Below are positions 1-64,000 of a stretch of DNA of 64,000 nucleotides, one piece after another (within the stretch, counting starts at the first letter, position 1; each line of letters opens with the position of its first letter). Position numbers and translations under genes: made by a program. Below the pieces are notes generated by a model. That model ran no database searches, was not told the origin of the DNA, and was given only the letters and a program-made list of their open reading frames with translations. This DNA is from an uncultured Acidobacteriota bacterium (GTDB taxonomy: Bacteria; Acidobacteriota; Thermoanaerobaculia; Multivoradales; JAHEKO01), in assembly GCA_963713825.1 (NCBI GenBank), contig CAVQNG010000003.1:928001-992000 (forward strand), given 5' to 3'.

Positions 1-1
1 A

Positions 2-913
2 CAAGCTCGCCGCGGCGAGGCGGTCGTTCTGGAGCGGTTGGACGAGTTGCCTGAAGAGGCTTCCGTCGACAGGGAGAACCTTCAGGTGTTCCGCGCGAAG
101 TCTGTGGTGGTTCTTCCTCTTCAGGTGGGTGGCGAGGCCGTTGGAATTGTCAGCTTCGCCACGATTCATCGCGAGAAGGCCTGGGCAGAACCGATCGTTA
201 CTCGCCTCAAGCTCCTGGCACAGGTGTTCGCCCACGCGATCGATCGGCGGCACGCAGACCTGGCGCTACGGAACTTGAGCGGGCGACTGATTCGTGCGCA
301 CGAGGAGGAGCGGGCGCGTTTGGCGCGGGAGCTTCACGACGATCTGACGCAGCGACTTGCGCGGATCGCGATCGACCTGGGGCGCCTCGACCTAGTCGAA
401 GACGAGGGCGCGAAGGCTGACGAAATGCGCGCGGTGCGCGACGGACTGTCCCGCCTGAGCGAGGACGTGCATACCCTGGCCTACCGGCTGCACCCGACGA
501 TCGTCGAGGATCTCGGCTTGGTCGAGGCGCTGAGATCGGAGTGCGAGCGGTTGGCGCGCCAGGAGTCGATCGGCATCCAGGAGAAGCTGGGCCAGACTTC
601 CGGTCCCATCCCGCGGGAGACTTCGCTTTGCCTGTTCCGTGTCGCACAGGAGTGTCTTCGTAACGTCGCTCGTCATGCGCGGGCCGGCGGAGTCGTTGTT
701 TCTCTGAGCGAGCTGGATGGAGGGCTTCAGCTCGCCGTTCACGACGATGGCGTCGGCTTCGATCTCGCAGCGCACCGCGAGAGAGGGCACCTCGGCATAG
801 CGAGCATGCACGAGCGGGTGAGCCTGCTGGGGGGCAGGCTCGAGTTCGACAGCGCACCCGGGAAGGGCACCACTGTGTATGCCTGGGTGCCCAGAACGGA
901 GATCTCGTCATGA
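2..913 (+). CDS. NarX/UhpB-type sensor histidine kinase (GAF + HisKA_3 + HATPase), 5' end outside window
   Basis: Frame open from position 2; H-box EEERARLARELHDDLTQ; ECLRNVARHA, VHDDGVGFD, GHLGIASMHERV, GKGTTV. Confidence 0.92.
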   Translation, partial: QARRGEAVVLERLDELPEEASVDRENLQVFRAKSVVVLPLQVGGEAVGIVSFATIHREKAWAEPIVTRLKLLAQVFAHAIDRRHADLALRNLSGRLIRAHEEERARLARELHDDLTQRLARIAIDLGRLDLVEDEGAKADEMRAVRDGLSRLSEDVHTLAYRLHPTIVEDLGLVEALRSECERLARQESIGIQEKLGQTSGPIPRETSLCLFRVAQECLRNVARHARAGGVVVSLSELDGGLQLAVHDDGVGFDLAAHRERGHLGIASMHERVSLLGGRLEFDSAPGKGTTVYAWVPRTEISS

Positions 914-1551
914 GTCGACCGCGCGTCCTGTTGGCCGATGATCACCGGATCGTGGCCGAAGGCCTGAAGGGAATCCTCACTCCGGAGTTCGAGCTCGTCG
1001 GCATCGTCGAGGACGGCAGGGCGCTAGTCGAAGCGGCACAAAAGACGGCTATCGATGTGATCGTCGCGGATATCGGGATGCCAGAGCTCAACGGCATCGA
1101 TGCCCTGGAGCAGTTGAAGGAACAAGATCCAAATGTAAAGGTCGTCTTCCTGACGATGCACCGGGAAGTGGCTTACGCTAGACGGGCCCTGGAAGCTGGA
1201 GCAGTGGGCTTTGTCCTCAAGCACTCGGCACCCGAGGAGCTGGTGATGGCGATTCGCGCCGCCATCAATGGACAGACGTTCATTTCTCCCGCGATGGCTA
1301 GGGAGGTCCTCGAATCGATGAAGAGCGACCCGGACCTGTCGCAGGATCCGGTCACCTCGCTGACGCCCCGCCAACGAGAAGTCCTGCAGCTTCTCGCGGA
1401 AGGCAAGAGTGCCAAGGAAGCCGCTGCGACTCTCGGTATCTCGGCGCGGACGGTGGAGTTCCACAAGTACGAGATCATGCAGGTGCTGGACATCCACAAC
1501 AGCGCCGAGCTCGTTCATTTCGCGATCAAGCACGGCATTGTCGACATCTGA
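910..1551 (+). CDS. NarL/FixJ-family response regulator (REC + LuxR HTH)
   Basis: LLADDH, VADIGMP, FVLKHSA, LTPRQREVLQLLAEGKSAKE..ISARTVEFHK; ATGA overlap with kinase. Confidence 0.95.
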   Translation: MSRPRVLLADDHRIVAEGLKGILTPEFELVGIVEDGRALVEAAQKTAIDVIVADIGMPELNGIDALEQLKEQDPNVKVVFLTMHREVAYARRALEAGAVGFVLKHSAPEELVMAIRAAINGQTFISPAMAREVLESMKSDPDLSQDPVTSLTPRQREVLQLLAEGKSAKEAAATLGISARTVEFHKYEIMQVLDIHNSAELVHFAIKHGIVDI

Positions 1552-1651
1552 GGCCCCCGGTCGGCCGTCACGGCCCGTTCGAGGCTCCTCTCGGGAGCTT
1601 CTGCCACATCTCGTAGGACGTCGCTGCCAGTAGTTTTTCACTGCCAGCCTG

Positions 1652-1669
1652 GTAGTTCTCCTAGTTCAC
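1652..1669 (+). promoter_or_regulatory. Conserved 18-bp box upstream of receiver-only gene, copy 1 (putative regulator site)
   Basis: GTAGTTCTCCTAGTTCAC; 17/18 match at 9763 and 14/18 at 22019; related CAGTAGTTTTTCACTG at 1628-1643. Confidence 0.5.
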
Positions 1670-1715
1670 CACCCCGGTGAGGCTCAATAGGCTTCTCTGG
1701 GGGGGGGTGGACTCG

Positions 1716-2192
1716 ATGCCCGAAGACAAAGCGAACTGTGTGCTGCTTGCGGACCGACACCTGGGCTTGACGGCCTCGGTCCGCGGATTACTCGAGACCC
1801 TGTTCGGAACGGTGGTCATGGTAGCCGATGCGCACTCGATGCAGGAGAGCGCACGCCGACTCCAACCCGAGGTGGCGGTGGTCGACCTCTCGCTCACGCG
1901 CGAGTCGAACCTCGACTGGCTGATGGAGCTCCACCGTTCCTGCCCCGAGATCAAGCTGGTCGTGCTCAGCGTCCACGACGAGTCGGCGGTGCAAGCGGCG
2001 GCCAAAGCAGCTGGCGCGGATGGTTATGTGCTCAAACGCGACATTGCCACGGATCTGCTGCCCACCATCGACTCTCTCCTGGCCGGCGATGCCGTGGACA
2101 GGTCGCGGACCAAACACGTCAAAGCTATCGATGAACAACGACAACCAACGTGGCAACGAACTTTCTACCGACAACAAGGAGAAGGAACATGA
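1716..2192 (+). CDS. Single-domain receiver (REC-only) protein, copy 1
   Basis: CVLLADRH..VAVVDLSL..VLSVHD..GYVLKRD; no output domain; tail differs from copy 2 by one indel. Confidence 0.85.
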   Translation: MPEDKANCVLLADRHLGLTASVRGLLETLFGTVVMVADAHSMQESARRLQPEVAVVDLSLTRESNLDWLMELHRSCPEIKLVVLSVHDESAVQAAAKAAGADGYVLKRDIATDLLPTIDSLLAGDAVDRSRTKHVKAIDEQRQPTWQRTFYRQQGEGT

Positions 2193-2820
2193 AAAGGACA
2201 ATCTCAACCGGCTTCATCTTCGTCCTGCTGATGGCAGCGGGAAGCGTGCTGTCAGCGGCGGAGTCCCGCTGGATTGTACGTGGCAACTACGTGGTAACGT
2301 GGCCCAGCACGGATTCCTACCAGACCGAGAGTGTAATTGGAGGCATGCCCATCCTCAACGAGCTCAGCCTCGACAAGGGGCAGGGATTCGGGCTCGATAT
2401 CGAGTACATGTTCAGCAGCAGGATCGGAATCCTCGTGTCCGCTATCTTCACCGACATGGAGGGCACGTTTGTCTATGGCATCGAGCCCGGAGAAGAGAGC
2501 GAGCGCGTTAAAGACAACAACACCGTCGACTTCTACACGATCAACGCAGGTGCGAACTATCACTTCACTCCGGAGAGCGCGGTCGACTTTTATGTCGGTG
2601 CTTTCGCGGGTGTCTTCTCCTATGACAGCGTGAAGTTTGTCCTGCCGGAGCTCGAGCAGGAGATCTCGATCAACTTCGACGATCAGTTCTCCTACGGTGT
2701 GACCGCGGGGCTCGACATCCCGTTCGGCGATAGCCCCTGGATGGCAACGCTGGGCGTCAGGTACCTGATCAGCGATCTGAAGGAAGACGGTGGACCGCGC
2801 GAGATCGCCATCGACCCGCT
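1791..2820 (+). repeat. About 1.0-kb near-identical direct repeat (REC + ompW); partner at 9852-10880
   Basis: CTCGAGACCCTGTTCGGAACG...GAGATCGCCATCGACCCG read almost base-for-base at both loci. Confidence 0.9.
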
Positions 2821-2854
2821 CATCGGCTCGATCGGTATCGGTTTTCGGTTCTAG
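2189..2854 (+). CDS. OmpW-family outer membrane beta-barrel, copy 1
   Basis: Signal peptide; NYHFTP..DFYVGAFAG; IDPLIGSIGIGFRF ending in Phe. Confidence 0.85.
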   Translation: MKRTISTGFIFVLLMAAGSVLSAAESRWIVRGNYVVTWPSTDSYQTESVIGGMPILNELSLDKGQGFGLDIEYMFSSRIGILVSAIFTDMEGTFVYGIEPGEESERVKDNNTVDFYTINAGANYHFTPESAVDFYVGAFAGVFSYDSVKFVLPELEQEISINFDDQFSYGVTAGLDIPFGDSPWMATLGVRYLISDLKEDGGPREIAIDPLIGSIGIGFRF

Positions 2855-2972
2855 AGTTCGAAGTCTGTGAATCCGTTGAGGGCTCGAGGCAATCCGGGGG
2901 CGGGTCATCCTGCCCCCGGCTTCCAGGCCACGCTCCACCTCGGAGATCATTCACAACCATGAAGGAGGAATC

Positions 2973-3584
2973 ATGAAGAACTACGGATCCTTGATATTGG
3001 CCGTCTGTGTGGCGGCAACCCTGTGCCTGGCGTGCTCGGCCGAGCCCGAAACGGCCGAGGCACCCGCTGAGTCCGCGGTGCCTGCAGCTCCGGCACAGGC
3101 CGAGGTTGTGGCGGCTGCCGTGGAGGTCAGCGCGACCGTGACCAGGATCGATCAAGAGACGCGTGAGGTCACCCTGATGCTGGAGGACGGCGAGGAGCTC
3201 AGCCTCGTTGCCGGCGGCGAGGTGGAGAACTTCGCCCAGGTGTCGCAGGGCGACGTCGTCATCGCCACCTACACCGAGGCCCTCGCCTACGAAGTGATAC
3301 CGGATGGCGAGGAGGCCGGACTGGAAACGACAGCCGCAGCCGCGGCCGCCGAACTCGGTGAGATGCCGGCGGCCGTCGCCGGGCGGTCGACCACACTGAC
3401 GGTCACGATCATGGCGATCGACACCGAAGTCCCTTCGGTCACCTTCACGGGTCCTGGCGGCAACACCCGCACGATCCATGTGATGCACCCCGAGAAGCTC
3501 GTCGGCGTGAAAGTCGGGGACTCGGTGGAGATTACCTACGCCAAAGCTCTCGCGCTCAGTGTCGAAAAAACGCCGAAAAACTAA
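2973..3584 (+). CDS. Hypothetical lipoprotein (two OB-fold-like repeats)
   Basis: RBS GGAGG; lipobox CLAC; repeats ATVTRIDQETREVTL / VTIMAIDTEVPSVTF, VSQGDVV / VKVGDSV. Confidence 0.75.
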   Translation: MKNYGSLILAVCVAATLCLACSAEPETAEAPAESAVPAAPAQAEVVAAAVEVSATVTRIDQETREVTLMLEDGEELSLVAGGEVENFAQVSQGDVVIATYTEALAYEVIPDGEEAGLETTAAAAAAELGEMPAAVAGRSTTLTVTIMAIDTEVPSVTFTGPGGNTRTIHVMHPEKLVGVKVGDSVEITYAKALALSVEKTPKN

Positions 3585-3629
3585 ATTCAAACCGGAATAT
3601 CTGGGACGTCTGTCCCGAGGAGGAGTGAG

Positions 3630-4202
3630 ATGGAAAATGTCAGGGAAGCGATCGGTGACTGGGCGGAGGAAGCGAAGAAGCACGCCGGGTGGCTCGTGGC
3701 ACTGGGGGTAGTGACGATCATCGCGGGTATTCTCGCCATGGCGGCGCCCATGCTCAGCGGCTTCGGTGTCTCGATCATGATCGGCATTGCGTTGTTGATC
3801 GGTGGCGTCGCGCGGACCGTCAGCGCATTCAGTGCGGGCTCGTTCGGCCAGGGAACCCTCGCGTTCCTCGGTGGCATCCTCACCTTCGTAGCGGGTGTGG
3901 TCCTCATCTTCCGGCCCGGCGTCGGGGTGGCGAGCCTGACCCTGGCGCTCGGGATCTACCTGCTGGTGGACGGAGTCTCCGGCACCATCCTCGCATTCCG
4001 CGTAAGGCCGGAGAAGGGATGGGGTTGGATGCTTTTTAGCGGTGCCATGGGCGTGTTGCTGGGGATCATGCTGCTCAAGGAGTGGCCGGTCTCCGGGCTG
4101 TGGGCCGTCGGAATGTTGGTGGGGGTCAACATGCTCTTCGCCGGTTTCTCCATCACTTCCATCGGCTCGGCCGCCCGGGGTGTGGCCAAGCGGCTGACAT
4201 AG
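3630..4202 (+). CDS. hdeD: HdeD/DUF308 acid-resistance-type membrane protein, copy 1
   Basis: Six hydrophobic segments; GWLVALGVVTIIAG, GWGWMLFSG, WPVSGLWAVGMLVGVNMLFAG. Confidence 0.85.
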   Translation: MENVREAIGDWAEEAKKHAGWLVALGVVTIIAGILAMAAPMLSGFGVSIMIGIALLIGGVARTVSAFSAGSFGQGTLAFLGGILTFVAGVVLIFRPGVGVASLTLALGIYLLVDGVSGTILAFRVRPEKGWGWMLFSGAMGVLLGIMLLKEWPVSGLWAVGMLVGVNMLFAGFSITSIGSAARGVAKRLT

Positions 4203-4360
4203 ATCGAGCAGATCCGTCGGGCGCTCGAGCCGAGCGACCGACGGAGGTTTCTTCGCTGGTGTTCATCGAGACGGAGGCGTTAACAGCCAGGAGAACATCG
4301 ACGGGATTGAACTGCGGGGAACCGGGTCCATCGGATCGAGGACTAGAAAGGAGCGTCGCA

Positions 4361-5731
4361 ATGCGTTGCCTCAATGTGGCCTCTCTGACCCTTGGGCTGG
4401 TCTTCGGGCTTTCCGGGATCAGCGCTGGCCAAGTGACTCCCGACCAGATCGCCCGTCTCGGCGGTGACCTGACACCGGTCGGCGCCGAGCGAACCGGCAG
4501 TGCCGACGGAACGATCCCACCCTGGACCGGAGGTTTGGCGCAAACTCTGCCCATCGATCCGGCCGTTGGCTACACTGATCCGTTCGCCGGGGACGCCGTC
4601 CGGTTCACGATCACCTCCGAAAACGCGGAGGAGTACAAGGGACTACTGAGCGACGGGCACCTCGCGCTGCTTGCGCGCGATCCGCGGACCTTCCGCATGC
4701 AGGTCTACCCGACGCGTCGCAGTGCCGCCCATCCCGAGGAGGTGCTTGCCGAGATCCCGAAGCAGGCGCCTCTCGCCCGAACGGAAGGCGACCACGTGCT
4801 CGACATCGGGCGCAGCACGGTGCCGTTCCCAATACCCGCCGACGGCCTCCAGGTGATGTGGAACCACGTCTTCCGCTGGCGAGGCGGGTCGGTGGAGCGG
4901 CAGTTCGTCTGGGCGCCCGTGGACGCCTCCGGGAAATACCCTACTGTGAGGTTCCACCAGAGTATTTCGTTCGATCAACAGGGCTACATGGTCGAGTCGC
5001 GCCCGGGGCGGCTCTACAACGCTACCGGGTACTTCCTGTCTCCGCCGTCGGCGATCGGAATTCGCAGCTCCACCTGGGAGCCGATCGACCCTGTGAGCAA
5101 AGTGCGCGCCCATTGGACTTTTACCCCCCAGACGCTCCACACGCAGCGCCTACCGGCGTACGACTACAGCACCGTCGAGCCGTTCACGGGTGGGACGCGC
5201 ACGGCCGACCAGAATGACGGCTGGAACGGCGCGCCGGATCGCTACGACTGGAAGCTCCTCGGCAAACGTGCGCTGGTCATCGGCTACAACGCCTACAAAC
5301 TGGCCGACCGGGCCCTCCGCTACGTTGACATCATCAGGACCCACCACCTCGACCCCGACCTCCTGCGCTACGAGGTCCACCGGGTTTGGGTGGTCGAGGC
5401 CACGCTCCGAGAGGGCCGTTTTCACCCCTACCACCGCCGCGTCTTCTTCATTGATGAGGATACCTGGCAGGTCGCCCAGGAGGAGGACTACGACAAGAAG
5501 GGGAACCTGGTGCGTTTCGGCGATCACCAGATGATCCAGTTCTACGATGTGATGGTGCCGTGGTACGCCGCCACGATCCACCATGACCTCGCGTCCGGCG
5601 CCTACCTCGTGACCTACCTGAACAACATGGAACCTTTCCCCACGCGCTGGGGTTTCGAGGGCCGGCTGGTGGACTACCTGCCGAGCCGACTGCGCACCCT
5701 GGGCCTCGCGGTGACGGGAGGCAAGCCATGA
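4361..5731 (+). CDS. DUF1329 domain exported protein (LolA-like)
   Basis: RBS AAGGAG before ATG 4361; LTPVGAERTGSADGTIPPWTGG, PFPIP..GLQVMWNH, RYEVHRVWVVEATLR, DEDTW. Confidence 0.88.
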   Translation: MRCLNVASLTLGLVFGLSGISAGQVTPDQIARLGGDLTPVGAERTGSADGTIPPWTGGLAQTLPIDPAVGYTDPFAGDAVRFTITSENAEEYKGLLSDGHLALLARDPRTFRMQVYPTRRSAAHPEEVLAEIPKQAPLARTEGDHVLDIGRSTVPFPIPADGLQVMWNHVFRWRGGSVERQFVWAPVDASGKYPTVRFHQSISFDQQGYMVESRPGRLYNATGYFLSPPSAIGIRSSTWEPIDPVSKVRAHWTFTPQTLHTQRLPAYDYSTVEPFTGGTRTADQNDGWNGAPDRYDWKLLGKRALVIGYNAYKLADRALRYVDIIRTHHLDPDLLRYEVHRVWVVEATLREGRFHPYHRRVFFIDEDTWQVAQEEDYDKKGNLVRFGDHQMIQFYDVMVPWYAATIHHDLASGAYLVTYLNNMEPFPTRWGFEGRLVDYLPSRLRTLGLAVTGGKP

Positions 5732-7590
5732 CCTCCCGGAAAGCGACCAAGGATCGCCGGGCGATCCCGGCATGCCTCGTGTTTGCGGTCCTCCTCTCGA
5801 CCCCAGGCATCGGGCGTGCGGGGCAGTTCTCCCTCTTCAAAGGCAAGGTTCTCGGCGTCACGAAGACCACCATCACCATCGGCGCGGCGTGGCGGAGTGC
5901 GAACCCCCACGCGCAGCTCGTCGGCGCCGGCGCCGGTCAGGGCGAGGACCCGGAGCTCCCGGGCGCCTCTGGCGCGGTCGGGGTCAACGACGACGGCAAC
6001 CTGAATTTCGGCAAAAACGACCTCGTGAGCAATCCCATGACCCTGGTCTCGGAGATGACGTTCCGCCACAGCTCCGGCCAGGGCGTTTTCCTTCGTCTGC
6101 GCGCCTGGAACGACATCATGCTGGAAAGCAGAACGATGCCCCACGGCAGCGGTCCCACCCGGTACGTTCAAAACGTGCAGCTCGATGACACGAACTACCT
6201 CAGCGCGGCACAATTCCACGGGATCGATATCTACGATGCGTTCTTCTTCGGGCACTACAAGCTCGGCCAGACGTACCTCGATCTGCGTCTCGGACGACAG
6301 GCGCTCCAGTGGGGCGAGTCCATCCTGTACACGGGGCTCAACGCGCTCAATCCCTACGACGTTGCCTGGCTATCGATTACCGGCGCTCCGGTCCTCAACG
6401 GCGGCCGCCTTCCGGTCAACCGCGTCTACCTCAACCTCGCGACACCGAGCGGATGGACCATCGACGGCTTTTTCAACTTCGAGTTCCGAAGCACCGTCCT
6501 GCCCGGCTGCGGAACCTACTTCAGCACCCTCGACAACGGGATGCACCCGGGATGCAACGTGGCCACCGCCCTGGGAGTGCCGGACGCCACGGCAAACATC
6601 ATCCGCACCCGGAACTTCTACAACGGCAGGCTCTACGCGGGCGGCGTCTTTCCGGAGGGCGGCCCCGATGCCATGGACGCCTCGACGGCGCCGTCCCGAT
6701 GGAGCGGATACGGGATCTCGGCGCACAGATTCGTCGAGTCGCTCGACACAAACTTCGGTTTCTACTATGCCAGTTATACGAACCCCACGCCCGTCGCCGC
6801 CCCGGTCGTCGGCACAAACCCGCTCGACTTTGCCATGAACACCATGTTCGTCGAAGAGGACGTCAAGGTCCTCGGGGTGAGCGCCGCGACCGGAGTGCGG
6901 AACCTGGCGCTGTTCGGGCAGCTCACTTACTCCATGGACCTGCCCTCCCAGAGGAACGCGCCGGCGTTCATCGAGGGCTCGCTTTCGGGCACGGGGCCGT
7001 ACGGGTGGATGCAGGAGTACGTCAACAAGGAGGCTCCGGGCTACTACCCGCTCGACGTGGCACAGCTACAGCTCGGCGGGACCTGGCAGTTCGGCGAATT
7101 CCTCCACCTCTCGGACGCGAAGCTCACCTTCGAGACCAACATGCAGTACGCGACCAACCACCCCGGGCTAGAGGGGCCGAACGCCGAGCGGCTCGGGCGC
7201 TACGGCAACTTCGGCGCCGCTGACTGGGACCAACAGGGGTACGTCTGCGATCCCGGGCCCCTCGACAACGGAGTCGTCAACAGGTGCGAGGTCGACGGGT
7301 TTGTGACGGATTTCTCAGTGGGATACAAGCTCCGGGCGCAGACTACCATTCCGAAGGTCGGCCCGGGCCTGACCGTTATCCCGGTGCTCGTCTTCAACCA
7401 CGACCTCTACGGCTTTTCGCCCGACGGCGCGATCCTCGAGGGACGGCTCTCGCTCTCGGCCTTCCTGAGGGTGCTTCTGCGTCAGAAGTACTACGTCGAA
7501 ACGGGCCTCGTCCTGTTCGACCGGGGCGCGGACTGGGATCCCATGGCGGACCGCGGGCAGTACTCTTTGGTATTTGGAATCAACCTGTAG
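5728..7590 (+). CDS. DUF1302 outer membrane protein
   Basis: NDDGNLNF, LRLGRQALQWGES, LPGCGTYFS, DPMADRG near C-terminus; overlaps DUF1329 stop. Confidence 0.85.
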   Translation: MTSRKATKDRRAIPACLVFAVLLSTPGIGRAGQFSLFKGKVLGVTKTTITIGAAWRSANPHAQLVGAGAGQGEDPELPGASGAVGVNDDGNLNFGKNDLVSNPMTLVSEMTFRHSSGQGVFLRLRAWNDIMLESRTMPHGSGPTRYVQNVQLDDTNYLSAAQFHGIDIYDAFFFGHYKLGQTYLDLRLGRQALQWGESILYTGLNALNPYDVAWLSITGAPVLNGGRLPVNRVYLNLATPSGWTIDGFFNFEFRSTVLPGCGTYFSTLDNGMHPGCNVATALGVPDATANIIRTRNFYNGRLYAGGVFPEGGPDAMDASTAPSRWSGYGISAHRFVESLDTNFGFYYASYTNPTPVAAPVVGTNPLDFAMNTMFVEEDVKVLGVSAATGVRNLALFGQLTYSMDLPSQRNAPAFIEGSLSGTGPYGWMQEYVNKEAPGYYPLDVAQLQLGGTWQFGEFLHLSDAKLTFETNMQYATNHPGLEGPNAERLGRYGNFGAADWDQQGYVCDPGPLDNGVVNRCEVDGFVTDFSVGYKLRAQTTIPKVGPGLTVIPVLVFNHDLYGFSPDGAILEGRLSLSAFLRVLLRQKYYVETGLVLFDRGADWDPMADRGQYSLVFGINL

Positions 7591-7699
7591 TGGCGACGTG
7601 CGCTGGAGATAGACCAGTTGCGCCGCGGTGTCGAATCGATTCGCTTTACCACAACCAGCGGCGGCTGAACCGCCGAAACCGAAGAAGGAGAGGACAGAG

Positions 7700-9106
7700 A
7701 TGAAAAAGTTTCAAAGACTCGTGCTGGCCGCCATCGCAGTGGCCATCCTGGCGACTGGAACCGGCGTCGGGGCTGCGGATCTGTCGCCCGAGGAGGCAAA
7801 GATCATGGCCGTCGAGGCGTACATCTACACCTACCCGCTGGTCACCATGGACGTGACGCGCCGGGTGATGAGCAACGTGCCGGTCGGGGTGAAGACGGGC
7901 GCCGGTCCCATGGGCATGTTCCACCACTTCCGGACGTATCCGACGGCCGACTTCCGGGACGTGGTCCGGCCGAACTTCGACACGCTGTACTCGGTGGCCT
8001 GGCTCGACCTGACCAGCGAGCCGATGGTCGTCTCCGTACCGGACTCGGGCGGCCGCTACTACCTGCTGCCGCTGTACGACATGTGGACCGACGCCTACGC
8101 CGTGCCGGGAAAGCGCACGAGCGGCACCGCGGCCCACGACTACGCGGTCACGCCGAAGGGCTGGAAGGGGAAGCTGCCGGCGGGCCTGGAGCAGATCGAG
8201 TCGCCGACGGCCTACAACTGGATCATCGGCCGCACCCAGACGAACGGCCCGGCGGACTACGCTGCGGTCAACACGTTCCAGGACGGCTTTAAGGTGACGC
8301 CGCTCTCGCAGTGGGGCAAGCCAGTGGTCGCGCCGGCCGCCTTTACCCCGGACCCGACGGTGGACATGAAGACAAACCCGCTCAACCAGGTCAACGCCAT
8401 GACCGGTGACAAGTACTTCGCCTATGCCGCGGAGCTGATGAAGCTGCACAAGCCCCACCTCACCGACTGGTCGGTGGTGGCCCGCATGACGCGGCTGGGA
8501 ATCGTCGCGGGCCAGAGCCTCGACATCGCCAAGGCCGGCCCGGTGGTCCGCCAGGCCCTCCTCGACGCGCCGGCCACCGCACTGAAGCTGATGCAGACTT
8601 ATGCACCGAACATGGGCAAGACCGTCAACGGCTGGCAGATGTACACCGACACGATGGGTGTCTACGGCGACTTCTACTTCAAGCGCGCCGTCATCTCGAT
8701 GATCGGCCTGGGCGCCAACCAGGTCGCCGACGCGATCTACCCCCTCGCCGCGGCCGACGCCGACGGCAAGCCCCTAGACGGCAACAACGACTACGTCATC
8801 CACTTCTCGAAGGAGGAGCTGCCTCCGGTGGACGCGTTCTGGTCGATCACGATGTACGACGCCGAGGGCTTCCAGGTCGCCAACCCGCTCAACCGCTTCG
8901 CCATCGGCGACCGCGACGCCCTGAAGTACAACGAGGACGGCTCGCTCAGCATCTACATGCAGAACGCCTCGCCGGGCGCCGACAAGGAGTCGAACTGGCT
9001 GCCGGCGCCAAAGGGTGCTCTGGGCATCACGATGCGGCTCTACGCTCCCAAGATCGACGTGGCGGCCGGTCGCTGGGTGCCGCCGCCGATCACGCGGGTG
9101 GATTGA
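7700..9106 (+). CDS. DUF1254/DUF1214 domain exported protein
   Basis: EAYIYTYPLVTM, VVRPNFDTLYSVAWLDL, PPVDAFWSITMYD, NWLPAP..MRLYAP. Confidence 0.93.
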   Translation: MKKFQRLVLAAIAVAILATGTGVGAADLSPEEAKIMAVEAYIYTYPLVTMDVTRRVMSNVPVGVKTGAGPMGMFHHFRTYPTADFRDVVRPNFDTLYSVAWLDLTSEPMVVSVPDSGGRYYLLPLYDMWTDAYAVPGKRTSGTAAHDYAVTPKGWKGKLPAGLEQIESPTAYNWIIGRTQTNGPADYAAVNTFQDGFKVTPLSQWGKPVVAPAAFTPDPTVDMKTNPLNQVNAMTGDKYFAYAAELMKLHKPHLTDWSVVARMTRLGIVAGQSLDIAKAGPVVRQALLDAPATALKLMQTYAPNMGKTVNGWQMYTDTMGVYGDFYFKRAVISMIGLGANQVADAIYPLAAADADGKPLDGNNDYVIHFSKEELPPVDAFWSITMYDAEGFQVANPLNRFAIGDRDALKYNEDGSLSIYMQNASPGADKESNWLPAPKGALGITMRLYAPKIDVAAGRWVPPPITRVD

Positions 9107-9284
9107 TTGGTGACCGGGTGAAACTACGCCGACCAGTTTCGACGGATTCCGAGGTCACAGCCCTGTGAGTCCGAACTTCTATCGCTCGACAACCGATGGG
9201 GCAGACCTTTTCGGAGAACCCCGACGACATGAACACGAAGGAGAATAGACAACAAAGACGATTGCATCCTGGATGATGGCCGCC

Positions 9285-9365
9285 TGTGATCGAGGAGGAC
9301 GCCTATCTGGTCAAGATCTATCCCCCTCCTTCGACGAGTATCTGGGGATCGGCGCTGAGGTACCC
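9285..9365 (+). pseudogene. Internally deleted remnant of the exported G/W/Y-rich protein gene at 29.6 kb
   Basis: VIEEDAYLVKIYPP resembles VLEGDSYLIKLYPP (about 29800), joined to TTCGACGAGTATCTGGGGATCGGCGC resembling 29978-30003. Confidence 0.65.
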
Positions 9366-9504
9366 TCTCCTCCTCGACCACCTCGACAGGGGGCGTCGCG
9401 GTCTGCTGTCGAGTGCGGTCCGTATTGGCCAGGCTCAGTCCGGCCTGCGCCTCTACCCTCCTCCTCCGCACATTTTCCTCTCGATGAGACACCGCGCCAG
9501 CGAG

Positions 9505-9640
9505 AATCCGTGAAGAGCAGCATCTGCAGCCAGGCTCAAGCGCTCCACACGCTCTCGCAAGGTCAGTTCTTGGTGTTGCCGGGCAAGTGCGTTTATCAAG
9601 ACCTGCGCAACCAGTTGCAGCCGCTTCACCAGCTCCTCGA
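9505..9640 (-). pseudogene. Inverted fragment of a GAF sensor kinase
   Basis: Minus strand reads EELVKRLQLVAQVLINALARQHQELTLRERVERLSLAADAA, similar to EPIVTRLKLLAQVFAHAIDRRHADLALR of the kinase at 2-913. Confidence 0.65.
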
Positions 9641-9762
9641 ACCCGAGAGGCCTCTCGAGGTGGCCGCCAGGAGGAGGCTCTGGCTCGAACCTCGCGGATG
9701 CCGCTCGGACGTCACCCGTGGGTCGATACTCGCATATCGTCCCGCAGAGCCTAGCAGAGCCC

Positions 9763-9780
9763 GTAGTTTTCCTAGTTCAC
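9763..9780 (+). promoter_or_regulatory. Conserved 18-bp box, copy 2
   Basis: GTAGTTTTCCTAGTTCAC, about 40 bp before the REC copy 2 ATG, in otherwise non-identical flanks. Confidence 0.5.
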
Positions 9781-9821
9781 AGCTGCTTCGAGTCCGAATA
9801 GCCTCAAGCGAGGGAAAAGCA

Positions 9822-10196
9822 ATGGGAGACCAGATTCCAGCTTGTGTACTCCTCGAGACCCTGTTCGGAACGGTGGTCATGGTAGCCGATGCGCACTCGA
9901 TGCAGGAGAGCGCACGCCGACTCCAACCCGAGGTGGCGGTGGTCGACCTCTCGCTCACGCGCGAGTCGAACCTCGACTGGCTGATGGAGCTCCACCGTTC
10001 CTGCCCCGAGATCAAGCTGGTCGTGCTCAGCGTCCACGACGAGTCGGCGGTGCAAGCGGCGGCCAAAGCAGCTGGCGCGGATGGTCATGTGCTCAAACGC
10101 GACATTGCCACGGATCTGCTGCCCACCATCGACTCTCTCCTGGCCGGCGATGCCGTGGACAGGTCGCGGACCAATCTACGTCAAAGCTATCGATGA
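9822..10196 (+). pseudogene. REC-only protein copy 2 with 15-aa in-frame deletion of the ADRH..GLL segment
   Basis: MGDQIPACVLL joined directly to ETLFGTVV; the rest is near-identical to copy 1. Confidence 0.7.
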
Positions 10197-10250
10197 ACAA
10201 CGACAACCAACGTGGCAACGAACTTTCTACCGACAACAAGGAGAAGGAAC

Positions 10251-10917
10251 ATGAAAAGGACAATCTCAACCGGCTTCATCTTCGTCCTGCTGATGGCAGC
10301 GGGAAGCGTGCTGTCAGCGGCGGAGTCCCGCTGGATTGTACGTGGCAACTACGTGGTAGACGTGGCCCAGCACGGATTCCTACCAGACCGAGAGTGTAAT
10401 TGGAGGCATGCCCATCCTCAACGAGCTCAGCCTCGACAAGGGGCAGGGATTCGGGCTCGATATCGAGTACATGTTCAGTAGCAGGATCGGAATCCTCGTG
10501 TCCGCTATCTTCACCGACATGGAGGGCACGTTTGTCTATGGCATCGAGCCCGGAGAAGAGAGCGAGCGCGTCAAAGACAACAACACCGTCGACTTCTACA
10601 CGATCAACGCAGGTGCGAACTATCACTTCACTCCGGAGAGCACGGTCGACTTCTATGTCGGTGCTTTCGCGGGTGTCTTCTCCTATGACAGCGTGAAGTT
10701 TGTGCTGCCGGAGCTCGAGCAGGAGATCTCGATCAACTTCGACGATCAGTTCTCCTACGGTGTGACCGCGGGGCTCGACATCCCGTTCGGCGATAGCCCC
10801 TGGATGGCAACGCTGGGCGTCAGGTACCTGATCAGCGATCTGAAGGAAGACGGTGGACCGCGCGAGATCGCCATCGACCCGATCATCGGCACGATCGGCA
10901 TTGGTCTTCGCTTCTAG
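10251..10917 (+). CDS. OmpW-family protein, copy 2 (1-nt insertion near 10358, possibly a sequencing error)
   Basis: Near-identical to 2189-2820; GTGGTAGACGTGG vs GTGGTAACGTGG; different last strand IIGTIGIGLRF. Confidence 0.8.
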
Positions 10918-10943
10918 AACCAGACAAACTGGAGGACTCAGCA

Positions 10944-11733
10944 ATGAAACGGCTTTCTATCCCAGTTGCGATGCTCTGGCTCGCCTCGCTTGCTGTTGCA
11001 GAGCAGGCGCAGGCAAGCGAGTGGAACTGGAGCATCACCCCTTATTTGTGGGGCTCAGGCGTGAGTCTGAGTGCAGAAGTCAATGATCGAGAACCGGGGA
11101 TCGGACAAGAAATCGATTTCTCGGATCTGATGGACAAGCTCAAATCGCACTCGCTGGTCGGTTCGAGGGCCAGCGCGGCAAGTTCGGGCTTTTTTGCGGA
11201 CGTCTTCCTTGTCGACTTTGGCGACGACAACAAGACGTTCGACCTCGGTGGTTCGCTTCCTGGCCAGGTGGTGGCCGAAACCAATTTGGCGTTCACCATC
11301 TTCGAGGTCGGAGGTATCTACAATCCGAAGGGGGACGGCAAGGGGGTAGCGTTACTCTATGGTGCGCGCATGCTGGACCTCGATATGAAGCTCGATGCGC
11401 AATACGACTTCGACGGGGGATCGACAGAGGGCCGCGACTACGGATTGAACAAAGCGCTTTGGGACGCCCTCATCGGGGTGCGCTACCTCGGCGATCTCGG
11501 GGATCGTTGGCGCTACAACCTCGAGGCAGATGTGAGCAGCGGCGGAACGGACCTGACTTGGAACGCTCAGGCCGGTGTGGGCTACGCCTACGGCAAGCAC
11601 AGACAGCATGCGGTCATCGCCGGCTATCGGTATATGGACATCGACATTGAGCGAGTCACCCGGTGAGCGGGTCGACATCGACATCGAGGCACAGTTGGCA
11701 GGCCCCTACTTGGCTCTGAAGTTCGGCTTCTGA
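10944..11733 (+). CDS. Outer membrane beta-barrel protein (frameshifts near 11145, 11190, 11650)
   Basis: Signal peptide; WNWSITPYLW, WDALIGVRY, DLTWNAQAGVGY, AGYRYMDID; alternative frame ends AGPYLALKFGF* at 11733. Confidence 0.75.
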
Positions 11734-11771
11734 GCGCCTATTGTCCAGGAGGCGTTGGGAGGGATTCAACT

Positions 11772-12371
11772 ATGAGAAGGCGCATTGCTGCCAGTCTGCT
11801 GGCCACTCTCGTTTGCACGCTCACGGTATCGGTGGCTTTGGGTCAGACGCAGGGTGCCCAGAAGGAGCCAGAGATTCCCGCGGCAAAGCAGACCAGCCTG
11901 GGGTTGTACCTGACGGCAAGCCAAGCCCTTGAAAGGTGGCAAGCCGAGCCCGAGAAGGTGAAGGTCCTCGACGTTCGCACGCTCGAGGAGTTCATCTTCG
12001 TCGGTCATGCGGAGATGGCATGGAATGTTCCCCTCGCCGTCCAGACGGATCAATGGGATGCCGAGAAGCGCCACTTCGCCATGCAGCCAGATCCCACCTT
12101 CGCATCCCGGGTGAAGGAGTTGTTCACCCCCGAGGATACGTTGCTGGTGATGTGCCGCTCCGGGGGCCGCAGCGCGATGGCGGTCAATCTGCTTGCCGAA
12201 GCCGGCTTCAAGAATGTCTACAACATCATCGACGGCATGGAAGGAGACAAGGTGGACGAGGAGGGCAATGTCTTCCACGGGAAGAGAATGAAGAACGGCT
12301 GGAAGAACTCGGGATTGCCCTGGACCTACCAGCTGGATCCGGACCGGATGCGTCTTCCCGATCGCCAATAG
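11772..12371 (+). CDS. Exported rhodanese-like sulfurtransferase
   Basis: Signal peptide ..VALG; LDVRTLEEFIFVGH; active loop CRSGGRS; DGMEGD..GWKNSGLPW. Confidence 0.9.
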   Translation: MRRRIAASLLATLVCTLTVSVALGQTQGAQKEPEIPAAKQTSLGLYLTASQALERWQAEPEKVKVLDVRTLEEFIFVGHAEMAWNVPLAVQTDQWDAEKRHFAMQPDPTFASRVKELFTPEDTLLVMCRSGGRSAMAVNLLAEAGFKNVYNIIDGMEGDKVDEEGNVFHGKRMKNGWKNSGLPWTYQLDPDRMRLPDRQ

Positions 12372-12446
12372 CCAGCTGTAGATCGAAGTACCAAGGTGGA
12401 ACCAACTGAATCGGACATCCAAGACAGGAACACTGGAGGAATCAGA

Positions 12447-13886
12447 ATGACAGCCAGAAAGAAGACCACCGCAAAGAAGACTCCCGCAACCACAGCGAGA
12501 AAGAAGGCCGCGCCGAAATCAAAGAGACGCGTCGCCGCCAGTGCCAAAGTCGAGAACTCGCAGGTCATCGGGTTGCTGGGTAAGGTCCTGGGCGCTGCAG
12601 AGGGGGTCGAGATCGAGCAGCTCCAGGGCCTTGTGGACTCCCTCAAGGAGGCCCAGGGTCAGCAGCCGGTCACCAAGAAGGCAAGCGCGCCAAAAAAGAC
12701 CGCCGCCAAGCCGGCGAAGAAGGCGGCCAAGAAAAGAGTATCCACGAAGGTGCCACTGAACTGGAAAGAGGTGTGGTACACGAACTGCCCGATGGTCTCC
12801 GCCAATAACGTTGACCAGGAGCTGGGATGGTGCCGCGAGGAGTTCAAGAAAATCGGTGTCGAGTACGATTACTTCCGCCACTCACCCGAGAACAACTGGT
12901 ACCCCCACTACATCCACAACCTCGACAACCTCATCCGATTCGGCGGTCTGAATCCCGCGATCGCGGTTCACGCCGACCTTCGCCGCACCGTGCTGTTGGG
13001 GGCGACGTGGGTCTACGAGGGTGGGGTTATGCAGGTGCGCTCCCGCGACAAGATCTTCCGGGTGAAGGATCTAAAGGGCAAGAAGATCGGCATCACCAAG
13101 AGCCTGAACACCATCAAGAATGACTGGTGGCGCATCCAGGAACACATGGGCATCGAGAACATCCTGATGCTCAACGACATGACCATGGATGACATCGAGC
13201 TCGTCGAGTTCCCCTATCCCGACGACTGGTATGACAAGCCGGAGATGCTGACCCCGCCGATGAACAACCCGTCCGAGTTGTGGATGAGGCGTGACCATAA
13301 GCATGATTACGCATTCCGCCCGCTGGAGAAGGCATTACTCGACGGTACCGTCGATGCTATCTACAACCAGATGGGACAATTGGGACAGCTCTCGGAGGCC
13401 ACGGGCGAAATCAAAGCCATATTCGACCTGTCCAAGCTCCCGGACTGGACGATTCAGGTCGCCAACACTCCCGCGGTCATCACCTGCACCGACGTGATGG
13501 CCGAGAAGCACCCCGAGTTGGTTGTCGCCTACATGAAGGCCATGATCAAGGTCGGGCGCTGGGCCAATGAGCACAAGCGCGCTGCGGCGGTGATCCTCGA
13601 CCATCAGACCTTTTACCTGGACGCCGAGCACACCTACCAGGGCATCAAGCACGTCGACATGGTGCCGAGCCTGAGTGCGCAGAACCTGGAGTGCATCAAC
13701 ATCGGCAAAGATTTTATGTTCAGTCACGGCTACACGAAGAACGACTTCGATGTGAACGAGTGGGCGGCCCCGGAGTTCCTCGAGCAGGCGGCGACTGAAT
13801 TGCTCATGGAGGAATGGGAAAAAAGGAGCTGGAGCAAGCTTCCGGAGGGCGGCGGGCTCGAGGTCGAAGGTACACGCCTCGGCTAG
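12447..13886 (+). CDS. DszB-like desulfinase homologue (SsuA/THI5 binding-protein fold) with Lys/Ala-rich N-terminal extension
   Basis: YTNCP and H-x9-RFGG match recalled DszB YSNCP and H60..R70FGG; DLKGKKIGI; no signal peptide; RBS GGAGG. Confidence 0.7.
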   Translation: MTARKKTTAKKTPATTARKKAAPKSKRRVAASAKVENSQVIGLLGKVLGAAEGVEIEQLQGLVDSLKEAQGQQPVTKKASAPKKTAAKPAKKAAKKRVSTKVPLNWKEVWYTNCPMVSANNVDQELGWCREEFKKIGVEYDYFRHSPENNWYPHYIHNLDNLIRFGGLNPAIAVHADLRRTVLLGATWVYEGGVMQVRSRDKIFRVKDLKGKKIGITKSLNTIKNDWWRIQEHMGIENILMLNDMTMDDIELVEFPYPDDWYDKPEMLTPPMNNPSELWMRRDHKHDYAFRPLEKALLDGTVDAIYNQMGQLGQLSEATGEIKAIFDLSKLPDWTIQVANTPAVITCTDVMAEKHPELVVAYMKAMIKVGRWANEHKRAAAVILDHQTFYLDAEHTYQGIKHVDMVPSLSAQNLECINIGKDFMFSHGYTKNDFDVNEWAAPEFLEQAATELLMEEWEKRSWSKLPEGGGLEVEGTRLG

Positions 13887-13927
13887 CCGGCAGGAGGCGG
13901 CTCAGCAAAGGGTTCGAAGCGGATGTC

Positions 13928-13953
13928 CCCGGCGTGCCGTACGGCGCGCCGGG
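13928..13953. other. GC-rich intergenic hairpin
   Basis: CCCGGCGTGCC-GTAC-GGCGCGCCGGG; no U-tract. Confidence 0.5.
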
Positions 13954-13994
13954 AGATGCCCGCGGGCAACCGAGTGCGGGCCAGGGAGGAAAGC

Positions 13995-14831
13995 ATGAGC
14001 GTCACCTACAAACTCGACACCATGATCGAGGCCGACGAGAGCCTGTGCATTGGATGTGGGAGCTGCATCCGCGCCTGTCCGGGTGGTCTCATCACCAAGC
14101 AGGATTTCCCTGTTCCCGTCGAGAACGGGTGGGACCTTTGCATCGACTGCGGCCATTGCGTGGCGATCTGTCCTACCGAGGCCATGCACCAGCGCTCGAT
14201 GGGCCCCGAGGATTGCCAGCCGATCGACATCCACCTCATCCCCAGGTGGGATCGGGTCAGGCAGTACCTGATCTCGCGGCGTTCGATTCGGGGCTACATC
14301 AGCAGGCCCATCGAAAAGGACAAGATCCTCGAGCTGTTGGAGGTCGCCCGTTACGCTCCCAACGGAGCGAATCGCCAGGTGGTGCGCTGGCTGGTGATCA
14401 ACGACCCGGCGAGAGTCCACCGGATTGCCGAGATGACGATCGACTGGATGAAGCTCATGAAGGAGACGAACCGCGCGCTCTACGAGGAGGCCAAGCTCGA
14501 GTTGTTTATCGAGCCGTGGCAGCTGGGTCAGGATCGTATCTCCAGGGGGGCGCCTTGCGTCATGGTGGCCTATGCACCGAAGGACGAGCGGACCGCGCCG
14601 CCCGCCGCAATGATAGCGATCCACCAGATCCAGCTCGCGGCACCCGCTCTCGGCCTGGGGACGACTTTCTCCGGCAGCATCAACACCGCCGGTCAGTCCT
14701 ACGATCCCTTGATCGAGGTCTTCGGGCTGCCGGAGGGACATATCCCGCATGGGACGTTCTTGATCGGACACCCGGCCGAGAAGTACCAACGGATTCCAGT
14801 GAGAAGGCCTGTCGACGTGACCTGGCTTTGA
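13995..14831 (+). CDS. Nitroreductase-family protein with N-terminal 2x[4Fe-4S] ferredoxin domain
   Basis: CIGCGSCIRACP, CIDCGHCVAICP; SRRSIRGY; RYAPNGANRQ; ALGLGTT. Confidence 0.92.
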   Translation: MSVTYKLDTMIEADESLCIGCGSCIRACPGGLITKQDFPVPVENGWDLCIDCGHCVAICPTEAMHQRSMGPEDCQPIDIHLIPRWDRVRQYLISRRSIRGYISRPIEKDKILELLEVARYAPNGANRQVVRWLVINDPARVHRIAEMTIDWMKLMKETNRALYEEAKLELFIEPWQLGQDRISRGAPCVMVAYAPKDERTAPPAAMIAIHQIQLAAPALGLGTTFSGSINTAGQSYDPLIEVFGLPEGHIPHGTFLIGHPAEKYQRIPVRRPVDVTWL

Positions 14832-14847
14832 GAAATCGGAGGAATCG

Positions 14848-15708
14848 ATGAACGAAGGCAAACCACAGACACGCATGCAGCGGATCGGCTACCGGCAGCC
14901 GACCGATGCTGCGGAGCCGGAACATCCCGTCCTCGTCGAGTACGTCAGCGACGGGCGCGTGGCGGTCGTCACCCTCAATCGGCCGCACGCCGACAACGCG
15001 ATCACGACGGAGCTGGCGGCACACCTCATCGAAGCGCTCGAGACGATTGCGGCCCGTGTCGAAGTCCGCGTCGCCATCCTTCGAGGAGCCGGCGAGCGCG
15101 CCTTCTCGGTCGGTGGCGACCTCTACGAGCGCAAGAACATGACGAAAGAGCAATGGCTTCGTCAACGCCAGGTCTTTGATCGCCTCCTCTACACGCTGCG
15201 CCAATTGCGCAGGCCGATCATCGCCGCGGTCCACGGGATGGCCTACGGTGGCGGCTGCGAGATGGCCATGAGTACGGACTTCATCATCGCCGCCGAGGAC
15301 GCCGTCTTCGGTCAGCCCGAAGCGATGGTCGGCTTGAGCGCCGGCGGCGGCTCGCCGGTCTTCCTGCCGCGGGTGCTGCCCCCTGGCAGGGCCATGCAGA
15401 TGCTGATGACCGGAGAACCTATCACCGCCAAAGAGGCCCACCGGCTTGGCATGGTCAACGAGTTACACCCCAAGGCCGAGCTCATGGATGCGGTGCTCGG
15501 CATCGCGGAAAAGATCGTGGCGAATTCGCCGACGGCGGTCCAGGCGGTCAAGCACGCCGTTCAAATGGGGCAGGGCGAGCCCGTCGAGCAGGCAGTCGCC
15601 ATCATGATGGATGAGCACTGGCGCTCGGTCGTTCATCCCGACCGCGTCGAGGGAATCCTCGCCTTCAACGAAAACCGGGAGCCGGAGTATGTCGATCCGG
15701 ACTTCTGA
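14848..15708 (+). CDS. Enoyl-CoA hydratase/isomerase (crotonase) family protein
   Basis: VTLNRP..NA, AFSVGGDL, GGGCEMA, FGQPEAMVG. Confidence 0.92.
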   Translation: MNEGKPQTRMQRIGYRQPTDAAEPEHPVLVEYVSDGRVAVVTLNRPHADNAITTELAAHLIEALETIAARVEVRVAILRGAGERAFSVGGDLYERKNMTKEQWLRQRQVFDRLLYTLRQLRRPIIAAVHGMAYGGGCEMAMSTDFIIAAEDAVFGQPEAMVGLSAGGGSPVFLPRVLPPGRAMQMLMTGEPITAKEAHRLGMVNELHPKAELMDAVLGIAEKIVANSPTAVQAVKHAVQMGQGEPVEQAVAIMMDEHWRSVVHPDRVEGILAFNENREPEYVDPDF

Positions 15709-15804
15709 TGTGCGCTCTCTACAGGCTTCACGAACTGTCCAAAGATCGTCCCTCGGCGCGCTGAGGGATTGGGACCCAACCCGAGGACAAAGGAAGATAC
15801 GAAC

Positions 15805-17499
15805 ATGAAAGTCATCATCGTTGGCGGAGTGGCCGGCGGGGCGTCGTGTGCGGCGCGTCTGCGCAGGCTGGACGAAAAAGCGGAAATCCTCATGGTGGAA
15901 CGCGGACCGTACGTCAGTTACGCAAACTGCGGACTCCCGTACCACATCTCGGGAGTGATCCCACAGGAGTCGAGTCTTCTCGTCGCCAACGAGCAGGTGT
16001 TTCGCGCCCTCTACGGCATCGATGTGCGGACCAGCTGTGAGGCGGTCGCCATCGACCCGAAGAAGAAGACCGTCGATTTGAAGAACGTCGAGACCGGCGA
16101 GGTGACGACCGAAAGCTACGACAAACTGGTGCTGTCGCCCGGTGCCGCCTCGGTCCATCCGCCCCTGCCCGGTATCGACCTGCCCGGGATCTTCCACGTG
16201 CGGACCGTGCCCGACGCGCGAACCATCAAAGAGTGGGTCGCGGGAGGCACCGACTTCCTGGCGGGGATGTCCAAGTACGCGGGGATTCAGTACGTCAAAC
16301 CGACGACGCGCGCCGTCGTCATCGGCGGCGGTTTCATCGGTCTCGAGACGGCGGAGAACCTGGTGCACCTGGGGTTCGACGTGACCCTTCTCCAGAAGCT
16401 GCCTCAGTTGCTGGGTCCGCTGGACCACGAAGTCGCGCGCCTCGTCGAGGAACACGTGAAGAGGCACGGCGTCAACGTCGTCCTCAACGACGCCGCGGCG
16501 GGGTTTGCTGAGCTGGAGGGCGGTGCGATCGAGGTGCAGACTGCTTCCGGCAAGACCTACCCTGCCGACATCGTGATTCTCGCGATCGGCGTGCGGCCGG
16601 ACACCACGCTGGCGAAGGCGGCCGGGCTGGATATCGGCGACCGCGGTGGGATCCGCGTCGACGATCACATGCGGACCTCCGACCCGGACATCTTCGCGGT
16701 CGGCGACGCCATCGAGGTCAAGGACGTCGTCACCGAGGAGTGGAGTCTGATGGCGCTGGCCGGGCCGGCGAACCGGCAGGGCCGGATTGCAGCCGACGTC
16801 ATCGCCGGGCGAGACTCCCGCTTCCGCGGCACCCAGGGCACTGCGATCATCGGACTCTTTGGCGGCGCCGCCGCCTGGACGGGAATCAACGAAAGGACGC
16901 TCGAGAGGCTCGGCGAAGACGACTACGAGAAGGTCTTCATCTTCCCGAACTCCCACGCCGGCTACTTTCCCGGCGCCAAGATGATCGGCATGAAGATCCT
17001 CTTCCGCAAATCCGACGGCCGTCTCCTCGGAGCGCAGGCGCTCGGCCATGATGGACCGGCGGTGGACAAGCGGATCAGCGCGCTGGCCGTGGCCCTGCAG
17101 ATGGGCGCGACGATCTACGATCTCGAGGAGGCCGAGCTCTGCTACGCGCCCCAGTTCGGCAGCGCCAAGGACCCAGTCAACTACGCTGGGATGGTCGCCG
17201 CCGACGTCCTTCGCGGCGACATGCCTATCGCGCACTGGGACGGCATCGGCGACGCCTTCCTGCTCGACGTCCGCCAGCCTGTGGAACTGGTCGTCGAGTC
17301 GGTTCCCGGCGCGGTCAACATTCCGTTGCCGGAGCTCCGCGCGCGCCTGGATGAGCTGCCGAAGGACCGCGAGATCCTGATCATCTGCCGCTCTGCGCAG
17401 CGTGCCTACTACGCGACGCGGATCCTGCTACAGAACGGTTTCAATGCTCGGAACCTCTCCGGCGGCATGCTGGCGCGGGCGATGCAGACAAGGGTCTGA
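15805..17499 (+). CDS. CoA-disulfide/persulfide reductase with C-terminal rhodanese domain (CoADR-RHD/Npsr type)
   Basis: GGVAGGASCAARLRR, SYANCGLPY, GGGFIGLE, AVGD, YAPQFGSAKDPVN, rhodanese loop ICRSAQRA. Confidence 0.92.
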   Translation: MKVIIVGGVAGGASCAARLRRLDEKAEILMVERGPYVSYANCGLPYHISGVIPQESSLLVANEQVFRALYGIDVRTSCEAVAIDPKKKTVDLKNVETGEVTTESYDKLVLSPGAASVHPPLPGIDLPGIFHVRTVPDARTIKEWVAGGTDFLAGMSKYAGIQYVKPTTRAVVIGGGFIGLETAENLVHLGFDVTLLQKLPQLLGPLDHEVARLVEEHVKRHGVNVVLNDAAAGFAELEGGAIEVQTASGKTYPADIVILAIGVRPDTTLAKAAGLDIGDRGGIRVDDHMRTSDPDIFAVGDAIEVKDVVTEEWSLMALAGPANRQGRIAADVIAGRDSRFRGTQGTAIIGLFGGAAAWTGINERTLERLGEDDYEKVFIFPNSHAGYFPGAKMIGMKILFRKSDGRLLGAQALGHDGPAVDKRISALAVALQMGATIYDLEEAELCYAPQFGSAKDPVNYAGMVAADVLRGDMPIAHWDGIGDAFLLDVRQPVELVVESVPGAVNIPLPELRARLDELPKDREILIICRSAQRAYYATRILLQNGFNARNLSGGMLARAMQTRV

Positions 17500-17563
17500 G
17501 CTGATGAAGCGCGACGAACCCACTGCGGGACTGCGTAAGGTCTTACATCGACAGGGGGCATGA

Positions 17564-18040
17564 ATGGACACCATGCCGGAGCTGTTTTCTCGTGGGGTCG
17601 AGGAGCTCCTCGGGCGTGCGGGTGGACCGCTTCGCTTTCGACTGGTGGTCATGCCAACCGTGGTCGTCATCCTCGCGATCCGAGCCCACCTGAAGGATGT
17701 CCGGGAGGGAAAGTCGGTCCGGGTGGGGGCTTTCCTCGCGAGCCCGACCGAGCGCCGACGGCTCCTCCGTTCCGCGCTGCGAGACATCTCGAGAGTCTTC
17801 ATCGTGGCGTGCGTGCTGGACACCACCTATCAGCTCCTGGTTCTACGAGCGTTCCACCCTGGCCAGATGCTGATCGTGGCCGTGGTATGCGCCATCGTGC
17901 CGTATGTCCTGATCCGCGGCCCGGTCACGCGTCTCGTTTACTTCCTGCAACGGCGTTGGGACAGCGCTGCCGAACCAACGACGGCCACCACGAATCCGGA
18001 CGCCGAAAGCCACGGGAAACAGGAGTCAGCCGATGAGTGA
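17564..18040 (+). CDS. Hypothetical membrane protein
   Basis: GPLRFRLVVMPTVVVILAIRA..PYVLIRGPVTRL; about three TM segments; overlaps SulP start. Confidence 0.75.
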   Translation: MDTMPELFSRGVEELLGRAGGPLRFRLVVMPTVVVILAIRAHLKDVREGKSVRVGAFLASPTERRRLLRSALRDISRVFIVACVLDTTYQLLVLRAFHPGQMLIVAVVCAIVPYVLIRGPVTRLVYFLQRRWDSAAEPTTATTNPDAESHGKQESADE

Positions 18041-19797
18041 AGAGAGATCCGGCGTTCTCGCCAAGATCAGCTGGCCCCGTCCGTTCGCGGGACTGCAAGG
18101 CGTCAAGGTGGCCGACGTCCCACGGGAGATCTCGGCGGGCATTACCCTGGCCGCCCTGATGATCCCGCTGAACATCGGCTATGCGCAGGTGGCCGGTCTG
18201 CCCCCCGTTGCGGGTCTCTACGCGGCCATCATCCCGCTGGCGGTCTTCGCCTTGCTCACGAGCTCGCGCCACCTGGTGACGAGCCCCGATGCCTCCATGG
18301 CCGGGCTGGTCGGCGCCGCCCTGGTCGCTTTTGCCGCACCCGGGGACCCGCTGCGTCTACAGTTCGCCCTCGCTCTGGCTGTGATTTGCGGCTTGGTGTT
18401 CTTCGTCTTCTGGTTCTTCCGGCTGGCATTCCTCGCCAACTTCCTGTCTCGCGCCGTGATGGCGGGCTTTATCACCGGCCTCGGCATCGAGGTCTTCACC
18501 AACCAGGTGCGGAAGATCCTCGCCGCGCCCCACGTGGAAAGCGCGGCCGGGGCGCTGGCAGCGGCGGAACGGCTCAAGGATGCCATGGCGAGCTCTGTCG
18601 AGACCGAAGGCTACTTCGTGGAGTTGGTGGCCCTGTTCGAATCCATCCCCAGGGCCAATCTGTACTCGGTGGCGATCGGAGTCTCCGCTTTCTTGATCGT
18701 CCGTCTAATGAAACGGTACACGCCGAAGATCCCTGGAGCATTGGTGGCCCTGGTGCTGCTGACGGTCATCGTCGCGGTGTTCGATCTCGCTGCCAAAGGA
18801 GTCGGCGTGCTCGGTGAGATGCCTTCGGGCCCACCGGCGTTGACCGTGCCCGCCATCCCCTTGGCCGACTACCTGCGGCTGCTGCCAAGCGCCCTGGCGA
18901 TCGTGGCCATTCTTCTCTGCGAAGGTCTCCTCGTGGTCCGCAGCTACAGCAGCAAGTACGGATACAAGGCGGACGGCGATCAGATGCTGTTCGCCTGGGG
19001 TGCGGCCAACCTCGCGGCCGGCTTCACCGGCTCGATGATCACCGGCAACAGCCCCTCCCGCTCGGCGGCGATGGATGGCGCGGGCTCGCGCAGCCAGATG
19101 TCGAGCCTGGTGGCGGCGGGAACGATCACGCTGGTGATGCTCTTCTTTACCGACATGCTCGCTTTCCTGCCCAACGCGGCCCTGGCCGGGATCGTGGCCA
19201 ATGCGGTGCTGTCGCTGATCGAGGTCCATGAGCTCCGCGAGCTGTGGCGGATGCGCCGCTCGGACTTTTGGATCGCCGCCACCTGTCTTCTCAGTGTGCT
19301 GGCCCTGGGTCCGCTGCGCGCCGTCCTCATTGCCTTCCTCCTGTCCACCATCGACGTCATCCGGCGGGCGTCCAGTCCGGACACATCGGCGCTGCTGGAA
19401 GCTCCCGACGGTAGCTATTTCACTCCCGCGGTCGACAGCGACGGCATCAGTACGCAGGGTCTGGTCATCTATCGATTTCGGGGCCCCGCTGTACTTCGCC
19501 AACGCGACCCTGTTCCTCGAAGAGGTCGAGCAGTTGGTCGCCCAGGCGCCCAGCCCTGTCCGCTGGTTCGTGCTGGACGCGGAAGCGATGATCGACATCG
19601 ACACCACCGGCGCGGAGGTCCTGCGGCAAGCGATCACCATCTTGGCCGATCGCGACGTCACCTTCGCCGTCAGCCGCGCCGACCGGTCCTTCCGCTCATG
19701 GCTGGAGAAATACGAGCTGATGGAGCTGATCGACTCGAGCCGTTTCTACCCGACCAACCGACACGCGGCGGCAGCATTTCGCGAGGATCCGGAGTGA
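18033..19797 (+). CDS. SulP/SLC26 anion transporter with STAS domain (frameshift near 19476)
   Basis: AGITLAALMIPLNIGYAQVAGLPPVAGLYA; FLSRAVMAGF; second frame GAPLYFANA..LDAEAMIDIDTTG. Confidence 0.9.
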
Positions 19798-19802
19798 GTG
19801 AA

Positions 19803-20060
19803 TGCACGAGCTGGCGCAGGTCGGTGAGCAGGAGAACATGGCCGACCTGCGTGCCGCGCGCATCGGCGTGATCGTCAATTCAAAGAGCCACCGGAAGTGG
19901 ATCTTCACCTTCACCGCCGACCGTCACGAAAAGAGGACTAGGGAGGACGCCAAGTGGCAGGTCTACGACCTCGAGATCGAAATCCCCATCGGCCCGGTGA
20001 AGCTTACCCTCGGCAAGCAGGAGGAGCCGTTCTCCTTCGAGATGGTCGGGCTGTTTCCGA
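19803..20060 (+). pseudogene. Internal fragment of an OprO/OprP-like porin gene
   Basis: DLRAARIG..VKLTLGKQEEPFSFEMVG; no signal peptide and no C-terminus. Confidence 0.45.
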
Positions 20061-20114
20061 CGCTGCCGCGCAAAGGTCGCATCTCGGTGCATGGTGAGAA
20101 ACACCGCGGGCGGG

Positions 20115-20200
20115 TCATCTCTACCCTGCCGTCCACCAATTGCACACGTTCGCGGATGCTCGCCATGCCGAGACTTCTGCCGATGCTTGAACTCGCGGTC
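20115..20200 (-). pseudogene. Inverted HATPase C-terminal fragment of a NarX-type kinase
   Basis: SLGMASIRERVQLVDGRVE resembles HLGIASMHERVSLLGGRLE of the kinase at 2-913. Confidence 0.65.
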
Positions 20201-20440
20201 TCGAACTCGAGGCCTCTCGGCTGGATGCGGAGAGTGCCCACGGTCTCCCGCCACAGACAGCCCTGTAGAAGCAGGTGCGCGGCAATCTCAGGCGCCATAG
20301 CCTTGCTGCTCGGAAAACCAAGTTCCTACTGCGCTCCAACATCCATTCAAGCGCCGCAGTCTCTGGCTTCCCGCCCGCGCGTTTCTCAGCAGCCTGATAG
20401 GATCGAGATGGCGATTTGGAGGGAATAGACCGATGCATGA

Positions 20441-20809
20441 CGTGCGCTCGAAGCCGGGGCGTCGGGCTTCGTCCTCAAGCACTCGGCGTCGGACCAATTG
20501 ATCGCAGCCATACGCGCCGCACTCGAGGGCGGGACCTACCTTGCGCCGCAGCTCGCGGGGGAGGTCCTGGAAGCGATGAAGAAGGGGTCAGAGAGCGCTG
20601 GCGACCCGGTCAGTGCCCTCACGCCGCGCCAGCGGGAAGTTCTCCAGCTCCTGGTGGAAGGGAGTTCGGCGAAAGAGATCGCCTCGAGTCTTGCGATCTC
20701 GGCCCGGACAGTGGAGTACCACAAGTACGAGATGATGGAAACCCTGGGCATTCACACCAATGCCGAGCTGATCCACTTCGCCCTCAAGCACGGTCTCGTC
20801 GAGCTCTGA
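20441..20809 (+). pseudogene. 5'-truncated NarL-family regulator (partial REC + intact HTH)
   Basis: RALEAGASGFVLKHSA..LTPRQREVLQLLVEG..ISARTVEYHK; paralog of 910-1551 lacking the phosphoacceptor half. Confidence 0.85.
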
Positions 20810-21006
20810 CCTTGGACTGGATCTGGAGACGCTCCCAGCGGAAGCCTTCCGTCGCGCCGTTTCGCACCGACACCGATCGCTGGATCCGGAATGCCGGCTC
20901 GGGAGAGATCGATCGAAGCGGCGGAACCAATCCCGGAACTGGTGAGAGAATCGTGGCAAGGATCCAGACCCTCAGGCGAATAGCCAAATACAAAGTAGGT
21001 GACACG

Positions 21007-21789
21007 ATGAAAACAAGACCACCGGAACGAACGCCCCTGATCGCCAGGCTCACCACAGGCATGATCGCCGCTCCGCCGCTTTCAACTCTGGCGGCAGATC
21101 CAATCACCAAGCCGCGCCTGCTCCTGGGCGCTGTCGGGTGGGTGCTGCCGGTCCAGGTTGCCTGGGCGCTCCTGTGGGCTGTCGCCGGTCTGCTCGGTTC
21201 GCCGGCGCCGGCTGTCGCCGGCCAGGTCGGCGAACAGCCCATCGAGACGCTTGTCTTCGTGCGCCACGGCGAAAAGCCTGCGCTGGGCCTCGGCCTGCTG
21301 AACTGCCAGGGGCTCAATCGAGCGCTAATGCTTCCTGACTGGCTCGCCGCCAACTTTGCTCGGCCCGACCACATCTTTGCGCCTGACCCGCATGTCAAGG
21401 CGACCGAGCTCCACGGCGATGGGCAGCGGTACGACTACGTCCGGCCACTGCTCACCATCGGCCCGACAGCGATCCACCTGGGAGTGCCGATCGACACGCA
21501 GCTGCCGTTCAACGACCCCGGGCTGCTGGCCGACACCCTGCTCGACCAGCGATACCACACCACAACCATCTATCTAGCCTGGGAGCACGCCAATATCGTG
21601 GAGTTCGCAACTGTCCTGTTGACGCGATTCGGCAGCACGGCGAAGGTTCCAGCGTGGGAGAACAGCGACTACAACATGGTGTTTGTCTTCACCATCGACT
21701 GGACCGAGACGCCGTCGCTGAGCTTCGAGATCCGCTCCCAGGACTTCGAGCCAATCAGCGAGACTTGCCCGTCGGCCGCCTTTCAATAG
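21007..21789 (+). CDS. Exported histidine-phosphatase-family protein (start uncertain)
   Basis: VFVRHGEKP..GLLNCQGLNRAL, YVRPLLTI, LAWEH; hydrophobic segment ending AVAG. Confidence 0.75.
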   Translation: MKTRPPERTPLIARLTTGMIAAPPLSTLAADPITKPRLLLGAVGWVLPVQVAWALLWAVAGLLGSPAPAVAGQVGEQPIETLVFVRHGEKPALGLGLLNCQGLNRALMLPDWLAANFARPDHIFAPDPHVKATELHGDGQRYDYVRPLLTIGPTAIHLGVPIDTQLPFNDPGLLADTLLDQRYHTTTIYLAWEHANIVEFATVLLTRFGSTAKVPAWENSDYNMVFVFTIDWTETPSLSFEIRSQDFEPISETCPSAAFQ

Positions 21790-21992
21790 AGGGTAGATGT
21801 AGCGCGGGATATCGAGCCAAGTGGCTGCCAGCATTGTCGCAGTGGTGCCCAAACGCTTCGCCATCGGCTCACAGTCTCTCCTCTTCTTCCTCGTATCCAG
21901 TTGAACTCCAAGCTGGCCGTTTCAGACTAGGACAGGAAGGCAGGGTGGGGAACCCGGAATTCTTCTAGTTCTGGAGGTGCGCCGCCGACAGC

Positions 21993-22036
21993 CTAGTACA
22001 TTCCTAGTGACAAACCCCGTATTTCCCCTAGGTTAC
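21993..22036 (+). promoter_or_regulatory. Conserved box, copy 3, plus CTAG-N7-CTAG site
   Basis: CTAGTACATTCCTAG at 21993-22007; GTATTTCCCCTAGGTTAC at 22019-22036; followed by TTCGAGTC as at 9787. Confidence 0.45.
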
Positions 22037-22124
22037 ATCCCTTCGAGTCTCGACTAAGCTCTTTTCGATGCATGACACCGGCGGGCACCACGACGAACAC
22101 GATCGCAGAGAAGGGACTTCTTCG

Positions 22125-22562
22125 ATGCCCAATGAACATCCGAGTTGCGTTTTGCTTGCGGACCGCCACCACGGCCTCACGGAAGGCGTCCGCGGGCTGC
22201 TCGAGACGGAGTTCGAAACGGTAGTCATGGTTGCCGACGAGGCATCGCTGCTCGAGGGAGCGGTCCGACTCCATCCCGAACTGGCGGTCGTGGATTTCTC
22301 CCTCGCTGCGGACAAGGGCCTCGGCTGGTTGCGACTGTTGCGTGAGCGCTGTCCCGACCTCAAGGTGGTCGTTCTCAGCGTCCACGACGAGTCAACGGCA
22401 CGGGAGGGTGCGCGGGCGGCTGGTGCGGCTGGTTTTGTGCTCAAGCGCGATATCGCAACAGACCTGCTGCCAACAATAGACACGCTTCTAGCCGGCGATT
22501 CTCTGGAGGAACCCGGAGGCAAGACACCGAGAGGGCCGGCAAGCAAGAGAGGCACTGCATGA
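22125..22562 (+). CDS. REC-only protein, copy 3 (divergent paralog)
   Basis: CVLLADRH..AVVDFSL..VLSVHDE..GFVLKRDIATDLLPTIDTLLAG. Confidence 0.87.
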   Translation: MPNEHPSCVLLADRHHGLTEGVRGLLETEFETVVMVADEASLLEGAVRLHPELAVVDFSLAADKGLGWLRLLRERCPDLKVVVLSVHDESTAREGARAAGAAGFVLKRDIATDLLPTIDTLLAGDSLEEPGGKTPRGPASKRGTA

Positions 22563-24187
22563 GAACGAAAATGGCTCGAATATCGCTTCGACAAACGGCG
22601 CTTTGGTCTGTCGCGTCTGCGCTCGCATTGCTAGCCATTCCCGTGAAGGCGAGCACCGCGCAGGAGCAACTGACGGTAACCGTCAGCTGCGCCTCGACGC
22701 CTGGAGAGCGGCAGCACTGCGCAGCCGATACCTCGGCGGGCATACTCCTGGCGCGATCGACAGGGCCGGCGGAGTGCTTGTTGGGACGAACCTGGGGTTA
22801 CGACGCTGCTGGGGTCTGGGTGATGGACGGCTGCAGCGGCGAGTTTCTGGTGGCCGGGGCGGCCGTGTCCGGACCTGCTGCGGCGCCGGTCACAGAGCCA
22901 CAGGAGGCCGCGGCGGCGCCCTCCGCCGAGTCAGCTGAAGGCCAGGCTGTGCTGGCCGCGGAGGCTGAAGACTCCAAGGAACCGTATCCATATACCCCAC
23001 TCTATGGAGTCCTAGATCCAGGCCGTGGTTTTCTTGTCGGACGGAGCAAACTCGGGGAGCTTTCCCTCAGCGCCTACGCGATCGTGCGGTACATGAACCA
23101 GATGCCCGACGGCCAGACCTTTACCGACCACCTTGGCAACGAGAATCCCGTCGATGCCAGGCGGGATATCTACTCCCACCGGATCCTCGTTTGGCTGAAC
23201 GGCTGGATGGCAACTCCAAAATTGCGGTACACGATCGCCTGGTGGACCGTCAACACGACCGATCAGGACGCCCTGTTCGGCAACATCGGTTACCAGTTCC
23301 ACAAGAGCTTCAACCTCTACGCCGGCATCTTCGGCAATCCCGGTTCGCGGACGATGTTCGGCTCCTTCCCCTACTGGCTCGGCACCGACCGCGTGATGGC
23401 GGACGAGTTCTTCCGGCCGTTTTTTTCCCAGGGTCTGTGGGCGAACGGTGAGGTTCTGCCCGGTCTCTGGTATAGCGCTTCGATGGGAAACACCTCGAGC
23501 ACTCTGGGCGTCACCGCCAGCCAGATTGACCGGAACTTCACCTACGGCGGGTCGGTCTGGTGGATGCCGACGACCCACGAGTTCGGCCCCAGAGGCGGGT
23601 TCGGCGACTGGGAATACCACGAAAAGCTGGCGACCCGATTCGGCGCCTCTGCAGTTTATAGCCCCGAGGAGCGCTACACGCCGATCGGCACCGCGCCGGG
23701 AAACACCGCTCTGAAGCTGGCAGACAGCCTGAACCTGTTCGCTGAGGGGTCCCTGGCGCCGGGAGTCACGGTGACCAACGCGGACTATCACATCCTCGCG
23801 GTCGATGCCGGAATAAGGTATCGCGGGTTCTTCTTTGCGACGGAGTACTACTACCGGACGCTGAACGGGTTCCAGGCGGACGGACCGGTGCCGGTCGATC
23901 AGATCGTGGACACGGGCTTCTACGTGCAGGCCGCGTTCTTCCCCATTCGGCAGACGCTCGAGCTCTACACCGCGACCTCGCAGATCTTCGGCGACATTGA
24001 CGCCGGGTTCGACAACAGCTCCGAGTACCTGGTCGGTGGGAACTGGTACCCCTTCAACACGCGTAACCACAGGCTCAACCTGCAGGTCATCGACGTCAAT
24101 AGATCTCCGGTCTCGAGTACCTTCGGTTACTACACCGGGGGCCAGGACGGCACCACCGTGTCGGCGGCGTTCTCGATCTTTTTCTAG
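22559..24187 (+). CDS. DUF3011-like Cys-rich N-domain fused to outer membrane porin-like barrel
   Basis: VSCAS..RQHC..C..GRTWGYD..VWVMDGCSGEF; C-terminal amphipathic strands ending FSIFF. Confidence 0.75.
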   Translation: MRTKMARISLRQTALWSVASALALLAIPVKASTAQEQLTVTVSCASTPGERQHCAADTSAGILLARSTGPAECLLGRTWGYDAAGVWVMDGCSGEFLVAGAAVSGPAAAPVTEPQEAAAAPSAESAEGQAVLAAEAEDSKEPYPYTPLYGVLDPGRGFLVGRSKLGELSLSAYAIVRYMNQMPDGQTFTDHLGNENPVDARRDIYSHRILVWLNGWMATPKLRYTIAWWTVNTTDQDALFGNIGYQFHKSFNLYAGIFGNPGSRTMFGSFPYWLGTDRVMADEFFRPFFSQGLWANGEVLPGLWYSASMGNTSSTLGVTASQIDRNFTYGGSVWWMPTTHEFGPRGGFGDWEYHEKLATRFGASAVYSPEERYTPIGTAPGNTALKLADSLNLFAEGSLAPGVTVTNADYHILAVDAGIRYRGFFFATEYYYRTLNGFQADGPVPVDQIVDTGFYVQAAFFPIRQTLELYTATSQIFGDIDAGFDNSSEYLVGGNWYPFNTRNHRLNLQVIDVNRSPVSSTFGYYTGGQDGTTVSAAFSIFF

Positions 24188-24254
24188 ACGACCCGTATTG
24201 GAAAGCGATTGTCATTCGCACAGGTAACCCATCGGACGACTGGAGGACAGACAG

Positions 24255-25427
24255 ATGCACTTCTACTTGTTCCACGAACGCTTCTCTTTCCGGCTTCTGG
24301 GCTCTGCTCTCGGCCTCTGCTTGATCTTGGCGGTCGCAGTCGCCATCTCGAGCCCGTCTGCCGAGGCCCAGGTACCGGCGAACGCCGACTTCCACGATTC
24401 GCACTTCCACATCACGAACTACGTTCAGGAGGGCACGGACATCCACGACCTCGTGGAGATGATGGGCAGCACGATCGGCCGTTCCACCGTCTTCGGCCTG
24501 CCGCTGCAGCAGATGTGGTCGTACCGCAACACCGGCGAGTTCGCCCCGACCTACTACCTCCAATCGGATGCGCCGCTCTACTACTACTCGTTCACCGACG
24601 CCCACATCGCCATGGCGTACAAATCTCTGACCCCGGAGCAGCAGACGCGGTTCGACCCGATGATTACCGGCTTCAACCCCGCCGACATGTACGCCGCGGA
24701 CCACATCCGGCGCGTACTGCTGACCTTCCCCGGGGTGTTTTCGGGGATCGGCGAGTTCACCATCCACAAGGAGTTCGTCTCGGCCAAGGTTGCGGGCGAA
24801 GTCGCCAGCCTCACCGACCCGGCGCTCGACCGGATCTTTGACTTTGCCGCCAAGACAGGGCTGGTCGTGATCCTCCACAACGACATCAACATGCCGTTCC
24901 CGAAGCCGGACCAGGAGCCGTACATCCTCGCCCAGCTGAAGGCGCTGTTCATGCGCCACCCGGGCACCACGATCATCTGGGCCCACCTCGGCGTCGGCCG
25001 GGTCGTTCGGCCCCTCGAGCAGCAGGCCGCGATCGTCGAGAAGATCTGCACCGACCCCGCCCTCGCGCACGTGTACCTGGACATCTCGTGGGATGAGGTC
25101 GCTAAGTACGTGACATCAACGCCGGAGGCGACGCGGCGAACCGCCGACATGATCAACCGCTACCCCGACCGCTTCCTCTTCGGCTCCGATGTGGTGGCGC
25201 CGACCTCGGTGGACGCCCAGGTCGCGGTCTACGACGCGTACGAGCCGCTCTGGGCTCTGCTGACACCGGAGGCGAGCTTCAAGGTGCGCAAGGGCAATTA
25301 CGAAACGCTCTTCGACTCGGCCCGGGTCAAGGTGCGGGCGTGGGAGCGGGCGCATGCGAACGACCCCCACGTCGTGCCGCCGTGGACGCCGGCGTCCGGA
25401 ACCGGGAACGAGTACGGCCGGCAATGA
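24255..25427 (+). CDS. Exported amidohydrolase-superfamily (metal-dependent TIM barrel) protein
   Basis: Signal ..SAEA; DSHFH, GIGEFTIHKE, ILHND, WAHLG, DISWDEV, RFLFGSD. Confidence 0.88.
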   Translation: MHFYLFHERFSFRLLGSALGLCLILAVAVAISSPSAEAQVPANADFHDSHFHITNYVQEGTDIHDLVEMMGSTIGRSTVFGLPLQQMWSYRNTGEFAPTYYLQSDAPLYYYSFTDAHIAMAYKSLTPEQQTRFDPMITGFNPADMYAADHIRRVLLTFPGVFSGIGEFTIHKEFVSAKVAGEVASLTDPALDRIFDFAAKTGLVVILHNDINMPFPKPDQEPYILAQLKALFMRHPGTTIIWAHLGVGRVVRPLEQQAAIVEKICTDPALAHVYLDISWDEVAKYVTSTPEATRRTADMINRYPDRFLFGSDVVAPTSVDAQVAVYDAYEPLWALLTPEASFKVRKGNYETLFDSARVKVRAWERAHANDPHVVPPWTPASGTGNEYGRQ

Positions 25428-25492
25428 CAGGCGATTGCGGTACAAGGTCGATTGCCGATATTGAATGGAAACCATAAAGAAAGGTAAGTGTC

Positions 25493-26733
25493 ATGGATGA
25501 GATCACACAGAGATTGGGGCCAGCAGCAAGGTGCCTCGCCTTAGCGGCCATGGTCCTGGCCGTGGCAATGCCGCTGGCCGCCCAGGAAGTTGATGATGAC
25601 GAGGAAGAGCCACGGTTCAAGATCTATGGCCACGTGATGACCGACATCGGCTACGACACCGGACAGGTCGACCCCGACTGGTACGACGTCATGCGGCCGA
25701 CGAAGCTGCCTGCCTACGAGAACGAGTTCGGCGAGGACGGCAACGCCTACTTCAGCGTCCGACAGACGCGGTTCGGCGTCCAGTCGTGGTTGCCGACCAA
25801 GATGGGTGAGGCGTGGGGCATCTTCGAGTTCGAAATGTTCGGAACCGGCGACGATGCCGGGCAGACCACTTTTCGGCTGCGACACGCCTATCTCGAGCTC
25901 GGCCAGTTCGGCGCCGGCCAGTACTGGAGCCCGTTCATGGACATCGACGTCTTCCCCAACTCGCTGGAGTACTGGGGACCGAGCGGCATGGTGTTCTTTC
26001 GCAACATCCAGGTGCGCTGGATGCCGATCAAGGGTGATACCCGATTGACCATCGCCCTCAGCGGCCGGGCGCCAGCAGCGACCAGGGTAACTACGAAGGT
26101 CAGATCGCGCTCGAAGAGGTGACGCCCCGATTCAACTTGCCGGACCTGTCGGCCGAGTACCGGCTGGGCCGCGACTGGGGCTACGTCGAGCTTGCCGGCA
26201 TGCTGCGGCGTATCGAATGGGACGACAACGGTCAGGACGAATACGATCTCTCGGGCGCTGCGACCGGCTGGGGCTTGAACCTGAGCTCCAACATCAAGGC
26301 GGGTGACAACAACACGATAAGGCTGCAGGTCGTTTATGGCGAGGGGATCGAGAACTACATGAACGACGCCACGGCAGACATCGGCATCGAGCCCAACCCG
26401 GGCAACCCGACGGCGCCGGTCAAGGGGGTACCTCTGCCGATCCTCGGTACCGTAGCGTTCCTCGACCACACCTGGAACGACAAGTGGACAACGGCTGTCG
26501 GGTTCTCGACCGTCGACATCGACAACACCAGCGAGCAGTCGGTTGACGCCTTCAAGAGCGGCCGCTACGCGCTGATCAACGCGCTCTACACCCCGGTTGA
26601 GAACATGATGTGTGGTGCCGAGGTGCAGTACGGATACCGCGAGAACTTCGCCGACGGGTGGACCGTCGACGACGTCAAGATCCAGTTCTCATTCAAATAC
26701 AGTTTTTCTCACCTATTTGGAGGTAGCTCATGA
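25493..26733 (+). CDS. DcaP-family outer membrane porin (frameshift near 26060)
   Basis: FSVRQTRFG, FRLRHAYLELG, GQYWSPFMD..FPNSLEYWGP; second frame PDLSAEYR..QFSFKYSF. Confidence 0.85.
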
Positions 26734-27764
26734 CGCGCATGCATCGTTCCCGCACAACCACTTCGTGCCTGCTCGGCCTGGTCGGACTCGGCCTGGTGCT
26801 CTTGCCGATAGCAGCTCAGGCCCAGAGCCCGGCTGAAATTCAGGCGGCCCTCGACGCGGCCCTCGCGAAATACAGCAATCTGCAGGAAGGCGCGAACGCC
26901 GACTACATCCCGGCCCTCGCCGAAGTCGATTCGAACATCTACGGCATCGCCCTCGTGACGACGGACGGCAAGGTCTATACCGCCGGCGATGTGAAGTCCG
27001 AGGTCTCGATCCAGTCGATCTCCAAGGTCTTCACGATGGCGAAAGTCATCCAGGAGCGGGGCCCCGACTACATCGCCAACACGATCGGTGTCGACGCCAC
27101 CGGCATGCGGTTCAACTCGATCGTCTCGATCGAGTTCTCCGAGAAGGTGCTCGGCGGACCGGAAATGAATGCCCTCGTCAACCCCGGCGCCATCGCGGCG
27201 ACCAGCATGGTCAAGGGCGCCGACCGGAATGAGATCTGGAAGAGCATCCTGGGCTACTACTCCGATTTCGCCGGCCGACCACTGTCGGTCAACGAGGAGG
27301 TCTTCAAATCCGAGTCGGACACCAACCAGCGCAACCAGGCGATCGGTGCCCTCATGTACGCCTACGGCTACATCAAGGACAACCCGGATCGCGCCACCGA
27401 TATCTACACCGAGCAGTGCTCGGTGAGCGTCAACGCCAAGGACCTCGCCACGATGGCAGGATCGCTGGCCAACTCCGGAACGAACCCGGTGACGGGCAAG
27501 AAGGTACTCGAGGCGGAGTACGTCCCCAAGGTCCTAGCTGTGATGGCAACGGCCGGCCTCTACGACGATTCCGGCAAGTGGTTCTTCCGGACGGGACTGC
27601 CGGGCAAGAGCGGCGTGGGCGGTGGAATCATCGCCGTCTCACCTGGGAAATTCGGCATCGCGGTCATCTCGCCACCGCTCGACGAGGCCGGCAACAGCGT
27701 TCGCGCTCAGAAGGCCATCGCCGACATTTCCAACGCGCTCGGTGGAAATCCCCTGGCTCAGTAG
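26730..27764 (+). CDS. glsA: Glutaminase with Sec-type signal peptide
   Basis: ADYIPALA, SIQSISKVF (SxxK), NALVNPGAI, AGLYDDSG, GLPGKSGVGGGI, SPPLDEAGNSVR; signal ends AAQA. Confidence 0.95.
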   Translation: MTRMHRSRTTTSCLLGLVGLGLVLLPIAAQAQSPAEIQAALDAALAKYSNLQEGANADYIPALAEVDSNIYGIALVTTDGKVYTAGDVKSEVSIQSISKVFTMAKVIQERGPDYIANTIGVDATGMRFNSIVSIEFSEKVLGGPEMNALVNPGAIAATSMVKGADRNEIWKSILGYYSDFAGRPLSVNEEVFKSESDTNQRNQAIGALMYAYGYIKDNPDRATDIYTEQCSVSVNAKDLATMAGSLANSGTNPVTGKKVLEAEYVPKVLAVMATAGLYDDSGKWFFRTGLPGKSGVGGGIIAVSPGKFGIAVISPPLDEAGNSVRAQKAIADISNALGGNPLAQ

Positions 27765-27825
27765 CCAGATGCAGCACCGAAGCAGATCGAACCCACGACG
27801 GTGAATCAAACGGAAGGGAATGAAA

Positions 27826-28494
27826 ATGAAGAAAGCAAACCTGATCTGTCTCTTTTTTGTGCCGCTGTTGGCAGCGGGAACCATGCTGTCAGCGGCGGAC
27901 TCGAACTGGATCGTGCGCGGCCAGTATGTAAAGACCTGGCCGAGCACGGATTCGTATCAGACCGAGAGCGTGATCGGGGATCTGCCGTCGATTGTCAATA
28001 GTTTCAGCGTCGACAGCGGTCAGGGCTTCGGGCTCGACATCGAGTACAAGTTCAACAAGAGAATCGGCATCGTGTTGTCGGGCATCTTCACCGACATGGA
28101 GGGCACCTTCGTCTACGGCTTCGAACCTGGCGAGGAGAACAGATTCTCCTCTGACCCCAACACGGTGGATTTCTACACGATCAATGGGGGTATGAACTAC
28201 CACTTCAGCCCGGATGCGGTCGTCGACTTCTACCTCGGGGCCTTCGCAGGCGTCTTTTCCTACGACAGTGTCACTTTCACCCTGCCGGAGCTCGATCGAC
28301 AGTTCAAGATCAACTTCGACGATCAGTTCTCCTACGGTCTCAACGCCGGGCTCGACATCCCGTTTGGTGACAGCCCCTTCATGGCGACGCTGGGCGTCAG
28401 GTACCTGATCAGCGATCTGAAGGAAGACGGTGGACCGCGCGAGATCGCCATCGATCCGCTCATCGGATCGATCGGTATCGGTTTTCGGTTCTAG
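27826..28494 (+). CDS. OmpW-family protein, copy 3 (divergent 5', 3' end near-identical to copy 1)
   Basis: Same motifs as 2189-2854 with many substitutions until about 28380. Confidence 0.85.
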   Translation: MKKANLICLFFVPLLAAGTMLSAADSNWIVRGQYVKTWPSTDSYQTESVIGDLPSIVNSFSVDSGQGFGLDIEYKFNKRIGIVLSGIFTDMEGTFVYGFEPGEENRFSSDPNTVDFYTINGGMNYHFSPDAVVDFYLGAFAGVFSYDSVTFTLPELDRQFKINFDDQFSYGLNAGLDIPFGDSPFMATLGVRYLISDLKEDGGPREIAIDPLIGSIGIGFRF

Positions 28495-29364
28495 AGTTCG
28501 AAGTCTGTGAATCCGTTGAGGGCTCGAGGCAATCCGGGGGCTGTCGCCGCGCGCTCGACCACGTTGACGGTCACGATCATGGCGATCGACACCGAAATCC
28601 CTTCGGTCACCTTCACGGGTCCTGGCGGCAACACCCGCACGATCCATGTGATGCACCCCGAGAAGCTCGTCGGCGTGAAAGTCGGGGACTCGGTGGAGAT
28701 TACCTACGCCAAAGCTCTCGCGCTCAGTGTCGAAAAAACGCCGAAAAACTAAATTCAAACCGGAATATCTGGGACGTCTGTCCCGAGGAGGAGTGAGATG
28801 GAAAATGTCAGGGAAGCGATCGGTGACTGGGCGGAGGAAGCGAAGAAGCACGCCGGGTGGCTCGTGGCACTGGGGGTAGTGACGATCATCGCGGGTATTC
28901 TCGCCATGGCGGCGCCCATGCTCAGCGGCTTCGGTGTCTCGATCATGATCGGCATTGCGTTGTTGATCGGTGGCGTCGCGCGGACCGTCAGCGCATTCAG
29001 TGCGGGCTCGTTCGGCCAGGGAACCCTCGCGTTCCTCGGTGGCATCCTCACCTTCGTAGCGGGTGTGGTCCTCATCTTCCGGCCCGGCGTCGGGGTGGCG
29101 AGCCTGACCCTGGCGCTCGGGATCTACCTGCTGGTGGACGGAGTCTCCGGCACCATCCTCGCATTCCGCGTAAGGCCGGAGAAGGGATGGGGTTGGATGC
29201 TTTTTAGCGGTGCCATGGGCGTGTTGCTGGGGATCATGCTGCTCAAGGAGTGGCCGGTCTCCGGGCTGTGGGCCGTCGGAATGTTGGTGGGGGTCAACAT
29301 GCTCTTCGCCGGTTTCTCCATCACTTCCATCGGCTCGGCCGCCCGGGGTGTGGCCAAGCGGCTG
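28381..29364 (+). repeat. Direct repeat of 2741-4196 with a 472-bp internal deletion
   Basis: 28381-28541 matches 2741-2901; 28543-29364 matches 3375-4196. Confidence 0.9.
28543..28752 (+). pseudogene. 3' remnant of the lipoprotein gene at 2973-3584
   Basis: RSTTLTVTIMAIDT..VEKTPKN*; RBS, signal and first repeat deleted. Confidence 0.85.
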
Positions 29365-29370
29365 TCGTAG
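28798..29370 (+). CDS. hdeD: HdeD/DUF308 membrane protein, copy 2
   Basis: Protein identical to 3630-4202 except the last residue. Confidence 0.85.
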   Translation: MENVREAIGDWAEEAKKHAGWLVALGVVTIIAGILAMAAPMLSGFGVSIMIGIALLIGGVARTVSAFSAGSFGQGTLAFLGGILTFVAGVVLIFRPGVGVASLTLALGIYLLVDGVSGTILAFRVRPEKGWGWMLFSGAMGVLLGIMLLKEWPVSGLWAVGMLVGVNMLFAGFSITSIGSAARGVAKRLS

Positions 29371-29382
29371 GATCAAATGAGT

Positions 29383-29415
29383 CGCCCGGCCTTTCGCGCT
29401 CGGGAAGGCCGGGCG
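29383..29415 (+). terminator. GC-rich hairpin after hdeD copy 2 (weak terminator candidate)
   Basis: CGCCCGGCCTT...AAGGCCGGGCG; no clear U-tract. Confidence 0.4.
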
Positions 29416-29587
29416 CGGCCGATTTCAATGACGCCATCACCGCCGGGGCAGCCCTCGATTGTCCCCACAAGCGGTGAGTTTGGAAACGTCAGAGTCTCGA
29501 CCTCGATTGGGTACAGTCACCTGGGGTGGGCCGCTCCCCCGGGTTCCTATCTATAATCGGCGACACCAACGCCGAGGAGAGATCGAT

Positions 29588-32106
29588 GATGTCGAGACGA
29601 ATCCCTGGACTCACCCACCCTATCCGCCAGTCCACTCCTGGAAGGGTCTGGGGTTTTTGTGATTGGGGCCGTACTTGCGTTGCTGTTCCTGGTCTTCTCT
29701 ATCGCTCCCTCGGGCGCGCAGGAGCCGACACCCTCGGCCGCAGAGGAAGCCGCGGCGCTGGTGGACGAGCACGATCCGGAGGCCTGGCCTCGAGTTCTCG
29801 AAGGCGACTCCTACCTGATCAAGCTCTACCCGCCCCAGGTCGACACCTGGGACGGCAACGAAATCAAGGCACAATCCGCGATCGAGATCGGGGAAACAGG
29901 ACAAGGAAGGCTCCTCCTACGGAGTGGTCAGCTTCATCGCCCGCACCCGCGTCGACAAGGACGCTCGACTCGTCGTCTTCGACGAGTATCTGGGGGTGGG
30001 CGCCAAGGTGCCAGCACAGCCCGAGCTCGAGGCCAAGATCCTGGCTTTCTCCAGAAACAGCTCAACGATGCCGTGCGGGTCGTCTCTCTCGACCGCGTCG
30101 AGACCGCGCTCGCCGCCAACCAGGCAGGAGCGGGCATCGCGAAGGACGTCGCAGTCAACAACGACCCGCCCACGATCGTCTTTGCCGAGAGGCCGACGCT
30201 CCTGGTCTACGTCGACGGCCAGCCGGTTTGGCGGCAAGTCGAAGGCACCAACTATGAGCGCCTGCTCAACACCCGGCCGCTGGTGTTGCGGGACAGCTCG
30301 GCCACCCTTTTCCTCCACCTCTTCGACGGCTGGCTCGAGGCTCAAACACTCGAGGGTCCCTGGCAGGTAGCCGGGGCCGCCCCATCTGGTCTCGAAGAGG
30401 CGGCAGCGAAGGCGCAGCAGGAACAGCCCGCCGACCTTCTCGATGGTGGCGTCGCCGACCAGCAGGAGGTGGACGAATCGGGCCAACCGATCGAGAAGCC
30501 GACCCTTGCCAAGGGCCCGGTGCCCGATATTGTCGTGGCCAGCGAGCCGACCGAGCTGCTGGTCACCGATGGCACTCCAACGTGGACCGCGATTCCGGAG
30601 ACCGGGCTCGAGTTCGCCGACAATACGAGCGGCAATCTGCTCCGCCTGGCCTCGGGAAGCTCTTACTTCGTGCTGCTGTCGGGGCGCTGGTTCGAAGGAG
30701 CGTCCCTGGACGGACCATGGAGCTTCGTGCCCCAGGGCGAGTTGGCGGATGACTTCCGCCAGATTCCGGACGACAGCCCGAAAGAGAACGTCAAGGCTTC
30801 GATCGCCGGCACGCCACAGGCGCAAGAGGCGGTGATCGCCAACTCGGTGCCGCAAACCTCGGAGATCGATCGTCAAGGGGCCGAGTTCAAACCCATGATC
30901 GACGGCGAGCCAAAGTGGAAGGCGATAGAGAGCACCTCGCTGGCCTACGTCGAGAACTCCCCCACGCCGATCCTGCGTGTCGCCTCGGATCAGTACTACG
31001 GGGTCAACAATGGTGTCTGGTTCGTCGCACCAGCGGTAACCGGTCCCTGGACTACAGCAATCACGGTTCCAGATGTCATCTACACCATTCCTGCGAGCAG
31101 CCCGCTCCACTACGTCACCTATGTGCGGATCTACAGTTCGGACGAAGAGACGGTGGTCGTGGGCTACACGCCGGGGTACTACGGCACGGCGGTGAGCGGC
31201 GATGTGGTCGTCTACGGTACCGGCTACTACTACGACCCGTGGATTGGCAGCTATTGGTACGGCTACCCCTCGACCTGGGGCTACGCCAGTAGCATCACCT
31301 ACACGCCCTGGGGTGGTTGGGCTTTCTCCTTCGGCATCGGTTGGGCGTGGGGCTACTGGGGCAGTTGGTACGGACCCTACCAGCCGCCCTACTGGGGGGC
31401 CTACTGGGGCTACTACCCCTGGTATGGCGGCGCTGTGATTGGCCCGGGCGGCGGCTGGGCGGCCTGGGGACCGGGCGGTTGGGCCGGCACCACCGGCAAC
31501 ATCTATAACAAATGGGGTCCGGTAAGCACAGTCTCGCGCTATTCCGGGGGCTACAACGCCTGGACCGGCAACGCCTGGCGCGGCCAGGTGGGCGCCGCTT
31601 ACAACTCACGCACCGGCACTATCGCCGCTGGCCAGCGCGGAGCCGTCGGCAATGTCTACTCGGGCCAATACGCCTATGGCGGACGGGGTGCGGCATACAA
31701 CCCCAACTCCGGAACGGGAGCGGCCGGAGGTCGGGTGACTGTCGGTGACGCAGACAGCGGCAGGCAGGCTACGGCCGGTCGGATAGGCGCTGCCAACCCC
31801 GGCTCCGGGCAGTCGGGTTCCGCTGGCTGGGTGCGTGGCGAGGAAGGTGGAGTCGCGCGCAAGGGTGACGACTACTACGCCGGCAAGGACGGCGAAGTCT
31901 ACAAACGCAACGGTCAAGGCGATTGGAGCCAGGTCGAACGCTCTGGGCAAGGCGCGCGCGTCCAGGATCAATCGCGCGCCAGGGATCTCGACCGTCAGTA
32001 CCAGGGAAGGAACTACGGCCAACAGCGCTACCAGAGCTACCAACGCTCGACACCGCGAGCCGGGGGAGGAGGATATCGAGGTGGTGGCGGCCGCGTAGGC
32101 GCTGAG
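29588..32106 (+). CDS. Large exported hypothetical protein with G/W/Y-rich region and RGG tail (several frameshifts; start uncertain)
   Basis: Signal ..SGAQ; WPRVL..KLYPPQVDTW; PVSTVSRYSGGYNAWTG; TGA at 32103-32105 equivalent to the stop of copy 2. Confidence 0.7.
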
Positions 32107-34102
32107 ATTGGCGCGAAGATCGCGAATGAGGTCGCAGTCAACAACGACCCGCCCACCATCGTCTTTGCCGAGCGGCCGACGCTCCTGGTCTACGTCGACG
32201 GCTCACCGGCCTGGCGACAGGTCGAAGGCACCAGCTATGAGCGCCTGCTCAACACCCGGCCGCTGTTGTTGCGGGACAGCTCGGCCACCCTTTACCTCCA
32301 CCTCTTCGACGGCTGGCTCGAAGCTCAAACGCTCGAGGGTCCCTGGCAGGTAGGCGGGGCCGCCCCATCTGGGCTCGAAGAGGCGGCAGCGAAGGCGCAA
32401 CAGGAACAGCCCGCCGATCTTCTCGATGGTGGCGTCGCCGACCAGCAGGAAGTGGACGAAGAGGGCGAGCCGATCGAGAAGCCGACCCTCGCCAAGGGCC
32501 CGGTGCCCGACATTGTCGTGGCCAGCGAGCCGACCGAACTGCTGGTCACCGATGGCGCTCCAACCTGGACCGCAATTCCGGAGACCGGGCTCGAGTTCGC
32601 CGACAATACGAGCGGCAATCTTCTCCGCCTGGCCTCGGGAAGCTCTTACTTCGTGCTGCTGTCGGGGCGCTGGTTCGAAGGGCCGTCCCTGGATGGACCA
32701 TGGAGCTTCGTGCCCCAGGATCAGTTGGCGGAGGACTTCCGCCAGATTCCGGACGACAGCCCGAAGGAGAACGTCAAGGCTTCGATCGCCGGTACCCCAC
32801 AGGCGCAAGAGGCGGTGATCGCCAATTCGGTGCCGCAAACCTCGGAGATCGATCGCAAAGGGGCCGAGTTCAAACCCATGATCGACGGCGAGCCCAAGTG
32901 GAAGGCGATCGAGAGCACCTCGCTGGCCTACGTCGAGAACTCGCCCACGCCAATCCTCCGAGTCGCCCCGGATCAGTACTACGCTGTGAATAATGGCGTC
33001 TGGTTCGTCGCACCAGCGGTGACCGGTCCCTGGATCGCAGCGGTCGAGGTTCCAGATGTCATCTACACCATCCCGGCGAGCAGCCCGCTTCACTACGTCA
33101 CCTATGTGCGGGTCTACGATTCGGACGAAGACACGGTGGTTGTGGGCTACACGCCGGGGTACTACGGAACGGCGGTGAGCGGCGATGTGGTCGTCTACGG
33201 TACCGGCTACTCCTACGACCCGTGGATAGGCAGCTATTGGTACGGCTACCCCTCGACCTGGGGATACGCCAGCAGCATCACCTACACCCCCTGGGGTGGC
33301 TGGGCTTTCTCCTTCGGCATCGGCTGGGCATGGGGCTACTGGGGTAGCTGGTACGCTCCCTACTACCCGCCCTACTGGGGAGCCTACTGGGGTTACTACC
33401 CCTGGTATGGCGGTGCTGCGATTGGCCCGGGCGGCGGCTGGGCGGCCTGGGGACCGGGAGGATGGGCGGGCACCACCGGCAACATCTACAACAAATGGGG
33501 TCCGGTCAGCACAGTCTCGCGCTATTCCGGTGGCTACAACGCCTGGACCGGGAACGCCTGGCGCGGCCAGGTGGGCGGCGCCTACAACTCACGCACGGGC
33601 ACTATCGCCGCCGGTCAGCGCGGCGCCGTCGGCAACGTCTATTCGGGCCAATACGCCTATGGCGGACGCGGCGCGGCGTACAACCCCAACTCCGGCACGG
33701 GAGCGGCCGGGGGTCGGGTGACCGTCGGTGATGCCGACAGCGGTCGGCAGGCCACAGCTGGCCGTGTGGGCACTGCCAACCCCGGCTCCGGGCAGTCGGG
33801 TTCCGCCGGCTGGGTGCGTGGCGAGGAAGGTGGAGTCGCGCGCAAGGGTGACGACTACTACGCCGGCAAGGACGGCGAAGTCTACAAACGCAACGGTCAA
33901 GGTGATTGGAGCCAGGTTGAACGCTCTGGGCAAGGCGCGCGCGTCCAGGATCAGGCGCGATCCAGGGACCTCGACCGTCAGTATCAGGGCAGGAACTACG
34001 GTCAGCAGCGCTACCAGGGCTACCAACGCTCGACACCGCGAGCCGGGGGAGGAGGATATCGAGGTGGTGGTGGCCGCCGTAGGCGCTGAGATTGGCGCGA
34101 AG
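30136..34102 (+). repeat. Diverged tandem duplication with 1,983-bp period (30136-32118 and 32119-34102)
   Basis: Both units start ATCGCGAA..GTCGCAGTCAACAACGACCCG and end GGCGCTGAGATTGGCGCGAAG; many synonymous differences. Confidence 0.93.
32119..34089 (+). pseudogene. 5'-truncated second copy of the G/W/Y-rich exported protein gene
   Basis: Begins mid-gene at IANEVAVNNDPP; ends GGGGRRRR*. Confidence 0.6.
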
Positions 34103-34183
34103 TGAGTCCGGACCGGGGAAAGGCGCCAGTGATGCTCCGCAGCCTCATGATCCGCCTACCTGGAAACCTCTGGGGAGAACCTC

Positions 34184-34825
34184 ATGCACGAGTTGATTCT
34201 GTTTAGCGGTACCGTCTTCATGGGGTTCTTTGCCATTATGAACCCTCTTGCCAATACCCCCGTGTTTCTTGGTCTGACCGCCGAAGATGACTCCGCGATG
34301 CGACGTGCGGTCGCCCTCAAGGGCCTGGCCCTGGCGTTTCTGATTGTCGCCACCTTCACCGTGGCCGGGAAGTACATTTTCGAGCTCTTTGGGATCACCT
34401 TGCCGGCGTTTCGGATCGCAGGCGGGATTCTCGTGTTCCAGATTGGCCTCCATATGTTGCAGGGGGAGCAATCCAAGGTTCACCAGCCCGTCGAGGAAGG
34501 GGCGGCGGAGAACAGCAGCGCGGCCCAACTCAACGTGGCGGTTTCACCTCTGGCCATGCCGATTCTCGCCGGGCCGGGGACCATCGCCACCGCGATGAAC
34601 TTCGTGGCGGTCGGCGACTTCACCCACCTCGCAATCACGATCGGAGTCTTTGCCTTGATGTGCGCCATCACCTATTTGTTCTTCATCTCGGGAGAGAAGC
34701 TCGTGAGCTACATCGGTGAGAATGGTGTCAGCGTGGTGACCCGAATGATGGGTTTGATCCTGGCGGTGATCGGCATCCAGATGCTCATCGAGGGTATCTA
34801 TGGCGCTGTGCGGGCGTACTCGTAG
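34184..34825 (+). CDS. MarC-family membrane protein
   Basis: FFAIMNPLANTPVF, FGITLPAFRIAGGIL, PLAMPILAGPGTIAT, RMMGLILAVIG. Confidence 0.93.
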   Translation: MHELILFSGTVFMGFFAIMNPLANTPVFLGLTAEDDSAMRRAVALKGLALAFLIVATFTVAGKYIFELFGITLPAFRIAGGILVFQIGLHMLQGEQSKVHQPVEEGAAENSSAAQLNVAVSPLAMPILAGPGTIATAMNFVAVGDFTHLAITIGVFALMCAITYLFFISGEKLVSYIGENGVSVVTRMMGLILAVIGIQMLIEGIYGAVRAYS

Positions 34826-34902
34826 GCAAGGCAAGAGCTACTGTCCTACCTTGCCCTCAGCTCCTGAAGCTTCTGCGCGTTGGCGAGGCCGGTGAGAGCT
34901 CT

Positions 34903-36342
34903 CTACTGGATCGGTGCAGTCAACCGCGCCAAGCGGGTACCGAGCTTGAACCAGAAGGACTTTTCGTCGAGGTCGCCAGGTTGCATCTCTACCGAGCTCT
35001 CCATATCAGCCATGAGCATTTGCTCGATTTCGGCAGTAAACACCGGATCGGCCACCGCCGCCATGATCTCGAAATTGAGCCGAAAGGACCGATTGTCGAA
35101 GTTGGCTGTGCCGATGGCACCAAACCTGTCGTCGACCAGGACCACCTTCTGGTGCAGAAAACCATCCATGTACCGAAAGAACCGGATGCCGGTCTCAGAG
35201 GCTTCTTCGAAGTAGGAGTACGCGGCCAACCATACGAGCGTGTGATCCGCCTTGTCGGGGATGATGATACGAACATCCACGCCCCGCAAGGCGGCCAAAT
35301 GGAGTGCGTTCATCAGCGATTCGTCGGGCACGAAGTAAGGGCTCGCGATCCACAGCCTCTCGCGAGACCCATTGATGGCGTTGACAAACATCAGAGTTGC
35401 TGTCTCCAGCCGATCGGCCGGACCGGTCGGGAAGATCAACACGTCGAAGCCTCCTCCCTCCGGAACGTACGGTGACCAGGCCAACTCCAGCACCTCCGTG
35501 CTGGCCCAGTACCAGTCCTCGAGAAAGCTCAACTGGACCGGCAAGGCTGCAGGGCCAGTGATCTTGACGTGGGTGTCCCGCCAATGGCCGAACTCGGGGT
35601 CCCGGCCCATGTACTCATCGCCCACATTGTGACCGCCCACCCAGGCGGTGTGGCCATCCACCACCACGATTTTTCGATGGTTGCGGAAGTTGATCTGGAA
35701 TCGATTTCCTGGCCCCTTGCGGGTGTGGAAATCGAGGACCTCGGCTCCGGCCTCACGCAGCTCCTGGATATAGCTCTTGGACAGCGAGTGACTCCCTACC
35801 TCGTCGTACAGGAAATAGACGCGGACGCCTTCGCGGGCCTTGGCCAGGAGTTGTGACTTGAGGTCACGTCCGATTTCGTCGTCCTTGACGATAAAGAACT
35901 GCACCAGGATGTAGTCCTCGGCGGCCTCGATGCCCCGGAAGATGCTCTCGAAGGTTTCGTGGCCGTCCACCAGCAGATCGACTTGGTTGTTCTGCAGGAC
36001 CGGAATCTTGGCCAACATTACGCTGGCGCGTGCCAGTGGATCTTCGGCCCCGCGATCGGAGCGCTGATCCATCGTCAGTCTGCTCGCATCCAGGGCAACC
36101 TGCCGGATCTCGTGATCGCCCTCCCTTCTGGAGTCGACGTAGCCCTGGAATCGGCTCCGCCCGAGCACCCAGTAGGCCGGTACGGCCACATAGGGGACGG
36201 TGTTGAGCGATACCGCCCACGCAATCGCCCCCTGCGACGTGCGGCATTTCATCACGGCATCAATCGACGACAGAAAGCCGACCACGTGAAAGACGACAAT
36301 CACGGTGACCACTAGCCACCTCCTCTTGGTGCGGGATCTCAT
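34903..36342 (-). CDS. cls: Cardiolipin synthase
   Basis: Two HKD motifs NHRKIVVVDG and LHQKVVLVDD; SPYFVPD; GTANFDNRSFRLNFE; N-terminal TMs. Confidence 0.93.
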   Translation of the reverse strand: MRSRTKRRWLVVTVIVVFHVVGFLSSIDAVMKCRTSQGAIAWAVSLNTVPYVAVPAYWVLGRSRFQGYVDSRREGDHEIRQVALDASRLTMDQRSDRGAEDPLARASVMLAKIPVLQNNQVDLLVDGHETFESIFRGIEAAEDYILVQFFIVKDDEIGRDLKSQLLAKAREGVRVYFLYDEVGSHSLSKSYIQELREAGAEVLDFHTRKGPGNRFQINFRNHRKIVVVDGHTAWVGGHNVGDEYMGRDPEFGHWRDTHVKITGPAALPVQLSFLEDWYWASTEVLELAWSPYVPEGGGFDVLIFPTGPADRLETATLMFVNAINGSRERLWIASPYFVPDESLMNALHLAALRGVDVRIIIPDKADHTLVWLAAYSYFEEASETGIRFFRYMDGFLHQKVVLVDDRFGAIGTANFDNRSFRLNFEIMAAVADPVFTAEIEQMLMADMESSVEMQPGDLDEKSFWFKLGTRLARLTAPIQ

Positions 36343-36510
36343 GAATGTCTCCTACGACTCTGTGTTCTTCATCTCGGGGTAGCCTAGGCTGATATTCTGC
36401 ACATTTGTCAGTCTTCGGCACAAACAGCCGAGCTGCTGGGAGGGCCGCGATGAGTTTCTCTCTGATTGGCCAACGCCTGGCGGGGCCCGAAGGCGGCACA
36501 GGAGGACCCT

Positions 36511-38094
36511 GTGACTGAATCCAACGCACGTCGGTGGCTGAGCCCTTCCTTTGCCAGGGGCTGTGTGTTCGCCTTCGCCGGTCTCCTGGTCTTGATGGTG
36601 CCCAGAGCGTCCGTAGAGCTCCTTCGATTCGTTCTGGCGATTGCACTCCTCGCGTCCGGCGGGATCCATCTCTGGGGCCACCTTCAACACCGCGAGAGCT
36701 GGCACGGGATTCTGCGAGCGATTCTGGCTCTCGCCGCCGGGTTGGGGGTGCTGCTTGCTCCAGGCGAGACTCTCAGAACCACTGAGCTCGTCGCGTCTCT
36801 CTATCTTGCGGTCACAGGTCTGCTGGCCCTGCATCAGGGCCTGGGACAGGGGCGGAAGTCGTCGCGATTTTGGGTCGATCTCGGTCGAGGCGCCGTGCAC
36901 CTTGGCCTTGCGATGCTCCTCGTGGTTCTGCCTCGTACGATGTTCGGCATCGCCGTCGCCTCACTGGCAATAGGTGCGGTCCTCATCGGCTTGGTGATGG
37001 TCTCCTGGTCGCTCCGTCATGGCCCCCGAATGACGGAAATCTCCGACCGCGGGCAGGCGTCCGAGATCTTCTGGCAGTGGTTGAGCGATCGCGACATCGG
37101 TTCTGAGCGACGCGATGTCCTTGCCGACGGCCTCTACTTCGAAGACCCTAACCGCCATGGGAAGATCGTCTCCTATGCCGTGATGCTGTTGCTCTCCACG
37201 GCCCTGGCGAGCCTTGCGATTCTCCAGGACTCGACTGCCGTCGTCATCGGGGCGATGCTCGTTGCACCTCTGATGACGCCGATCATGGGGTGCGCTGCAG
37301 GACTGATAGCGGGTTGGCGACGACGAGTGCTGGTATCGCTGGGTGTGATAGTCGTATCGGTAGTTGGCGCGATCGGTCTGGCGTGGATTCTGGCCGCCTG
37401 GATCCCCGCCCTGGTTCCTCTAGGGGTGAACTCGCAGGTCCTGTCGAGATCCTCTCCGACCCTGCTCGACATGGCGATTGCGCTCGCCGCAGGAGCTGCT
37501 GGAGCCTACGCCACCATCGACGATCGAGTCTCCTCTTCCCTGACCGGGGTGGCGATCGCGGTGGCGTTGGTGCCACCTCTCGGAGTGGTCGGGATCACCC
37601 TGGAAGCCGGACTGTGGGTCGAGGCCCTCGGAGCCTTTCTGCTCTTTGCGACCAATCTGGTATCGATCATCCTGGCCTCTTCCGTGGTCTTCTTGCTGAC
37701 AGGGACCTCTCCCCTGCGAAAAGGGCAGGAGGGCCGCGTGTCCAACGCAGATGTGTTCACCATGGTGGCCATCGTCGCGCTTCTCATCATGGTGCCGCTT
37801 GGACTGACAGGCAAGGATGTACTGACGTCCATGGAAAGGACGCAGAGTGCCCAGAGCCGCGTCGTCGACTGGCTGGGGCCCGACTCGACTATGCAGGTCC
37901 TGAAAGTAAAGGCGCGGGCAGACACGGTCGAGATTGTCGTGAGCGGGAGTGGCGATCTGCCCGAGGTAGCCGACCTGGAGGAGGCCCTATCGAGAGCTTT
38001 CGGCTCGCCGGTCAAAGTGCGCGTAGAGCACTTTCCGTCCTACGTCATCACTTCCTCGAATCAAGGGACAGCTGCCGAAAACGTAGACGAGTGA
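36511..38094 (+). CDS. DUF389 (TIGR00341-type) membrane protein with N-terminal DUF308-like TM extension
   Basis: GGAGG before GTG 36511; DSTAVVIGAMLVAPLMTPI, PTLLDMAIALAAGAAG, GVAIAVALVPPL, AFLLFATNLVSI. Confidence 0.88.
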   Translation: MTESNARRWLSPSFARGCVFAFAGLLVLMVPRASVELLRFVLAIALLASGGIHLWGHLQHRESWHGILRAILALAAGLGVLLAPGETLRTTELVASLYLAVTGLLALHQGLGQGRKSSRFWVDLGRGAVHLGLAMLLVVLPRTMFGIAVASLAIGAVLIGLVMVSWSLRHGPRMTEISDRGQASEIFWQWLSDRDIGSERRDVLADGLYFEDPNRHGKIVSYAVMLLLSTALASLAILQDSTAVVIGAMLVAPLMTPIMGCAAGLIAGWRRRVLVSLGVIVVSVVGAIGLAWILAAWIPALVPLGVNSQVLSRSSPTLLDMAIALAAGAAGAYATIDDRVSSSLTGVAIAVALVPPLGVVGITLEAGLWVEALGAFLLFATNLVSIILASSVVFLLTGTSPLRKGQEGRVSNADVFTMVAIVALLIMVPLGLTGKDVLTSMERTQSAQSRVVDWLGPDSTMQVLKVKARADTVEIVVSGSGDLPEVADLEEALSRAFGSPVKVRVEHFPSYVITSSNQGTAAENVDE

Positions 38095-38114
38095 GTCGTC
38101 GGGTGCCGCGGTGC

Positions 38115-38525
38115 TTACTTGCTGAAGCTGTCAACGGCTGTCGCCGCGAAGCTGGCTGGAAAGGCTACCAGGATGATCCGCTTCAGGCTTACCGCCGGAC
38201 TCCCCATGAAGTCGAGACGATCCACACCGAACAAGAGCAGGGCGGCGATCACCAGGGTCAAGCCGTAGGTGCTAAGGACTCGCACCAGAAAGACCCTGTG
38301 GTCGGTGGCTTGCTCGCGGCGATGTTGCAGCACGAAAATCACCAGGCCCAGAACAACTAGTGACGTGAAGGCGAAGAACATCACGCGCGAGAGGGGGAGT
38401 TCTTCACCGAGATTCCAGACTTCCTCTGTGACCGCAACGGGGAAGGCCATTATGCACGCGCCGACCGCGATCTCGGCTATATCCCTGAGTGCGAACCTGG
38501 CCTGCGATCTCTTTGCTTCGTTCAT
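38115..38525 (-). CDS. DUF2391-family membrane protein
   Basis: PVAVTEEVWNLG, RVLSTYG, VAFPASFAATAVDS. Confidence 0.8.
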   Translation of the reverse strand: MNEAKRSQARFALRDIAEIAVGACIMAFPVAVTEEVWNLGEELPLSRVMFFAFTSLVVLGLVIFVLQHRREQATDHRVFLVRVLSTYGLTLVIAALLLFGVDRLDFMGSPAVSLKRIILVAFPASFAATAVDSFSK

Positions 38526-38708
38526 GTGCCCTCCGGTGTCTGCGGACGAATCTGCCCGACTCCGATGCAGCCTCAATGGTAACCTCAGTCTGGAACAGCA
38601 CCGAGCTGGGCCAGTTCGCGATCAACCATGGAGTCGTCCAGATCTGACTCCTACCCCTCGAGCAGCCTCTGTTTTCCGAAGCAACCCGGCTGCCGTTCGG
38701 CTTGAACC

Positions 38709-38820
38709 TACTCCTTCGGCAGGTCGGTGATCGTCTGGAGGATCTCTCCTTCGGGGGAGAGGGCAACGATGGCCTGACCTTCGCGATCCGCGATCCAGAC
38801 CGTGCCGTCGGGAGGGAACA
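38709..38820 (-). pseudogene. C-terminal remnant of an NHL/beta-propeller protein gene
   Basis: Minus strand reads PPDGTVWIADREGQAIVALSPEGEILQTITDLPKE*; no start found. Confidence 0.45.
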
Positions 38821-38849
38821 GCGTCTCATCCCCGCTGCCTCTTGACCTC

Positions 38850-38922
38850 GAGAGCCCTCCACACCAGGGGGCTCTCTCTTTCTGAGCAGATAAAGATACA
38901 AGGGGAGGGGCTCGCCCCCTCC
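38850..38922. terminator. Two hairpins downstream of the 38930-39532 gene
   Basis: GAGAGCCC..GGGCTCTC followed by TCTTTCT; GGGAGGGG-CTCGC-CCCCTCCC. Confidence 0.45.
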
Positions 38923-38929
38923 CACGGGG

Positions 38930-39532
38930 CTATCTCAGCCGGACGTTGTTGAGGCGAATCGGCTGCGATGCGAAGTGCTCGATCTCGACGAGGTTCTTCT
39001 CCTCGTTCCACCCGAACTCGGCGCCCAGCATGATCTGCCCGTCGCCCCGGCCATCCTCGTCGACATTGAGGATGATCAGCGACACGTTGTAGTCGAGGGT
39101 ACGTGAGGCGCGCCAGGCCTCTTCGAAGCCGATCCTTCGGTCCGTCGCCAGGATGATCTGTCGGCCCCCTTCAATGGGATTCGACCTGGCATACCGGAGG
39201 TCATAGGCGAGACTCTGGAGTTCTCGGAAGGTGCCTACCGATTCCTTGCTGAACAGGGTATTCGCGAGATCACGTCCACCCCGCGTTTGTTCCACGAGAG
39301 CCTCCATCAGTGTCGCGCGCTCCTCGTCCGAGCTCCAGCGGTTGACTCGGATCTGTACCCGGATCTGGCCCCGGGGACCCATATTGCTCATGTTCACCGC
39401 TACGGCGTCGAAGTTGAGGGGCAGCTCTTCCTCAGCCGGCAGGGGTGCCGCCACAAAGCCGAGAACAAGAGCCAGGCCGAGCGCCGACACGGTAGCAACC
39501 GAGCGAAGTCGGGAGAGTTGCATATTGAACAT
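38930..39532 (-). CDS. Exported hypothetical protein
   Basis: AAAGGAGG RBS; signal ..PLPA; IRVNRWSSDEER, LRYARS, IILATDRRIGF. Confidence 0.8.
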   Translation of the reverse strand: MFNMQLSRLRSVATVSALGLALVLGFVAAPLPAEEELPLNFDAVAVNMSNMGPRGQIRVQIRVNRWSSDEERATLMEALVEQTRGGRDLANTLFSKESVGTFRELQSLAYDLRYARSNPIEGGRQIILATDRRIGFEEAWRASRTLDYNVSLIILNVDEDGRGDGQIMLGAEFGWNEEKNLVEIEHFASQPIRLNNVRLR

Positions 39533-39559
39533 GAGGGCCTCCTTTACGTCCGAGTCATG

Positions 39560-41029
39560 CTACTGGTCAGATGTTAACGGCCCGCTGACCCATTCGAGCA
39601 CACGGGCTTCTTGATAGTCGTAGAAGGGGTTGTGGCGTAGGCGCATCAGCCAGTCGGCGGGAAATCTCAAGAGATTGCGCTCGCCGCGGACGTCCAGGTG
39701 GCCGAGGAAGATCACCTCGTCGCTGGGTGCCGGGCCGCGACCATACAAAGGGTCGTCTGGAGGGAATGGAAGCGCGACATGCGACAGCGAGATCATGCCC
39801 GCAGGCCAAGAGGTACCCAGTGGCGCGGTAGAGATCTCAGAAGACATCGGCGCCTTGCTGCGAGTGACGACCCCGAAGCTCTCCTCGTCCTCGTTGGTAA
39901 TCAGCGTCAGAGCAAAGGGCAGGCCGCCATCGGCCATGAGACGTGCGGTCAGTGGCCCCGGATCCGATACCAGAACCGACTTGGCGATGCGACGGCGGTT
40001 GATGTCGTAGAGGACGAGCTCATGTCGGCCGGGAGCCAGGTGCTGCAGGAGGTTGTCAATGACGGCGTCGACCGAAACGGTCGCGTCGACTGCCGACAAG
40101 AACGACAGGGTGGGGGGAAAATCCTCGATCAGGCCGTCCGCGGCACGCTCCTCCATGGCTCTCGCCACTCGGCGGGTCAGGCGGAAGACCATGTCCCCGG
40201 CATTGGTGGTGAAGGAGTTGTACTTGAAAGGGTCGTACTCCGGTTGAATGCCGGTCCAGGCCAGCTTCTCGAGTCCGGGCAGGACAGCCATCCTGCCTTG
40301 CCACTTGGCCAGCGCTGCTGCCCGACTCACACCAATTGCGGGTGAGAGCAAGACCAGGCTACTCGGTGTCGGTGTGGCTGTTCCGTCCAGAGCTTCGAGA
40401 GTGAAGTTCAGTGCCAGTGGAGCCCCGTTCGAGTAGCCGATGATGTGAACCCTGTCCGGTCCGACTTTCGTTTCCAGATGACTCATTCCGAGCCGAACCG
40501 CGGCGGCCATGTCTTCCCACTTGGCGGTCTTGAATCCGGAAGGTGCCGTGCCGTGACCGGGAAGCCGGAGCCCTACCACCCAGAAGCCGTGTTGGTTGAG
40601 CACCTCACCAAGAGCACGGAGACTGTAGGGCGAGTCCGACATACCGTGCAGGAGAAGCACTCCACCAGCAGGCTCGGCGGCAGGCAGCTCGAAGCTGCGG
40701 TTCCAGTTGCGGTCCCAGCGTTGTGGGTCCGAACGACTGCCTGCACTGTAGCGAACGAGCTCGTTGTCCGAGCCGGTCTCGACGTGAGCGTAGACCTTCT
40801 CTTCCAGCTGGGCGAACAGCTTCTCCTCCAGCTTCAGGTAGTCGTCGAAGCTCGAGATCTCGTCCGAGCGACCTGCTGTGAACTCGGCGGTCAGCTTCTC
40901 GGTGTGCCAGGGTTCGAGGCGGGGGCCACTGCGTATCGAGTGGATGTAGAGTGCCACCACTCCCAGGACGAAGCCGGAGATTGCCACCAGAAGGTAGAGT
41001 CCCGCGCGCTTGGCTTTGGATGGGATCAC
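39560..41029 (-). CDS. Membrane-anchored alpha/beta hydrolase (esterase/lipase-like)
   Basis: LLHGMSDSPY, RLPGHGT, IGYSNGA; GTGA overlap with upstream stop. Confidence 0.85.
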   Translation of the reverse strand: MIPSKAKRAGLYLLVAISGFVLGVVALYIHSIRSGPRLEPWHTEKLTAEFTAGRSDEISSFDDYLKLEEKLFAQLEEKVYAHVETGSDNELVRYSAGSRSDPQRWDRNWNRSFELPAAEPAGGVLLLHGMSDSPYSLRALGEVLNQHGFWVVGLRLPGHGTAPSGFKTAKWEDMAAAVRLGMSHLETKVGPDRVHIIGYSNGAPLALNFTLEALDGTATPTPSSLVLLSPAIGVSRAAALAKWQGRMAVLPGLEKLAWTGIQPEYDPFKYNSFTTNAGDMVFRLTRRVARAMEERAADGLIEDFPPTLSFLSAVDATVSVDAVIDNLLQHLAPGRHELVLYDINRRRIAKSVLVSDPGPLTARLMADGGLPFALTLITNEDEESFGVVTRSKAPMSSEISTAPLGTSWPAGMISLSHVALPFPPDDPLYGRGPAPSDEVIFLGHLDVRGERNLLRFPADWLMRLRHNPFYDYQEARVLEWVSGPLTSDQ

Positions 41030-42096
41030 TGCCTGTCCTCCTCGCTGATTTCCCAATAGGTGAGATCGTTCAACGTTTCCGATCGCAGACCAGGTCTTTC
41101 TGCCGCACTCTGGCCCGTGCTCAGGAGCAGCTCGAGGTCGGCGGCTACCGTGGGGTGAAAGAAGAAGTACTCATGCCCCAGGATCTGGTAGCGGCCGGCC
41201 GGCGTTACATCGATCGTCTCCATTCCGGGAGCGACCGTCAGAAGCTTCCCCGCCTGGCCCAGGCGGGGAGACCCGTTCAGCCGTCGAGAGACCTTGAGGG
41301 GTGTGTCATTGCTGGAGGCGTAGAGGGTGATGCTCTCGGCCATCGGTTCGAGTCGGGGTAGAAGCTCGATAAAGGTCTGGGAGTCGATATCGGGTGCGAG
41401 AAGCACCCACCGGTTGACGACAGGCTGCGCGGCGGAGCTCGCCGCCAACTCCTCCAAGGTCAACATCATCCCGCGAGCCCCCAAGCTGTGGGACAGGACG
41501 TGGACATTCTCGGAGCCGAATCGATCGGAGAGCTGCGCGAGCATCTCTGCGAGAAACGGCACGCTCGACTCGAGGTCCGCCACGTCGGATGCATACTCGG
41601 TGGCGTTCCCGTTCGATGGCCAGCTGAGCAGGAGAACCGTGGCCTCGCCTTCGAGAGCCCTCTGGATCTCCACCGCCCGCCGACAGCCCCGCTTGAAGTC
41701 GTAGCTGTAGCCGTGCACGAAGATCACGATGCCACCCGTGGAGGTGCCGTCGACCGCGGCTGAGAGTCGCTCCCAGTGGACCTCTGGATCCTCGTGGGCC
41801 TCGATCTGCATCTTGCTGGTTTCGCTCGGGACGTAGAACGGGACCTTGGGCGCAACGTCGTCCAGGATGGGAATGGGCTTAAACTCGGCCTCACAGGTAC
41901 CGAAACTGGGGTTGCCCGGCTCTCCTCCGAAACGCACGAGATCGGGGTCTTCGGTCTCCTTCTGCGCCCGGTTCGTGGCAAAGAAGATGCTGGCAGTGGC
42001 GGCCTCCGGGACTTCCGGTTCCTGAGCCCGGGCTGTATGAGGCAACAGAAGCCAAACCAGGGCGAGAATCTGGGCCGCGAGTCGGTAGAGATTCAT
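41026..42096 (-). CDS. DUF900-family alpha/beta hydrolase, exported
   Basis: FFATNR, IFVHGY, LSWPS, LSHSLGAR, LAPDID, LYASSND..RLG. Confidence 0.88.
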   Translation of the reverse strand: MNLYRLAAQILALVWLLLPHTARAQEPEVPEAATASIFFATNRAQKETEDPDLVRFGGEPGNPSFGTCEAEFKPIPILDDVAPKVPFYVPSETSKMQIEAHEDPEVHWERLSAAVDGTSTGGIVIFVHGYSYDFKRGCRRAVEIQRALEGEATVLLLSWPSNGNATEYASDVADLESSVPFLAEMLAQLSDRFGSENVHVLSHSLGARGMMLTLEELAASSAAQPVVNRWVLLAPDIDSQTFIELLPRLEPMAESITLYASSNDTPLKVSRRLNGSPRLGQAGKLLTVAPGMETIDVTPAGRYQILGHEYFFFHPTVAADLELLLSTGQSAAERPGLRSETLNDLTYWEISEEDRQ

Positions 42097-42904
42097 TGGC
42101 TACCACTGGCGGCGACTCGAACCGCGAGCTTCTCGAGCTCCTCGAGCGAAGATGGCGGCTCGACCATACCCGGGCCATCGGGAGCGAGTACTTGCCGGGT
42201 GGCAAGGTCGTAGACTCCGAATGCCACTCCGCAGTCGGACGCCATCGAGCCCCGGAGAACCTGCTCGAGAGTCATGGCAGCGATGGCGGCGTTGATCACC
42301 TCGGTCACGGCTACGAGTCGAGATCGATATCTCGTGTCCTCGGTCGGCGTGACCCCGTGCTCCCTCAGCGCCTTGGCTGCTGTCCGCACCGCGACGAAGA
42401 TGTGTTCCACAACCGAGCGCAGTCCGAGTGTATGGGTCATCAGTGGAGAGTGAGCTGGGTCGAGATAGGCCTCGACGGCGGCGTCGACTGCGCCACAGCC
42501 GGTATGTCCGAGAACGACCATCAGCTTCACGCTTTCCTTGAGGTGCTGCACGGCAAGTCGAGGCTGCCTACAGATTCGTTGCATACGACATTGCCTGCGA
42601 GGCGAACCACGAAGAGCTCATTGAGGGGCTCGAAGAAGAGGAGCTCCGTCGGAACGCGAGCATCTGAACAGGAGAGGACGGCCGCAAACGGCTGATGCTC
42701 AGGGGTTTTGCCTATCTCACTGGGAAGCAACTCCTCGAGGTTGCTGGGCACCACCAGGCTCTGCGAATCCGATGAGTCGTCCGACCACAGGCTCGAGAAC
42801 CGAGTGTTGCCCTCGATGAGTCGGCGACGAGCCTGCTCAGCGTTGGTCGGGCGCTCCAGTCCGTCCTTCCGACTGGGGTCATGCTGGAATACGATCTCGA
42901 ACAC
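42093..42904 (-). CDS. Beta-class carbonic anhydrase (frameshift near 42556)
   Basis: LIEGNTRF, VLSCSDARVP, VVRLAGN in one frame; VLGHTGCGAV in the next. Confidence 0.88.
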
Positions 42905-43001
42905 TCTAGTACCTCCAAGACAATCTCGTTGTCGACTGGGTCAGGGTAGCAGTGCTCATCCGGAGCCTCAATACTGCGCCACCTTCTGGGGCCAATGTGG
43001 A

Positions 43002-43055
43002 ATGGACCCCAGGGGGCTTTCCTCCCTTCCGCTGCAAGAACCCCCTGGGATCCAT
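43002..43055. other. Intergenic inverted repeat
   Basis: ATGGACCCCAGGGGG...CCCCCTGGGATCCAT (one mismatch). Confidence 0.55.
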
Positions 43056-43086
43056 CCCACGATTGACCCTGGTTGAGAGCGGCCAG

Positions 43087-43280
43087 TGGGAAGCGAGAAG
43101 TGGGAAGTGAGAAATGAGACGTGGGTAGTGGGCCGTGAGGGAGGGGGCTTCACTGTTCAAGGAACGGCCGGCAGAGGCACCGGCCGCTTCAATCCTCAGG
43201 GATCAGCCGAGGGCACGACGGCTGATCCACCCTCAAGACCCCACGACCTGGGACCCAAGCCCCAGGACCTCACCTTCCCG
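43087..43280. repeat. Heptamer tandem repeats flanking a 34-bp REP-like palindrome
   Basis: TGGGAAG CGAGAAG TGGGAAG TGAGAAA TGAGACG TGGGTAG..; core GAACGGCCGGCAGAGGCACCGGCCGCTTCAATCC at 43162-43195; C-rich heptamers after. Confidence 0.65.
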
Positions 43281-43283
43281 TCC

Positions 43284-43325
43284 TTGACATTCGGCCTCTG
43301 ATCCATATGCTTGTAATATGCAACT
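43284..43325 (+). promoter_or_regulatory. Sigma70-like promoter of marR with overlapping putative operator (leaderless start)
   Basis: TTGACA 43284-43289, 16-bp spacer, TATGCT 43306-43311; ATG 7 nt later; TTG-N7-CAA dyad at 43311-43323. Confidence 0.55.
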
Positions 43326-43827
43326 AAATACTCCGACGCTGCGATTGGCCTATCTGACCTCTTCCCTGGTCCGGAAATTGCGCCTGCTGGAGCGTCAGGA
43401 GATGGCCTGCTGTGGTGTTCCTGTCTCTCAGGCGATGGTGCTCCAGGCTCTGCACAAGAGCGGGGGATCACTGCGAATGGGAGATGTGGCTGCGCTTCTG
43501 GGTGTCGTTCAGAGCACCGCCACTCGACTGGTGGAGCCATTGGTCGAACAGGAGTGCGTGCGCCGTGAACCGGCGCCGGAGGATGGGAGGGTCGTGATGA
43601 TCGCTCTTACCCCCAAGGGTTTGCGTTGGGCCGAGGATGCGCTTGCCAGCTCGTTGCGCTGGAGCGAGGACGTGCTTGCACGGATTCCAGAGGCGCGACG
43701 CTCCGAGGTCCTCGACGCCCTGGAAGCGTTGGTGGGGGCGGTCGATGAGTGCTGCAGCGGAAGCGATGGCGAAGCGAGCTGTGATGAAGTCGGAATGACG
43801 TGCGCCCAGGTGACGCGGGGAGCCTGA
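43318..43827 (+). CDS. Cys-rich MarR-family regulator, probably arsenic-responsive
   Basis: MACCGVPVSQAMVL, LGVVQSTATRLV, EDGRVVMIALTPKG, DECCSG..SC..TC. Confidence 0.85.
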   Translation: MQLNTPTLRLAYLTSSLVRKLRLLERQEMACCGVPVSQAMVLQALHKSGGSLRMGDVAALLGVVQSTATRLVEPLVEQECVRREPAPEDGRVVMIALTPKGLRWAEDALASSLRWSEDVLARIPEARRSEVLDALEALVGAVDECCSGSDGEASCDEVGMTCAQVTRGA

Positions 43828-43843
43828 ACGAGAGGACTTGGAT

Positions 43844-44709
<866 letters not shown>

Positions 44710-44738
<29 letters not shown>

Positions 44739-46384
44739 CCTTACATTTCTGTCTAGGCGACTGTTCGCCGGGCTGGCACTGACTGCCGGCCTGGCGTTGT
44801 TCGCCTGTCAACCGGGAGCCGTCGAGGAGGAAAGCAGGGAGGCAAGCGTGCGAGCGCCACCAGAGGGTACCCCGAGGCTCGTGCTCCTACTGGTCGTGGA
44901 TCAGTTCAGCGCCGATGATTTGGAGCGGATCGCCCCGCTCTTCACCGGCGGTTTCCGCACCCTTCTGGATCGAGGGGTGATCTTCACTCAGGCCCATCAC
45001 GCCCACGCCCTCACGGAGACTGCTCCCGGGCATGCCACTCTCGCTACCGGGAGCTTCCCGCGTCACCATGGCATCGTCAGCAATCGGTGGATCGAAGAGG
45101 GCCACCTGGTGAGCCGATATGCCATCGACGACGATCTCTACGACGAGTCACCACGGGAGCTCGAGAGGAGGACTCTGGGGGACTGGATCAAGGCCAGTTA
45201 CCCGGAAGTCCAAGGTCTTCTCGGCCAGCGGCAAGGATCGGGCAGCCATCCTCATGGGCGGGATGGAGGCCGACGGCGCGTTCTGGTACGACGAGGAGAT
45301 CGGTGGATACGAGACCTCGGAGTACTACGTCGAGCCGGAATGGCTCGACAGCTTCAACGACCAGAGGATTCTCGATGCGCGGTTCGGTCAGATGTGGAAG
45401 CCTCTGCCGCTGACAGCCGAAGCCATTGAGGATCTTCAGCTACAGAAACTCGGATTCGGGCCCCTTCTCAACGAATTACCCATGTCCATCGGTCGGCCGC
45501 GGCCCACACCCGATGACAGCTTTTACTCTGCGGCGCGCGACTCGCCTTGGTGGGACGAGTATTTGGCTCAATTCGCCCGTCATCTTGTCGAGGCCGAGGA
45601 CCTGGGAATGGATAACAGCCCAGATCTACTGGCCCTGAGCTTCTCGACACCCGACTACGTGGGACACGATCACGGGCCGCACAGTCGGGAATACGTCGAT
45701 GTCCTCCTGCGATTGGATCGCACTGTGGGTGAACTGTTGGATTTCATCGATGAGCGGGTGGGACTCGAGAACACGATCCTGGGATGGAGCGCCGACCACG
45801 GGGTGGTGCCGGTACCCGAGGTGCGCCATGACCAAGGTCTGGCCGGTCGACGGGTAACCTCGGAGACGGTTCTCTGTCTGCAACGCGTAGGCGGGCAACT
45901 TGCGGACAGGCATGGCGTGGAGAGTTGGTTGATCACGGGACCAAGATTGGCCCCTGGCTTGGTCGAGGCGACTGGTCGAGCGCGGCCAGATTTGGAGGAG
46001 GAGACCGCTCAGTTGCTCGAACAGTGTCCTGCGGTCGAGGCTGTCTGGACCGGGTCAGAGCTGCTTCAGGACATCGACGACAGCGATAGTGCTCGCTGGT
46101 TGTACGCAAATAGCTACTACCCTGAGCGAAGCCCGGATTTCCTGATTCAATTCGAGGAGTACTTCATGCCGACGGTGGGCTACGTCACGACTCACGGTTC
46201 GCCGTATGCCTACGACACTCACGTTCCTTTCGTTGTCCTGGCTCCGGGCTTGAAGCCCGAGACGCTGGATGTTCCCGCACGAACGGTCGATCTGGCCCCG
46301 ACGCTGGCCAACTTGTTGGGAATCCCGATTCCGGAAGAAGTCGATGGCCGGCCCCTTGTCGAGGCCGCGACTCCCTCTCCCTGA
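44710..46384 (+). CDS. PafA-type alkaline phosphatase lipoprotein (frameshift near 45205; start uncertain)
   Basis: LFAC lipobox; VVDQF, TETAPGHATLATG, KDRAAILMGG, DYVGHDHGP, SADHG, THGSPYAYDTHVP. Confidence 0.88.
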
Positions 46385-46436
46385 TCTGCCCGCCCGCCCA
46401 TCCGGCTCGGGGCTTGGGTCCGGGGTAACAGTGGCA

Positions 46437-46570
46437 TAGGACAGTAGGGGCCTAGGGGCGTAAGGGCTTAGGGATACTGGGGTTTGGGCCTTTGGTCCCC
46501 CCAAGTCCTCAAAGAACGGCCGGCAGAGGCGCCGGCCGCCTCAACCCCCAAGCCCTCAAAGGCCGGCCGG
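46437..46570. repeat. Octamer tandem repeats plus second REP-like palindrome
   Basis: TAGGACAG TAGGGGCC TAGGGGCG TAAGGGCT TAGGGATA..; core at 46514-46547 is 31/34 identical to 43162-43195. Confidence 0.65.
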
Positions 46571-46619
46571 AAGGAACGCCCGGACGGTTCAACCCCAGAG
46601 CGAGCCCGGCACAGCCGGG

Positions 46620-47987
46620 CTACGCGACATAGACCGTCTTGATGTTGACGAACTCGCGGATTCCGAACGAGCCGAGCTCGCGACCGTAGCCTGAGCCCTT
46701 GATGCCCCCGAAGGGCAAGCGCGGGTCCGACTTCACGAAGGCGTTGACGAAGCAGGAGCCGGCTTGCAGTCGCTTCGCTGCGATCTCCTCTCCGCGCGCG
46801 ACATCTCGCGTGAATACCGCCGCCCCCAATCCGAAAGGCGTGTCGTTGGCGACGCGGATGGCCTCCTCTTCATCGGCCACGGGTAGAACAGCGGCCACGG
46901 GTCCGAAGAGCTCTTCCTCGTAGGCGGCCATTCCCGCCGTCACGTCCGTGAGCACGGTCGGAGGATAGAAGGCACCGGGGCCTTCTGGAACCTCGCCTCC
47001 CAGCAGACAGCCTGCTCCGGCCTGGAGACTGCGCTCGACCTGGTCGTGCAACTCGTCGCGTAGGTCGGCGCGTGCCATGGGCCCCACCGCGGTCTCATCC
47101 AGCAGGGGGTCGCCAACATTCTGACGCCCCATGAGCTCTACGAGCCGCTTCTCGAACTCTCCTCGCACCGCATCAGGAACGATGAAGCGCTTGGCCGCGA
47201 TGCAGCTCTGACCCGTGTTGAGAATGCGGCCAGTCACACAGGCTGCCACTGCGAGTTCGAGATCGGCATCCTCGAGAATCACGTAGGGGTCGCTACCTCC
47301 CAACTCCAGGACGGTCTTCTTCAGAAGGGATCCAGCCAGCGCGGCGACTTTGCGACCGGCCGGCGTGCTGCCCGTGAGAGTCACCGCCGCGACTCGCGGA
47401 TGCTCGATGGCGACACTGGCTGTCCGGCTACCGAGGACCAGGGTGCGAAAGGCGCCTTCGGGAGCTCCAGCCTCCCGGAAGAGGTCCTCGATGGCGAGAG
47501 CACAACCCTGCACGTTGCTCGCGTGCTTGAGAGCCGCCGTGTTGCCGGCCATCAGCGCCGGAGCCGCGAAACGCAGCACCTGCCAGAACGGGAAGTTCCA
47601 GGGCATCACCGCCAGGACGACGCCCAAGGGCTCGAAGCAGACGTAACTCTTGGTGGCATCTGTCTCGACGATCTCGGGCGAGAGATGAGTCTCGGCATTG
47701 TCCGCGTAGTAGTCGCAAACCCAGGCGCACTTGTCGACTTCGGCCCGGGCCTGGGTGATCGGCTTGCCCATCTCGAGCGTCATGAGCTCGGCGAGTCCGT
47801 CTCGACGGTCGCGAAGAAGACCACCGACCCGTTTCAGAAGCCTCGCTCGGTGCTGGAAGTCGGTGCGGCTCCACTCGAGGAAGGTGTCATGGCAGGTGAC
47901 GAGAATTTCTTCCACCTCGTCAGGGGTCATCTCTTCGTACGTGGCGATCCGCTCGCCAGAAACAGGATTCAGGCTCTCGAGTGTCAT
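46620..47987 (-). CDS. NAD(P)-dependent succinate-semialdehyde dehydrogenase (Sad/GabD1 type)
   Basis: VMPWNFPFWQ, LKHAS, LTGST, LELGGSDP, GQSCIAAKR, EELFGP, PFGGIKGSGYGRE. Confidence 0.9.
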   Translation of the reverse strand: MTLESLNPVSGERIATYEEMTPDEVEEILVTCHDTFLEWSRTDFQHRARLLKRVGGLLRDRRDGLAELMTLEMGKPITQARAEVDKCAWVCDYYADNAETHLSPEIVETDATKSYVCFEPLGVVLAVMPWNFPFWQVLRFAAPALMAGNTAALKHASNVQGCALAIEDLFREAGAPEGAFRTLVLGSRTASVAIEHPRVAAVTLTGSTPAGRKVAALAGSLLKKTVLELGGSDPYVILEDADLELAVAACVTGRILNTGQSCIAAKRFIVPDAVRGEFEKRLVELMGRQNVGDPLLDETAVGPMARADLRDELHDQVERSLQAGAGCLLGGEVPEGPGAFYPPTVLTDVTAGMAAYEEELFGPVAAVLPVADEEEAIRVANDTPFGLGAAVFTRDVARGEEIAAKRLQAGSCFVNAFVKSDPRLPFGGIKGSGYGRELGSFGIREFVNIKTVYVA

Positions 47988-48003
47988 CGGAATTCCCCGC
48001 TTG

Positions 48004-48888
48004 CTAGAGGATCATGGCGATCGCCAGGCAGAGGGCGAGCACCGTGTTGGTGGTCAGGTTCCAGATCACATTGGCGCCGAGCGCCGGCAGAGGTACTGGT
48101 TCGAGCGGTGTGGTGAGGGCCCATCGGCTCGGTCCGATCAGCGCCAGACTAGGCAGGCAGGCCAGAAGACAGAGGACGGGCAGGGAACCGATAGCCACCG
48201 CGGCAAGAAGGCAGAGCGGCACCGCCCACCCGAACACTACATAAGTTCGTGCGGCGCCAACACGCCCCATGAGACGCACCAGGTTCCTGCGCCCGCCTTC
48301 CTGATCAGCTTCCTCGTCGGGGAACTCGTTGAGCAGAAGGAGATTGAAAGTCATGAAGAACGGCGGGATCGAGGCTGCCACGGCCACGGCCCCCAGCTCG
48401 CCACCTTGAACCATGGAGGTGCCCAGGACGGGAAGGGTCCCCAACCCGAGACCAGCGAAGATCTCACCGACGTAGGCCCGGGAGAGCAGGTCGCTGTAGC
48501 CCAGCACGCTGACGGCGCCCAGCACGAAGATCGGCAGCAACATCAAGCCAAACTGTGAGAAGAAGTAGATGCCGATTACCAGACCCAGAATAGCCGCTCC
48601 GAGGCCCAGGTAGAGGGCCGCGCTGGCCGGGAGAGCCCCGGACGGCAGAGTGCCGCTACCCCCACTGAACGGGGTGCGCTCGGTGGCCAGGTCGATACCA
48701 CGTCGGAAGTCGCTGTACTCGTTCAGCGAATTGACCGATACGTGCATGGCGGTAAGGCCGATGAGGGCCAGGAGCGTGTTGACCAGATCGAAGGCGCCAT
48801 CGTGGGCCCCCGCCGCCGCACCTACCGCCACCAGAGTCACCGGTAGCAGTAGGAATTTGGCGCGAGCGATGCCGAGGAAAGCCTTCAT
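48004..48888 (-). CDS. UbiA-superfamily prenyltransferase (MenA-like)
   Basis: NSLNEYSDFRRGID..TPFSGGSG; LNEFPDEEADQEGGRR; many TMs. Confidence 0.87.
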   Translation of the reverse strand: MKAFLGIARAKFLLLPVTLVAVGAAAGAHDGAFDLVNTLLALIGLTAMHVSVNSLNEYSDFRRGIDLATERTPFSGGSGTLPSGALPASAALYLGLGAAILGLVIGIYFFSQFGLMLLPIFVLGAVSVLGYSDLLSRAYVGEIFAGLGLGTLPVLGTSMVQGGELGAVAVAASIPPFFMTFNLLLLNEFPDEEADQEGGRRNLVRLMGRVGAARTYVVFGWAVPLCLLAAVAIGSLPVLCLLACLPSLALIGPSRWALTTPLEPVPLPALGANVIWNLTTNTVLALCLAIAMIL

Positions 48889-48915
48889 GAGATGGCTCCA
48901 CGCGGGACGGACCAG

Positions 48916-50034
48916 TTAGTAGTTGGCACCCTCCCACTCATCGCCCAGACAGATACCGAGCTCCCTGGCCGTGCATACGGTGTCCGAGTCCAGGGGAACG
49001 GTCTTCATGCGACTCGTCGCATCGCTCAGGGGGACGGTCTTGACCGTCGGCGGGTCGAGGGCCACCATGACGTTGGTCTGACCCTCCGCCAGGACCCGGA
49101 CCGCAGCTGCCCCGAATCGCAGGGCCAGGATCCGGTCGCGGGCGGTGGGAGTGCCCCCCCGCTGCAGGTGTCCCAGGACCACGTTGCGAGTCTCTTTGCC
49201 GGTGCGTTCGGCGATCTGAAGGGCGACCTGCTCACTGATGCCACCGAGTTGGATCTCCCGGCCCAGCTCTTTGGGGCCCTGGGCCACCATCTCGCCGTCC
49301 ACGGGTCGAGCACCTTCGGCTACCACCACCAGGCTGAAGCGACGCCCCCGCGCTTCGCGGCTCATGATCTTCCGGCAGACGATGTCGATGTCGAACGGAA
49401 TCTCTGGGATGAGGGCCACGTCGGCGCCTCCGGCGATGGCGGAGTGTAAGGCGATCCACCCCGCGTAGCGTCCCATGACCTCGACGGTGAAGACCCGCTC
49501 ATGGGCCTCGGCTGTCGAGTGGAGGCGATCGACGGCTTCGGTGGCCACCATGACAGCCGTGTCGAAGCCGAAGGCGACGACAGTGCCGGCAAGATCGTTG
49601 TCGATGGTCTTGGGCACTCCGACGATCGGGATGCCCTTGTCCGCCAGGCGGTGTGCGATGCGCATCGAGCCATCACCCCCGATGGCGATCATGGCGTCGA
49701 GACCGAGCCGGTGGAAGTTCTCCACCAATTCGTCGGACCGGTCGATCGTGGTCTCGGTGCCATCGGGCAGCTTCAGCGGCATCTCGAACGGGTCGCCCTT
49801 GTTGGCCGTGCCCAGGATCGTGCCCCCCAGGTGCGTGATGCCGCGGACACGACCGTGGTCGAGTATTTCGATCTTGCTGGTGTCGAGCAGCCCGGCGTAA
49901 CCCTTCTGGATACCGACCACCTCCCAGCCTCGCCGGATGCTGGACAGTACGATGGCCCGAAGAACAGCGTTGAGGCCGGGCGCGTCGCCGCCTCCTGTGT
50001 TGACGGCGATGCGGCGGATCTTGTCAGTGGTCAT
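48916..50034 (-). CDS. pfkA: 6-phosphofructokinase
   Basis: TGGGDAPGLNA, GGTILGT, IGGDGS, PKTIDND, VEVMGR, LGHLQRGG. Confidence 0.93.
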   Translation of the reverse strand: MTTDKIRRIAVNTGGGDAPGLNAVLRAIVLSSIRRGWEVVGIQKGYAGLLDTSKIEILDHGRVRGITHLGGTILGTANKGDPFEMPLKLPDGTETTIDRSDELVENFHRLGLDAMIAIGGDGSMRIAHRLADKGIPIVGVPKTIDNDLAGTVVAFGFDTAVMVATEAVDRLHSTAEAHERVFTVEVMGRYAGWIALHSAIAGGADVALIPEIPFDIDIVCRKIMSREARGRRFSLVVVAEGARPVDGEMVAQGPKELGREIQLGGISEQVALQIAERTGKETRNVVLGHLQRGGTPTARDRILALRFGAAAVRVLAEGQTNVMVALDPPTVKTVPLSDATSRMKTVPLDSDTVCTARELGICLGDEWEGANY

Positions 50035-50120
50035 GGAGGCTCCTCTGGGAAGGCGGCAATCAGTGCACGAGTCTATCTCGGTCGCTGCCCTGGGGTAGAG
50101 TGCCGCCCGGAGAGCGAGCC

Positions 50121-50678
50121 ATGTTGGAAGAGCCGAATCGAGAGCGACCCACAGCCGAGCGGGTGGCCTTTGCCTTCCGCCCCTGGGTGCGACGCAGCTG
50201 TCGGAAAGCGATGGTCTGGGGAGTCGGGGTCGTGGCGCTTCTGGGTGGGGTGGCCTGGTTCTTCAAGACCCCGGGCTCCGCACCACTCGGCCGTGCCTTC
50301 GGGGTGCTGCTGTTCTACGGTGTGCTGTTCTGGTTGACGCTTCTCAAGATCTGGTGGACGGCTGGCAAGCCGGCCGTTCTGGTCGGGAGGAACTTCCTTT
50401 CCTACCAACCCCTACACACCTTCCGTGTGCGCCGGATTCCCTATGCTCGCGTGCTCTCCAGTGCCCCTCGCAAGGAGACAGAATCACTGCGCATCGTGCA
50501 CGAGAAGAAGCCCGGACAGGGCCGCGAGTTCTTCCTGAACCTGGCGGTCGTAGACGGACGCCACTCGTTTCTCGACCTGCTCGGCGAGCGCCTCGAATCC
50601 GCCGGCCTCAAACCCGTACCGAACGAGCCCAACACCTGGTCCCGCCCTGGCTGGCACGAGCCGGGGGTAGGGCAATAG
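50121..50678 (+). CDS. Hypothetical membrane protein
   Basis: Two TM segments then soluble domain; divergent from pfkA. Confidence 0.6.
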   Translation: MLEEPNRERPTAERVAFAFRPWVRRSCRKAMVWGVGVVALLGGVAWFFKTPGSAPLGRAFGVLLFYGVLFWLTLLKIWWTAGKPAVLVGRNFLSYQPLHTFRVRRIPYARVLSSAPRKETESLRIVHEKKPGQGREFFLNLAVVDGRHSFLDLLGERLESAGLKPVPNEPNTWSRPGWHEPGVGQ

Positions 50679-50870
50679 GGGCTTAGGGGCTTGAGGGTTG
50701 AGACGGCCGATCGGACCAGGGATCTCCCTCGTCTGCGGCCTCACCCGACCATGCCCCTCCGACGAGGGAGACCCATGGCCCGATCTACCACCCTCGAGAC
50801 ACATTGAGAGTCCGACTGCTGACTCACCCCTTGTGCCCTTGCGCCCCTACTAACCTAAGCCCCTATTGCC
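50671..50870. repeat. 200-bp element bounded by a perfect 17-bp inverted repeat of octamer units
   Basis: GGCAATAGGGGCTTAGG (50671-50687) and CCTAAGCCCCTATTGCC (50854-50870). Confidence 0.7.
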
Positions 50871-50896
50871 TTCAACGGTGCCCGAGGTTCGTTCAG

Positions 50897-51034
50897 GTGG
50901 TTCGTCAGGGGGTGCCGAGTCGAGCGCAGCGCAAGGGCCATCAAAGAGCACAAGAGATGAGGCGCGATGACGAGACAAGGTGGCGGCCCCCCATTGCAGT
51001 CTGAGTAGCCGACGCCGTCCCCCTGCGAACCACT
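50897..51034. repeat. Second inverted-repeat-bounded intergenic element
   Basis: GTGGTTCGTCAGGGGG ... CCCCCTGCGAACCAC (one gap). Confidence 0.5.
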
Positions 51035-51059
51035 CGGACGGGCCTCTGCAAGAGAGTAG

Positions 51060-52481
51060 TCAGTTGTCCAACACGCGGTGGACGAAGTCGCGCCAGTCGG
51101 AACGGGCAGCGTGGGCGCGGTCGAAAGACCATTCGGGGTCTCGGGTGTAGCTCACGGGAGTACCGCCGCTCAGTGACGTCGAGTCGGGCTCGAGACCGAC
51201 GGCAGCGAGACGGGCGATGCCGGCGAGCCCCGGCTCCTCTTCCGCCGACACCTCGACCGGGATTTGAGTGAGATTGGCGATCAGGTCGACGAGAGCCCTG
51301 CAGCGGGTCAGTTTCCCACTCAGCCGGAAGACTTCCGCCGCGGCTCCCGAAGCGGCAAGCGTCTCGAAGCAATCCACGACCCGCATGGCCACGCCGACCA
51401 GCACACCAGCGGCAAGCTCAAGAGGCGAGGTGTGAGCACCGGTTTCCTGGACGACTGTTCGGATCTCGGGGCGCCACCAGGGTGTACCGAGCCCGGCAAG
51501 AGCGGGCAAAACGCGTGGGAGGCGTTCGGGCTCCAGGGGACGCTGGCCCCATTCCTCGGGGCCGAGACCGGTTTCGCCCGAGATCCAATCCATGGCGGAG
51601 CCGGCGCTGTTGACGGCTCCTTCGAGCTGAAAGTGCCGATCGGACGAGGAGCTCGCGACAACCGCCGAGAGCAGGCCTGGATGACGGCGGAGTTGGTCCC
51701 CGGTGCCGGCGAGCACAAAGGCGCCGGTGCCAAAGTGGGCCGCCGTGACTCCTTCCTCCCAACCGCCCTGCGCCAGCAGGGCTGCTTGTTGATCGCCAGC
51801 AACTGCGGTCACGGGGAGGCCTTGCCACTGGCCTCGAAAGCCGATCGAGGGCCTGAGCCGCGGCAAGGCAGCGCGAGGAATCTCGAAAAGGTGACAGAGG
51901 GTCGGATCCCAGGCGTCGGCCTCCAGGTTGTAGAGCAGGGTGCGGCCGGCGTGCCCACCTTCGGTCGAGGGCTCGCCCGTAAGATGGTGCATGAGAAAGG
52001 CATCGAGGGTTCCCGCTACGACCTCGCCGGCTTCAGCACGACGGCGGAGACCGGGTTGGGAGCTCAACAATCGACTCAGTTTTGGTGCGGCGTAGTGGGG
52101 CGACAGGTGAAGACCGCTGCGTGAGGCGACTTCGGGGGCGTGCAGGGCCAGTCGCTCGACAACGTCTGTGGCACTGCCGTCCTGCCAGGAGATGGCTGGG
52201 GTCAGGGCACGGCCGTTGGACTGTTCCCAGAGCAGGCAAGTAGACCGCTGGCAAGTGACGCCGATGGCAGAGAGAGGCCCGGCCTCTTGGAGACGAGCCA
52301 ATAGGGCCTCGACTGTCTCGAGCAGCGCATGCGGATCGTGTTCGAAGGACGCGCCGTTGGCGTAGACCTCGACCGGCAAGGATGTGCTGAGTCGGCAGCT
52401 TCCGTCCAGGGAGTAGAGCCCGCCCTTCGCGAGAGTGGACCCGAGATCCACAACGGCCAGAGAGAGATCGTCCGAGGTCAT
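51060..52481 (-). CDS. FGGY-family carbohydrate kinase (glycerol-kinase-like)
   Basis: [51 protein letters not shown]. Confidence 0.88.
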
Positions 52482-53203
52482 CGAGCTGACCTGGCGAGAC
52501 TCTTGCGGAGCTTGCCGGGGTAGTCGGTAAAGATACCGGCGGCACCCCGGTGCAGTACATTGCGGGCGAGGAATGGCCGGTTGATCGTGTAGACCAGGGG
52601 TGGTTTGCCGGCTTCGGCCGCCGCCAGCAAGAACTCACGACGAGCGAGCTTGCGATGGCAATGCACACTGAAGGAGTCCAACTCGATCGCGGCTTCCAGG
52701 AGCGCGCCCGGTTTGCGATCCCCGATCGGTGCGACCCGATACTCGGGCAGCCGCGCCTTGAGCTCGGCTAAAAGAGACCAATCGAAGCTGGAGAACAGAA
52801 CCTGGTGTCGCCCATCGAGGGCTGCGGCCAGGGTGTTGCTGATGGCCTTTGGATCGGCGCTGCGGCGCTTGATGTCGAGAATCAGGGGCTGGGACTCCGG
52901 TAGGGCCCTGAGGATTTGCTGGAGTGTGGGTGCCTCGATGCCACTACCCTTTCTTAGCGCTCGCTGAAAGCGGTACAGGGTCAGAGACTCGACGGGCGCC
53001 TTGCGCTGCAGTCCGGCTCGCAGCTCGACATCGTGAAAGGCGACGAGTCGGCCGTCACGGGTCAGCCACAGGTCGAGCTCGATGACGTCAGCACCCTGCT
53101 CGACCGCCAGCAGCAAGCTCTCGAGTGTGTTCTCGGGTGCCTCTCCCGAGGCTCCGCGGTGGGCCAGGATCCAGGGTGGGGAGGGCAGGTCGAAGGTCTT
53201 CAC
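52478..53203 (-). CDS. Glycerophosphodiester phosphodiesterase
   Basis: [43 protein letters not shown]. Confidence 0.9.
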
Positions 53204-53281
53204 CTCGGGTCATTCTGCCCGATGGTAGAAGCTGGCCGCAAATGGGGTGCGAACTAGAGGCTGGCGGTACAATCCTTATCT

Positions 53282-54283
53282 ATGCCGAAGCTCGCCCCGC
53301 TACCGACGCCAGGTGACCGACTCTCGATACCCGGGTTCACCATCGGGCATGGATCCGATTCCGAGGGCATGACCGGCGTGACGGTCCTTCTCTGTCCGGA
53401 AGGAGCTACTGCTGCCGCCGAGGTGCGGGGAACCGCGACCGGCACCCGACAGTTCGACTCCCTGATGCTCACCCACAGTCTGGCGAGCAGGGCCCACGCG
53501 GTGGTATTGGCGGGGGGCAGTGGTTTCGGCCTGTCGTGTGCCGACCTGGTCGTCGAGCATCTGGAGCGCGGCGGCTTTGGGTTCGACACCGGGCTCGGGG
53601 TGGTGCCGTTGGTACCGACCGCCATCCTCTTCGATTTGGGCTTCGGTGACCCGGCAGCCCGTCCGGGCTCCGATCTGGTGGAAGCGGCGCTGTTTTCTGC
53701 CGCTTCCGGGCTGATCACCTCGGGCAGCCTCGGGGCGGGGACGGGTGCCACCGTCGGCAAGGCTCTGGGGCCTGCCAGCGGCATGAAGGGAGGCTTCGGG
53801 TTCGTCAGCTTCAGCCTGCCGGATGGGCCGACCGTGGCCGCGGCTGTGGCTGTCAACGCTTTCGGGGATGTGCGCCACCCCGACACCGGGAAGTGGCTCG
53901 CTGGCTGTCGAAGGGCCCCTGATTCACTCGACCCGGCCGATGCTCGCCGGGTCATGATGTCGTTGCCGCCGACCCTGGGCCATGCCTGGGAGTCCAATAC
54001 GACGCTGGCCGTCGTGATGACCGACGCCGATCTCGACAAGGCGGCGCTGCGCAAGGTCTGTGAGATGGCCTTCGGTGGTTTCTACCGCTGCTTCGTTCCA
54101 GCGCTCTCCCTCTACGATGGCGACCTGGTGGTGACTCTCGCCACCGGGGATGTGCCGGCGCATCTCCATCAGGTCGGAACCCTGGCTGAAATGGCTGTGG
54201 CGCAGGCGATCGTACGCGCTATCGAGAAGGCTGACGGCTTCGACCTGCTGCCGACATGGAGCGATCTCGCTGGACCCGCATGA
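53282..54283 (+). CDS. P1/S58 (DmpA-like) peptidase
   Basis: TGVTV, LAGGSGFGL, AILFDL, GAGTGATVGK, VNAFGDV, NTTLAVV, DGDLV. Confidence 0.88.
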   Translation: MPKLAPLPTPGDRLSIPGFTIGHGSDSEGMTGVTVLLCPEGATAAAEVRGTATGTRQFDSLMLTHSLASRAHAVVLAGGSGFGLSCADLVVEHLERGGFGFDTGLGVVPLVPTAILFDLGFGDPAARPGSDLVEAALFSAASGLITSGSLGAGTGATVGKALGPASGMKGGFGFVSFSLPDGPTVAAAVAVNAFGDVRHPDTGKWLAGCRRAPDSLDPADARRVMMSLPPTLGHAWESNTTLAVVMTDADLDKAALRKVCEMAFGGFYRCFVPALSLYDGDLVVTLATGDVPAHLHQVGTLAEMAVAQAIVRAIEKADGFDLLPTWSDLAGPA

Positions 54284-54347
54284 TTCATGCGGGCACCGTC
54301 CTACAGAACTTGACTCGACCATGACGAAGTCAAGCTATGGGAGATAC

Positions 54348-55064
54348 TCAGGGCTCCTCGCTCGTAATGTTGGATGACGCGGGTGCCATCACCAGGGAGA
54401 AACGGAAGGGAAAGCGCTTTCGCACCTCCGAGGTTTCCTGGGCATCAGCCAACTCCTGAATTCTGTCCAAGTGCCAAGCCTGGTCTGCTGACAGCTTTCC
54501 ATCGTAGAGCGCAACACGCCCAGCGCCGAGGAGCGGAAGCAGTAGTCGGGCGAGTAGGCGAGCCAGCAGCGACTGGCGTAGATCGACGACGAGCGCAGCC
54601 CGTCGGCAGACGCGGCGCATTTCGGCCAGGATTGTCGAATTTTCCGGCTCGTCAAAGTGGTGAAAGAAGAGGTTGGACAGGACCCAGTCAAGAGCTCCGG
54701 TGCGGAACGGCAACTGCTCTGCAGAGGCCACGACTCTCAGCTGGCGGTGACCGCGTTGGCGACCGATCACCAGATGGCAGAGCTTGAAGTCGACACCGAT
54801 GGTTTTGAGCTCGACCCCACCGCACCGACTGTCTCTGGCCAAGACGGCGGAGACCTGCCCGGAACCAGTGCCGATATCCAGCAGCACCTGCCCTCGCCCG
54901 TCAGGAACAAGGCGCTGTTTCAGTGCACGGCGGGCCGCCAGCAGTCCCAGCGTCCATCGATTGATCCGCTCGAGATCGGCGAGCGCTCGCTCCGTCTCGG
55001 CGAAGGAGAGCGTTGGAGAGTCCATGAGCTCGGGAGTACGCCGTGGATGGTTGAGAGCGGTCAT
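54348..55064 (-). CDS. Class I SAM-dependent methyltransferase
   Basis: PELMD, LADLERINR, LLDIGTGSG, SNLFFHHF, VVDLR. Confidence 0.85.
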   Translation of the reverse strand: MTALNHPRRTPELMDSPTLSFAETERALADLERINRWTLGLLAARRALKQRLVPDGRGQVLLDIGTGSGQVSAVLARDSRCGGVELKTIGVDFKLCHLVIGRQRGHRQLRVVASAEQLPFRTGALDWVLSNLFFHHFDEPENSTILAEMRRVCRRAALVVDLRQSLLARLLARLLLPLLGAGRVALYDGKLSADQAWHLDRIQELADAQETSEVRKRFPFRFSLVMAPASSNITSEEP

Positions 55065-55145
55065 GAGAAGCTGGTCGGTGCCGATTGTGTCAGAGCCGAT
55101 TGAGGAACTGGGGTAGACAGCATACGATCGGCCCGTCTGAGAACG

Positions 55146-56858
55146 ATGAAGCGATCTTCGTCTCGCGTCGAGACTCTCCGTGGACTGGTGCCAGCAGCGG
55201 TCGCCGCGACCCTGCTTCTGGCCGCGCCGTTGTGGGAGCGCTGGCTGCCGGCCCCAGAGTCGACGGCTCGCTGGCCATACCTGGTGCTATGCATGGTCGC
55301 CGTCGCGGCTAGCCTGCACGGATCGAGGCAGCGCTGGACCCTCAACCTGGGGACGATGGCCCTACCCGTGACGGTGGGTTTGTTTGGCAGTGCGTTGGCC
55401 GCGTGGCTGGTGGTGATTGCCTACATCTCGAGGGAAGTGCTGCTACGCCTGTTGCCTTCGAGGCCGGCCCGCCCGGCCCGAACAGGGCTGTCGATGGAGT
55501 CGGTGGGTGGTGGCGGCCGACTCGTACTGGCAACCCTTGCTGCGGGTTGGGTCTGGCAGGGCGGCAGAGCCAACGAGAACCTGGGCTGGCAGCTGCTGGC
55601 GGTTGCCACCTATCTCGTGGTCTTCTTGGCGCTGCAATTGCTAGACCTCCAATGGGCGCGGCGACTGGCGGGACTGCGATGGGTGGAGCTGGCCGGGGCG
55701 GCGAGTCTCGACTGCGTCGGCTGGCTGGTGGGTATGGCCTTCGTCCCGGTGGTGGCGACCCTGGGCTGGCCCGTGGCTCTCGTGCCGCTTCTGGCCCTGG
55801 GCCTGCTGGCAGCCGAGACGGCGAGGAACCTCCACCTGCGCCGGCGGGCGGTCGATCAGGTCTCGGAGCTCTGGGAGGTGACGCGAGCCGGCCACCGAAT
55901 CATCTTTCGCAGCCCCGATTTGGCCGGCATGGTCGGCCAGGTCCTGGAGGAGTGTCGCAACGTGGTGCCGTTCTCCTGGTTCCAATTCGAGCTGCTGCAA
56001 GGAGACGGTGGCCCCAGGAGCTGGTTCGCGGGGCCCGATGATCAAATCGAGGAGGGTCTTCCCGAGCCGGCCGATAGCCCACCCGCGATGCCCGGCATCC
56101 ACCGGCGCTCGTCGTGGAAGATCCTCGGCCGCGAGTTGAAGGGTGATGGAGAGACGATCGCGCGGGTGCGGTTCTGGTGCGACCCGCGGCGCCTCGAACC
56201 CACCTCGGTGGAGCTGTTGGACTCCCTGTTGCCACAGGTCGCCTCCTCGGTCCATCGAGCCCTGCTCGATCGACGTGCCAAGCATGACTCACTGACGGGC
56301 CTGGCCGATCGAGGGGTTCTGGAGGCCCGGCTCGAAGCCGTGTTCTCGGCGATCCGCGACGAAGGCGGCACGATGGCGGTCATCATGTGCGACCTGGATC
56401 GATTCAAGAAGGTCAACGACACCTACGGGCACGACGTCGGTGACCGGGCGCTGCTACGAATCGCGGAAGTGCTCGAGAAGCACCGCCGCGAGACCGACCT
56501 CTGCTGCCGATATGGCGGCGAAGAGTTTGCAGTGGTCCTGGATCAGACCAATGGAGAGACGGCGCAACGGGTGGCGGAACGACTTCGCCTGGAAGTACAG
56601 CGTACGGTGTTCACTGCGAAGGACGAGAGGGTTCATCTTCGCCTGAGCGCCGGCATCGCGGCCTACCCTGAGCTGTTCGTCAAGGACGGCAAGGAGTTGC
56701 TCGTCCTGGCCGACGAAGCCCTGAGGATGGCCAAGAGCCAGGGGCGCAACCGCAGCCTGTTGCACCTGGGTCGCGGCAAGTACCGCAAATCCGATGGCAC
56801 GGTGTTGGAAGCGGACAAGCCGCCGGCGGAGCCGAAAGCCCCAACGCTGTTCGCCTGA
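55146..56858 (+). CDS. Membrane-bound diguanylate cyclase (GGDEF)
   Basis: N-terminal TMs; HDSLTGL, DLDRFKKVNDTYGHDVGD, RETD I-site, RYGGEEF, ADEALRMAK. Confidence 0.92.
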   Translation: MKRSSSRVETLRGLVPAAVAATLLLAAPLWERWLPAPESTARWPYLVLCMVAVAASLHGSRQRWTLNLGTMALPVTVGLFGSALAAWLVVIAYISREVLLRLLPSRPARPARTGLSMESVGGGGRLVLATLAAGWVWQGGRANENLGWQLLAVATYLVVFLALQLLDLQWARRLAGLRWVELAGAASLDCVGWLVGMAFVPVVATLGWPVALVPLLALGLLAAETARNLHLRRRAVDQVSELWEVTRAGHRIIFRSPDLAGMVGQVLEECRNVVPFSWFQFELLQGDGGPRSWFAGPDDQIEEGLPEPADSPPAMPGIHRRSSWKILGRELKGDGETIARVRFWCDPRRLEPTSVELLDSLLPQVASSVHRALLDRRAKHDSLTGLADRGVLEARLEAVFSAIRDEGGTMAVIMCDLDRFKKVNDTYGHDVGDRALLRIAEVLEKHRRETDLCCRYGGEEFAVVLDQTNGETAQRVAERLRLEVQRTVFTAKDERVHLRLSAGIAAYPELFVKDGKELLVLADEALRMAKSQGRNRSLLHLGRGKYRKSDGTVLEADKPPAEPKAPTLFA

Positions 56859-56860
56859 GC

Positions 56861-58309
56861 TCAGGGTCGCCAGAAGGCACGACTGAACAGGGCGACGATC
56901 GAGTAGATCTCGAGCCTCCCCATCCACATCAGCAGGACCATCAGGGCCTTGTCCCAACCACTGAAGAAGGCGAAGTTCTGGGTTGGTCCGACCATGGCGA
57001 GCCCCGGGCCGATATTGCCCAGTGTGGCAGCGGACGCGGTGGCGCTGGTTACAAGATCAGGACCCGAGATGCTCAGCAACAAAGTGCCGAGACCCCAGAT
57101 ACTCAGGTAGAGGATAAAGAAACCCGCCACGCTGCGAACGATGGCGTCGGGCACCGACTTGCCACCCACGAAGACCGCCAGCATCGTGTTGGGACTGAAG
57201 ATCAGGCGCGCCTCACGGAACGCCGAGCGCAAGCCGATCAGCATGCGCATCACCTTCATCGAGCCTCCCGTCGAGCCAGCGCAGCCACCGACGAACATGA
57301 GACCGACGATCAGCATGCGCGACAGCACGGGCCAGGTGTCGAAATCGGCGGTGGCGAAACCGGTGGTCGTCATGATGGAGACGGTTTGGAAGGCGGAATC
57401 CAGGGCGGCCCGCGGCCCGTTCTCGTAGGCGCCCCTGCGCAGCAGGTCGAAAGTGATGACCGCTGCGATACCGAGCATGACGTTCAGATAGAGACGGAAC
57501 TCGGGATCTCGATAGAGATTCCAGCCGCGGCGCTTCCTGAGGCCGTAAAAAAGGGAAAAATTCGTGCCGGCCAGGACCATGAAGATGATGATGACGATCT
57601 CCACCAGTGGTGACTGGAACGCGGCCACCGATGCGTTGCGTGGCGAGAACCCGCCAGTGGACATCGTGGAGAAGGTGTGGGTCAGGGCGTCGTACAGGTT
57701 CATGCCGCAAGCCATCAGCAGGACCGTCTCGGCACCGGACAGCAGCAGGTAGATCTTCCAGAGAACCCCCGCGGTGTGGGTAATTCGAGACCCGAGTGCC
57801 TCGGAAGTCGGGCCGGGCACCTCGAGTTTGTAGAGGAAGCGAGCGCCGGGGCCCAACTCCGGGAGAAGCGCCACGAACAGGACGATGATCCCCATGCCGC
57901 CCAGCCATTGGGTGAAGCTGCGCCAGAACAGGATGCCGAGGGCGTGACCCTCGATCGCGGTCATCACCGAGGCGCCGGTTGTCGTGAAACCGGAGGCCGA
58001 CTCGAACAGCGCGTCGATCGGACTCAAGAACGTGCCAGCGAGCAGATAAGGGATCGCCCCGAAGAGCGAGGCCAACACCCAGCCGCCCACCACGACGAGA
58101 ATTCCCTCCCGGCGGTAGCTCTCGCCCTTTTCGCCGCCGATGCCGACCATGATGCCGCCCGCGATGGCGGTGATCAGGCTGGACACCAGGAAGGCGATGA
58201 CCACCTTCCACTCACCGTAGAAGGCGGAGCAGAGCGCCGGGGCCAGGTTCATGGCCGCCAGCAGCAAGACAAGTCTGCCGAGGAAGCGAAGTGGAACGCG
58301 AAAATTCAC
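56861..58309 (-). CDS. trkH: Trk potassium uptake membrane subunit
   Basis: FESASGFTTTGAS, QWLGGMGII, STGGFS, TTTGF, GGCAGSTGGS, LGNIGPG, GRLEI. Confidence 0.95.
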   Translation of the reverse strand: MNFRVPLRFLGRLVLLLAAMNLAPALCSAFYGEWKVVIAFLVSSLITAIAGGIMVGIGGEKGESYRREGILVVVGGWVLASLFGAIPYLLAGTFLSPIDALFESASGFTTTGASVMTAIEGHALGILFWRSFTQWLGGMGIIVLFVALLPELGPGARFLYKLEVPGPTSEALGSRITHTAGVLWKIYLLLSGAETVLLMACGMNLYDALTHTFSTMSTGGFSPRNASVAAFQSPLVEIVIIIFMVLAGTNFSLFYGLRKRRGWNLYRDPEFRLYLNVMLGIAAVITFDLLRRGAYENGPRAALDSAFQTVSIMTTTGFATADFDTWPVLSRMLIVGLMFVGGCAGSTGGSMKVMRMLIGLRSAFREARLIFSPNTMLAVFVGGKSVPDAIVRSVAGFFILYLSIWGLGTLLLSISGPDLVTSATASAATLGNIGPGLAMVGPTQNFAFFSGWDKALMVLLMWMGRLEIYSIVALFSRAFWRP

Positions 58310-58319
58310 CGGAGCAATC

Positions 58320-59678
58320 TCACGACCGTTCGCGGCCCGGGAACAGCAGGCGGACAGTATCCAGCTCGGATTCGTGGACGAAGAGGATCACCAGATCCCC
58401 GGCCTCCAGCCGGTCGTTGCCGCGCGGCACGAAGACATCGTCACCCCGCATAACAGCACCCACGATCATGCCGCGCGGTGGGCTCATCTCGGCGAGGGTG
58501 ACGCCGGAGGCGGGGCTCGCCTCGGCCAACTTGCGCTCCAAGACCTGGGCAGCACCCTTGTGCAGAGACACGATGTTGGCGCTGTATCCACTTTCGATGT
58601 ACTCCTCGATCCGCTCCCGGGCCAGCGTCCGAGGACTGAAGACCTCCTGCATTCCGAGTCGTCTCCAGAGCTGCGTCGTCTCCGACCGGTGCACCATCGC
58701 CAGGACCTGTTCGACGCCGAGCTCCTGGGCCAACAAGCAGGCCATCAGATTGCTCTCGTCGTTGGCCGTGAGGCCGACGAAGCTCTTGGCAAGGCCGATT
58801 CGCTCGGCCTTGAGCAAGGCCAGATCGGTGGCGTCGCCGTGAATGATCTCGAATTGGGGAAACTCGGCGGCGAGTCGCTGAGCGACACTCTTCTCGATCT
58901 CGATGATCTTGACGGGAATCTCCAAAGGGGCGAGGGCCCTGGCGACGGAGCTGCCGGTTTCGCCACCGCCCGCGATGACGACCTTGCCGATCACCTTTCG
59001 ATGATTGCTGACGGCCAGTTCGGCTTGCTCGATGACATCCGAAGTGCCGAGAATCAGCGCGTCATCGCCCTCCTGCGCCTGATCGTCCCCACCGGGAATG
59101 ATGAGATCGTCGCCACGATAGAACGCAGCGACCAGGGAGTTCCTGGGGAGCACTACATCCCGCAATGGTTGTTTGACCAGCGGCGAGTCGGCGTCGAGGT
59201 GGATCTTGCGAAGCTGGACCTTGCCGGCCGCCAGATACTCGACCGCCATGGTGGCATGACCGTGAATCTCGTTGAGGACGCGCGTTGTGGTCAGGAGCTG
59301 GGTGGAAAGCAGAAGGTCGACCGCGAATACCTGCTCCAGGAGCCGACGGTAGGTGATGACCTCTTCGGCTACCGCTACCCGCACAACGGTCCGTTGAGCT
59401 CCGAGAGCCTTGGCGAGATTCGCTGCCGCCAGATTGGACTCATCGGACGAAGAGACCGCCATGAAGAGCTCACACCCCTCCACCCCGGCAGCAGCCAGAA
59501 CGGGCGGGTGAGCCCCGTTGCCGCCAACCACTCGTACATCCAACTCCTCGTCGATGCGTTCCTGGCGGGCAGGGTCGAGCTCGATGACGGTGACATCTTC
59601 ACCCTGCTGGGAAAGGGTCTGGGCCAGGTGGTAGCCCACCTCGCCAGCCCCCATGACCACGTAGTGTTTTCGTTGCAT
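58320..59678 (-). CDS. trkA: Trk potassium uptake NAD-binding subunit
   Basis: GAGEVG and GGGETG Rossmann motifs, DESNL twice, two RCK_C domains. Confidence 0.95.
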   Translation of the reverse strand: MQRKHYVVMGAGEVGYHLAQTLSQQGEDVTVIELDPARQERIDEELDVRVVGGNGAHPPVLAAAGVEGCELFMAVSSSDESNLAAANLAKALGAQRTVVRVAVAEEVITYRRLLEQVFAVDLLLSTQLLTTTRVLNEIHGHATMAVEYLAAGKVQLRKIHLDADSPLVKQPLRDVVLPRNSLVAAFYRGDDLIIPGGDDQAQEGDDALILGTSDVIEQAELAVSNHRKVIGKVVIAGGGETGSSVARALAPLEIPVKIIEIEKSVAQRLAAEFPQFEIIHGDATDLALLKAERIGLAKSFVGLTANDESNLMACLLAQELGVEQVLAMVHRSETTQLWRRLGMQEVFSPRTLARERIEEYIESGYSANIVSLHKGAAQVLERKLAEASPASGVTLAEMSPPRGMIVGAVMRGDDVFVPRGNDRLEAGDLVILFVHESELDTVRLLFPGRERS

Positions 59679-59889
59679 GGTTTTTCAGTGACCCTGGGAT
59701 CGCACACCCATCGTACCTGTGGGATTGTAGCCCGAAAAACAACCAGCAAAGCGGGTTCGGACCCTCTCAATCCGGGCCCCGTGGCTGCTGCGAGGGGCGC
59801 CGATACGACGGGTTGCAGCCGGACCTTGTGCTAACGTCTGTCTGCCGGAATCGGGCGCCATTGCCTGAATTCCGCGAGAGGAGAGATCG

Positions 59890-60426
59890 ATGCTGAGAGC
59901 CATCGTTATCTGCGCGGTGATCTGCCTGATGGTAGCCGTCAACGTTGCAGCGCAGGATGTGGACATCCGCGCCAAAGACGGAGTGAGCTTCTCCAAGTAC
60001 GCGACCTATGCATGGGCTCCGCACCTCGACGTAGAGGGCGATCATCCGGTGGCCGACGGCTCTCCTCTCGACTTGACGATCAAGAAAGCGGCAGACGCCG
60101 AGCTCGAGCGCAAGGGTTACGAGCTGGTCGAACGGGAGCAGTCGCCCGACTTGATGATCAACTACGTCGGCTTCGGCACCGACATGACGAGCATCGAAGG
60201 GGTCACGAAGGAGCTGGCGCCGGGGGTCAAGTGGATCGGCGACCCTCAGGCCCATTCGATGCGCTCCTATCGGGAAGGAACCTTGGTCTTCGAAGTCGTC
60301 GACACCGCTACCGAGGAGATGGTTTGGAGCGGTTGGGTGACCGAGCTGGCTCGCACCTTCGAGAAGCTCCGGGCGAAGGCCTCCAAAGCCACGCGCCGGG
60401 TGTTCACTCACTTCCCAGAAGAGTGA
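59890..60426 (+). CDS. DUF4136 domain exported protein
   Basis: FSKYATYAW, ELERKGY, YREGTLVFEVVD..MVWSG, FTHFP. Confidence 0.85.
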   Translation: MLRAIVICAVICLMVAVNVAAQDVDIRAKDGVSFSKYATYAWAPHLDVEGDHPVADGSPLDLTIKKAADAELERKGYELVEREQSPDLMINYVGFGTDMTSIEGVTKELAPGVKWIGDPQAHSMRSYREGTLVFEVVDTATEEMVWSGWVTELARTFEKLRAKASKATRRVFTHFPEE

Positions 60427-60449
60427 AGTTCGCAAGGCTAGGAATCGAG

Positions 60450-61170
60450 ATGTTGGGCTATCGCTTCTTGCACCGGTACTCCCAGGGAGACCGCAACGTT
60501 ACGCTGCTCATTTCCCTGGTCGTCTTGTTCGTTCTCTATCCGGTGATCGTTGGAGTTCGGAGCGGTCCGCTTCTACAGGCTGATCTTTGTCGGTGAGCTG
60601 ATCCTGGCTTCGCTCAACCTGGGAACGACCAGAGGCACAGGCGGGAGGGCGTGGATGCTGGGTGGTCCTGCGATCATCCTCCAGATCGTGGCCTTCTCTT
60701 CGCCTTCTCGTCTCAGCTTGCTGGTGGCGGCAATCTCGACTCAGCTCTTCCTGATCTTCGTGATCGTGGTCGTCTATCGAACGGTGCTGGCGCCGGGCAG
60801 TGTAGCTGTCGACAAGTTGGCGGCCGCAGTCAACGTCTATTTTCTGCTGGGTCTAGCCTGGGCGATCGCCTACGGGCTGATCGCTACCTTCGACCACGGT
60901 GCCTTCAGCGCTGCGACGCTCGATTTTCAGACGCTCGAGGAGTACGTCGACTACGGTGCCGAGTTCGTCTTTGTCTACTTCAGCTTCGTGACGTTGACGA
61001 CCCTCGGCTACGGTGACATCTTGCCGGTAGTACCTGCGGCTCAGACGGCGGCCTGGATGGAGGCTGTGGTGGGGCAGCTCTTCGTTGCAGTAACCCTCGC
61101 CCGCCTGGTGGGGATGTTTGGCAGGGACGACAGTTACCGCTTGCCCAGCGGTGAGAATGATCCAGACTAG
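60450..61170 (+). CDS. Potassium-channel-family (Ion_trans_2) membrane protein (frameshift near 60551)
   Basis: YFSFVTLTTLGYGDILP selectivity filter; EAVVGQLFVAVTLARLVG. Confidence 0.85.
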
Positions 61171-61691
61171 TTGGGCGCGGTAGGGAAGTTCTCGAACATC
61201 TTTCTGACGGCTTTGTCGATCTGCTTGCGTGCGGTTTTCGGACTGTCGCTTAGGGTTCTGGTGGCGGTGCCGCGCCAGATGTTCAGCCGGCTGTTGCCGT
61301 CCAGCAGGTCCACAACGAGGGTCCCAACCTCGATCTCGCGAAGGGTATCTCCGGAGACCCCGCCCGGCTCGGAATCGCCAGGCCAACGTTGCTGCACGCC
61401 GAGGATGTCCACGTCTTCGCGCATCTCGCTGGCTTGCCGAGCGTACGTCAAGACCAGGAGATCGGCATCGCCGTCGACTCGGGTAAGACCCTTGGCCAGA
61501 AGCTCCCTCTGGATCGCGTTCCGGATCATCGTCTCGGTGCCAGGGTCGGGTGCCGGAGTGCCCTGTCTCCAGGCGAAGGTCTTGAACTGCGTGAAGTCGA
61601 CCGTCTTGGCCACTTGTACTGCCACCGAAGCCTGTAGATGGGCCGCCATCAGCATGAGCATCAGCGCGACGAGACACTTGGCGAATTTCAT
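61167..61691 (-). CDS. DUF4136 domain exported protein
   Basis: VDFTQFKTFAW, ELLAKGL, VGTLVVDLLD..IWRG, MFENFP. Confidence 0.85.
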   Translation of the reverse strand: MKFAKCLVALMLMLMAAHLQASVAVQVAKTVDFTQFKTFAWRQGTPAPDPGTETMIRNAIQRELLAKGLTRVDGDADLLVLTYARQASEMREDVDILGVQQRWPGDSEPGGVSGDTLREIEVGTLVVDLLDGNSRLNIWRGTATRTLSDSPKTARKQIDKAVRKMFENFPTAPN

Positions 61692-61692
61692 A

Positions 61693-63618
61693 TCACTCTC
61701 CCGATTCCAGTCCTGGAGCATCGCATATCTCTAGAATCCTATCGCGCCGGAAGAGCAGCCCGTCGATCTGCTGCGTCGAAAGCAGGGTGCCGACAGCCTC
61801 ATCGAGCTGCCGCCGGCTCAGCGACTTGAGGCCCATTTCGAGCTCGGGGTCCAGAGGTCCGCAAGGACTCGGCAGGTCCGAGCCCGGCTCAGCTGAAGTC
61901 GGGAATGCCTTGGTGCTGTCGGCCATGGCCAGACGTCGGTCCTGGGGCAAGAACATCCAGCCGGCGTTGTGGCGCTCCTCTACGGACATCAGCGCGCTGA
62001 AGATCCCTGCCGCGTCGATCTCTTCTTCCAGCCCGTCCAGGAGATGCATCTGGCCGTAGGTCTCGAGGAGAGTGAGATCAACGGCACCCTCAGGGAAGAC
62101 CTGCATCGAGCCTGGAACGCCTTCGATGCTGCGCTCGACGGTGACGGGTACCAGATCGAGACCCAGAAGGCGGTCGAGACGATAGGCGGCGATCTCGTGA
62201 CGGTAGGTGCGGAAGGCCGCTCCCGCAGGCTGTCCGGGGTCTGGCGCCTCGTCGATCTTCAAGAAGACGGCTCGCAACTCGGGACCCTCGCCCTCCAGAT
62301 CGCAGACGTCCGCTGAGCGGTCGAGCTTGCGGACAACGGTGCAGGCTACGACTTCGGCTTGCCGCAGGAAGGTCTCCAACTGGGCGTCCGTCAGCTGCTC
62401 GCTGAACCTGGACCACCCCTCTCCCTGAGGTAACTCGACGATTGGTGGAGCCGACGCTGCGATCGTCGGGTCGAAGACCTCGAAGTCGTCTGCCTTGATG
62501 ACCAACGCCAGCGGCTCCCGGCCATAGGCCATCCCCACATCGGCTCGGAAGATCTGACCTTTGAAGCGCGAGGTGATGCGACCTGAGCCGGTAGGGGTGT
62601 GAGCCACGACGACGGCACGAGCACCGAGCGCCGTCAGGGATCGGTCGAGGCTGGCTCTCTCGACCCTTTCGTTTTCCAGCGAATTGCCGCGATACCACAG
62701 GGGTCCTGTGGGGCTGAAGGCGAGAGACCCATAGAGTCGCCGGAGGTTTCTCGCCGCTTCGGTCCTGGCATCCCTGCCCCCTTTCTCGACCAGTGCCAGC
62801 GCTGCGCCGTAGACCCCCTTGAAGTCCGCGGGCCCGGCTACCGCCCCTTCCAGTACGTCCATGTTGGCGACGAACTCGACGATGCCGTCGGCAACCTGCT
62901 GGTTGATTGCCTCGAGTCCCAGACCAGCGACGTTGTCGGTCAGCCCGCCGTGCAAGAAAACCACATTGTTGATCTTGATGATGGTTGGATGTTGGAGAAT
63001 CCAGGAGCCGTACTCGCCCTCGGGTGCGAAGGCCCGAATCCGCGCCAGATAGCCTGGTGGATAGCGCTGGTCGAAAGCAGCTTTGACCTCCCCGAGAGGT
63101 ACCGTTGGCGATGCCATCCCGGTTCGGAAGCGCTGCCAGGCTTTCGTCCGGTCCTTCTTCTTCTCGGCCGCAGCGAAGACCCGAAAGCCCTCCTCCGGCA
63201 CGTATCTGAGGTCGCGGACGAGATTCATGACCTCGTGGTTGCCCAGCAGGACGTGAACTCGCCCGCCTGCGGAAGGGGCTTCTTCTTCGAGCCGCCTGAC
63301 GAGATCCAGGACAGGTAGTTCCTGCGGCCCACGGTCGATCAGGTCTCCAATCAGGACCAAATGAGCCGATTCACCGCTCCAGGCCAGAGCCTCGTCGACG
63401 ATGCCGGTTCCCTTCAATAGAGAGACCAGCTTGTCGTAGGAGCCGTGAACGTCGCCGATGGCGACGATGCGGGACACACCGGTCCATTCGTACTGCGGGG
63501 ACTCACCGGTAGCCCACAAGCTCGATCCTGCGAAGAGACCGAGGAGACAGCACAGCAGGTGGCGCCGCATCCATTCGGTCACAGGGCCAGCCCACAGGCG
63601 GCCCGTTGGCAATCGCAT
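61693..63618 (-). CDS. Exported metallophosphoesterase (Shewanella-like phosphatase) fused to a C-terminal atypical-kinase-like domain
   Basis: GDVHG, GDLIDRG, GNHE, HGG, GPLWYRG, AHTP, DVGM; C-domain EIAAYRLDRLLGLDLVPVTVER. Confidence 0.82.
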   Translation of the reverse strand: MRLPTGRLWAGPVTEWMRRHLLCCLLGLFAGSSLWATGESPQYEWTGVSRIVAIGDVHGSYDKLVSLLKGTGIVDEALAWSGESAHLVLIGDLIDRGPQELPVLDLVRRLEEEAPSAGGRVHVLLGNHEVMNLVRDLRYVPEEGFRVFAAAEKKKDRTKAWQRFRTGMASPTVPLGEVKAAFDQRYPPGYLARIRAFAPEGEYGSWILQHPTIIKINNVVFLHGGLTDNVAGLGLEAINQQVADGIVEFVANMDVLEGAVAGPADFKGVYGAALALVEKGGRDARTEAARNLRRLYGSLAFSPTGPLWYRGNSLENERVERASLDRSLTALGARAVVVAHTPTGSGRITSRFKGQIFRADVGMAYGREPLALVIKADDFEVFDPTIAASAPPIVELPQGEGWSRFSEQLTDAQLETFLRQAEVVACTVVRKLDRSADVCDLEGEGPELRAVFLKIDEAPDPGQPAGAAFRTYRHEIAAYRLDRLLGLDLVPVTVERSIEGVPGSMQVFPEGAVDLTLLETYGQMHLLDGLEEEIDAAGIFSALMSVEERHNAGWMFLPQDRRLAMADSTKAFPTSAEPGSDLPSPCGPLDPELEMGLKSLSRRQLDEAVGTLLSTQQIDGLLFRRDRILEICDAPGLESGE

Positions 63619-63735
63619 AGAGTCTCCTTGCTCTTGGATGAGATTCTAACCAGCGCGCTCTCCGCCCGACAAACGCAACCGGGTTGGCGCTGCTCTCGCT
63701 TGGGCGAGAACGCTCATGACAGGTAACATAGCGCC

Positions 63736-64000
63736 GTGAAATCCAGACTGACGACGATTCTGATCCTGGTCGTTCTGCTGGTGGGACAGGCGGCCAGCCT
63801 TTCGGCCGAGCTTCCACTCGACGCGGTCAAGGACGAGAAGATCCGCAAGGCCCTGCGAGAGGTCTCGCTACAGCTACTCTTCGGCAACCCGGTGATGACC
63901 CGCTCGAACGCCAGGGATATCGCCTGGGGTCTCTTCAATCGCGGCCTGAGTCAGGAGCGCACCGCCATGGGCTACGCCCTGGCCATGCAGGCGGTCGCCG
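63736..64000 (+). CDS. Exported hypothetical protein, runs off window
   Basis: GTG start; signal-like KSRLTTILILVVLLVGQAASLSA; frame open to the end. Confidence 0.55.
   Translation, partial: MKSRLTTILILVVLLVGQAASLSAELPLDAVKDEKIRKALREVSLQLLFGNPVMTRSNARDIAWGLFNRGLSQERTAMGYALAMQAVA

Follow-up and report, generated by a model that had tools for sequence, protein, structure and literature searches.

DszB, the 2'-hydroxybiphenyl-2-sulfinate desulfinase (2DE2/2DE3/2DE4) of the 4S dibenzothiophene pathway, works alongside DszA and DszC and is encoded by a stand-alone gene without an ABC permease. It belongs to the same fold superfamily as SsuA, TauA and the NMT1/THI5 proteins (PF09084, TIGR01728), as do two other cofactor-free enzymes, the nitrite-eliminating DnpB (288 aa) and 4,5-dihydroxyphthalate decarboxylase (9JP7). 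Homologues of DnpB have been mis-annotated as transporter subunits (bioRxiv 10.1101/749879). Here we describe a run of seven genes at positions 11772..19797 of a 64-kb stretch of DNA (the window) that encodes a relative of DszB. The catalytic residues of DszB are intact in this protein, and its partners in many bacterial phyla include sulfur-transfer enzymes and, in certain other genomes, oxygen-sensitive radical enzymes; together these indicate that the run probably marks an undescribed oxygen-free route that strips sulfur from a compound. A literature search found no paper on this family.

Gene content of the run

All seven co-oriented ORFs described in an earlier, sequence-only reading of this DNA were found. 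They are spaced by -8 to 111 nt and accompanied by purine-rich, ribosome-binding-like stretches. The features are as follows.

10251..11733, + strand: two outer-membrane barrel genes upstream of the run, each with a one-base frameshift; outside the conserved module
11772..12371, + strand: single-domain rhodanese (PF00581), CRSGGR active loop, N-terminal signal peptide here; core partner
12447..13886, + strand: DszB-like protein with a type 2 periplasmic-binding-protein fold, 479 aa, from phmmer, profile and fold matches to DszB
12786..12788, + strand: Cys114 codon (DszB C27), by alignment
12906..12947, + strand: His154...Arg164-Phe-Gly-Gly167 (DszB H60, R70, G73), by alignment
13998..14831, + strand: 2x[4Fe-4S] ferredoxin fused to a nitroreductase-fold flavoprotein (PF00881 and Fer4), both cluster motifs intact
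14848..15708, + strand: crotonase (PF00378), both catalytic Glu motifs (GGGCE, QPE) present, WLRQR segment conserved
15805..17499, + strand: CoA-disulfide reductase-rhodanese fusion (CoADR-rhodanese; Npsr-type persulfide reductase), SYANCG and CRSAQR intact
17564..18040, + strand: accessory membrane protein of 158 aa, without Pfam or NCBIfam match and matching only hypothetical Atlas clusters
18033..19797, + strand: SulP-STAS anion transporter (PF00916 and PF01740), split by an extra base at 19479

One-base frameshifts interrupt SulP at 19479 and the barrels at 10358 and about 11646. The extra base at 19479 is missing from the independent short-read contigs of runs X1 and X12, so the frameshifts are most likely assembly errors. 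No Rfam family or sigma-70-like promoter was found, and terminators were at chance level. Of 30 bins, 26 are covered by contigs from RNA run X15 and 18 by those from RNA run X17; such contigs indicate neither transcription nor its level.

The best PDB match to the rhodanese family profile is 8W14 (Ab-RLD), a shown thiosulfate sulfurtransferase whose catalytic Cys motif is kept here. The CoADR-rhodanese retains the domain order, the FAD and NADH motifs, and the active-site and C-terminal rhodanese Cys residues of Npsr (PMC7969121) but scores under the TIGR03385 cut-off (414 vs 579). Both sulfur enzymes form distinct subfamilies linked to the DszB-like gene. The crotonase scored under every NCBIfam cut-off shown. 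Two features mentioned in the sequence-only reading are not general. The barrels do lie upstream but are incidental: among 80 related loci the second occurs in only 4 and OmpW in none; the rhodanese does carry a signal peptide in the source genome, but this is lineage-dependent and most homologues lack one. Neither was retained as a defining feature.

Fold and active site of the DszB-like protein

A phmmer search with the 12447..13886 protein returned DszB as the sole match. Identity to DszB is about 22%, and profile comparison gave an E value of 2e-41 for DszB vs 2e-9 for SsuA. The AF2 model had a pLDDT of 91; a single-sequence fold of the full 479-aa protein, made with no alignment, had a pLDDT of 36. 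When the predicted AF2 model was compared with known structures (Foldseek and VIA), 2DE3 ranked first (Z 31.4, rmsd 2.7 A over 318 residues), followed by SsuA (Z 25.2), with 9JP7 at Z 14.4. A complex prediction pairing the protein with the rhodanese scored 0.23 against a mark of 0.32 and counts neither for nor against an interaction.

The motifs noticed from the sequence, YTNCP (from residue 111) and H-x9-RFGG (from residue 154), do align with C27, H60 and R70 of DszB, so that C114, H154, R164 and G167 stand in sequence register with C27, H60, R70 and G73, as these DszB residues are assigned in PMC6100217. Among 120 homologues, position 114 is Cys in 114, truncated in 5 and Leu in 1; His154 and Arg164 are kept in every one and Gly167 in 119. 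Two pocket aromatics, Y155 (F61 in DszB) and W228 (W155), are essentially invariant, and the exchanges S25>T and F61>Y are conservative. Differences from DszB include Y63>H, an extra C-terminal tail of about 25 residues, and the region of F203, which aligns poorly: a nearly invariant charged segment, RDHKHD, occupies this lid position, and the substrate, even the leaving group, may therefore differ from those of DszB. The first 96 residues form an extension rich in Lys and Ala, containing a single amphipathic segment; most homologues lack this extension, and the conserved core spans 97-479. The proteins are 87% identical in amino-acid sequence, against 56-59% identity at four-fold sites (0.37 by chance), which points to strong purifying selection. 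In a quick tree, from which DszB itself was left out, the DszB-like proteins group tightly in a clade of their own with a long stem; long-branch warnings apply outside that clade.

The database label of the protein is ABC substrate-binding protein, and in the ESM Atlas it is matched by binding-protein labels only. This label derives from the SsuA/TauA superfamily, yet the protein scores 52 bits against the TIGR01728 cut-off of 163.5. It differs from SsuA and TauA in its catalytic Cys/His/Arg, in lacking a permease, and in the absence of a signal peptide from this protein and most of its homologues; Tat-like leaders were found in nine (8 of 148 proteins and 1 of 76 locus ORFs). The sequence-only reading had favoured an enzyme over an ABC subunit, having seen no signal peptide and no ABC genes nearby. 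Bait searches of the 64-kb window bear this out: ABC ATPases, SsuC-type permeases, LLM monooxygenases and acyl-CoA dehydrogenases all went undetected. The fold and catalytic tetrad agree with it. The transporter-subunit label of this family is a mislabel.

Gene neighbourhoods and distribution

Across 185,579 species genomes, the family was located at 531 places. The best 80 of the 531 match at 82-94% identity and come from many phyla; salt-marsh and sediment sequencing runs also contain the family. Cultured carriers include Chelatococcus, Kaistia, Nitrospira NS4 and Rhizobium leguminosarum ATCC 14479. The gene is found in none of 60 relatives of the source genome. Distant relatives (26-27% identity) occur in operons combining LLM and DszB-like genes, once with an acyl-CoA dehydrogenase-family gene, which links the wider family to organosulfur use.

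Our survey of 80 related loci supports a gene set that is conserved and specifically coupled. A rhodanese or CoADR-rhodanese is present in 67 of them (the rhodanese orthologue in 55, the CoADR-rhodanese in 30). The ferredoxin-nitroreductase, often directly 3' of the DszB-like gene, is present in 22 of these loci and in 54/80 crotonase loci. Crotonase itself occurs in 19/80, and where crotonase loci have enough upstream DNA the DszB-like gene adjoins the crotonase in 29 of 37. SulP orthologues (12/80; SulP of any kind, 33/80) and the 158-aa membrane protein (5/80) are less frequent. All five window partners occur together at only one locus and none of them at 12. Thus the coupling of the core partners expected from the sequence-only reading is found elsewhere, but the exact seven-gene run is not, and gene order is fluid. 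Three of 301 Anaerolineae-class genomes carry the enzyme. Two genomes have the rhodanese subfamily, each time beside the enzyme gene, and the CoADR-rhodanese subfamily is present in all 3 carriers and 1 of the 298 others. The partner subfamilies are thus nearly absent from genomes without the enzyme. Apparent fusions of the DszB-like protein to SulP, nitroreductase and rhodanese (P0271, P0272, P0090) were rejected as near-singletons with out-of-frame-looking linkers.

No locus of the 80 has an SsuA or an SsuC-type permease, the one permease bait used. ABC ATPases occur in 5, none both co-oriented and adjacent; one plasmid-borne Rhizobium copy follows, at a distance of two genes, an amino-acid ABC operon with a binding protein of its own. 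The absence of DszA and DszC from the window extends to all 80 loci. TIGR03860 (the DszA family) is absent from the 96%-complete source genome and found in 3/50 carrier genomes, and the DszC-type search gave no match above the SfnB cut-off.

Other genomes carry modules whose architectures are those of class I benzoyl-CoA reductase/2-hydroxyacyl-CoA dehydratase and of glycyl radical eliminases (HypD, IslA, HpsG). An unclassified glycyl radical enzyme with a GACV Cys loop, present in 12/50 carrier genomes, travels with a PFK homologue having altered catalytic motifs. A benzoyl-CoA-reductase-like four-gene set occurs in 4 loci, and on one plasmid the DszB-like gene is inserted between the subunit genes of this complex. 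The glycyl radical enzyme and the reductase subunits score far under every named-enzyme cut-off. These partners favour the oxygen independence proposed from the sequence; the source genome, however, has two heme-copper oxidase-family genes. No dsrA was found in the source genome.

The proposed CoA linkage of the desulfination found partial and weak support, with crotonase in only 19 of the 80 loci. The known CoA-linked desulfinase is AcdA, the 3-sulfinopropionyl-CoA desulfinase of Advenella and Variovorax, which has an acyl-CoA dehydrogenase fold and is accompanied by a CoA ligase or transferase. By comparison, acyl-CoA dehydrogenase occurs in none of the 80 loci and an AMP-forming CoA ligase, the CoA-activating type covered by the baits, in one. 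The Tat-like leaders of nine homologues suggest that a CoA ester in the cytoplasm is not required for the DszB-like step.

Possible chemistry and alternative readings

The best single explanation, although a tentative one, is that the 12447..13886 product is a cofactor-free DszB-type desulfinase that releases sulfite and is paired with the rhodanese and the persulfide reductase. We infer the chemical steps and their order as follows. The substrate would be a sulfinate more polar than the biphenyl substrate of DszB. By analogy with DszB, Arg164 and Gly167 would hold the sulfinate while Cys114, tuned by His154, protonates the sulfinate-bearing carbon, and SO2 or sulfite leaves. The core partners would handle sulfane sulfur. 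The rhodanese, moving a sulfur atom, might take it from a thiosulfonate (R-SO2-S-), an idea modelled on general rhodanese chemistry, and so make the sulfinate without oxygen; alternatively, it might add persulfide sulfur to sulfite to form thiosulfate. The CoADR-rhodanese would reduce persulfide to H2S with NADH, and a SulP or BASS carrier may move anions. Crotonase and ferredoxin-nitroreductase would be optional arms supplying the sulfinate or processing the carbon product, a place that the glycyl radical enzyme or the benzoyl-CoA-reductase-like complex may take in other genomes. Several points count against this explanation: the low identity to DszB, the charged lid segment, the other reactions carried out in this fold (nitrite elimination by DnpB, decarboxylation by 9JP7), the 12 loci with none of the window partners, the lack of a sulfinate-making enzyme common to all loci, and the wider island of co-travelling genes around the loci. 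In addition, the rhodanese looks exported in the source genome and the DszB-like protein does not.

A broader version, possible but unlikely, is that the module forms the core of an as yet undescribed pathway, widespread in sediments, that does anaerobically what the 4S pathway does with oxygen. Its oxygen-sensitive front end would be interchangeable, being either a glycyl radical enzyme of a new class, with a degenerate PFK as partner, or a benzoyl-CoA-reductase-like complex driven by ATP. Accompanied by crotonase and the ferredoxin-flavoprotein, this front end would produce a sulfinate by cleaving or reducing a sulfone, sulfonate or thiosulfonate. Sulfite would then be released by the DszB-like enzyme, and the rhodanese and persulfide reductase would dispose of the sulfur.

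It is also conceivable, if rather unlikely, that the Cys/His/Arg site acts on S-S substrates (thiosulfate, a persulfide, or CoA or another thiol bearing an S-sulfo or sulfinyl group), so that the module recycles inorganic or thiol sulfur with CoA as sulfur carrier. The tightest partners are indeed both sulfane-sulfur enzymes, three partners bind CoA where CoA ligases are nearly absent, Npsr employs bound CoA as a sulfur shuttle (PMC7969121), and the extreme cross-phylum conservation suits one small universal substrate. The aromatic pocket residues are nevertheless retained, crotonase and the radical partners imply a carbon skeleton, and a DFT study of DszB speaks against an attack of the Cys on the sulfinate sulfur. 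Removal of another anionic group has precedents within the fold (DnpB, 9JP7): the group could be CO2, leaving an activated aromatic acid, or nitrite, leaving a hydride-Meisenheimer adduct in a DnpB-like reaction to which the ferredoxin-nitroreductase would contribute the hydride. This would accord with the frequent position of the nitroreductase fusion directly after the DszB-like gene. We consider it quite improbable: the nitroreductase is far less frequent in the loci than the sulfur enzymes, 9JP7 is a much more distant structural match than DszB, the known partners of DnpB and 9JP7 are missing from the loci, and the C/H/R/G set is that of DszB.

That the protein binds or senses a sulfur oxyanion without catalysing a reaction, serving SulP or BASS carriers or neighbouring regulators, would fit its database label, the second rank of SsuA among fold matches, the few Tat-like leaders and the Rhizobium plasmid copy. 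The leaderless state of most homologues and the lack of SsuC-type permeases, SsuA and adjacent co-oriented ABC ATPases in the 80 loci make this very improbable; an invariant Cys with DszB's partner residues is not known as a binding-protein feature. Finally, the genes might form no single pathway and be carried along in a mobile stress or anoxia island that travels as a block. The absence of the gene from 60 relatives of the source genome, the fluid gene order, duplicated blocks in the window, and frequent neighbours in the wider island (MalT-LuxR in 34/80 loci, DUF1269, glucosidases) would all be expected of such an island. This too is improbable, given the near absence of the partner subfamilies, the only genes so profiled, where the enzyme is absent and the plasmid insertion between reductase-like subunit genes.

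According to a 2026 preprint (bioRxiv 10.64898/2026.08.20.746119), the majority of the enzymes described for organosulfur assimilation depend on oxygen, and little is known of their anoxic counterparts. The DszB-like protein, being small and cofactor-free with a known catalytic site, is directly assayable. Should it prove active as a desulfinase, DszB chemistry would gain a natural role beyond oil desulfurisation, and two unassigned radical enzymes would be opened to study.

Gene run and DszB-like protein

The sequence-only reading described a single co-oriented run of seven genes, and this was borne out: all seven ORFs lie on the + strand, with intergenic gaps of -8 to 111 nt.

11772-19797, +, the run, with families in order: rhodanese; NMT1-like (weak; the DszB-like protein); ferredoxin-nitroreductase; crotonase; CoADR-rhodanese; none (membrane protein); SulP plus STAS
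12447-13886, +, DszB-like protein, 479 aa
12447-12734, its N-terminal extension, rich in Lys and Ala, which has an amphipathic segment in the middle and occurs in fewer than half of the homologues
13812-13886, its C-terminal tail ending RLG, strongly conserved across phyla, poorly ordered in the model and without a counterpart in DszB

SulP and both barrels ahead of the run are interrupted by frameshifts in the window. At 10358, 11644-11646 and 19479, contigs of two independent DNA runs do not have the extra base, and the three genes are therefore treated as intact.

DszB is the sole PDB match of the DszB-like protein (phmmer, E 1.3e-9), and a 108-row profile of the protein gives DszB an E of 2e-41 versus 2e-9 for the best SsuA. 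Residues 97-479 were modelled confidently by AlphaFold2 (pLDDT 91); the predicted fold matches substrate-bound DszB best (Z 31.4, rmsd 2.7 Å, 318 residues), with SsuA lower at Z 25.2. The DszB active site is described as C27, H60, R70, G73 and S25, in a pocket lined by F61, W155 and F203 (PMC6100217, PMC12168087). Alignment places C114, H154, R164, G167 and T112 as the putative counterparts of the former, and Y155 and W228 as those of F61 and W155. The aligned Cys is present in 114 of the 120 best homologues (five of the others are truncated and one has Leu); the His, Arg, Tyr155 and Trp228 each occur in all 120, and Gly167 in 119. The alignment has no counterpart of the F203 lid, whose place is occupied by a nearly invariant charged segment, RDHKHD. 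We infer a substrate that is planar but more polar than that of DszB. One UniRef entry of the family already carries the automatic name "desulfinase".

One homologue (locus L168:4565-5728) has TNCA replacing TNCP and adjoins reductase-like genes. Four other loci (L095, L100, L134 and L072) encode two or three tandem DszB-like paralogues each, which may reflect several substrates or a heteromer.

The claim that this is an enzyme rather than a transporter subunit is supported: the protein is very probably not an ABC subunit. Most homologues start right at the core with no leader ahead. Baits for an SsuC-type permease, SsuA, an LLM monooxygenase and an acyl-CoA dehydrogenase drew a blank in the best 80 loci among 531 genome hits. 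An ABC ATPase occurs in five of these, including L067, where it adjoins the DszB-like gene in divergent orientation. A binding protein is very improbable on these grounds, even with twin-arginine leaders in 8/148 stored proteins and 1/76 locus ORFs, and one plasmid copy near an amino-acid ABC operon. The Tat forms suggest that the DszB-like step requires no cytoplasmic cofactor or CoA ester. With these forms, and an AMP-forming CoA ligase in only one of the 80 loci, the proposed CoA link fits the accessory arm but not the DszB-like step.

Partner genes and additional modules

Orthologues of the partners were counted within up to 8 kb of the DszB-like gene in the same 80 loci; 20 of these have less than 5 kb on one side, and the 80 are not independent, since many, judging by their titles, come from one MAG series. 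The module is real and conserved across loci. What recurs with the core is sulfane-sulfur chemistry: rhodanese in 55 loci, CoADR-rhodanese in 30, and one or both in 67. The full set of window partners is seldom complete: one locus has all five, five loci have four and 12 have none. Ferredoxin-nitroreductase was found in 22 loci, crotonase in 19, the SulP orthologue in 12 (any SulP in 33), a BASS carrier in 32, the membrane protein in five and the second barrel in four. With crotonase as query, 46 of 80 metagenome loci had the DszB-like gene and 54 had nitroreductase; among the 37 loci whose upstream DNA reaches 1.3 kb or more, the DszB-like gene is in 29.

Profiling of the enzyme and three partners in 301 genomes of one class, one of them chosen as a known carrier, gave small counts: the enzyme in three, the rhodanese subfamily in two (both adjoining the enzyme gene), the CoADR-rhodanese subfamily in the same three plus one other, and nitroreductase in one.

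Two further modules occur in relatives.

L018:2378-6095, also L169 and L174-L176: glycyl radical enzyme, then altered PFK and activase, the order in the loci examined
L162:7454-12882, also L168 and L169: reductase-like four-gene set; the copy on a Rhizobium plasmid is 71-88% identical to those of two MAG-associated genomes

Both glycyl radical and benzoyl-CoA-reductase-type enzymes are oxygen-sensitive. The glycyl radical enzyme is present in seven of the 80 loci and 12 of 50 carrier genomes, and in none of the 301 class genomes, a sample without positive control; altered PFK and activase are each in 10 loci. The enzyme falls far under every named cut-off, with HypD nearest and GACV as Cys loop. 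In the PFK homologue GGDG reads GGRG and the Arg of MGR is Glu; these and other changes make its kinase activity doubtful.

On an R. leguminosarum plasmid, the DszB-like gene is flanked by four genes resembling class I benzoyl-CoA reductase or 2-hydroxyacyl-CoA dehydratase. BASS, two rhodaneses and SulP come next, and no CoA ligase is annotated in this stretch. The set occurs again in two of 50 carrier genomes. In one it directly precedes the DszB-like gene and crotonase; in the other it belongs to a cluster of some 26 kb with nearly all modules. A short contig carries crotonase, nitroreductase and rhodanese, then the first reductase-like subunit. All four reductase-like loci found bear module genes, three having been reached via carriers.

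The absence of a DszA partner was upheld beyond the window, LLM monooxygenases being missing from the 80 loci and the DszA family present in only 3 of 50 carrier genomes. Radical modules, DszA and dsrA are all missing from the source genome, which does carry two genes of the heme-copper oxidase family; its host may therefore not be a strict anaerobe.

Spread and island context

None of 60 relatives of the source genome was found to carry the DszB-like gene. Among 79 sequences, mean protein identity is 87% and four-fold sites are 56-59% identical versus 37% by composition, as would be expected of a gene that spreads horizontally while purifying selection on it is strong; we think it improbable that the genes are simply passengers of an island. 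In three loci from Acidobacteriota (L004, L051 and L057), several flanking island genes again adjoin the module.

1791-2855 and 9852-10918, two copies, 98.6% identical, of a block of about 1.07 kb with a response regulator and OmpW; diverged copy near 27864-28495
3366/28534, further repeats, suggesting recent island rearrangement
4082-9106 and 22559-28494, flanks: DUF1329, DUF1302, DUF1254/1214, amidohydrolase, split DcaP porin, glutaminase
29659-34089, 1476-aa ORF whose two halves, about 700 aa each, are near-identical and have Trp/Tyr/Gly-rich tails; it has no Pfam match and is a tandem duplication or assembly artefact, its start looking frameshifted

Proposed mechanism and alternatives

The reading we tentatively favour, with slightly less than even confidence, is that the protein desulfinates its substrate without a cofactor, as DszB does, and that this step is coupled to the transfer and reduction of sulfane sulfur. 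In DszB, according to a computational study, SO2 on carbon is replaced by the Cys proton (PMC6100217). By analogy, the Cys proton of the DszB-like enzyme would displace SO2 from carbon with no cofactor, and the partners would link this to sulfane-sulfur transfer and then reduction. The structure nearest to the rhodanese family is a thiosulfate sulfurtransferase of demonstrated activity (bioRxiv 2024.02.19.581022), and Npsr enzymes reduce persulfides via bound CoA (PMC7969121). Thiosulfonate entry would give roles to all three core genes and need no oxygen. Sulfur-sulfur chemistry at the DszB-like site is unlikely; a different leaving group, as in DnpB (bioRxiv 749879), is less likely still.

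We found no account of the clade or gene set in the full-text collection searched, which contains few subscription papers; a 2026 preprint on nitrogenase-like enzymes does not mention DszB or rhodanese, and PMC11423573 concerns anaerobic isethionate assimilation. The pathway may be new. The module is previously uncharacterised and its enzyme is related to DszB.
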